Assembly (NCBI GenBank): GCA_963663995.1 | Contig: OY760660.1 | Span: 210,001 to 242,000 of the forward strand | DNA length: 32,000 bases | From: Erysipelotrichaceae bacterium | GTDB lineage: Bacteria > Bacillota_I > Bacilli_A > Erysipelotrichales > Erysipelotrichaceae | Reading direction: 5' to 3' | Shown here: one piece after another, positions 1 through 32,000 of the stretch | Layout: each line of letters starts with the position of its first letter | Position numbering within the stretch: the stretch's first letter is position 1 | Position numbers and translations under genes: made by a program | Notes under the pieces: generated by a model | Told to the model about the DNA's origin: nothing | The model's database searches: none | Seen by the model: only the letters and a program-made list of their open reading frames with translations

Positions 1-733
1 AAATCATACCAAAGTGAAGATAAGGAGATAGATAAGATGTTGCCTTTGCGTTGATATCATTACGTAAGTGATAACGATTTAAGCCCTCTTTTATAAAATC
101 GTCCAATTGTTTTAATGCAGCATCTTCACCTGCTTTTAGCCAAGTAATTTTTGCCGGTAATTTATGGTCATAATCTTTTATGACTTCAGCAAATTGATTT
201 TGATCAAATCTTTCAGTTATTTCTTGCTGAAGTAGATGAATACTTGATTTTTGATTTAGAAAAGACTGGTATTGTTTTAGTAATTTAGGACGAATGGTAC
301 GTGCTGCATATTCACATTTATCAGATGTTAAATGGATGGGAACAACACAAGCTGTATTCGTGCGATAAAATTCGAAACCTTTTAATTTAGAAAGTTCCTT
401 TACTTTATCTTGGATAGATCTCATCCCTTTTAAACTTGCTTGTTCACATACGACTGTATGAATGTTTTCTGTTTGTTTAAAATAATCAAGCGGATTTTCT
501 TTACTTAATATTAGAGGAATATGATAGGCATTTAGTTTATTAGAAAATTCTAGTAATCCACTTAATAAAAAATGCATGTTTCTTTGATTGGCATATTTAA
601 AATCCTTCAAAATAAAAAAATGTATTTCTAGATAACAATTGTTTTGGATGGCTAAATCAAAGGCAAGTTCTAAAGCAGGATTTTCGTTTATACGAATCGC
701 TCTTGAACACCAATAGATTATTTTTTGTTTCAT
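1..733 (-). CDS. phr: Deoxyribodipyrimidine (CPD) photolyase, class II-like. Only the N-terminal ~244 aa is present; the C-terminus lies beyond the window start.
   Basis: Absent from the ORF track because it is open at the window edge. Reverse-complement translation from the ATG at 733..731 reads MKQKIIYWCSRAIRINENPALELA...CEYAARTIRPKL...GEDAALKQLDDFIKEGLNRYHLRNDINAKATSYLSPYLHFGMI, with no stop codon down to position 1. These motifs match class II photolyases (YWxSRDxRxxDNxAL, EYAAxTxRPK, LSPYLHFGQIS). Confidence 0.85.
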   Translation of the reverse strand, partial: MKQKIIYWCSRAIRINENPALELAFDLAIQNNCYLEIHFFILKDFKYANQRNMHFLLSGLLEFSNKLNAYHIPLILSKENPLDYFKQTENIHTVVCEQASLKGMRSIQDKVKELSKLKGFEFYRTNTACVVPIHLTSDKCEYAARTIRPKLLKQYQSFLNQKSSIHLLQQEITERFDQNQFAEVIKDYDHKLPAKITWLKAGEDAALKQLDDFIKEGLNRYHLRNDINAKATSYLSPYLHFGMI

Positions 734-763
734 TAATATTAATCATAGCACTTTAGAATTAAC

Positions 764-792
764 TTGATTAGTGAAACGAAGATAGTTATACT
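764..792 (+). promoter_or_regulatory. Sigma-A-type promoter for the yerC-like gene
   Basis: TTGATT (764-769), a 17-nt spacer, then TATACT (787-792). An AGAGG RBS sits at about 804-808 and the ATG at 816. Confidence 0.5.
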
Positions 793-815
793 TTAATATG
801 TTAAAGAGGTAAAGT

Positions 816-1100
816 ATGCCAATTAAAAAAAATAAGAAGTTTGATCAATTGTTTGAAGCAATTTTAAAACTTGAAAATATTGATGAATGTTACGCTTTGT
901 TTGATGACTTATGTACGATGAGTGAAATTAATGATATGCGTGATCGGTTTGAAGTCGCGCGATTATTGGTTGAAGGTCATACTTATGCGCAAATTGAACA
1001 TGAAACATCAATGAGTTCTGCCACAATTTCAAGAGTTAACCGTTGTATTCAATATGGAACTGGTGGTTACAAACAAGCCTTAGAACATCTTAAGAAGTAG
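816..1100 (+). CDS. yerC: YerC/YecD family TrpR-like DNA-binding protein
   Basis: A 94-aa ORF whose sequence FEAILKLENIDECYALFDDLCT...RFEVARLLVEGHTYAQIEHETSMSSATISRVNRCIQYGTGGYK closely resembles B. subtilis YerC (Trp_repressor fold, helix-turn-helix ATISRV). It has an RBS and is followed by a terminator. Confidence 0.85.
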   Translation: MPIKKNKKFDQLFEAILKLENIDECYALFDDLCTMSEINDMRDRFEVARLLVEGHTYAQIEHETSMSSATISRVNRCIQYGTGGYKQALEHLKK

Positions 1101-1128
1101 CATTTGATTTTGAAAAAACTTTTCATAG

Positions 1129-1158
1129 AAACGAACTAAAACTGGTTCGTTTTTTCAT
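1129..1158 (+). terminator. Rho-independent terminator
   Basis: Stem AAACGAAC (1129-1136) pairs with GTTCGTTT (1145-1152) around an 8-nt loop, followed by a T-run. Confidence 0.7.
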
Positions 1159-1178
1159 TTTAAACGATAAAAAATGAA

Positions 1179-2141
1179 ATGGTCTATGCTAAACTAAAAC
1201 CTATGTTATCAATGATTGTTTTTAATCAAGTTGCAATTATGGTTGCACTGATTGCAGTGGGTTATGCTGCTTTTAAGCTAAATATTTTATCGAAAGAGGG
1301 AAGTAAAGAAATTTCTCGACTTTTGACTGTGATTATTACACCGGTCGTGATTGTAAAATCTTTTATGGTTGAAAGTTCACCTGAAAAAACACAAATGCTT
1401 TTATATTCTTTGATGTTAGGTGCTGTTTCACTTCTCATTACATTTGTTTTTGCTTATTTCACTGAAAAGAAAAATCCAGCACTTCAATATGGTGTCAGTT
1501 TCTCTAATGCTGGCTTTATTGGGATTCCTCTTATTCTAAATACTTTAGGATCTGAAGCGTTATTTTACATGTTGGCTTTCTTCTCTTTACAAGTTATTTC
1601 TGTATGGACACTTGGGATTTTTATGTTAACAAGAGATCGAAAAATGATTTCACTTAAACAACTCTTAAAAACACCAACTGTTTGGGCTATATTTGTTGGC
1701 TTAGCTGTTTATTTTATGCAAATGTCTTTCCCATCAAACGTTTTAAGTATCATTAATAATATTTCTTCAACCTATTCACCTTTGGCGATGTTTGTGGTTG
1801 GAACCTTATTAGCTGAAATTAAACTGAGAGATATGTTTGGTGATAATGAAGTGTATGTCATGATTGCCTTGCGCTTACTAATCATTCCTTTAGTTACAGC
1901 CACTGTCTTTGTTTGGCTACCTGGCAGCTCAGAATTACATATTCTTACTAAGACTGCGATTGTTATTGTTAGCTCAGCTCCTGCTGGTGCAAACACTGCC
2001 ATTTTGTCGCATCTGTTTGATTTAAAAACAGATCAAGCTGTCAAAGCGGTTACATTATCGACCTTGCTTTCGGTTATCACGATACCAATTATCGTCTTTA
2101 GTTTCGAGTATTTGTTAAATATCTTCACAAGTGGTCTATGA
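1179..2141 (+). CDS. AEC (auxin efflux carrier / malate permease-like) family transporter
   Basis: A 320-aa polytopic membrane protein with about 10 hydrophobic segments. Its two-halves architecture and N-terminus (..VAIMVALIAVGYAAFK) are typical of PF03547-type proteins. No clear SD is present, so the start could instead be the in-frame ATG at 1203 (MLSMIVF..). Confidence 0.7.
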   Translation: MVYAKLKPMLSMIVFNQVAIMVALIAVGYAAFKLNILSKEGSKEISRLLTVIITPVVIVKSFMVESSPEKTQMLLYSLMLGAVSLLITFVFAYFTEKKNPALQYGVSFSNAGFIGIPLILNTLGSEALFYMLAFFSLQVISVWTLGIFMLTRDRKMISLKQLLKTPTVWAIFVGLAVYFMQMSFPSNVLSIINNISSTYSPLAMFVVGTLLAEIKLRDMFGDNEVYVMIALRLLIIPLVTATVFVWLPGSSELHILTKTAIVIVSSAPAGANTAILSHLFDLKTDQAVKAVTLSTLLSVITIPIIVFSFEYLLNIFTSGL

Positions 2142-2157
2142 TTTCATAAAAAGTCAT

Positions 2158-2186
2158 TTGACCACTTTTATTTTGTCATATATTAT
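2158..2186 (+). promoter_or_regulatory. Sigma-A-type promoter for serC-serA
   Basis: TTGACC (2158-2163), a 17-nt spacer, then TATTAT (2181-2186). The AAAGGAGG RBS lies about 30 nt downstream. Confidence 0.5.
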
Positions 2187-2228
2187 AGTGTAAATAACGT
2201 GTTAAGTTATTCACAAAAGGAGGCTTGT

Positions 2229-3311
2229 ATGAGTCAAAGAGTTTACAATTTTTCAGCAGGACCTGCCGTGTTACCAGTAGCGGTACTTGAGCGGGCACAA
2301 AAAGAATTATTATCTCATGGTGACAGTGGTCAATCGGTGATGGAGATGAGTCATCGATCATCAGAATACGAAGCTATCCATTATAAGGTTGAAAAAGACC
2401 TTAGGGAATTAATGAATATCCCTGATGACTATTCTGTATTATTTTTGCAAGGTGGCGCATCATTGATGTTCCATATGATTCCTTTGAATATTCTTAAAAA
2501 AAATGAAAAAGCAGCGGTTATTATCACTGGTAATTGGGCAAAAAAAGCGTATCAAGGAATTAAAGAAGTTGGCCAAGTAGATGTGCTTGCAAGTAGTGAA
2601 GATGCTAACTTTACCTATATACCAAAAGTAGCTGACAAAGATGTTTCAGACTATGCTTATGTACATTATGTTTCAAACAATACCATTTTTGGAACACGTG
2701 AAAATGCAATTCCACCGGTAAATCATCCATGTGTGGTGGCTGATATGAGTTCAGATATTTTATCTCGTGAAGTGGATGTTTCTAAACATGGCATTATCTT
2801 TGCAGGTGCACAAAAAAATATGGGTATTGCTGGTTTAACGGTTGTGATTGTTAGAAAAGATCTTTTAGATAAAGTCGATGCTGCAACAGCTGATATTTTA
2901 AAATTTAAAACGCATGCTGATAAAGATTCACTTTATAACACAGCTCCAACATTTCCAATTTATATGTGTGGATTAGTGCTTGAATGGATTAAAGATTTAG
3001 GCGGAGTTAAAGCTATCGAGAAAATCAATAAAGATAAAGCAGATCTTTTATATAACTATTTAGATGGTTCAAGCTTCTATGAGACAACAGCTGCTAAAGA
3101 AGACCGTTCTTGGATGAATATAACCTTTAAATGTGCAAATGCTGATTTAGATAAAGCATTAATTAAAAAATGTACTGAAGCTGGGTTAGTCAATGTTAAA
3201 GGTTATCGTACAGTTGGTGGTTTACGTACAAGTATTTACAATGCTATGCCAAAAGAAGGTGTAGAAGCATTAATTACCGTATTAAAAGAATTTGAAAAGG
3301 AGAATGCTTAA
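2229..3311 (+). CDS. serC: Phosphoserine aminotransferase
   Basis: MSQRVYNFSAGPAVLP... is the canonical SerC N-terminus, and FAGAQKNMG carries the PLP lysine. I place the start at the ATG at 2229 because AAGGAGG (2217-2223) precedes it. The ORF-track start at 2199 lacks an RBS. Confidence 0.93.
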   Translation: MSQRVYNFSAGPAVLPVAVLERAQKELLSHGDSGQSVMEMSHRSSEYEAIHYKVEKDLRELMNIPDDYSVLFLQGGASLMFHMIPLNILKKNEKAAVIITGNWAKKAYQGIKEVGQVDVLASSEDANFTYIPKVADKDVSDYAYVHYVSNNTIFGTRENAIPPVNHPCVVADMSSDILSREVDVSKHGIIFAGAQKNMGIAGLTVVIVRKDLLDKVDAATADILKFKTHADKDSLYNTAPTFPIYMCGLVLEWIKDLGGVKAIEKINKDKADLLYNYLDGSSFYETTAAKEDRSWMNITFKCANADLDKALIKKCTEAGLVNVKGYRTVGGLRTSIYNAMPKEGVEALITVLKEFEKENA

Positions 3312-4474
3312 TGTTTAAAGTTAAAACCTTAAATGAAATAGATCAACAAGGCTTAGACCAATTAGATGCTGATTTCAAAATCTGTGATGATGCGGATGCG
3401 CAAGCGATTTTAGTTCGTTCTGCAAAAATGCATGATTTGGAATTTGATAAGAATTTATTAGCGATTGGACGTGCGGGTGTGGGTGTTAATAATATTCCAC
3501 TTGAAAAATGTGCTGAACAAGGGATTGTCGTATTTAATACACCTGGTGCGAATGCAAATGGTGTTAAAGAACTTGTCTTAACTGCTATGTTATTAAGTTC
3601 TCGTGGCGTTCATGAATCAATTAATTGGGTTCAAGGTTTAGATGCAAGCGAAGATATTGCGAAAGCTGTTGAAACAGGTAAAAAACAATTTGTAGGACCT
3701 GAACTTAAAGGTAAAACTTTAGGGGTTATTGGACTAGGAGCAGTGGGCGTCTTAATTGCTAATGCAGCTAGTTCACTAGGGATGACCGTTCTTGGTTATG
3801 ATCCTTATATTTCTGTTCAATCAGCTTGGCGTTTATCACGTAATGTTAAAAAAGCTAATTCTTATGAAGAAATTTATAAGAATGCTGATTATCTAACACT
3901 ACACGTACCACTTTTAGACAGTACAAGACATTTAATTAATGAAGAAGTCATTAAAATGTTTAAACCAGATATTCGTATCATCAATTTAGCCAGAGCTGAA
4001 CTTGTGGATGATGATGCTATCGAGAAAGCGCTTGAGTCTGGTAAAGTCTATCGTTATGTTACAGACTTCCCAACAGAGCGTACCTATAAAATGAAGAATG
4101 TTATTGCGATTCCTCATTTAGGAGCAAGTACTCCTGAATCAGAAGTGAACTGTGCGATTATGGCAGCTAATGAGATCTCTGATTATCTCAAGTACGGAAC
4201 AATTACTAATTCAGTTAATTTCCCTAATTGTGATTGTGGTCCAGTTGATGCTGATGCCCGTGTAACTATCCTACATAAAAATATTCCAAACATGGTGGGA
4301 CAAATTACCACTGATCTTGGAACTCATGATATAAATATTGCGGGAATGCAAAATATGTCTCGAAAAGAATGGGCTTATACGGTTCTTGAAATCGAAGGAA
4401 ACGTTGATGATGCTTTAATTGCTACTTTAGAAGCAATTAAAGGTGTTGTAAAAGTTCGCAAAATAGCTAAATAA
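3311..4474 (+). CDS. serA: D-3-phosphoglycerate dehydrogenase (short form with C-terminal ACT domain)
   Basis: A 2-hydroxyacid dehydrogenase NAD-binding motif GVIGLGAVG and the catalytic HLGAST are present, plus an ACT-like C-terminus. The start overlaps the serC stop (TAATG at 3309-3313). Confidence 0.9.
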   Translation: MFKVKTLNEIDQQGLDQLDADFKICDDADAQAILVRSAKMHDLEFDKNLLAIGRAGVGVNNIPLEKCAEQGIVVFNTPGANANGVKELVLTAMLLSSRGVHESINWVQGLDASEDIAKAVETGKKQFVGPELKGKTLGVIGLGAVGVLIANAASSLGMTVLGYDPYISVQSAWRLSRNVKKANSYEEIYKNADYLTLHVPLLDSTRHLINEEVIKMFKPDIRIINLARAELVDDDAIEKALESGKVYRYVTDFPTERTYKMKNVIAIPHLGASTPESEVNCAIMAANEISDYLKYGTITNSVNFPNCDCGPVDADARVTILHKNIPNMVGQITTDLGTHDINIAGMQNMSRKEWAYTVLEIEGNVDDALIATLEAIKGVVKVRKIAK

Positions 4475-4501
4475 ACAGTCTTCGGACTGTTTTTTATTTT
4501 T
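4474..4501 (+). terminator. Rho-independent terminator after serA
   Basis: AACAGTC (4474-4480), a TTCG loop, then GACTGTT (4485-4491), followed by TTTTTATTTTT. Confidence 0.85.
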
Positions 4502-4538
4502 GGTACGAAATTTCATGATGTTTGCGCTTTCATTGAAC

Positions 4539-4544
4539 TATAAT
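4539..4544 (+). promoter_or_regulatory. Candidate -10 box for the ABC-ABC-anmK operon
   Basis: A perfect TATAAT lies 32 nt upstream of the GTG start and downstream of the serA terminator. I could not find a convincing -35 element. Confidence 0.3.
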
Positions 4545-4575
4545 AATATAGTGAGTTTCAAAAGGAGATGCGTTT

Positions 4576-5901
4576 GTGATTGAATTAAAAAGTCTTAGTA
4601 AAACCTATACAAGTCGTAGAGGTGTACAAACACATGCGTTATCTGATTTTTCTTTAACCCTACCAGATACAGGTCTTGTTTTTATTCTCGGTAAATCTGG
4701 AAGTGGTAAATCAACCTTATTAAATATTTTGGGTGGTTTGGATAAAGCAGATAGTGGTGAAGTATTAATTAATGGGAAGAATATTGAAGGTTACGATCAA
4801 GTTGAATTAGATTATTATCGTAATGCTCATGTTGGTTTTGTTTTTCAAGATTTTAATATTATTGAGACATTTTCGGTCTATGAAAATGTTGGTTTAGCTT
4901 TACAACTTCAAGGTCAAAAAGCTGATAAAGAACGCATTGATAAAATGTTAGACTTTGTCGATTTAAGCGGCTATGGTAAACGAAAAGGGAATGAAATCTC
5001 TGGTGGTCAAAAACAACGAATTGCAGTTGCACGAGCTTTAATTAAAGAACCAACCATTATCTTAGCAGATGAACCTACAGGGAATTTAGATTTAAAAACA
5101 TCTGAACAAATCATGCTTTTACTAAAAAAAGTGGCTGAAGATAATTTAGTCGTTGTTGTTTCACATGATCCTGAAGAAGCAGAGGTTTTTGGTGATCGAA
5201 TCATTCACATTAAAGATGGTCATATCATAAAAGATATTGGTCAAAACAGTGACAAGAGATCTAATCGTGAGTATCCTCAAATTCATCCAAAACTATCATT
5301 TTTCGCTTCGGTTAAATATGGCGTTCATGCTTTATCTAAGAAAAAAGGACAATTATTAATCACAAACTTTGTGGTTTCATTGAGTTTATTGTTTTCTGTG
5401 CTCTTAGGCGCTTATTTAAGTTTCTTACATCAACCTAATCCAGCGTTGTTTAATGTTTTAAACCAAGCAGAACTGGATTTTATGACAAGAGACCTTATGG
5501 GATATCTATCTCAAGATAGTGCTCTGAAGCTTTTAATTGCGATGTATGTCATCTTTGTTTCTGTTATCTATGTCTTCTTGTCTTTAAGTATTGCCCAAAG
5601 ACAAAAACAAATCGGAATTTTTAAAGCACTCGGTGCAAATACAGGTGATATTCTTAAAATTTTTGCCTGGGAAGGGATTATTATCACACTAGTTTCTGGG
5701 ATATTCTCTACCTATCTAGGTTTAGCCTATTGTTTAGATATGAATATTAAATTCTTTGATTCCTTAGACTTGCTGATTGCAAATCCAATCCAATTAGCAT
5801 TGAATATTTTGGCTTTATTGATCATTACTGTCACTTTCACCATTCTTTTAGTTTTATCTACACTTAAAAAGAATTCTGTGATTGCGATTTTGAAGAAGTA
5901 G
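4576..5901 (+). CDS. MacB-type ABC transporter with fused ATP-binding and FtsX-like permease domains and a minimal extracytoplasmic loop
   Basis: GTG start with a GGAG RBS 8 nt upstream. The ATPase motifs are all present: Walker A GKSGSGKST, Q-loop FVFQDF, signature SGGQKQR, Walker B ILADEPT, and H-loop VSHD. The C-terminal half has 4 TM segments with the FtsX hallmark RQKQIGIFKALGA. The TM1-TM2 loop is only about 30 aa. Confidence 0.85.
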   Translation: MIELKSLSKTYTSRRGVQTHALSDFSLTLPDTGLVFILGKSGSGKSTLLNILGGLDKADSGEVLINGKNIEGYDQVELDYYRNAHVGFVFQDFNIIETFSVYENVGLALQLQGQKADKERIDKMLDFVDLSGYGKRKGNEISGGQKQRIAVARALIKEPTIILADEPTGNLDLKTSEQIMLLLKKVAEDNLVVVVSHDPEEAEVFGDRIIHIKDGHIIKDIGQNSDKRSNREYPQIHPKLSFFASVKYGVHALSKKKGQLLITNFVVSLSLLFSVLLGAYLSFLHQPNPALFNVLNQAELDFMTRDLMGYLSQDSALKLLIAMYVIFVSVIYVFLSLSIAQRQKQIGIFKALGANTGDILKIFAWEGIIITLVSGIFSTYLGLAYCLDMNIKFFDSLDLLIANPIQLALNILALLIITVTFTILLVLSTLKKNSVIAILKK

Positions 5902-5912
5902 GAGTTTATCAG

Positions 5913-7961
5913 ATGATTGAAATTAAAAATATAAATAAAACGTATAAACCTAAATCTAAAAACAAAGTAACCGCCATTAAGGGAGTTGATCTACAATTTT
6001 CACGTCATGGTTTAGTCTTTCTTTTAGGGAAATCAGGTTCAGGTAAATCAACTTTCTTAAATATTTTAGGTGGCTTAGATTCTGCAAATACATCTAGAAT
6101 CTATATCAATGAGAAAAAGCTTGATCGTTTTGATGAAACAACTTGTTCAAACTATCGTAATACCTATGTTGGTTTTGTCTTTCAAGAATATAATTTATTA
6201 AATGAATTAAATGTTTATAAAAATATTGAATTAGCCCTTCAAATGGTTGGCCAAATAGGCGATAATCATGAGAAAATCATGAATGTTCTTAAACGTGTTG
6301 GCTTAGAAGGTTTAGAAGATCGTGAACTTGATGAATTATCAGGTGGGCAAAAACAAAGAGTTGCGGTTGCGCGGGCTTTAGTTAAAGAACCAACGATCAT
6401 CTTAGCGGATGAACCAACTGGTAATTTGGACTCAGAAACGTCTGAACAAGTCTTTGACTTATTTAAAGAACTTTCAAAAGAGAGTTTAGTTATTGTGGTA
6501 ACACACGATTCTGAATATGCCCATAAATATGGAGATCGTATTATTGAAATCTCTGATGGAGAAATTGTTTCTGATAGTGCACCTGTAGCCGACGAAGATC
6601 ATTTAGATGTACCTGAGATGGTTAAGCCAAAACTTCCTTGGGAATTCATTTTTAAAATGAGTATTGGCAATGTTATGAACAATAAACTAAGAATGGTTGT
6701 GACTGCTGTTATTACCGCTTTCTTAGTAGCTATCTTATCTGCTGTTTATACAATGCTTTATGTTGGTGATCATGTGAATACTGATTTGATGACTTTATCA
6801 CATCAAGAACATGTTCTTCTCACGAAGTCACAGCCAAGTGGATTGTTCTTTAACTTCTCGTTTAATGGCGAAGACTTGAGTTCAAGTGATTATTTTATTG
6901 AAGAAGACAAAGTCATTGCCGCAACTGATTTAGCCAATCAGGCAAATGCAAGTCTCTATGATAAAACATATATCTTAAATAACGATATCCCTCTTTCGAT
7001 TGGTGATTTAGCCATTGGTGCGAATGCATTTCAAACTGATTTAGTCGATGAACCAAGTGCTTCAATGATTGAAACAATCAATCAAACTCCCTTAACATTT
7101 AGTGCTGTCAGTGAAGGATCAATTTTACTTAAAGATTTAGTCGGTGTTGTTCCAGAAAATGAAAATGAAGTTATTATTTCATCTTATTTAGCAGACTGGT
7201 TAATAAATTCTGGTTTGGCTGATAGTCGTCAAGCTTTGATAGATACAAATACTTCAATATCATTAGATGGTTTATCAGATTTAAAAGTTGTTGGCATAGT
7301 GACTTATGATACACCACTTTTAAGCAATGAATTAACAGCTTTATATACAGTTGGTAATACATTCTATGTAAACGAATCTTTCTTTGATCAAAATATTGTT
7401 AGTCAAACTGAACAATATGGTATCTATGTTGCTGAGGTTGAAGACTTAGCAAGCTTTACACAAAGCCTTAAAAACTTAGGAACAATGACGATTACACCTA
7501 ATTATGAAGAAAACTTAAATCGTTATACTCGCTATGACTTAACTTTAGTTATATCGGTTATTGTGCCTGTACTTGGTTATTTAGCGATTGTATTCTTAGG
7601 AAACTATATTTCATCTTCAATCTTATTTAGAAAGAAACAAATTGGGATCTTAAGAGCGATAGGAAATTATATCTCTAATGTTGAACACATCTTTAGATTA
7701 GAAGCAATTTTTGTTGGCTTAATTGTCATGAGCTTAGTTTACTTCTTGATTCCAATCTTTGTAGATATTGTAAACTTTGCCTTTATGGTTCACTTCCAAG
7801 ATACTTTTATATCTTTCTATCATTATCAAATTTATCATGTTGGACTCAGTTCAATCATTGAGATATTCTTGCTTCTTTCTCTAATGATTACCGTTCTAAC
7901 CTTTACCTTGACCCACAATATCAATTTAATTGATCCTGTGGATGTTATTAGCGGGCGTTAG
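5913..7961 (+). CDS. MacB-type ABC transporter with fused ATP-binding and FtsX-like permease domains and a ~260-aa extracytoplasmic domain
   Basis: A paralogue of the preceding gene: Walker A GKSGSGKST, signature SGGQKQR, Walker B ILADEPT, H-loop VTHD. TM1 is followed by a ~260-aa loop with MacB_PCD-like motifs (EVIISSYLADWL, LKVVGIV) and then RKKQIGILRAIG plus 3 TM segments. A GGAG RBS is present. Confidence 0.85.
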   Translation: MIEIKNINKTYKPKSKNKVTAIKGVDLQFSRHGLVFLLGKSGSGKSTFLNILGGLDSANTSRIYINEKKLDRFDETTCSNYRNTYVGFVFQEYNLLNELNVYKNIELALQMVGQIGDNHEKIMNVLKRVGLEGLEDRELDELSGGQKQRVAVARALVKEPTIILADEPTGNLDSETSEQVFDLFKELSKESLVIVVTHDSEYAHKYGDRIIEISDGEIVSDSAPVADEDHLDVPEMVKPKLPWEFIFKMSIGNVMNNKLRMVVTAVITAFLVAILSAVYTMLYVGDHVNTDLMTLSHQEHVLLTKSQPSGLFFNFSFNGEDLSSSDYFIEEDKVIAATDLANQANASLYDKTYILNNDIPLSIGDLAIGANAFQTDLVDEPSASMIETINQTPLTFSAVSEGSILLKDLVGVVPENENEVIISSYLADWLINSGLADSRQALIDTNTSISLDGLSDLKVVGIVTYDTPLLSNELTALYTVGNTFYVNESFFDQNIVSQTEQYGIYVAEVEDLASFTQSLKNLGTMTITPNYEENLNRYTRYDLTLVISVIVPVLGYLAIVFLGNYISSSILFRKKQIGILRAIGNYISNVEHIFRLEAIFVGLIVMSLVYFLIPIFVDIVNFAFMVHFQDTFISFYHYQIYHVGLSSIIEIFLLLSLMITVLTFTLTHNINLIDPVDVISGR

Positions 7962-7974
7962 CGATGTTAGCGAT
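7957..7974. repeat. Perfect 2 x 9-bp tandem repeat (GTTAGCGAT GTTAGCGAT) spanning the ABC gene stop and the anmK start
   Basis: Read directly from the sequence. Copy 1 (7957-7965) contains the TAG stop (7959-7961). The ATG of anmK (7964-7966) straddles the junction between the copies. A related GATGTTATTAGCG lies at 7941-7953. Confidence 0.9.
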
Positions 7975-9082
7975 TGGTTTGATGTCAGGCACTTCACTTG
8001 ATGGAGTGGACACTGTTCTATGTGAAATAAATGGTATTGATGAAAATACACAGGTGACACAAATCGATTTTTTAACGCTTCCATTTCAAAAAGACTTAAA
8101 AGATAAACTACTCCGTTTATTATCTAATCATCAAACAAATACCAGAGCTTTAAGTAGTCTTAACTTTGAGCTAGGGTATTTTTTTGCACAAGCAGTGAAA
8201 GAAATTCTGAAAAACAACAAGTTAGAAAGTTCAGATGTTTCCTTTATCGCATCACATGGTCAAACGATCTATCATTTACCACATCCTGATGAAGGTGAAT
8301 TTGCATCAACTTTACAATTAGGTGAAGCTGCTGTGATTGCTTATGAATCTAAAATTCAAGTGATATCTAATTTTAGAGTGATGGATATGGCAGCTGGTGG
8401 TCAAGGAGCACCACTCGTTCCTTTTAGTGAACAAATACTTTATGGGCAAACACAACAAAGAACAGTTTGTTTAAATTTAGGGGGTATCGCTAATATCACC
8501 GTATTAGATGATGATTTAATCGCTTTTGATACTGGTCCTGCTAATATGATGATAGATGAAGCTATGCGTATTTTCTTCAATAAAGATTATGATGAAAATG
8601 GAGAAACAGCCGCAAAAGGTCAGATAAATCTTGACTTATTAAATAAATTAAAAGCCCATCCCTATCTATCGATTGCATATCCAAAAAGTACTGGAAGAGA
8701 AATGTTTGGTGCGCAGTATGTGCAGGCATTATTAAATGACTTTACTTTGCTTAAAGCAGAAGATATTATTCGTACCTTTACTTACTTTACAGCGTATTCT
8801 GTAAGTGTTGCGCTAAAGGCTGTCGGTGGTAAGATTGATCGATTAATTGTAGCTGGTGGGGGTGCATATAATCCAATGATTTTAGCTGATTTAAGAAATC
8901 TCTGTGAAGTTGAACTTGTTTGTACACAAGAAGATTGTGGTTATTCATCTGCTTCAAAAGAAGCAATTGCCTTTGTGATTTGTGGAAATCAAAGCTTACA
9001 TCACAAAGCATCAAATGTTCCAAGTGCAACAGGTGCACAAAGAAAGGTTATTTTAGGTAGTATCACAACGATTCCATATTAG
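7964..9082 (+). CDS. anmK: Anhydro-N-acetylmuramic acid kinase
   Basis: MLAIGLMSGTSLDGVD.. is the canonical AnmK N-terminus. The protein is 372 aa with an ASKHA-fold GGGAYN motif near the C-terminus. It starts 2 nt after the upstream stop codon. Confidence 0.88.
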   Translation: MLAIGLMSGTSLDGVDTVLCEINGIDENTQVTQIDFLTLPFQKDLKDKLLRLLSNHQTNTRALSSLNFELGYFFAQAVKEILKNNKLESSDVSFIASHGQTIYHLPHPDEGEFASTLQLGEAAVIAYESKIQVISNFRVMDMAAGGQGAPLVPFSEQILYGQTQQRTVCLNLGGIANITVLDDDLIAFDTGPANMMIDEAMRIFFNKDYDENGETAAKGQINLDLLNKLKAHPYLSIAYPKSTGREMFGAQYVQALLNDFTLLKAEDIIRTFTYFTAYSVSVALKAVGGKIDRLIVAGGGAYNPMILADLRNLCEVELVCTQEDCGYSSASKEAIAFVICGNQSLHHKASNVPSATGAQRKVILGSITTIPY

Positions 9083-9096
9083 AATCGTTGTTTTTT
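9066..9096 (+). terminator. Rho-independent terminator after anmK
   Basis: A 9-bp stem, CAACGATTC (9066-9074) with GAATCGTTG (9082-9090), around a 7-nt loop that contains the TAG stop, followed by TTTTTT. Confidence 0.85.
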
Positions 9097-9103
9097 ATGT
9101 TTG

Positions 9104-9125
9104 TGTATCACAAAAGTGATACAAT
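9104..9125 (+). promoter_or_regulatory. Perfect 8-4-8 palindrome overlapping an extended -10-like element upstream of the FtsX/ATPase/PASTA operon
   Basis: TGTATCAC-AAAA-GTGATACA spans 9104-9123. Its right arm forms TGaTACAAT (9117-9125), which matches the extended -10 pattern TGnTAnAAT. The ATG is at 9160. Confidence 0.35.
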
Positions 9126-9159
9126 TATTGTACGCTTAATTAGTGTAATGGGGAGGCAT

Positions 9160-10566
9160 ATGAATTTTATACATCGAGCATTCTTGAGTATGACACGACG
9201 TTTAGACAAAAGTTTATTGTTGTTTTTAATCGTGTTTATATTAAGTAATGTCATGGCGGGATCAATTGCGATTTCGCAAGCATCAGAAAATGTTGAACAA
9301 ACAATGAAACAACAGTTGGGAGCTAAAGCAACCGTTGAAATTGATTATGAAAAAATCCAAGACTGGACTGAAGAACAATGGCAAGACTTAATCTGGGTTA
9401 GCCCAGAAATGGTTGAAGATATTGGAGCTTTAAGTCAAGTTAAGTATTATGACTATAATATTGAAAATTGGTTAATGGGTAATGATTTAAAAGAATATAA
9501 TCCAAACAATGGTTATGTCCAAGATTATGAAGCTTATTTTAATGTTAAAGGGGTTCATTTCCCTGAAGTACTTGATATTGTGACGGGTGAAGCTGATTTA
9601 GTGGATGGACGAGTTTTTACAGAAGCAGAAATTGCGAATGGTGATCATTTCGCATTAATCTCTGATAAGTTTGCGGAAGTCAATAACTTACATCTAGGGG
9701 ATTTAATGGTCATGTCTCAAAGTTTTTGGAATCAAGATAATGAAGAAATTAGACAAGATTTCATGTTTGAAGTTATTGGTATCTATGCACCTAATGTTGA
9801 TTTAGAAAACAATGATGATAACAATCGTTGGATTGATTACACTGTTTTTAATCGTATCTATACCACTAATGGTGCGGTCCAAGAAGTCAATGATTGGCAA
9901 AATGCGATGTATGCTGAGCTCTATCCTGACATGATGATTAATAATACAGTTTATATTGCACCTGTCTTTGTTTTGAATGATCCAGAAGCTGTTGAGAGTT
10001 TTAAAGTCGATGCCTTAGCGTATCTACCTGAATATTATCGCGTGCGTGCAGATGCTGATGCCTATGAATCAGTGGCTGGCCCTATTAACTTCATTGGTTC
10101 TTTATCAAATATGATTTTATGGGTTGCGATCTTTGCGACAATCTTAATTTTAAGTTTAGTGGTTGTCTTATTCTTACGTGATCGTAAGCATGAGTTTGGT
10201 ATTTACTTGTCTTTAGGTGAAGCGAAATGGAAAGTACTCTCACAAATCGTCACTGAAGTCTTTATCGTTGCTTTCTTAGGCATTACTTTATCAATGTTTT
10301 CAGGAACCATGATTGCTGATCTAACATCCCAAAGCATGATTGATATGGGTGTCGGTATGGAAAATCCTGATGATGGATGGATTGAACCTTATAATTATGG
10401 TTATGGAAATATCTCACAAGATGATGTTATTGCGGCATACGATGTTGAGTTTAATCTTGAGTATGTTCTAGTCCTTTATGGTGTTGGTTTATCAACCGTA
10501 CTTGTATCAACGATCGCACCAATGCTTTATCTTCTTCGACTTAAACCAAAGAAGATCTTAATGTAG
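9160..10566 (+). CDS. FtsX/MacB-type ABC transporter permease with a large extracytoplasmic domain
   Basis: MNFIHRAFLSMTRRLDKSLLLFLIVFIL is a typical N-terminus with TM1. It is followed by a ~270-aa loop with MacB_PCD-like motifs (FALISDKFAEVNNLHLGD, FEVIGIY), then RDRKHEFGIYLSLGE and 3 TM segments. I place the start at the ATG at 9160, which follows GGGGAGG. The 5' extension in the ORF track (9088) runs through the terminator. Confidence 0.85.
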   Translation: MNFIHRAFLSMTRRLDKSLLLFLIVFILSNVMAGSIAISQASENVEQTMKQQLGAKATVEIDYEKIQDWTEEQWQDLIWVSPEMVEDIGALSQVKYYDYNIENWLMGNDLKEYNPNNGYVQDYEAYFNVKGVHFPEVLDIVTGEADLVDGRVFTEAEIANGDHFALISDKFAEVNNLHLGDLMVMSQSFWNQDNEEIRQDFMFEVIGIYAPNVDLENNDDNNRWIDYTVFNRIYTTNGAVQEVNDWQNAMYAELYPDMMINNTVYIAPVFVLNDPEAVESFKVDALAYLPEYYRVRADADAYESVAGPINFIGSLSNMILWVAIFATILILSLVVVLFLRDRKHEFGIYLSLGEAKWKVLSQIVTEVFIVAFLGITLSMFSGTMIADLTSQSMIDMGVGMENPDDGWIEPYNYGYGNISQDDVIAAYDVEFNLEYVLVLYGVGLSTVLVSTIAPMLYLLRLKPKKILM

Positions 10567-10578
10567 GGGGAGAAAAAC

Positions 10579-11253
10579 ATGTCAATTTTAAATATCCAAA
10601 AATTAAACTATCACTATCAAGATGGTGAAAATATTCGAACAATTTTAAAAGATGTAGATGTTGAATTTGAAAAAGGAAAATTCTATACCATTTTAGGTCA
10701 ATCTGGTTCAGGTAAAACGACATTATTATCTTTATTATCAGCACTAGATACACCAAAATCTGGGAAAATTCTTTTTAATGATCAAGATATTGAAACGATA
10801 GGTCACGAACATTATCGTCGTAATGCGATTGCGATTATATTCCAAAGTTATAACTTAGTGCCATATATGAGTGCTTTAGAAAATGTTATGGTTCCAATGT
10901 CTATTACTGAAAACGAAATTCCAAAAGATCGTAAAACGGTTGCTTATCACTTATTGGATTACATTGGAATCACAAAAACAAAAGCTGACCGAATTGTTAA
11001 TAAATTATCCGGTGGTGAACAACAAAGGGTTGCGATTGCGCGTGCTTTAGCATCGAATGTTGATGTCATTCTTGCGGATGAACCAACTGGTAATTTAGAT
11101 GAATCCTTAGAAGATGAAATCATTGAAATCTTTAAGAATTTAGCACATACCCACAATAAATGCATCATTATGGTTACCCATAACAAACATATTGCTGATG
11201 AATCAGATGTATCTTACTTACTGCATAAAGGAGTTTTAAGTATCAATGAGTGA
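10579..11253 (+). CDS. ABC transporter ATP-binding protein (MacB/LolD-like), partner of the upstream permease
   Basis: Walker A GQSGSGKTT, signature LSGGEQQR, Walker B ILADEPT, H-loop VTHN. A GGGGGAG RBS is present. Confidence 0.9.
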   Translation: MSILNIQKLNYHYQDGENIRTILKDVDVEFEKGKFYTILGQSGSGKTTLLSLLSALDTPKSGKILFNDQDIETIGHEHYRRNAIAIIFQSYNLVPYMSALENVMVPMSITENEIPKDRKTVAYHLLDYIGITKTKADRIVNKLSGGEQQRVAIARALASNVDVILADEPTGNLDESLEDEIIEIFKNLAHTHNKCIIMVTHNKHIADESDVSYLLHKGVLSINE

Positions 11254-12595
11254 TTTTTTAAATAAGTTTACCGATGAGAACTATAAAGAGACCATCGATC
11301 AAAAAGGTGAACGTCCTAAAAAGAAGAAAACTTCAAAAAATGTTGAAAGGGAAACAGTTAGCCCACAAAGACATGAATTTGTTGAGGAAAGTTTCAAAGA
11401 TCCAAACTATAAAAGTCAACAACGAACAAAATGGATATTAATTATTGTTTCTGGATTTATTCTTGTTGCATTAAGTGTCTTTGGTTATTTCTGGATGAAT
11501 CGAGTTAAGGTGATTGATTTTGTAAATCAACCTTTGAATGAGCTACAAACCTGGGCCGCACGTAATGATTTAATACTGACCATTGATGAAGTCTATTCAC
11601 TTGAGGTTAATGACAATATTGTTGTTGAAATGCTTCCAGTTGCTGGCAGTACAATCTCAAAAGGGGATGTCATTAATGTTGTAGTTTCAATGGGAGCTGA
11701 TCCTGAAGAAATTCTGGTTGTCCCTGATTTTACTGCTTCTAGTTATATGGATGTGCAAATGTGGATAGATGAAGTTAGAGCTAACAATATGAGAATATCC
11801 TATGAGTATTCTGAAACAATTGGTGCGGACACATTTATCCGTATTAACTTCAGTGATACTAATACGACAAATAGTTCTTATCAACGTAAAGATTACGCTG
11901 TTGTCTATATTTCTCGTGGACCTCAAGTTTATGAAAAAAATATTGAAGTACCAAATTGGGTGAGTGATAAAGCTAGTCTTGCGACTGCACAAGCATGGGC
12001 AAGCTCTAAAGAAGTTGATTTAGTTATTAATTATGTTTATTCAGCTTTAGCGAATGACACAATTGTATCTCAATCAGTTCCTGCCAAAGAAATGGTCTCG
12101 AAAAATGATTCAATTACGATATCAGTTTCAAAAGGTTTATCAGTCAATGTGCCTGACTTTAAAGATAAAAACATGACTGATGCTGCCTCGATGATTGCTG
12201 AATTAAATCTACTTGAAAACGTCAGTGTTGATTTGATTGAAATGTACAATAACACCAATGCTTATGGGTCATATATTTGGCAAGATAAAGATGCAGGTGT
12301 TCGCATTGATGCATCGATTACTAAACCCTTTGAAATGAGAGTTTATTATTCATTAGGTAAACCATTTATTGAAACAAAAGTGGGTTCACTCGAATCCGTA
12401 TTGACTTCTTATTTCTATAACCTAAATCTAAATTCTGCTGAATTAACTTATTCAGTTGCTTATAAAAACTGTACATCAGTTACAGATCCTGTTAAAGGTC
12501 AAATCTGTTATCAATCAAAATACAATGAGTATGTAAATACAGGCACGCATATTGATTTGATTGTTCATGATCCAAATAGTAGTACAACTTACTAA
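11246..12595 (+). CDS. Single-pass membrane protein with about five extracellular PASTA-like repeats and no kinase or transpeptidase domain
   Basis: A ~60-aa Lys-rich cytoplasmic N-terminus is followed by a TM segment (WILIIVSGFILVALSVFGYFWM). Repeats of about 65 aa then follow, with the PASTA pattern (V-[PI]DF-x..L..A/W....L........xxVxxQxPxAGxxxxKGDxIxxxVSxG). Examples are KVIDFVNQPL..VAGSTISKGDVINVVVSMG and VPNWVSDKASL..SKNDSITISVSKG. The start overlaps the ATPase stop by 8 nt. Confidence 0.7.
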   Translation: MSDFLNKFTDENYKETIDQKGERPKKKKTSKNVERETVSPQRHEFVEESFKDPNYKSQQRTKWILIIVSGFILVALSVFGYFWMNRVKVIDFVNQPLNELQTWAARNDLILTIDEVYSLEVNDNIVVEMLPVAGSTISKGDVINVVVSMGADPEEILVVPDFTASSYMDVQMWIDEVRANNMRISYEYSETIGADTFIRINFSDTNTTNSSYQRKDYAVVYISRGPQVYEKNIEVPNWVSDKASLATAQAWASSKEVDLVINYVYSALANDTIVSQSVPAKEMVSKNDSITISVSKGLSVNVPDFKDKNMTDAASMIAELNLLENVSVDLIEMYNNTNAYGSYIWQDKDAGVRIDASITKPFEMRVYYSLGKPFIETKVGSLESVLTSYFYNLNLNSAELTYSVAYKNCTSVTDPVKGQICYQSKYNEYVNTGTHIDLIVHDPNSSTTY

Positions 12596-12598
12596 AAA

Positions 12599-12622
12599 AC
12601 TGCACGATTGCAGTTTTTTTTT
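12599..12622. terminator. Bidirectional rho-independent terminator between the convergent PASTA gene and proA
   Basis: ACTGCA-CGAT-TGCAGT hairpin (12599-12614), flanked by an A-run upstream and a T-run of 9 downstream. Confidence 0.8.
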
Positions 12623-13862
12623 AGCGTATTTGACCAGTACCTTCAATCAAATATTTATAGGTACATAATTCGTTTAATCCCATTGGTCCACGGGCATGTA
12701 GTTTTTGTGTAGAAATACCAATTTCAGCCCCAAATCCCATTTCTGATCCATCCGTGAATCTGGTGGAGGCATTAACATAGACAGCAGCTGCATCAATTTC
12801 TTTTTGAAAACGTTTCGCTAAATCTGTGTTTTTAGAAATAATGGCTTCTGAATGTTTGGTCGAGAACTTTTGAATATGTTGAATGGCTTCATCAAAATTC
12901 TCAGTGATTTTAATGGCGAGGATTAAATCGAGGTATTCTGTTTCCCAGTCTTCATCAGTTGTTGGGATTAAATTTGGGAATAGTTTTAATGTTTTTTCAT
13001 CCGCTCTGAGTTCCACTCCATTCTTTTCTAAGTCAGGAATAACTTGTTCTAGAAATACTTTGGCAATGGATGCATCAACTAAGACTTTCTCAGCTGCATT
13101 ACAAACACCTGGTCGTGAACATTTAGCGTTGATTAAGATATTTTTAGCCATCTCTAAATCAGCTTCTTCTTGAACATAGATATGGCAATTACCAACCCCT
13201 GTTTCAAGCACAGGAATCTTAGCGTTATCTACTACTGTTTGAATCAATCTACCACTTCCACGAGGGATCAAGACATCAACATGTTGGCGATCTTGCATCA
13301 ATTCTGTTGCTAAACTACGATCAGGGTTATCAATAAACTGTACAGCATTCTCATCTAAATGACATTTATTAAGAGAGTCATGAAGAATATCGATTAATGC
13401 TTGATTAGAATGGATAGCTTCTTTACCACCTCTTAAAACAACTGTATTGCCAGCTTTTAAGCATAAACTAGCGGCATCAATGGTTACATTAGGACGTGAT
13501 TCATAAATAATCGCAATTACCCCAATAGGGACTTGAACTTTTTTCATAACTAATCCATTAGGACGAGTGAACTCATCAAGGATTAATCCATTTGGATCAG
13601 TTAGATCAATCAGTTCTTCGCAGGCAAGTGCCATTGCTTCAACTCGTTTTTCGTTTAATTTTAAACGATCTAACAAACTATCTGCGATATGACCTTTCGC
13701 AGCTTCGATATCAATATCATTGGCTTTAAGGATAATATCTACTTTATTTCGTAAGTTATTTGCTAAATGTTGTAGGAAGGAATTTTTTTCTTCACTTGAG
13801 AGTAAGGCAAACGATTTTGCGGCACTCTGGGCTTTACTTGTTTTATCTGTTATATAACTCAT
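12621..13862 (-). CDS. proA: Glutamate-5-semialdehyde dehydrogenase (gamma-glutamyl phosphate reductase)
   Basis: A 413-aa protein of the aldehyde dehydrogenase superfamily with ProA-typical motifs (IYESRPNVT, GVCNAAE with the catalytic Cys, ASTRFTDG). Its start overlaps the proB stop (ATGA). Confidence 0.93.
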   Translation of the reverse strand: MSYITDKTSKAQSAAKSFALLSSEEKNSFLQHLANNLRNKVDIILKANDIDIEAAKGHIADSLLDRLKLNEKRVEAMALACEELIDLTDPNGLILDEFTRPNGLVMKKVQVPIGVIAIIYESRPNVTIDAASLCLKAGNTVVLRGGKEAIHSNQALIDILHDSLNKCHLDENAVQFIDNPDRSLATELMQDRQHVDVLIPRGSGRLIQTVVDNAKIPVLETGVGNCHIYVQEEADLEMAKNILINAKCSRPGVCNAAEKVLVDASIAKVFLEQVIPDLEKNGVELRADEKTLKLFPNLIPTTDEDWETEYLDLILAIKITENFDEAIQHIQKFSTKHSEAIISKNTDLAKRFQKEIDAAAVYVNASTRFTDGSEMGFGAEIGISTQKLHARGPMGLNELCTYKYLIEGTGQIR

Positions 13863-14662
13863 TTTTTATGTCCTTTAAAATAGGTGCCAATATTTTCTCC
13901 AGCAAAGATTTGATAGAGAACTTTTGGATCTTCTCCTTGGGCGATCATCATATCGATGCCCTCGCTCATAACGATTTTAGCAGCTTCAAGTTTTGTACTC
14001 ATACCACCTGTTCCTAAGCTTGATGAAGCTCCTTTGCCATAAAGCATCATTTCGTCATTTATAGTTTCAACAAGTTCAATTAATTTGGCTTGTGGATTTT
14101 TCTTTGGATTATCGGTATAGAAACCATCAATATCAGAAAGTAATATTAATAGATCGGCTTGAATCGTTTTCGCAACTAAAGCTGACAAATGATCATTTTC
14201 CATCGATTTAGAACCTTCTAACTCTTCTGTCGCGATGGGGTCATTGGCATTAACAATCGGAATGACACCTTCTTTCAGTAAAGTATCAAAGGTATTTTGA
14301 ACATTCTTTTTTAGGATGGTTGAATTAAAGACATCGGCATTTAAGAGTATTTGCGCAACAACATGACCATATTCACCAAAAAGTTTTGAGTAAATATGCA
14401 TCAGTTCAGATTGGCCTACCGCAGCCGCTACTTGTTTACCTTGAACACTGCGTGGTCTTTCTTCCCAGTTAAGCTTAGCAGCACCCACGCCGATAGCACC
14501 TGATGATACCACTACGACTTCTTTACCATCGTTAACTAGATCGGATAAGACAAGGGCTAATTTATCCATGCGTTCAAAATGGGTTCGGCCATTGGGATGC
14601 GTTAAAGTTGTCGTGCCTACTTTTACGACAATACGTTTTGCATTTTTGAGGGTTCTACGCAT
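13859..14662 (-). CDS. proB: Glutamate 5-kinase (short form without a PUA domain)
   Basis: VVKVGTTTLT..., VVVSSGAIGVG and the amino-acid kinase fold motif GGMSTKLEAAK are present. The protein is 267 aa with a GGAG RBS. Confidence 0.92.
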   Translation of the reverse strand: MRRTLKNAKRIVVKVGTTTLTHPNGRTHFERMDKLALVLSDLVNDGKEVVVVSSGAIGVGAAKLNWEERPRSVQGKQVAAAVGQSELMHIYSKLFGEYGHVVAQILLNADVFNSTILKKNVQNTFDTLLKEGVIPIVNANDPIATEELEGSKSMENDHLSALVAKTIQADLLILLSDIDGFYTDNPKKNPQAKLIELVETINDEMMLYGKGASSSLGTGGMSTKLEAAKIVMSEGIDMMIAQGEDPKVLYQIFAGENIGTYFKGHKK

Positions 14663-14696
14663 ATCAAAATCTCCTTATTTTAGTAGTAATTATAAC

Positions 14697-15368
14697 TTAT
14701 AAAATGCTATCTACAAAGAATTTAAATAAAGCTCTTGTGCTTTCAATACTTGTCATTCGTTCAGGATGCCATTGGACAGCTAAGATATTTTGAGCTTCGA
14801 TCGCTTCGATGATGCCATCTTCACTTTGCGCAACTATATTTAAAGAAGTGGCTAATTTATCAATCGCTTGGTGATGATAAGAATTCACTTCAGTGCTTGC
14901 CCCAAAGATTTCATGAAGACTTGAGCCTTTCTCAAAATGAACCATATGAGCTTTCAAACGATTTGTATCTGAAGATATCGAATGATTAGGGATATCTTGT
15001 TTTAGACTTCCACCTAAGGCAACATTGATGATTTGAAGACCTCGACAGATACCCAATATTGGCATCTTTAGTTTCATCGCAATTTCAATGGAATTAATAT
15101 CCATTTGATCAACTTCATAGGGTTCACAATCTGAGTCAGTATTATCTTGATTGTAAAAGTATGGATCAACATCTTTTCCACCGGGAATGACTAAAGCATG
15201 ACAGTCTTTCAAAGTAAGTTCTAAACTTTCATAATCCTGTGGATAGACAAGTATGATCTGTGCATCTGTTTCATTAAAGGCATTAATGTAATCTTGATTA
15301 ATAAAGAATTGATCATGGATATGACCATTACTTGTAGCACGCATTAAGAGGGCAAGTTTTACACGCAT
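14697..15368 (-). CDS. Class I glutamine amidotransferase-like / gamma-glutamyl hydrolase (peptidase C26, PuuD-like)
   Basis: The nucleophile elbow ILGICRGLQ, HHQAI and the WHPE histidine motif are present. A GAAGGAG RBS lies on the minus strand at 15376-15382. The gene is first in an apparent three-gene operon with proBA, with only a 34-bp gap to proB. Confidence 0.8.
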   Translation of the reverse strand: MRVKLALLMRATSNGHIHDQFFINQDYINAFNETDAQIILVYPQDYESLELTLKDCHALVIPGGKDVDPYFYNQDNTDSDCEPYEVDQMDINSIEIAMKLKMPILGICRGLQIINVALGGSLKQDIPNHSISSDTNRLKAHMVHFEKGSSLHEIFGASTEVNSYHHQAIDKLATSLNIVAQSEDGIIEAIEAQNILAVQWHPERMTSIESTRALFKFFVDSIL

Positions 15369-15422
15369 ATGACTTCTCCTTCAAAGATATCTTTTAATGT
15401 CAGTTTATCATGTTTATCCATG

Positions 15423-15428
15423 TATAAT
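15423..15428 (+). promoter_or_regulatory. -10 box positioned for a leaderless transcript of the Cof-type HAD gene
   Basis: TATAAT (15423-15428) is preceded by TG, and the A of the ATG (15435) lies 7 nt after the hexamer. There is no SD in between and the -35 is weak. Confidence 0.35.
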
Positions 15429-15434
15429 AATCTC

Positions 15435-16271
15435 ATGGACAAACAACATAAAACAATCTTTTTAGACATTGATGGAACCTTAGTTGGAAATAAGGGGGCT
15501 GTGCCAAAATCAGCCGAAGAAGCGATAAAAAAAGTCAAGGCTAATGGACATAAAGTGATTCTTTGTACGGGTCGTACATTAGATGAAATCTATCCGCCCA
15601 TCATGGCAATTGGCTTTGATGGCGTAATTGCATGTGGAGGCAATTATGTTATCGCAAAAGATGAAATTCTTTATGAACGATATATTACGTTAGATGATCT
15701 ACAACACCTTTATGAATATTTTGAGAAATATGGAATTAATTACTATGTTGAGGCAATTTCTGGCATTTATGCATCACCAAATTGTGATCAACAATTAATC
15801 GATTTAGCGAATGAAGTAGCGAAAGTTCAAGGTGAACATTTCTTAGAACACTTTAACCTCTTCAGAGGGGTAATGAAGCAAAATGAGAAACTACTAAGAA
15901 ATGATGTGACAAAGATTTCTTTCTTAGGTTCAAATCATCCAATTGATGACTTAAAAAAGGAATATCAAGATCGTTTTGAGATCTTTGATTTAGTTGTCCC
16001 AATGTTTGGAGAAAACAGCGGTGAAATTTCTATTAAAGGAACTGACAAAACAGTCGGAATGGATATTATGATTCATCACTTTGATCTAATTGAAGAGAAT
16101 TCAATTGCGATAGGTGATGGTAATAATGATATTACCATGCTTAAAAAAGCAGCCATTGGTGTCGCGATGGGAAACGCAACAGACAAGCTAAAAGCAGTGG
16201 CTGATATGATTAGCGATGATGTCGATGATGATGGATTAGCAAAAGCGTTAAAAAGATTAGAATTATTCTAA
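15435..16271 (+). CDS. Cof-type HAD-IIB family phosphatase
   Basis: MDKQHKTIFLDIDGTL provides motif I, LCTGR motif II, and GDGNNDITML motif IV. The ORF-track start at 15369 covers the RBS of the divergent minus-strand gene and is rejected. Confidence 0.85.
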   Translation: MDKQHKTIFLDIDGTLVGNKGAVPKSAEEAIKKVKANGHKVILCTGRTLDEIYPPIMAIGFDGVIACGGNYVIAKDEILYERYITLDDLQHLYEYFEKYGINYYVEAISGIYASPNCDQQLIDLANEVAKVQGEHFLEHFNLFRGVMKQNEKLLRNDVTKISFLGSNHPIDDLKKEYQDRFEIFDLVVPMFGENSGEISIKGTDKTVGMDIMIHHFDLIEENSIAIGDGNNDITMLKKAAIGVAMGNATDKLKAVADMISDDVDDDGLAKALKRLELF

Positions 16272-16720
16272 TCTTTTTTAATGATTTCAATCGTTTCTAT
16301 AGCTTGATAACTTGCACAAACACAGATGCTTGTGTTTTTTAAATCAATGGAGGTAAAACAGATATCTGTTGGTATTTTCTCAGTTAAATGACTTGGTTTA
16401 TCGTCTAATTTAATCCAAGCCTCTAACTGACACCAAGCTTTTAAAGGCTGATCAGGATTTAGCTGTAAGCGATCAATTAAGTGTTTCGATATGGGTCTTG
16501 GGAATTCACAGTCGATTCCAATTGGAAAGCTTTCATAGGCGACCAATAAAATATTTTTTGTATGGGTAACAGAGATATATCCATGTTCAATTAAGGGTTT
16601 ACCAGTGTTTGAATAACTTACAGTTCCCCAGTGATTCTCAAGTGCTAAAGGAAGTAAAACAGTTTTAGAAGCATTCTGTTTATATTCTGTTTCTTTGTTT
16701 TCAAAGATAAATATTTGCAT
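16268..16720 (-). CDS. 4'-phosphopantetheinyl transferase superfamily protein (short Sfp-like)
   Basis: GKP..ISVTHT, IGIDCEF (Mg-binding D/E) and WCQLEAWIK (matching W-[SCT]-x-K-E-A-x-x-K) are present. The protein is only about 150 aa. I place the start at the ATG at 16720; the ORF track uses the TTG at 16726. Confidence 0.6.
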   Translation of the reverse strand: MQIFIFENKETEYKQNASKTVLLPLALENHWGTVSYSNTGKPLIEHGYISVTHTKNILLVAYESFPIGIDCEFPRPISKHLIDRLQLNPDQPLKAWCQLEAWIKLDDKPSHLTEKIPTDICFTSIDLKNTSICVCASYQAIETIEIIKKD

Positions 16721-16772
16721 ACTCAAACTCTAGCATAGAATTTGTCTGAGAAAGCGACATCTTTTATTTTTT

Positions 16773-16802
16773 ATGACAAATCAAGCCTAAACAAGCTACA
16801 AT
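16773..16802 (+). promoter_or_regulatory. Sigma-A-type promoter for the HAD hydrolase gene
   Basis: ATGACA (16773-16778), an 18-nt spacer, then TACAAT (16797-16802). The GAGGTGG RBS and the ATG at 16838 lie downstream. Confidence 0.45.
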
Positions 16803-16837
16803 AGTTTTTATGAGAAATAGATGAGGTGGGAATAATT

Positions 16838-17551
16838 ATGATAAACACAGTACTCTTTGATTTAGATGGAACACTATTACAAATTAATAATAAAGAATTT
16901 GAAAGACTTTACTTTGGGGCAATGGCTAAACAAGTTGAAGATTTGTATTCTCCTGAGGAAATTGTTGGATTAATTTGGGCATGTACAAAAGAGATGGTCT
17001 TGGATACTAGTGATTTAACCAATGAAGAAAGTTTTTATCAAGCCTTAAGGTCACGTATCAGTGAAGAACAATTAGCAATTCTTCAACCACGTTTCAATGC
17101 TTTTTATGAAGGTCCTTTTGATCATGTGCGTAGTGCTGTATTAGATAATCAAGCATTAGTGGATGCAGTTAATCTATTGAAAGATAAAGGCTATCGATGT
17201 GTTATCGCAACAAATCCGATGTTTCCTAAATTAGCGATTGATAAAAGAATTGCTTGGACAAATATAAAACGTGATCATTTTGATTATGTGACAAGTTTTG
17301 AGAATAACCATTACTGCAAACCACAAGTGCATTTCTATCAAGAAATCTTAAATGATATCAAGGCGAAAGCAGAAGACTGTCTAATGGTTGGTAATGATAC
17401 CTTTGAAGATATGATTGCGAAAAAAGTGGGACTACAAACATATTTGGTCAATGATCACATCATCGAAAATGAAAAAGCGATTGCACCAGATGATCAAGGA
17501 AGTATGAATGATTTCTTGAAATTTGTCGAAAATTTACCAAAGATAAATTAA
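16838..17551 (+). CDS. HAD-IA family hydrolase (phosphatase)
   Basis: MINTVLFDLDGTL provides motif I, ATNP motif II, and VGNDTFEDM motif IV. The ATG at 16838 lies 8 nt after GAGGTGGG. Confidence 0.8.
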   Translation: MINTVLFDLDGTLLQINNKEFERLYFGAMAKQVEDLYSPEEIVGLIWACTKEMVLDTSDLTNEESFYQALRSRISEEQLAILQPRFNAFYEGPFDHVRSAVLDNQALVDAVNLLKDKGYRCVIATNPMFPKLAIDKRIAWTNIKRDHFDYVTSFENNHYCKPQVHFYQEILNDIKAKAEDCLMVGNDTFEDMIAKKVGLQTYLVNDHIIENEKAIAPDDQGSMNDFLKFVENLPKIN

Positions 17552-17556
17552 TCCAT

Positions 17557-17580
17557 AAACGTGCTTCAACACGTTTTTTT
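17557..17580 (+). terminator. Rho-independent terminator
   Basis: AAACGTG (17557-17563), a 6-nt loop, then CACGTTT (17570-17576), followed by a T-run to 17580. Confidence 0.85.
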
Positions 17581-17586
17581 ATAAGG

Positions 17587-17592
17587 TATAAT
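17587..17592 (+). promoter_or_regulatory. -10 box positioned for a leaderless murT-like transcript
   Basis: A perfect TATAAT lies 6 nt before the ATG at 17599. TTCAAC (17565-17570, inside the terminator loop) could serve as the -35 with a 16-nt spacer. The only SD-like element is AAGG, 12 nt upstream. Confidence 0.35.
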
Positions 17593-17598
17593 AAGAAC

Positions 17599-18972
17599 AT
17601 GAAACAAAAGAATGGCTCATTTTTAATCGCTCTATTGGCAGCGAGATTATCTATATTTGGACTCAAAATACTTAAACGAAACGGGACCCATTATCCCGGT
17701 TATATTGCGTTGAAATTTTGTCCAGATTTTCTCTCTTATTTAGCACAACCTAAAAAGCTTATTGCGATTACTGGAACGAATGGTAAAACAACCACATCAA
17801 ATCTAATATTGGATGTCTATAAACAAACAGATTTGAAGATTGCTCATAACTCTTTAGGATCAAATATCCAAGAGGGTATTATCACTACATTGTTAAAAGG
17901 TTCAAACTTTTTTGGAAATAAAGCTAAAGCTGATTTATTCATATTAGAAGTGGATGAGCGGGTATCACCTAAAATATATCCTTATATCAAACCTGATTAT
18001 TTATGTATTACCAATCTATTTAGAGATAGTTATCGCAGAAATGCATCGGTTGAATTTATTGCTGATATCTTAGATCAATCGATTCCAAAAGAAACAAAAC
18101 TCATCGTTAATAGTGACGATGCGATTAGTTCATATCTTTGTCATGATAATGAACGTTTTGTCTTTAGTATGGAAGCACAAAAAGATGAATTTCAAATTAA
18201 AGATAGTTTAATTAAAGATCTCGTTTACTGTCCTAAATGTGATCATAAATTGACCTACACTTTTAACCGTTACCATCATATTGGTAAAGTCATATGTCCA
18301 GTGTGTAATTTTACGAATTTAAATCCAGATCTTTCAATTATCAAAATTGATGAAGAAGTCCATATAAAATATGGTGAGCGTGTCTATCTTTTCCCTAAAG
18401 TAGGTGAAAATATTACGGACTTCTATAATATGGTTGCTGCTATTGCAACATGTGTTTATAGTGGCTTAAGCATTGAAGAAGTACAAAAGTCATTCTCACA
18501 ATTAAAAGTTGTCCAAAGTCGCTTTAATATATCCAATTTAAAAGGCAAACAAATCATTGTGATGATGTCAAAGGATCAAAACCCAGTGGCAGCCAGTCGT
18601 GTTTTTGATTATATTCGTCGTCAAAATACACGTCAAACAGCCGTTATTTTTATCAATGAAAATTCAGACCATCATACGGGTAGTGAAAATAATGCGTGGT
18701 ACTACGATGCTGATTTTGAGTATTTAAATCAAACACACATTAAACAAGTGATTGTCGGTGGATGGCGTATTTTAGATGCGAAAGTTCGTTTGCTTTTAGC
18801 GGGTATTGATGAATCTTCAATTGTTTTAGCGCATGATGAAATCAGTACTCATAAGTTTGTTGATTTTACTAAAGTCGATGATGTTTATATTCTATATGGC
18901 ACCAAAACAGAACCAGAAGCTTTAAAAATAAAAGATTTATTACTTGATCGTATACAGAAGGAGATGGCTTAA
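17599..18972 (+). CDS. murT: MurT-like Mur ligase family protein (homologue of the lipid II isoglutaminyl synthase ligase subunit), divergent
   Basis: P-loop ITGTNGKTTTSN, EVDE, and a Cys4 ribbon (CPKCDH...CPVCNF) are present, along with a DUF1727-like C-terminus containing WYYDADFE. The triad Asp position reads Asn (SENNAW), and the RDQxDRxGE motif reads RDSYRRNAS. Confidence 0.8.
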   Translation: MKQKNGSFLIALLAARLSIFGLKILKRNGTHYPGYIALKFCPDFLSYLAQPKKLIAITGTNGKTTTSNLILDVYKQTDLKIAHNSLGSNIQEGIITTLLKGSNFFGNKAKADLFILEVDERVSPKIYPYIKPDYLCITNLFRDSYRRNASVEFIADILDQSIPKETKLIVNSDDAISSYLCHDNERFVFSMEAQKDEFQIKDSLIKDLVYCPKCDHKLTYTFNRYHHIGKVICPVCNFTNLNPDLSIIKIDEEVHIKYGERVYLFPKVGENITDFYNMVAAIATCVYSGLSIEEVQKSFSQLKVVQSRFNISNLKGKQIIVMMSKDQNPVAASRVFDYIRRQNTRQTAVIFINENSDHHTGSENNAWYYDADFEYLNQTHIKQVIVGGWRILDAKVRLLLAGIDESSIVLAHDEISTHKFVDFTKVDDVYILYGTKTEPEALKIKDLLLDRIQKEMA

Positions 18973-19685
18973 TGAAAATAGAAGTTCTATACGGTAATGC
19001 GGCTAATCTATATGGCGATCAAGGGAATATTTTACTCTTAAAAAAAGCCTTAGCTGACGCAACATTTATCGAGACTGATTTAAATGAAACTCCTCGTTTT
19101 GTAAGTACAAAAGTTGATTTGATAATCATGGGATCAATGAGTGAGAGAATGCAGATGAAAGTGATTGAGCGTTTATTGCCTTTTAGAGATCGAATCATTA
19201 ACTTAATTGATGAGGGTGTACACTTTGTGATCACTGGTAATGCTTTAGATATTTTTGGTGAAGCCATCGAAAAAGAAGATGGGTCCTTTGTCACAGGTTT
19301 AAATATTTTTTCTTTTAAAACGAAAGAAGATTTAATGCATCGTCATAATTCGTTAGTTTTAGGCTTATATAAAAATATGGAAATTGTTGGCTTTAAAACT
19401 CAGTTTGCACAAATTTATCCTAGTACAAAACTACCTCATTTCCTAGATATTGAAAGAGGCACTGGATATCATGTTGGGGCAAAGTTTGAAGGGATTCACC
19501 GTAATCGTTTTTATGGGACTAATTGTGTGGGACCATTTCTTGTCTTAAACCCTTTCTTTACCCTCAACTTATTTAAAGAATTAGGGATTAATTATCCACA
19601 ACTTCCTTATGAAACAGCCTTGATTGCTGCTTATCATAAACGTATCTCTGAATTTAGAGATCCTAAAATCATTAATCACCCTTAG
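18972..19685 (+). CDS. gatD: GatD-like CobQ/GATase_3 family protein, apparently lacking the catalytic Cys and His (pseudo-glutaminase)
   Basis: The N-terminal LYGDQGN motif and the overall layout match GatD, and the start overlaps the murT-like stop (TAATG). The nucleophile elbow reads VITGNA instead of ..CGG.. and the His position reads NCVGP instead of ..HGP.. The protein has only one Cys in total. Confidence 0.75.
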   Translation: MKIEVLYGNAANLYGDQGNILLLKKALADATFIETDLNETPRFVSTKVDLIIMGSMSERMQMKVIERLLPFRDRIINLIDEGVHFVITGNALDIFGEAIEKEDGSFVTGLNIFSFKTKEDLMHRHNSLVLGLYKNMEIVGFKTQFAQIYPSTKLPHFLDIERGTGYHVGAKFEGIHRNRFYGTNCVGPFLVLNPFFTLNLFKELGINYPQLPYETALIAAYHKRISEFRDPKIINHP

Positions 19686-19708
19686 AGCAGATTCCTTCTG
19701 CTTTTTTT
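19686..19708 (+). terminator. Rho-independent terminator
   Basis: AGCAGA (19686-19691), a 5-nt loop, then TCTGCT (19697-19702), followed by TTTTTT. Confidence 0.75.
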
Positions 19709-19719
19709 AATGCAAGGCG

Positions 19720-19725
19720 TATAAT
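19720..19725 (+). promoter_or_regulatory. Candidate -10 box for the flavodiiron protein gene
   Basis: A perfect TATAAT lies 24 nt upstream of the ATG, with an AAGGAA RBS in between. I found no convincing -35. Confidence 0.3.
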
Positions 19726-19748
19726 TAAATAGAAAAGTAAGGAATATT

Positions 19749-20966
19749 ATGTATAACACACAAGAAATAAAAGAAAATGTCTACTGGGTTGGTGGAAATG
19801 ATCGACGTCTACATCGTTTTGAAAATATGTTTCCACTACAGTTTGGAATTGCCTATAATGCCTATATTATTTTAGATGAGAAAACAGCTTTAATTGATAC
19901 GGTCGATTCATCTATTTCTCAACTTTTTATTGCCAATGTTGAACATGTTTTAAATGGACGCGATTTAGATTATTTAGTCGTAAATCATATGGAACCCGAT
20001 CATTGCGGTAATGTTGAGACCATTTTAAGACGCTACCCAAATTGCAAATTTGTGGGAAATCAAAAGACTTTTCAGTTCTTTTCTCAATTTTATGATTTTG
20101 ATGCATCTTATGCATATTATGAAGTAAAGGATCTCGATGAACTCGTTTTAGGTCAGCATCAGCTTCGTTTTTACTTTGCCCAAATGGTTCATTGGCCAGA
20201 AGTGATGATGACTTTAGAAACAAGTGAGCATATTTTATTTTCAGCTGATTCTTATGGGACATTTGGAGCGCATTATGGTTCAATTTTTGCCGATGAGATT
20301 GATTATCGAAGAAATCATGTCGATGAAGCACGTCGTTATTATGCGAATATTATTGGCCGATTTGGTTTACCTGTGCAAACGATTATGCGGAAATTATCAA
20401 ATGATGTGATTAAAATGATTGCCTCTGTACATGGACCAATATATCGAGAAAGCACTGAACTAGCGCTTATTCTTGATAAATATGATAAATGGGCACATAA
20501 CATACCTGAAGTTCATTCAGTTTTATTAGTTTACGGAACTATGTACAACAACACAGAACTTGTGGTTGATACACTCGCAACAAAACTTGCACAAAAAGGT
20601 GTTCGTAAAATGAGAATCTATGATGTCAGTGAATTTGATGTTTCTTATTTAATTGCTGATGTTTGGAAATACTCGCACATAGTCATTGCGACACCAACTT
20701 ACAACACAGGTGTTTTCCATCTAATTCATAATTTCTTACATGAGTTAGTTAGCTTAAATTTAAGTAATCGAAAATTCAGTTTTGTGATTAATCAATCTTG
20801 GGGGGGTGTCGCTTTAAAAGAACTTCAAGAAATTGTTTCAAAAATGAAGAATATCGAAATTGTTGGTGAACCTTTACAAATCACTTCTACAGTTAAAAAT
20901 GATAACTTAGAAGCCATTGATCAGTTTGCCCAAGTAATTGCGGATAGTGTTAAATCTATGAAATAG
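19749..20966 (+). CDS. FprA-family flavodiiron protein (metallo-beta-lactamase-like domain plus flavodoxin domain)
   Basis: The diiron motif NHMEPDHCG (H-x-E-x-D-H) is present, and the C-terminal flavodoxin-like region (LLVYGTMYNNTE..ATPTYN) completes a 405-aa protein. Confidence 0.85.
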   Translation: MYNTQEIKENVYWVGGNDRRLHRFENMFPLQFGIAYNAYIILDEKTALIDTVDSSISQLFIANVEHVLNGRDLDYLVVNHMEPDHCGNVETILRRYPNCKFVGNQKTFQFFSQFYDFDASYAYYEVKDLDELVLGQHQLRFYFAQMVHWPEVMMTLETSEHILFSADSYGTFGAHYGSIFADEIDYRRNHVDEARRYYANIIGRFGLPVQTIMRKLSNDVIKMIASVHGPIYRESTELALILDKYDKWAHNIPEVHSVLLVYGTMYNNTELVVDTLATKLAQKGVRKMRIYDVSEFDVSYLIADVWKYSHIVIATPTYNTGVFHLIHNFLHELVSLNLSNRKFSFVINQSWGGVALKELQEIVSKMKNIEIVGEPLQITSTVKNDNLEAIDQFAQVIADSVKSMK

Positions 20967-20991
20967 TCCTTGCCTATGCAGGACTTTTTTT
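20965..20991 (+). terminator. Rho-independent terminator
   Basis: AGTCCT (20965-20970) pairs with AGGACT (20980-20985), followed by TTTTTTT. The stop codon lies in the 5' arm. Confidence 0.7.
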
Positions 20992-21026
20992 ATGTGGATA
21001 AGGGAAGTGAAATTAAAAAAATAATG

Positions 21027-21032
21027 TATAAT
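21027..21032 (+). promoter_or_regulatory. -10 box positioned for a leaderless DUF1287 transcript
   Basis: TATAAT (21027-21032) is preceded by TG, and the ATG at 21039 lies 6 nt downstream with no SD. The surrounding ATGTATAATAA is identical to the sequence at 15420-15430. Confidence 0.3.
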
Positions 21033-21038
21033 AAACGC

Positions 21039-21725
21039 ATGGTTTATGTTAAACGTAGAAGACGCATACGATGGATTCCACTTAGCCTGTTTATTCTTGT
21101 GATTTCAAGTATCAGTTTCTTTCTTTTAAAGCCTTATTTATTTGCGATGCAAGTCGAAGAAATTGAACAGGTTGAAGAGGTCATTGATGTTGGTCCTGAT
21201 TTAAATGGCAATGGAATTTCTGATATAGATGATATTGTGATAGGTGCTCGAAAAGATGCGCTGAATTTACCTGAATATATCAATTGGTACTATGCTGGTG
21301 GATATCCACCTGAAAATGAAGGGACTTGTACTGACCTTGTCTGGCGAGCTTTTATGGAAGCTGGTATTGTATTAAAAGATTTGGTAGATGCTGATATTGA
21401 GGCTAATACATCAGCTTATCCCTTTGCATCTGAACCCGATCCAAACATTGATTTTAGAAGAGTGAGAAATTTATTTTACTTCTTTCAAAGAAATGGATTA
21501 GAATTAACAACGGATGTGTATAAAACAGATCAATGGCAAGCAGGTGATATTGTTGTCTTTGGAAATTTTGAACACATCGGAATCCTCTCTGATATACGAA
21601 ATGAGAATGATATTCCTTATCTCATTCATAATAACGATCAACCGATTAGAGAAGAAGATCGTTTAGAGTATGGATCATATACGCAAGGCATTACTGGCCA
21701 TTTCAGATGGATACCAGAAGAATAA
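21039..21725 (+). CDS. DUF1287 domain-containing membrane-anchored protein
   Basis: An N-terminal signal anchor (MVYVKRRRRIRWIPLSLFILVISSISFFLL) is followed by DUF1287-like motifs (GISDIDDIVIGAR, GTCTDLVWRAF, NIDFRRVRNL, GDIVVF..HIGI, ITGHFRW). The ORF-track start at 20970 runs through the upstream terminator. The ATG at 21024 is an alternative start. Confidence 0.75.
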   Translation: MVYVKRRRRIRWIPLSLFILVISSISFFLLKPYLFAMQVEEIEQVEEVIDVGPDLNGNGISDIDDIVIGARKDALNLPEYINWYYAGGYPPENEGTCTDLVWRAFMEAGIVLKDLVDADIEANTSAYPFASEPDPNIDFRRVRNLFYFFQRNGLELTTDVYKTDQWQAGDIVVFGNFEHIGILSDIRNENDIPYLIHNNDQPIREEDRLEYGSYTQGITGHFRWIPEE

Positions 21726-21734
21726 GGAGAATAC

Positions 21735-22883
21735 ATGTTAGATCGCGTTAACCCAGTCGTCAAAAATATTAAATTAAGTGGCATTCGTCGCTTCAATCAA
21801 GCTGCTAAGAAAATTGAAGGAGCTGTATCTTTAACTGTTGGAGAACCAGAATTTGATACAGTTCAAGCGATAAAGGATGCAGCAAATTTAGCCCTTCAAA
21901 ATAATCGTACTCATTATCCTGTGGGTTTAGGTGTACAAGAGTTAAGAGAAGCTATTTCTGAATTTGAAAGTAAAGATCCAAAATCTGTTTATTCAAGTGA
22001 TGAAGTGATTGTGACGGTTGGTTCAACTGAAGCACTAGCTGCTGTTCTTTTTTCAATCTTAGAAGCAGGCGATGAAGTTATCATTCCTGAACCGATGTAT
22101 TTAGTTTATCAACCACTGATTGAAAGAGTTGGCGCAAAAGTTGTTGGTTTAGATACCACTCAAGATGAATTTCAAATTACACGTGAAAAATTAGAAGCTT
22201 GTGTTAGTGAAAAAACAAAAGCGATTTTAATCACTTCACCTAATAATCCAACCGGTGTTATATACAATCAAGCAAGTTTAGATCTAGTTGTTGAATATGC
22301 TTTGAAAACTAAAGCATTCTTAATTAGTGATGATGTTTATAATCAACTCGTTTATGTGGATCATTTACCAAGTCTTAGAGACTACCCACAAATTCGTGAA
22401 CAACTCATTATTACGCAATCCTATTCAAAACCCTATGCAATGACAGGTTGGCGTATTGGTTATATTTTGGCTGATCAACCAATCGCGAAAGTCATTGGTT
22501 CTTTCCATCCTTATATGGTTAGTGGAATTGCTACATTTATTCAAGATGCGGCTATTACGGCTTTAAAACAAGATACAACTTGGATGCGTGATTTATATCA
22601 TGCACGTCGTGATAAATCTTTAGAAATCTTAGCGAATAATCAAATAAAAGTGGTTAAACCAGAAGGTGCGTTCTACTTCTTTGTTGATATCAAGGAATTT
22701 GGATTAAAATCAGAAGCATTCTGTGAAAAAGCTCTTTATGACTATAAAGTTGCAATGGTTCCAGGCGTTTACTTTGGTGAACATTGCGATCATTATATTC
22801 GCTTATCCTATGCGACAAGTGAAGATCAACTCTATGAAGGTCTTAACCGCTTAGCTGCCTTTGTTTCTGATTTAAGAAAATGA
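21735..22883 (+). CDS. Pyridoxal-phosphate-dependent aminotransferase, class I/II (aspartate/aromatic aminotransferase-like)
   Basis: GEPEFDT, SPNNPTG and SYSKPYAMTGWRIGY (PLP lysine) are present. A GGAG RBS is present. Confidence 0.85.
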   Translation: MLDRVNPVVKNIKLSGIRRFNQAAKKIEGAVSLTVGEPEFDTVQAIKDAANLALQNNRTHYPVGLGVQELREAISEFESKDPKSVYSSDEVIVTVGSTEALAAVLFSILEAGDEVIIPEPMYLVYQPLIERVGAKVVGLDTTQDEFQITREKLEACVSEKTKAILITSPNNPTGVIYNQASLDLVVEYALKTKAFLISDDVYNQLVYVDHLPSLRDYPQIREQLIITQSYSKPYAMTGWRIGYILADQPIAKVIGSFHPYMVSGIATFIQDAAITALKQDTTWMRDLYHARRDKSLEILANNQIKVVKPEGAFYFFVDIKEFGLKSEAFCEKALYDYKVAMVPGVYFGEHCDHYIRLSYATSEDQLYEGLNRLAAFVSDLRK

Positions 22884-23359
22884 AAAACGTTTTAAAAACG
22901 ATTCTCTTTACTTTCCATCTACAAATATTTATCAACCTTATCTTCTTTTTGATGATTCAATTTGGATTTAGGGTTTTTAGCTTTCATGAACAAGCTATGA
23001 TCAATACTGTTTTATATGCGTTTAGTCTAATGTTTATTTATTTTATTGTGATCTTGGTGATTTCTTTTTTTCGTCCAAAGGTTCTATCTTACCCTTATAA
23101 AGCCTGGGTCCTTCTCATCCTTCTTTTAGGGATTTATACTCTTAGTTTTATTTTGAGCCAAAGTGATTTTAGTTTATGGAAAATTTATTTTATAAGTCAT
23201 TTGCCAGTTGCTTATTTTGTAAGATCATGGCTTCCATCTCAATTTGATTTATCCCAACAGTTCTTAATTGGCTTATGTGCTATCAGTCCTGCCTTAGGTG
23301 TAAAGTTTGCCTATGAATTTAGTGGATGGTTAAAATATCGCATTAAAAAATCACGATAA
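22880..23359 (+). CDS. Hypothetical integral membrane protein (4-5 TM segments)
   Basis: A 159-aa strongly hydrophobic ORF whose start overlaps the aminotransferase stop (ATGA). I recognise no family. Confidence 0.55.
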   Translation: MKNVLKTILFTFHLQIFINLIFFLMIQFGFRVFSFHEQAMINTVLYAFSLMFIYFIVILVISFFRPKVLSYPYKAWVLLILLLGIYTLSFILSQSDFSLWKIYFISHLPVAYFVRSWLPSQFDLSQQFLIGLCAISPALGVKFAYEFSGWLKYRIKKSR

Positions 23360-23369
23360 TTCGTGATTT
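23348..23369. terminator. Bidirectional terminator hairpin between convergent genes
   Basis: A 9-bp stem, AAATCACGA (23348-23356) with TCGTGATTT (23361-23369), around a TAAT loop that contains the plus-strand TAA stop. It is flanked by an A-run and a T-run. The minus-strand stop (23369-23371) abuts the stem. Confidence 0.75.
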
Positions 23370-24004
23370 TATGTTCTTTGACCAAAGATGATTGAACCTA
23401 GACGAACCATAGTCGAGCCTTCTTCAATCGCTATTGGATAATCTTGACTCATTCCCATGGAACATTCACTGAGTTCAGGAAATTGAACTTGATAACTTTT
23501 TAGTAGTGCATTTGCTTGTTTAAATATCGTTCTTGTTTTATCTAAATCAACTGAGCTAGGTCCAATCACCATGAAGCCCTTTAAATGACAATTTTGACAG
23601 TTTTGTACTTCTTCAATGAGTTGAGGAAGTTCTGATAATGTACATCCTGATTTTTGTTCTTCATGACTTAAGTTGATTTGAATCAAAAGATTAATTTCTT
23701 TATTTTGTTTAATCGTTTCTTTATCAATTTCTTTAATTAAACGCGATGAATCTACTGAATGAATCCAGGTCGCATGCTTCACGACCTCTTTGACCTTATT
23801 TCTTTGTAGATGACCAATAAAATGCCAAGTTACATTTGTGATAAGAGATGCTTTCTCTGTGAGTTCTTGTGCTTTGTTTTCGCCAAAGTCAGTGAAACCA
23901 TTCGCAATTGCGTCTTGGATGGCTTCAATCGGTTTTGTTTTTGATACAGCAATAATTTTATTTAGACTTGGATAGTCTTTTTTGAGTGTTTGATAGCTTA
24001 ACAT
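23369..24004 (-). CDS. yggS: YggS/YlmE family pyridoxal-phosphate homeostasis protein
   Basis: IAVSKTKP carries the PLP lysine, and FGENKAQE, HFIGHLQRNK and GMSQDY are typical YggS motifs. I favour the ATG at 24004, which has AGGA upstream, over the GTG at 24019 used by the ORF track. Confidence 0.85.
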   Translation of the reverse strand: MLSYQTLKKDYPSLNKIIAVSKTKPIEAIQDAIANGFTDFGENKAQELTEKASLITNVTWHFIGHLQRNKVKEVVKHATWIHSVDSSRLIKEIDKETIKQNKEINLLIQINLSHEEQKSGCTLSELPQLIEEVQNCQNCHLKGFMVIGPSSVDLDKTRTIFKQANALLKSYQVQFPELSECSMGMSQDYPIAIEEGSTMVRLGSIIFGQRT

Positions 24005-24042
24005 AATCCTATGATACACTAAAAGAAAAGGTCGTTTTAGAT

Positions 24043-25716
24043 ATGTTGAAAAATAAAATTCATTCAGTTGTTTATCAGATCTGGCCCCGTTCTTTTTGTG
24101 ACTCCAATCAAGATGGGATAGGGGATATTCAAGGAATTATCTCAAAACTCGATTATTTAAAAGATTTAGGAATTGATATCTTATGGATTTCACCTTTATA
24201 CCAATCGCCAAATCATGACTATGGCTATGACATAAGTGATTATTATTCAATCAATCCAGAGTTTGGGACGATGGATGATTTTGATGAACTTTTACGTCAA
24301 ACAAGGAAGCGAAACATCGATATTATGATGGACTTAGTCGCTAATCATACCTCTGATCAACATCCTTGGTATATAGAAGCGAAAAACGATCCAAGTAGTT
24401 CAAAAAGAGATTACTATTTCTTTAAAGAAGGAACAGAGGGACAAGAGCCTAATAATTGGATATCACTCTTTGGCGGAAGTGCTTGGTCAAAAGAAGAAGA
24501 GAATATTTATAGTTTAAATCTATTTACCCCTCAACAAAAAGATTTAAATTGGGAAAATGAAGAAGTAAGACAAGCTATCTATGATGTCATCAAATTTTGG
24601 CAAGCTAAAGGTGTTCAAGGTTTTCGCATGGATGTGATAAATCTTATTTCTAAGAAAGAAGGACTACCTTCTTATCATCCAGAAAAGAAGGGTTATCAAT
24701 TTGCGAAAGACTATCTTGTATCCCTTGATAAAACACATGCTTATCTACATGAAATGTATGATCATGTCTTAGCAGATGAGAATCATCTTTATGTGGGTGA
24801 AGGGGTGATGATAAATCCAGAATCAGCTTCTCTTTATAGTGGTACACAAAGTAAAGAGTTAGATATGATGTTTCATTTTGATTTAGCATTAATTGGTTGT
24901 GGTCCTTTAGGTAAATATGATTTTAGAAAACTTTATCGCTGGACTGTTAAAGAATTTAAGTCGATTTATTTTAAATGGCAAATTGCTTCTCAAGAAAAAG
25001 CATTTTTCTTAGGTAATTTTTTATCCAATCATGATCAACCCAGAGCTGTCTCAAGATATGGTGATGATGGAAAATATCATGATGAGAGCGCAAAGTGTTT
25101 ACTGATGTTAAATTTTGTCTCAAAAGGTGCACCTTTTATCTATCAAGGGGAGGAAATTGGGATGAGTAATTGTCATTTTGAAGAAAATGAATGGCGTGAT
25201 TTTGAAGCGATTAATGATTATAAAGTGCTTCAATCAATGATGCATTTACCAGCTTTTATCGCAAAGATTGTTATTCAAAAAATGACACGAGATCATGCCC
25301 GTACACCGATGCAGTGGAATGATAGTGTGTATGCAGGCTTTAGTGAGGTTTGTCCATGGATTAAAGTAAATCCTAATAAAGATAAAATCAATGTTAATCA
25401 GCAGATAAATGATGATCAATCAATCCTTAGTTTTACTAAAGCATTAATCAAAATATATAAAGCTTACCCACTTTTTGCCTTTGGACAAATAGAAGCTTTA
25501 CTTCTACAACATAAGCAAATAATTGGAATTAAACGCTATGATAAAGATACAAGTTTTATTTGTTTAATTAACTTAAGTGATAAATATGCAAATTTTGAAA
25601 GTGAAGTGGAATGGTTTGACATGGATTGTATACTTTCTAATAAAACAGATGTTTCTATAATGGTTGAAAAAATGGTATTTGCGCCTTATGAGTGTCGATT
25701 ATTAAAAAGCAAATGA
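24043..25716 (+). CDS. GH13 alpha-glucosidase (oligo-1,6-glucosidase-like)
   Basis: YQIWPRSFCDSNQDGIGDIQGI, DLVANHTS, GFRMDVINLI (nucleophile), VGEG (acid/base) and SNHDQPR are present in a 557-aa protein. Confidence 0.88.
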   Translation: MLKNKIHSVVYQIWPRSFCDSNQDGIGDIQGIISKLDYLKDLGIDILWISPLYQSPNHDYGYDISDYYSINPEFGTMDDFDELLRQTRKRNIDIMMDLVANHTSDQHPWYIEAKNDPSSSKRDYYFFKEGTEGQEPNNWISLFGGSAWSKEEENIYSLNLFTPQQKDLNWENEEVRQAIYDVIKFWQAKGVQGFRMDVINLISKKEGLPSYHPEKKGYQFAKDYLVSLDKTHAYLHEMYDHVLADENHLYVGEGVMINPESASLYSGTQSKELDMMFHFDLALIGCGPLGKYDFRKLYRWTVKEFKSIYFKWQIASQEKAFFLGNFLSNHDQPRAVSRYGDDGKYHDESAKCLLMLNFVSKGAPFIYQGEEIGMSNCHFEENEWRDFEAINDYKVLQSMMHLPAFIAKIVIQKMTRDHARTPMQWNDSVYAGFSEVCPWIKVNPNKDKINVNQQINDDQSILSFTKALIKIYKAYPLFAFGQIEALLLQHKQIIGIKRYDKDTSFICLINLSDKYANFESEVEWFDMDCILSNKTDVSIMVEKMVFAPYECRLLKSK

Positions 25717-25766
25717 CGTGCACTTTAGCGCTAAATTTAAGACAATAATAAACAAGGAGAATTTTT

Positions 25767-26225
25767 ATGTTAGAACTTAATCAAAAAGCACCCGAATTTA
25801 CACTACCCAACCAAAATGGAGAACTAAGATCTTTAAGTGACTATCAAGGTCAATGGCTAGTCCTCTATTTCTATCCAAAGGATGATACGCCAGGTTGTAC
25901 CACCCAAGCTTGTTCATATCGCGATAATATGTCTGAGTTTGAACGTCGTGGAATTAAAGTCTTTGGGATTTCTAAAGATGATGTTAAGGGTAAAAAGAAA
26001 TTTGAAACTAAATATGAGTTAAATTTTGAGCTCTTGGCAGATGAAGATCATCAAGTCTTAGAAAGTTATCAAGTTTGGAAAGAAAAGAATATGTATGGTA
26101 AGAAAGTTTGGGGTATTTCACGTACTACCTTTGTGATTAATCCTGAAGGTGAGATTGTTTCCATCTTTGAAAAAGTTAAACCAGATGAAGATGTTGCCTC
26201 TGTCTTAGCTGTTATTGGGAAATAG
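25767..26225 (+). CDS. bcp: Thioredoxin-dependent peroxiredoxin Bcp/PrxQ
   Basis: YFYPKDDTPGCTTQAC is the active-site motif. The protein is 152 aa with an AAGGAG RBS. Confidence 0.9.
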   Translation: MLELNQKAPEFTLPNQNGELRSLSDYQGQWLVLYFYPKDDTPGCTTQACSYRDNMSEFERRGIKVFGISKDDVKGKKKFETKYELNFELLADEDHQVLESYQVWKEKNMYGKKVWGISRTTFVINPEGEIVSIFEKVKPDEDVASVLAVIGK

Positions 26226-26232
26226 ACTAATG

Positions 26233-26259
26233 CGCTGAAGTGATTCAGCGTTTTATTTT
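26233..26259 (+). terminator. Rho-independent terminator
   Basis: CGCTGAA (26233-26239), a GTGA loop, then TTCAGCG (26244-26250), followed by TTTTATTTT. Confidence 0.8.
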
Positions 26260-26317
26260 GCTTTTACATTTAAGGCTTAAATTGATATTATGTAAACGCC
26301 TATTGTGAGAATGTGAA

Positions 26318-27217
26318 ATGAATGAACAAATAAATATAAATGATAAACGTCCAAGAGCAATTGTACGTACTGAATCGATAAAAGTGATTAACGCTTTAAA
26401 AAAATATGATCTAGATTTTGTCTTAGTTGAACCATTTTTCTCATACCACCATCCCCATACCCAATCTTTAGATGAATTTAGAGAATTAATTGAAGCAGTG
26501 GGGGATGCCTCTTGGTATATTGAAATTAATGGTTATATCGAAGATACCCAACTATCAGCCCTTAAAGAAACACTGAAGGTTTTTGACTTGTTTAAACCTA
26601 AAGGAATTTTATTTGCAGATTTTGCGGTTTATGAAATCTTAAATGAAATAGGGTTTAGAGGTGAGAAAATCTTTGCACCTGAAACGATTTTAACCAGTTC
26701 AGCGGATATTGGTTTCTATTTAAATTATGTGGATCGTTGTGTTTTAGCGAAAGAATTAACTTTGGATGAAATCTGTGAAATAGCTTCAAAATATCCAGAT
26801 AAAGTGGATGTTTTTGGATTAGGCTATGCCTTGATGTCAGTTTCAAAAAGACCACTTGTTCAAAACTACTTTAATGAAATCAAACGTGATGATAAGGTTT
26901 TAAATCGTACTGACATGTTAATGCAGGAAGAAAAGCGTCCTGAGTGGATGCCAATTTTAGAAGAACACTTAGCGACCTCTACTTATATGCCACATATTAC
27001 CTATTCTAAAAAGGAAATGCCTTATTTTAAGGAAGCAAATGTCAGTCATCTCTATTGTGATTCTTTATTCATTGAAGATGATGATTTTATTGCCTTGGTA
27101 GAAGATATGATGGGCTATAAATCAGATATTGATATCGAAACTATAAAAGAGAAAAACCTCTTAGGTGAGGCTTATTATTATCGTAAAACAAATTTACTTA
27201 AAGGAGAAAAGTCATGA
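26318..27217 (+). CDS. Peptidase U32 family protein, Cys-motif-less subunit (YrrN/TrhP1-like)
   Basis: A 299-aa protein with a TIM-barrel-like U32 pattern but without the Cys cluster. It is paired and translationally coupled (ATGA) with a canonical U32 gene, as in B. subtilis yrrN-yrrO. Confidence 0.65.
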   Translation: MNEQININDKRPRAIVRTESIKVINALKKYDLDFVLVEPFFSYHHPHTQSLDEFRELIEAVGDASWYIEINGYIEDTQLSALKETLKVFDLFKPKGILFADFAVYEILNEIGFRGEKIFAPETILTSSADIGFYLNYVDRCVLAKELTLDEICEIASKYPDKVDVFGLGYALMSVSKRPLVQNYFNEIKRDDKVLNRTDMLMQEEKRPEWMPILEEHLATSTYMPHITYSKKEMPYFKEANVSHLYCDSLFIEDDDFIALVEDMMGYKSDIDIETIKEKNLLGEAYYYRKTNLLKGEKS

Positions 27218-28407
27218 TAGAACTTCTCGCACCAGCGGGTGACTTGGTCCGCGCTAAAGTGGCTTTTGATTATGGTGCAGATGCCGTCTTTATTGGTGGA
27301 AAGCGTTTTTCTTTAAGAGCGAAAGCGAGTAATTTTGATATTGAACAAATAAAAGAAGCAGTTGATTATGCTCATCAATTAAATAAGAAACTCTTTGTGA
27401 CTGTAAATATGTTACCTCATGAAGATGATTTAAAAGGATTAGATGAATATTTACTGTCACTAAATGACGTCAATGTCGATGCGATTATTGTCGCATCTTT
27501 AGCGATTGTTAAACGCGCAATGGATTTAAAAGTGAATTATGAATTGCATTTAAGCACACAATTATCAATCACTAATTCACGAGCGATGGATTTTTATAAA
27601 TCAGTTGGGGTTGATCGTGTCGTTTTAGCACGCGAATTGGATCTTCATATGATTGAAAGTATTCAATCAAAGCAAATTATTGATACTGAAATCTTTATTC
27701 ATGGTGGGATGTGTACCAATTACTCTGGTCGTTGTACCTTAAGTAATCAAATGACTCTAAGGGATGCCAATCGTGGCGGTTGTGCCCAATCCTGTCGTTG
27801 GTACTACAACTTTAAGATGGGTGATGAAATCATCTCTGATGCTGAGCATCCTTTTACTATGGGTTCAAAAGATTTATCAACTTTAAAATGGATTGAAGAT
27901 TTTGTGCGCTTAAAAGTAAATTCCTTAAAAATTGAAGGACGTATGAAGTCCTCTCATTACTTAGCCGTTGTCGTCGGCAGTTATCGTAAACTCATTGATG
28001 CGATTGAATCCAATGCTTTAAATGATGAATTAATGACTAAACTTCAAAAGAATATGGAAAAAGCAGAAGGTCGATTAACTTTTGATGGCTTCTACTCACA
28101 TTTACCTAATGTAAGTGATCATTTATATCTCTCACAAAAAACAGCTGTTTTACAACGTTTCGTTGGCGATATTCTTAAACAAGAAATGGGTTGGATTTGT
28201 GTTCAAGTTAAGAACGGTGTGATTAAAGGTGAAGTTTTAGAAGTCTTAGAACCTTATAAAGATGTTCAAAGTTTTATTCTTGAAGGTTTAGAGAATGAAG
28301 AACATGAGCCTATTGATGAAGCAAAGAGTCCGATGTCAATAGTTTGGATTAAAGTCCCTTTTAAGGTTAGTGATAAAGCATTTATCAGGAAGGATCAAGT
28401 TCTATGA
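27214..28407 (+). CDS. Peptidase U32 family protein with Fe-S Cys motif (YrrO/TrhP2-like, RNA hydroxylation family)
   Basis: MIELLAPAGD.. is followed by the U32 signature EIFIHGGMCTNYSGRCTLS and RGGCAQSCRW. Confidence 0.85.
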   Translation: MIELLAPAGDLVRAKVAFDYGADAVFIGGKRFSLRAKASNFDIEQIKEAVDYAHQLNKKLFVTVNMLPHEDDLKGLDEYLLSLNDVNVDAIIVASLAIVKRAMDLKVNYELHLSTQLSITNSRAMDFYKSVGVDRVVLARELDLHMIESIQSKQIIDTEIFIHGGMCTNYSGRCTLSNQMTLRDANRGGCAQSCRWYYNFKMGDEIISDAEHPFTMGSKDLSTLKWIEDFVRLKVNSLKIEGRMKSSHYLAVVVGSYRKLIDAIESNALNDELMTKLQKNMEKAEGRLTFDGFYSHLPNVSDHLYLSQKTAVLQRFVGDILKQEMGWICVQVKNGVIKGEVLEVLEPYKDVQSFILEGLENEEHEPIDEAKSPMSIVWIKVPFKVSDKAFIRKDQVL

Positions 28408-29111
28408 TTCAATGCGAAGGAGCGATTTCAATCAAAGCTGCTTTAGAATCGCAAAAGCGTGAAATATCTAAAGTCTTAATTAGTGAAGATAAGAAATCAA
28501 AGGATCTTAATTATATTATTCATCTTTGTCATAAGTTTAATGTTAAATTTGAACGTGTCTCAAAAGACATTTTAGAAAGTTATGCGCCTTCAAAAACCTA
28601 CGGTGGTTTAATTGCTTTTGCAAGTTCAAGAACATATCAAAGTATTGAGTCTGTCAAAAAACATGTTTGGATGATTTTGATTGAAGGGGTTGAAGATCCT
28701 TTTAATTTAGGTCAAATGATTCGAACCGCCTATGCCTCAGGGGCACAAGCTGTTTTATTGAATCAAAGAGATTGGTCAAAAGTTGAAGCTGTTCTATTAA
28801 AAAGTAGTGCTGGAGCGTTTGATCGTTTAGACATTGTTCTATTAAATGATCTAGATGCTGATATTAAAACATTAAAAACAATGGGTTTTACAGTTGTTTC
28901 TGCACTTAGAAATGAGACAAGTATTTCTCATGAAAAACTTGTTTATCCAGATAAATCAATCTTAGCGATTGGCGGTGAAATGAGAGGCTTATCAAAAGCG
29001 GTTAAAGACTTAAGCGACATCAGTGTTGAGATAAAATATCCACAAGATGTTAAAGTCGCACTCAATGCTGTCAGTGCTTGTGCGATATTAAGTTTTAAAC
29101 ATGTTAAATAA
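28404..29111 (+). CDS. TrmH/SpoU family RNA 2'-O-ribose methyltransferase (RlmB-like, with N-terminal substrate-binding domain)
   Basis: Motif 1 is IEGVEDPFNLGQMIRTAYASG, motif 2 is AIGGEMRGLS, and motif 3 is ALNAVSACAIL. The start overlaps the upstream stop (ATGA). Confidence 0.8.
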   Translation: MIQCEGAISIKAALESQKREISKVLISEDKKSKDLNYIIHLCHKFNVKFERVSKDILESYAPSKTYGGLIAFASSRTYQSIESVKKHVWMILIEGVEDPFNLGQMIRTAYASGAQAVLLNQRDWSKVEAVLLKSSAGAFDRLDIVLLNDLDADIKTLKTMGFTVVSALRNETSISHEKLVYPDKSILAIGGEMRGLSKAVKDLSDISVEIKYPQDVKVALNAVSACAILSFKHVK

Positions 29112-29134
29112 ACCTACAAAAGATGGGTTGAGTT

Positions 29135-29143
29135 TGTTATAAT
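29135..29143 (+). promoter_or_regulatory. Extended -10 promoter for guaB-guaA
   Basis: TGtTATAAT is a perfect match to the TGnTATAAT pattern. It lies 27 nt upstream of the ATG at 29170, with a GGAGG RBS (29157-29161) in between. Confidence 0.5.
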
Positions 29144-29169
29144 CTAAAATAAAAATGGAGGACGTGCAC

Positions 29170-30300
29170 ATGAATGATATGAACGGTAAGTTATTAAAAG
29201 AGGGCTATACCTTTGATGATTTACTCTTAGTCCCAAGCTACTCTAGCGTGGTCCCTAAGGATGTTTGTTTAAAAACACAGTTAAGTGAAAAACTTCAACT
29301 CAAAATTCCGATTACTTCCGCTGCCATGGATACAGTAACCGAAGAAAAAATGGCGATCGCTTTAGCGAAAGCAGGTGGTTTAAGTTTTATTCATAAAAAT
29401 CTAAGTGTTGAACAACAAGCCAATATGGTTAAAAACGTTAAAGCGATTAAAGGGGATGATCAAGCGGCTGTTGATGCGAATGGTTATTTACTTTGTGGGG
29501 CTGCGGTCAGTGTTAATGCTTATAGTATGGAACGTGTTAAAGCACTTGTAGATGCTGGAGTTGATGTCATTACAGTTGATTCAGCTCATGGTCATTCAAA
29601 AGGTGTTATTGATACCATTAAACAAATTCATGCATCTTATCCAGAACTTGATATCGTTGGTGGAAATATTGTTACAGCTGATGCTGCAAAAGCTTTAGTT
29701 GAAGCTGGTGCAACCATTATTAAAGTAGGTGTTGGTCCTGGTTCTATTTGTACAACTCGAGTTGTTTCAGGGGTTGGTGTACCACAATTAACAGCGGTTA
29801 ATGATGTTTATGAATATGCGAAAAATCATAATGTTGCGGTCATTGCAGATGGTGGAATTAAACTATCTGGTGATATCGTGAAAGCGATCGCAGCAGGGGC
29901 TGATGCGGTTATGTTAGGTGGACTTTTGGCAGGTACAGAAGAAACACCTGGCGATATTATTGAAGTCTATGGTAAAAAAGTAAAAACCTATATGGGTATG
30001 GGATCACTTACCGCCATGCAAAAAGGAAGTTCAGACAGATATTTCCAAGGTGGTGAAAAAGATCTTAAAAAATTAGTACCAGAAGGCATTGAAGCAACTG
30101 TTGCTTATAAAGGTCCAATGGCAGATGTAGTCTATCAAATGATGGGTGGCTTACGATCAGGGATGGGTTATTGTGGTTGTGCTGATATTGCTCATTTAAA
30201 AACGGATGCTAAATTTGTGAAAATCACCAATGCTGGTTTAGCTGAATCACATCCACATGATGTTCAAAATATCCAGGAGGCTCCAAACTACCGTGGCTGA
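29170..30300 (+). CDS. guaB: IMP dehydrogenase, short form lacking the CBS/Bateman subdomain
   Basis: [36 protein letters not shown] and the C-terminal [16 protein letters not shown] are IMPDH hallmarks. The protein is only about 376 aa. The sequence goes from ..MVKNVK directly to [22 protein letters not shown], where about 115 aa of CBS pair normally sit. The start is the ATG 8 nt after GGAGG. Confidence 0.9.
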
Positions 30301-31825
30301 TACAATTTTAGTTTTAGACTTCGGTTCTCAGTATAACCAACTGATTGCACGAAGAATTCGTGAAATGGGAGTGTTCTCAGAATTGCTTCCTAACGATGTT
30401 GATCTTAAAAAAGTAATTACACCTGATGTTAAAGGGATTGTTTTTTCTGGCGGTCCAAATTCTGTTTATGATGAAGGAGCACTTTCAGTTGATCCTGCTA
30501 TTTACGATCTAGGTTTACCAATCTTAGGCATTTGTTATGGAATGCAATTGATGATGCATCAATTAGAGGGTGGGAAAGTTGAACCAGGAAAACTTAGAGA
30601 ATATGGTCCAGCCGATATTCATTTATTAAATGAAACCCATTTAAGTCATACCATGCCTTTAACGCAAAAAGTATGGATGAGCCATGGCGATCATGTTGCC
30701 TCTATTGCTGAAGGTTTTAAAATTGATGCGAAAAGCAATCATGATGTGATTGCGGTTATTTCAAATGAAGATAAAAAATTCTATGGTTTACAATTCCATC
30801 CAGAAGTAAGAAATAGTGAATATGGAAATCAATGGTTATCAAACTTTGTCTTTGATGTATGTAAAGCCGAAGCTAACTGGAAACTTGAAGATTTCATTGA
30901 TCAACAAGTTCAAGAAATTAGAAATACAGTTGGTACAGATCAAGTGCTTTGTGCCCTATCAGGTGGTGTTGATTCATCTGTTGTCGCAGCATTACTACAT
31001 AAAGCAATTGGCCCACAATTAACCTGTATGTTTGTTGATCATGGCTTATTACGTTTAAATGAGCGTCAAATGGTTCGTGATATGTTTGAAGGCCATTTCG
31101 GTCTAAACTTAGTGGTTGTTGATGCCGAAGAGCGTTTCTTAGGAAAACTTGCCGGTGTTGAAGATCCTGAGAAAAAACGTAAAATTATCGGGACAGAATT
31201 TATTCGTGTCTTTGAAGAAGAAAGTTCTAAGTTAACAACTGTTAAATGGTTAGCTCAAGGAACTTTATATACAGATGTTATCGAGTCTGGTACTAAAACA
31301 GCTCAAACGATTAAATCTCATCACAATGTCGGTGGTTTACCAAAAGATATTCAATTTAAATTGATTGAACCATTAAATAAACTCTTTAAAGATGAAGTAC
31401 GTGCTTTAGGATTACTTTTGGGACTAAGTGAAGCAATGGTTTATCGTCAGCCATTCCCAGGTCCAGGTCTTGCGATTCGTATTATCGGAGAAGTCACTAA
31501 AGATAAATGTGATTTAGTCCGTTATAGTGATGCGATTTTCCATGAAGAAATCGTTAATGCAGGACTTCAACGTGATATTTGGCAGTACTTTACCGTTTTA
31601 ACAAATATTAGATCTGTGGGTGTTATGGGTGATCAAAGAACCTATGATTATGCTTTAGGTCTAAGAGCTGTTTCCTCTATTGATGGAATGACAGCAGATT
31701 ATGCAAAGATACCTTATGAAGTTTTAGATAAAGTATCTAAACGTATAGTCAATGAAGTTAGAGGGATTAATCGTATTATCTACGATATTACTCCTAAACC
31801 ACCAGCCACCATTGAGTGGGAATAA
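30293..31825 (+). CDS. guaA: GMP synthase (glutamine-hydrolysing)
   Basis: [20 protein letters not shown], the GATase elbow ILGICYGMQ, the PP-loop SGGVDSS and the C-terminal PPATIEWE are present. I favour the GTG at 30293, with GGAGG at 30276-30280, giving about 510 aa and an 8-nt overlap with guaB. The ATG at 30257 in the ORF track would add 12 atypical residues. Confidence 0.9.
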
Positions 31826-31842
31826 TAAACATCTTAAAGTTT

Positions 31843-31869
31843 AAATGGGGCGTTAGGTCCCATTTTTTT
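31843..31869 (+). terminator. Rho-independent terminator after guaA
   Basis: AAATGGG (31843-31849), a 9-nt loop, then CCCATTT (31859-31865), with the T-run extending to 31869. Confidence 0.75.
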
Positions 31870-31894
31870 ATGAACTTTGAGTATACTATTACTT

Positions 31895-32000
31895 ATGAAT
31901 TTTATAGATCAAAGATGGCTGGCTTATCTAGCTCACTTTCATGCAGATCGCGATTATTACGCCTGTCATGATTATTTAGAAGAATGGTGGTTCGAATTAG
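31895..32000 (+). CDS. DUF309-like protein, N-terminal fragment that continues beyond the window end
   Basis: The ATG at 31895 opens MNFIDQRWLAYLAHFHADRDYYACHDYLEEWWFEL.., which remains open to the window end. The F-x-x-x-DYY-x-CH-x-x-LEE-x-W pattern resembles DUF309. TATACT (31882-31887) lies 7 nt upstream. Confidence 0.45.
   Translation, partial: MNFIDQRWLAYLAHFHADRDYYACHDYLEEWWFEL

Follow-up and report, generated by a model that had tools for sequence, protein, structure and literature searches.

A conserved MurT/GatD-like pair of gut Firmicutes without the glutaminase catalytic residues

The question raised by the locus

What would a MurT/GatD-type enzyme do if it could no longer hydrolyze glutamine? 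This question is raised by two adjacent genes in a window of 32,000 nucleotides (the whole stretch of DNA analyzed here) from an Erysipelotrichaceae bacterium. In staphylococci, streptococci and mycobacteria, MurT/GatD is essential and serves as a drug target, and the D-Glu amidation of peptidoglycan shapes the sensing of its fragments by host receptors. The pair in the window belongs to a large, conserved subfamily of gut Firmicutes that, judging from its residues, cannot hydrolyze glutamine by the known mechanism, so that wall chemistry is probably mis-predicted for many abundant gut anaerobes. Its members are automatically annotated as 'lipid II isoglutaminyl synthase (glutamine-hydrolysing)' or 'hypothetical protein', and no description of the subfamily was found in the searchable literature or in NCBIfam.

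Organization of the locus

The MurT-like gene (17599..18972, forward strand) encodes a Mur-ligase-family subunit of 457 aa with Mur_ligase_M and MurT_C domains, and is followed on the same strand by a gene (18972..19685) for a GatD-fold, CobQ-type class I amidotransferase-like subunit of 237 aa without the catalytic residues, that is, a pseudo-glutaminase. The two genes are joined by the sequence TAATG (18970-18974), in which the MurT-like stop codon TAA (18970-18972) overlaps the GatD-like start codon ATG (18972-18974), and an AAGGAG ribosome-binding site for the second gene can be read directly inside the end of the first (18958..18963, forward strand). Terminator-like hairpins with T-runs lie on the forward strand at the end of the upstream HAD-hydrolase gene (17557..17576), isolating the pair as its own transcription unit, and immediately 3' of the GatD-like stop codon (19684..19704). 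The pair is thus a stand-alone bicistron with terminators on both sides, and resembles MurT/GatD in being a two-gene operon with the same gene order and a stop/start overlap.

The open reading frames and their TAATG coupling had been read correctly in the original prediction, as had the P-loop, the Cys4 ribbon, the single Cys of the GatD-like protein (C185) and the codons ACT 19233-19235 (T88), GTG 19527-19529 (V186) and AAT 18688-18690 (N364). The possibility of a pseudogene, or of a sequencing or assembly artefact, was rejected and can practically be discarded: the reading frames are intact and have a ribosome-binding site and terminators, an identical copy is present on an independent ENA contig, hundreds of homologues carry the same substitutions, and the AF2 models are of high confidence.

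The MurT-like subunit

MurT/GatD, for which canonical structures exist from S. aureus (6GS2, 6H5E, 7Q8E and 5N9M), S. pneumoniae (6FQB) and S. pyogenes (9SQ9 and 9SQJ), provides the best sequence and structure matches for both window proteins. The larger protein matches Mur_ligase_M (PF08245, E 1e-9) and MurT_C (formerly DUF1727; PF08353, E 4e-19). It has the ATPase domain with P-loop and Mg acids and the C-terminal Rossmann-like domain of the Mur ligase superfamily, and shares with MurT an architecture of middle and C-terminal domains without the N-terminal Mur domain. Its AF2 model (pLDDT 89) is closest to the MurT chains 7q8e, 6h5e, 9sq9 and 6fqb, with pMurC (6VR7) as the next-best structural match. 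Against the NCBIfam MurT equivalog models, it scores only 186 and 180 bits, whereas the cut-off is 800.

The ligase machinery is preserved. The P-loop G59-T-N-G-K63-T64-T65 (ITGTNGKTTTSN; 17773..17793, forward strand) and a Cys4 zinc-ribbon insertion (C211, C214, C233 and C236; 18229..18306, forward strand) are invariant across the subfamily, and the Mg2+/ATP acids E117-V-D119-E120 (17947..17958, forward strand) correspond to E110, D112 and E113 of S. pneumoniae MurT, for which residue roles have been described (PMC6085368). Conservation in both the variant and the canonical sets extends to K63, T64, N89, E117, D119, E120, N139, R308, K325, N328 and P329; retained, in other words, are the Asn that binds the acceptor carboxylate (N89), the hinge Arg and the K..NP ribose loop, along with the N-terminal G(R/K)N(A/G)T-x-PG segment. 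Since every ATP, Mg and acceptor-carboxylate residue is present, the MurT-like subunit is probably an active ligase.

The surroundings of the GatD interface are different from those of MurT. At S362-E363-N364 (18682..18690, forward strand), N364 occupies the position of the triad Asp that acts in trans, equivalent to Asp349 of S. aureus MurT and Asp355 of S. pneumoniae according to phmmer, MAFFT and hhalign; the residue is Asn in 97% of the variant set and Asp in all canonical sequences sampled. The Glu directly before it, E363, is invariant in the subfamily, so that an acidic side chain persists beside the former Asp position, and the DNAAD motif ahead of these residues has given way to a longer loop with a 3-residue insertion. 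The loop R142-D-S-Y-R-R-N-A-S150 (18022..18048, forward strand) stands in for the canonical RDQ(L/M)DR(F/Y)GE, and the alignment bears out the divergence that had been noticed there. Its subfamily consensus is RDS-x-(K/R/M)-RNAH with S144 100% conserved, and the AF2 pLDDT is low over this loop, whose counterpart in the canonical enzyme is located at the interface with GatD and at the putative ammonia channel (PMC6085368).

The GatD-like subunit

The smaller protein has the fold of GatD (AF2 pLDDT 96.6; Foldseek best match 6gs2_A, TM 0.86, E 4e-19), down to the long C-terminal helix region, and it has also kept the YD-x-DFE interface segment and the G-P of the HGP motif. Its profile scores are low: 26.2 bits for Pfam GATase_3, just below the 27-bit cut-off, and 55.5 and 38.9 bits for the NCBIfam GatD equivalog models, with cut-offs of 450 and 400, respectively. 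The amidotransferase domains of CobQ and CobB belong to the same Pfam family as GatD; in these proteins, the domain is joined to a dethiobiotin-synthetase-like ATPase, and both Cys and His are present.

The catalytic residues of GatD are replaced, on which alignments by phmmer against the solved MurT/GatD structures, by MAFFT and by hhalign (probability 99.7%) agree. The former nucleophile elbow reads T88-G89-N90-A91 (19233..19244, forward strand) instead of I-C-G-G, and in 287 sequences T88 is conserved at 90%, N90 at 96% and A91 at 88%, while position 89 is Gly in 80% and Ser in 16%; position 88 is V, I or F in about 8% of the members. The equivalent of Cys94 is G89 by ungapped and profile alignments and T88 by AF2 secondary structure, in which T88 is the only coil residue between a strand (84-87) and a helix (89-95) and hence the elbow apex. 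Neither is Cys. The loss of the nucleophile therefore stands as originally proposed, but the Thr assigned to its place corresponds to only one of these two registers.

No such ambiguity attaches to the other two triad positions, whose replacement (V186 and N364) holds in the structure-referenced, MAFFT and hhalign alignments. V186, in C185-V186-G187-P188 (19524..19535, forward strand), takes the place of the catalytic His of the HGP motif (S. aureus His189, S. pneumoniae His206); the position is L in 42%, V in 26% and I in 24% of the subfamily, and G187 and P188 are 99% conserved. In place of the oxyanion strand G-G-G-(S/Q)-D stands G54-S-M-S-E58 (19131..19145, forward strand), so that G-G-G has become G54-S55-M56 (G-(S/P/A)-M in the subfamily), with E58 conserved at 95%. 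K142-T-Q144 (19395..19403, forward strand) replaces E147-N-H149 (S. aureus numbering), of which E147 and H149 are present in every canonical GatD sampled. R124, the equivalent of the glutamine-capturing R128 of GatD (PMC5871853), is kept and is 93% conserved. Among the GatD-like sequences surveyed, a Cys near the elbow occurs in only three and never together with His, and a fourth has His186 and no Cys.

With these replacements, the GatD-like subunit is unable to work as a Cys-His glutaminase. With its fold kept, its catalytic residues absent, purifying selection acting on it and an obligate coupling to a synthetase, it has the features of a pseudo-amidotransferase. In S. aureus, the GatD substitutions C94S and C94G and the MurT substitution D349N abolish glutamine-dependent activity (PMC6113224, PMC3266927), from which the changed nitrogen-supply chemistry that had been suggested for the pair follows.

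It is very improbable that the subunit remains a hydrolase of glutamine or another amide with an unconventional nucleophile, for which T88 or Ser89 (in the 16% of members that have it) would be candidates, with K142, E58 or the MurT-like E363 as the base. T88 is well conserved and forms the elbow apex of the AF2 model, E58, K142 and E363 are conserved as well, and amidohydrolase chemistry based on Thr, Lys and an acid does exist in the L-asparaginases. However, neither position 88 nor position 89 provides an invariant nucleophile, the oxyanion glycines are gone, there is no His or equivalent base at the canonical position, and the C94S form of the S. aureus enzyme is inactive (PMC6113224).

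Extent and gene neighborhood of the subfamily

The pair represents a distinct subfamily, reciprocally monophyletic with respect to canonical MurT/GatD, which comprises at least 351 clusters at 50% identity (E <= 1e-30) and has a median identity to canonical members of only 23-26%. The survey of homologues for covariation showed that the replacements are family-wide: they change together in every one of the relatives examined, about 290 GatD-like and more than 170 MurT-like proteins, whereas all sampled canonical pairs retain CGG, HG(P/S), GGG, RDQxDRxGE and D..SW. The concerted loss in both subunits is thus not a sequencing error, in agreement with the original prediction.

The subfamily is spread over Lachnospiraceae, Oscillospiraceae and many MAGs of gut Clostridia, and all recognizable sample names among the loci denote gut-type metagenomes. 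In every locus with sufficient upstream DNA, the MurT-like gene immediately precedes the GatD-like gene, and the two are naturally fused in four cases. The commonest neighboring family is polysaccharide deacetylase, and a GH25-LysM muramidase and VanY occur in single loci each. A distantly RimK-like ATP-grasp gene (ATPgrasp_ST) adjoins the pair in five loci (L004, L109, L124, L138 and L145) and is fused to the N-terminus of the MurT-like protein in another (L142), amounting to six of the 53 locus groups; it is absent at the window locus, and none of about 25 canonical loci has it next to the pair. In several genomes, two variant pairs lie next to each other. The second pair looks intact in L118, L119, L122, L143 and L151, and some other second copies have dead P-loops and are degenerate paralogues.

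Proposed function of the pair

The best explanation, to which we assign a probability of about three in four, is that an active ligase and a glutaminase-dead partner act together on a peptidoglycan precursor. This is based on the family-wide replacement of the catalytic residues with retention of the ATP, Mg and acceptor residues of MurT, on the confirmed folds, and on the constant adjacency of the genes, the four fusions, the stand-alone bicistron and the peptidoglycan-related neighbors; the precedent of the S. aureus C94G mutant, the gut-type metagenomes and a structural match to CPS1 point in the same direction. The two proteins would form an obligate heterodimer of the MurT/GatD type that no longer hydrolyzes glutamine. 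The complex would still phosphorylate the alpha-carboxyl of D-iso-Glu on the lipid-linked precursor, and the acyl-phosphate would be attacked by a nucleophile not derived from glutamine hydrolysis. The GatD-like subunit would be a required, non-catalytic partner, with its remodeled pocket and interface under selection.

Of the three possibilities named in the original prediction, ammonia dependence has a direct precedent in biochemistry, a ligase for another nucleophile at the D-Glu alpha-carboxyl has circumstantial backing, and the third would make the pair a paralogue of a canonical pair elsewhere in the genome. As to the nucleophile, free ammonia is our tentative choice, which would make the pair an ammonia-dependent D-isoglutamine synthase, although addition of an amino acid is nearly as likely. 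Ammonia is slightly favored because the S. aureus MurT/GatD_C94G complex, having lost glutamine-dependent lipid II amidation, keeps NH3-dependent activity at pH 8.5, and MurT by itself is inactive (PMC3266927). A GatD without its nucleophile is therefore still needed by MurT in that mutant, and if G89 is the counterpart of Cys94, the substitution in the window protein is the very one made in the mutant. However, GatD_C94G is a laboratory single mutant with NH3 activity only at pH 8.5, whereas in the natural subfamily the replacement extends to the oxyanion strand and the His of GatD and to the Asp and the interface loop of MurT, and the new residues are conserved. Human carbamoyl-phosphate synthetase I (CPS1; 5DOT/5DOU) is among the Foldseek matches of the GatD-like model. 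The class I amidotransferase domain of CPS1 is inactive, having lost the catalytic Cys, and has stayed part of an enzyme whose nitrogen source is free ammonia. The pair would be parallel to this vertebrate enzyme and its dead domain, although CPS1 is a single polypeptide with an unrelated ATP-grasp synthetase partner and a different biology. Ammonia dependence would suit ammonia-rich, anoxic gut habitats, and would constitute a natural switch from glutamine to ammonia with the dead subunit retained.

Several observations are at odds with the use of ammonia. A mere scaffold should drift at the old active site, yet the replacement residues are among the best conserved (E58 95%, N90 96%, R124 93% and T88 90%), as are the invariant E363 and the 100% conserved S144 of the MurT-like subunit. 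Ammonia does not explain why the MurT-like loop has become more basic. Two variant pairs occur side by side, the ATP-grasp gene is adjacent or fused to the pair, and the source organism has kept a normal glutamine-dependent GMP synthase. In addition, NH3 was unable to support the S. aureus enzyme at pH 7.5 (PMC3266927).

Some of these features would be accounted for if the MurT-like protein coupled an amine, or an amino acid such as Gly, L-Asp or a diamino acid, to the D-Glu alpha-carboxyl of lipid II, thereby starting a type-B interpeptide bridge or making another alpha-carboxyl substituent, a distinct possibility though short of an even chance. The GatD-like subunit might then be a scaffold or a binding site for the incoming amino acid, and ATPgrasp_ST or the second variant pair might add the next residue. 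Mur ligases MurC-F and the archaeal pMur ligases share the ATP-dependent acyl-phosphate chemistry and add amino acids, but they have no partner of amidotransferase fold, and the bacterial ones have an N-terminal UDP-binding domain and no Zn ribbon. Archaeal MurT-like proteins of pseudomurein producers occur without GatD (PMC11915815). The remodeled loop with its 3-residue insertion and conserved S-E-N coincides with the loop by which Mur ligases recognize the incoming amino acid, the DNPR region, represented by DNAAD-GRD in MurT (PMC6113224). The now basic RDSY(K/R)RNAH loop suits the binding of a carboxylate, the substrate-capturing Arg (R124) is kept in the former glutamine pocket, and both the ATP-grasp gene, which is foreign to canonical loci, and the intact-looking second pairs fit the addition of an amino acid.

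By the similarity of its GuaA, the uncultured gut bacterium behind the window is Erysipelotrichaceae-like. Walls of type B are found in cultured members of that family: B1-delta walls occur in Erysipelothrix and Holdemania, with bridges of D-Glu-Gly-L-Lys and D-Glu-L-Asp-L-Lys (PMC4062643), for which two successive carboxyl-activating ligations are needed. No bridge ligase is among the peptidoglycan genes listed for E. rhusiopathiae (PMC9637936), and the genome-reduced Bulleidia extructa retains a MurT homologue (PMC12786226), both of which are consistent with amino-acid ligation. On the other hand, the ATP-grasp neighbor is limited to a minority of the locus groups, does not occur in the window and could serve an unrelated modification of the precursor, and some second copies have dead P-loops. 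Moreover, the subfamily is far wider than the known type-B walls, of which, to our knowledge, there are no reports from Lachnospiraceae, Oscillospiraceae or the gut Clostridia MAGs. If an amino acid is indeed added, genes could be assigned to type-B cross-bridge synthesis, a gap of about fifty years concerning the enzyme that builds on the D-Glu alpha-carboxyl in type-B and related walls would be filled, and this substitution would be far commoner in gut Clostridia and Erysipelotrichia than wall surveys suggest. Ammonia or amino acid, either outcome is within reach of the existing lipid II assay.

Finally, it is unlikely that the pair has another target (another precursor carboxylate, a secondary wall polymer or a small molecule) or forms a non-catalytic regulatory or assembly complex. 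In favor of this, both proteins are far below the NCBIfam equivalog cut-offs (186 vs 800 and 55.5 vs 450 bits), degenerate paralogues are present, 93% of the variants have Asp in place of the Asn that contacts adenine (S. pneumoniae N270), and the lost DNAAD motif has been proposed to contact the stem peptide (PMC6113224). However, N89, the G(R/K)N(A/G)T-x-PG segment, the Zn ribbon and MurT_C are all retained, the intact ATP and Mg residues argue against a non-catalytic role, and the informative neighbors are peptidoglycan-related.

The GatD-like/MurT-like gene pair

The pair combines an intact Mur-ligase catalytic core with a GatD-fold partner that is devoid of any Cys-His(-Asp) glutaminase residue. 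The MurT-like gene (17599-18972, + strand; an ORF of 457 aa) and the GatD-like gene (18972-19685, + strand; an ORF of 237 aa) are translationally coupled, as had been proposed, by a TAATG at 18970-18974 in which the stop codon of the former overlaps the start of the latter. An AAGGAG, read from the sequence on the + strand, lies 8 nt upstream of the GatD-like start, and terminator-like hairpins followed by T-runs are located just before the MurT-like gene (17557-17576) and just after the GatD-like gene (19684-19704). Based on these flanking hairpins, the overlap and the AAGGAG, the pair looks like a self-contained bicistron. Seven terminator-like sites were observed in the 2.6-kb stretch around the pair, against 1.0 expected from shuffled sequence.

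The MurT-like protein carries the Pfam domains Mur_ligase_M and MurT_C, and the GatD-like protein matches GATase_3 with 26.2 bits (cut-off, 27 bits). In NCBIfam, only the equivalog models for MurT and GatD match strongly, and both do so far under cut-off (186 bits versus 800 for MurT-like, and 55.5 bits versus 450 for GatD-like). The top PDB sequence matches are the MurT (E = 1e-43 to 5e-40) and GatD (E = 4e-10 to 2e-7) proteins of S. aureus, S. pyogenes and S. pneumoniae. AlphaFold2 models built from family alignments reached a pLDDT of 96.6 for GatD-like and 89.2 for MurT-like; the closest structure to the former is GatD 6gs2_A (TM 0.86), and the closest to the latter are thirteen solved MurT chains.

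Catalytic residues

Residue roles were taken from PMC6085368, PMC6113224, PMC5871853 and PMC3266927. The original prediction was that all three residues of the glutaminase triad are replaced, and no Cys, His or Asp was found at these positions. In GatD-like, the His of HGP (S. aureus 189, S. pneumoniae 206) corresponds to V186 in C-V-G-P, the oxyanion G-G-G has become G54-S55-M56, and the elbow I-C-G-G has become T88-G89-N90-A91. The absence of Cys from the elbow stands, but its assignment to Thr depends on the method: G89 lies opposite the Cys in an ungapped MAFFT alignment, in phmmer against S. aureus and in hhalign (probability 99.7%), whereas T88 does so in the phmmer alignment to S. pneumoniae and in the AlphaFold2 secondary structure (strand 84-87, T88 as a single coil residue, helix 89-95). 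The only Cys of the whole GatD-like protein, C185 (19524-19526), is not in an elbow context, as predicted, and directly precedes the former His position; it is clade-specific, since only some 12% of family members have Cys there, most of them from the clade of the window. In a comparison of 83 variant with 15 canonical GatDs, E147 and H149 of S. aureus, 100% conserved in the canonical proteins, were replaced by K142 and Q144.

In MurT-like, N364 occupies the position of Asp349 of S. aureus, the DNAAD motif before it is replaced by a loop longer by three residues, and the interface/channel loop RDQ(L/M)DR(F/Y)GE reads RDSYRRNAS, a divergence already noted in the prediction. The P-loop residues K63 and T64 and the Cys4 zinc ribbon are retained, also as predicted, and all of the ATP, Mg2+ and acceptor-carboxylate residues are kept (K63, T64, N89, E117, D119, E120, N139, R308 and K325-N328-P329). 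In S. aureus, glutamine-dependent amidation is lost when GatD carries C94S or C94G, or MurT carries D349N (PMC6113224), which argues that the present pair cannot work as the canonical glutamine-hydrolysing enzyme does.

In short, to judge by its residues the ligase half of the pair is like MurT/GatD, whereas four features that define the glutamine-hydrolysing enzyme (Cys, His, oxyanion strand and trans Asp) fail and the curated NCBIfam cut-offs are not reached. On these two grounds the sequences indicate that the pair should not be filed as EC 6.3.5.13, where public annotations (JGI names of homologues) do place such proteins. No description of the variant subfamily was found in the searchable full-text literature or in NCBIfam release 20, and the searchable literature held nothing relevant on a Cys/His-less GatD family, bacterial MurT paralogues, a type-B bridge ligase or ATPgrasp_ST. 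The archaeal 'MurT-like' proteins without GatD of a 2025 pangenomic study (PMC11915815) belong to a different clade.

Extent and conservation of the variant subfamily

The same substitutions extend across the family. A homology search with GatD-like gave 88 clusters, all with a T-(G/S)-N-A elbow and all (88/88) with (V/L/I/T)-G-P in place of HGP; one with MurT-like gave upwards of 120 close clusters, and RDS-x-(K/R)-RNA(H) and S-E-N-x-A-W are present in every one of them. A scan of a genome collection with a generic P-loop pattern listed at least three variant loci and a random sample of canonical ones: the former (from a Clostridia MAG, Faecousia sp. and 'Acholeplasma sp. CAG:878') showed the variant state at every position, and the latter all had RDQxDRxGE, D..SW, GGG, CGG and HG(P/S). 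Since every sampled locus was either wholly canonical or wholly variant, the concerted loss in both subunits that had been claimed amounts to perfect covariation in this sample. An elbow-pattern scan of metagenomes added at least 80 further loci (423 of the 600 listed stretches were confirmed). At 50% identity, a profile search run exhaustively over 1.84 billion representatives gave 351 clusters with E <= 1e-30, a number that rises to 1272 with E <= 1e-10. A search for intermediates that retain part of the Cys-His dyad found none; the dyad was present in 0 of the best 147 GatD-like clusters of the profile search. That GatD-like is an unconventional glutaminase is, in our estimate, highly improbable.

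The replacement residues are themselves conserved. Among 287 distinct GatD-like sequences, only about 45% identical overall, conservation is 95% for E58, 90% for T88, 96% for N90, 88% for A91, 93% for R124, 84% for K142, 82% for Q144 and 99% for G187 and P188; in the MurT-like set S144 is conserved in 100% and E363 is invariant. The loss is thus real and not an accident, as had been argued, and the two subunits are tightly linked and subject to purifying selection. Variant and canonical proteins are reciprocally monophyletic for both subunits in midpoint-rooted NJ trees, with a median identity between them of 26% for MurT and 23% for GatD. The MurT-like gene directly precedes the GatD-like gene in every locus with enough upstream DNA, and four representatives are single-chain MurT-like::GatD-like fusions; this adjacency and these fusions suggest that the two proteins co-evolve as a physical pair.

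Few carriers have a name; they comprise Frisingicoccus caecimuris and Frisingicoccus sp., Coprococcus sp., Faecousia sp. and 'Acholeplasma sp. CAG:878', together with MAGs of Oscillospiraceae, Ruminococcaceae and Clostridia, so that the taxonomic range is read from a small set among metagenomic sequences. The recognisable sample names of variant loci are gut metagenomes (human, marmot and shrew). For the window itself, the GMP synthase has its nearest named matches in 'Erysipelotrichaceae bacterium' entries, with identities of 72, 66 and 65%, and the source is on this basis taken to be an uncultured, Erysipelotrichaceae-like bacterium.

Duplicated, fused and unpaired loci

Several loci contain a second variant pair, of three kinds. 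In four of them (L072, at 10131-11953, and L080, L081 and L084), the second pair is in tandem and its MurT-like protein is truncated to 372 aa and lacks the zinc ribbon; it has the P-loop GTKGKT and the loop YSNYWDQKGS, and another Cys/His-less GatD-like protein is encoded directly after it. In locus L107 (10720-12811), the P-loop of the second MurT-like protein has degenerated to GTNGKEE and its Mg-binding E117 is replaced by Ala; this protein is probably ATPase-dead. In five others (L118, L119, L122, L143 and L151), two intact-looking variant pairs are divergently transcribed, as at 6007-8087 (minus strand) and 8716-10756 in L118. The 32-kb window has no second MurT/GatD pair.

Other arrangements were seen among the compared loci. 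In Collinsella (L007, L019 and L029; 5983-8157), canonical MurT and GatD form one 725-aa ORF with Cys, His and Asp present. MurT-like genes with no GatD detected in the examined flank occur in Coriobacteriia and a Lachnospiraceae MAG (L018:736-2100, L025:5986-7350 and L013:5869-7407), and their loops represent a third divergent state (LYRDQVDRYxxW, MDGIxTDW; LFSDQVDRYGG). Canonical-motif MurT without an adjacent GatD was found in Gastranaerophilales MAGs (L005, L014 and L023).

Neighbouring genes and the candidate nucleophile

The retained acceptor-binding Asn, N-terminal segment, ribbon and MurT_C suggest that the complex would still activate the alpha-carboxyl of D-iso-Glu on the lipid-linked precursor; we consider it unlikely that the pair acts on another acceptor or is non-catalytic. 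The nucleophile would come from a source other than glutamine hydrolysis, and we tentatively favour free ammonia, with a probability of roughly 40%. Gut habitats are rich in ammonia, and CPS I is the textbook parallel for such a reading. The S. aureus MurT/GatD_C94G complex, which lost glutamine-dependent amidation but kept NH3-dependent amidation at pH 8.5, whereas MurT alone was inactive (Munch et al., PMC3266927), is by analogy a direct precedent for the retention of a Cys-less GatD. However, no NH3-dependent activity was present at pH 7.5 in the same study (PMC3266927), and the strong conservation of the former pocket, which is not drifting, the basic character of the MurT loop and the existence of paralogous pairs also count against ammonia, which leaves the association with an ATP-grasp gene unexplained.

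This association involves ATPgrasp_ST ligases, distant relatives of RimK-like alpha-L-glutamate ligases. They are immediately adjacent to the variant pair in five loci (L004, L109, L124, L138 and L145), and in L142 (854-3217) an ATPgrasp_ST domain (E = 7e-53) is fused to the MurT-like N-terminus in a protein of 788 aa, followed by the GatD-like gene; none was found beside the pair in about 25 canonical loci. A solved-structure search with the ATP-grasp neighbour gave chance matches only. Such a ligase, adjacent or fused, is among the points that make an amino acid or amine a serious candidate for the nucleophile, though one we hold somewhat doubtful; the choice between it and ammonia is close. 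In Mur ligases, the loop that corresponds to the remodelled one of MurT binds the incoming amino acid (PMC6113224, where DNAAD is compared with the MurE motif), and the Arg that captures Gln is still present. In the B1-delta walls of cultured Erysipelotrichaceae, D-Glu bears Gly-L-Lys or L-Asp-L-Lys (PMC4062643), so that two successive carboxyl activations are needed, and the D-Glu bridge step is without an assigned gene, none being listed in PMC9637936. Against an amino acid or amine, the breadth of the family in Lachnospiraceae and Oscillospiraceae is beyond anything known for type-B walls (those cross-bridged through the D-Glu alpha-carboxyl), and the ATP-grasp gene is adjacent or fused in only 6 of the 53 locus groups.

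No conserved third partner gene was found in the 53 dereplicated locus groups. When Pfam families were counted for 150 neighbours lying no more than three genes away, the commonest were Polysacc_deac_1 (6) and ATPgrasp_ST (4, a figure that leaves out one fusion and one dropped duplicate); a GH25-LysM muramidase is a neighbour in L071 only, and VanY in L072 only. A polyamine nucleophile (cadaverine or putrescine on D-Glu, as in Negativicutes) was rejected as unsupported: Spermine_synth accounts for just 2 of the 150 neighbours (L070 has one of the two), the MurT loop, as remodelled, is basic and not acidic, and no MurT-polyamine connection was found in the searchable literature. Polyamine genes do lie near the pair in L070, from a relative of the window organism, where S-adenosylmethionine decarboxylase and spermidine synthase (speD/speE; 5105-6789) are directly upstream of a HAD-MurT-like-GatD-like block, and in L073, where a potABCD-like transporter (14-3741) is 4 kb upstream; they are not recurrent across the family.

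Other genes in the window

Upstream of the pair are proB, proA, a C26 peptidase and two HAD hydrolases, and downstream are genes for a flavodiiron protein, a DUF1287 protein, an aminotransferase and YggS; this synteny is common only to close relatives. The DUF1287 protein (20970-21725) has an N-terminal hydrophobic segment and no NCBIfam match, and its gene keeps this place, behind the pair and the flavodiiron gene, in other members of the window's clade (L070, L074 and L076-L078). Among the flanking ORFs, one of 152 aa (16268-16726, minus strand) and one of 159 aa (22880-23359) matched no Pfam family at E <= 0.01.

At 4576-12595, ABC-transporter/FtsX/MacB-type genes are interleaved with an anhydro-N-acetylmuramic acid kinase gene (AnmK, 7964-9082; PF03702, E = 5e-107), and after this run comes a protein of 449 aa (11246-12595) that has one PASTA domain; the region may be a peptidoglycan-recycling or sensing cluster. 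At 29155-31825, the longest ORFs of the IMPDH-like and GMP-synthase genes overlap by 44 nt. Neither translation has an exact copy in the protein collection, where the other eight window proteins looked up are present. Because of this, and because GuaA homologues are mostly of 510 aa compared with 522 aa for the longest ORF in the window, the true GuaA start is probably downstream of 30257.
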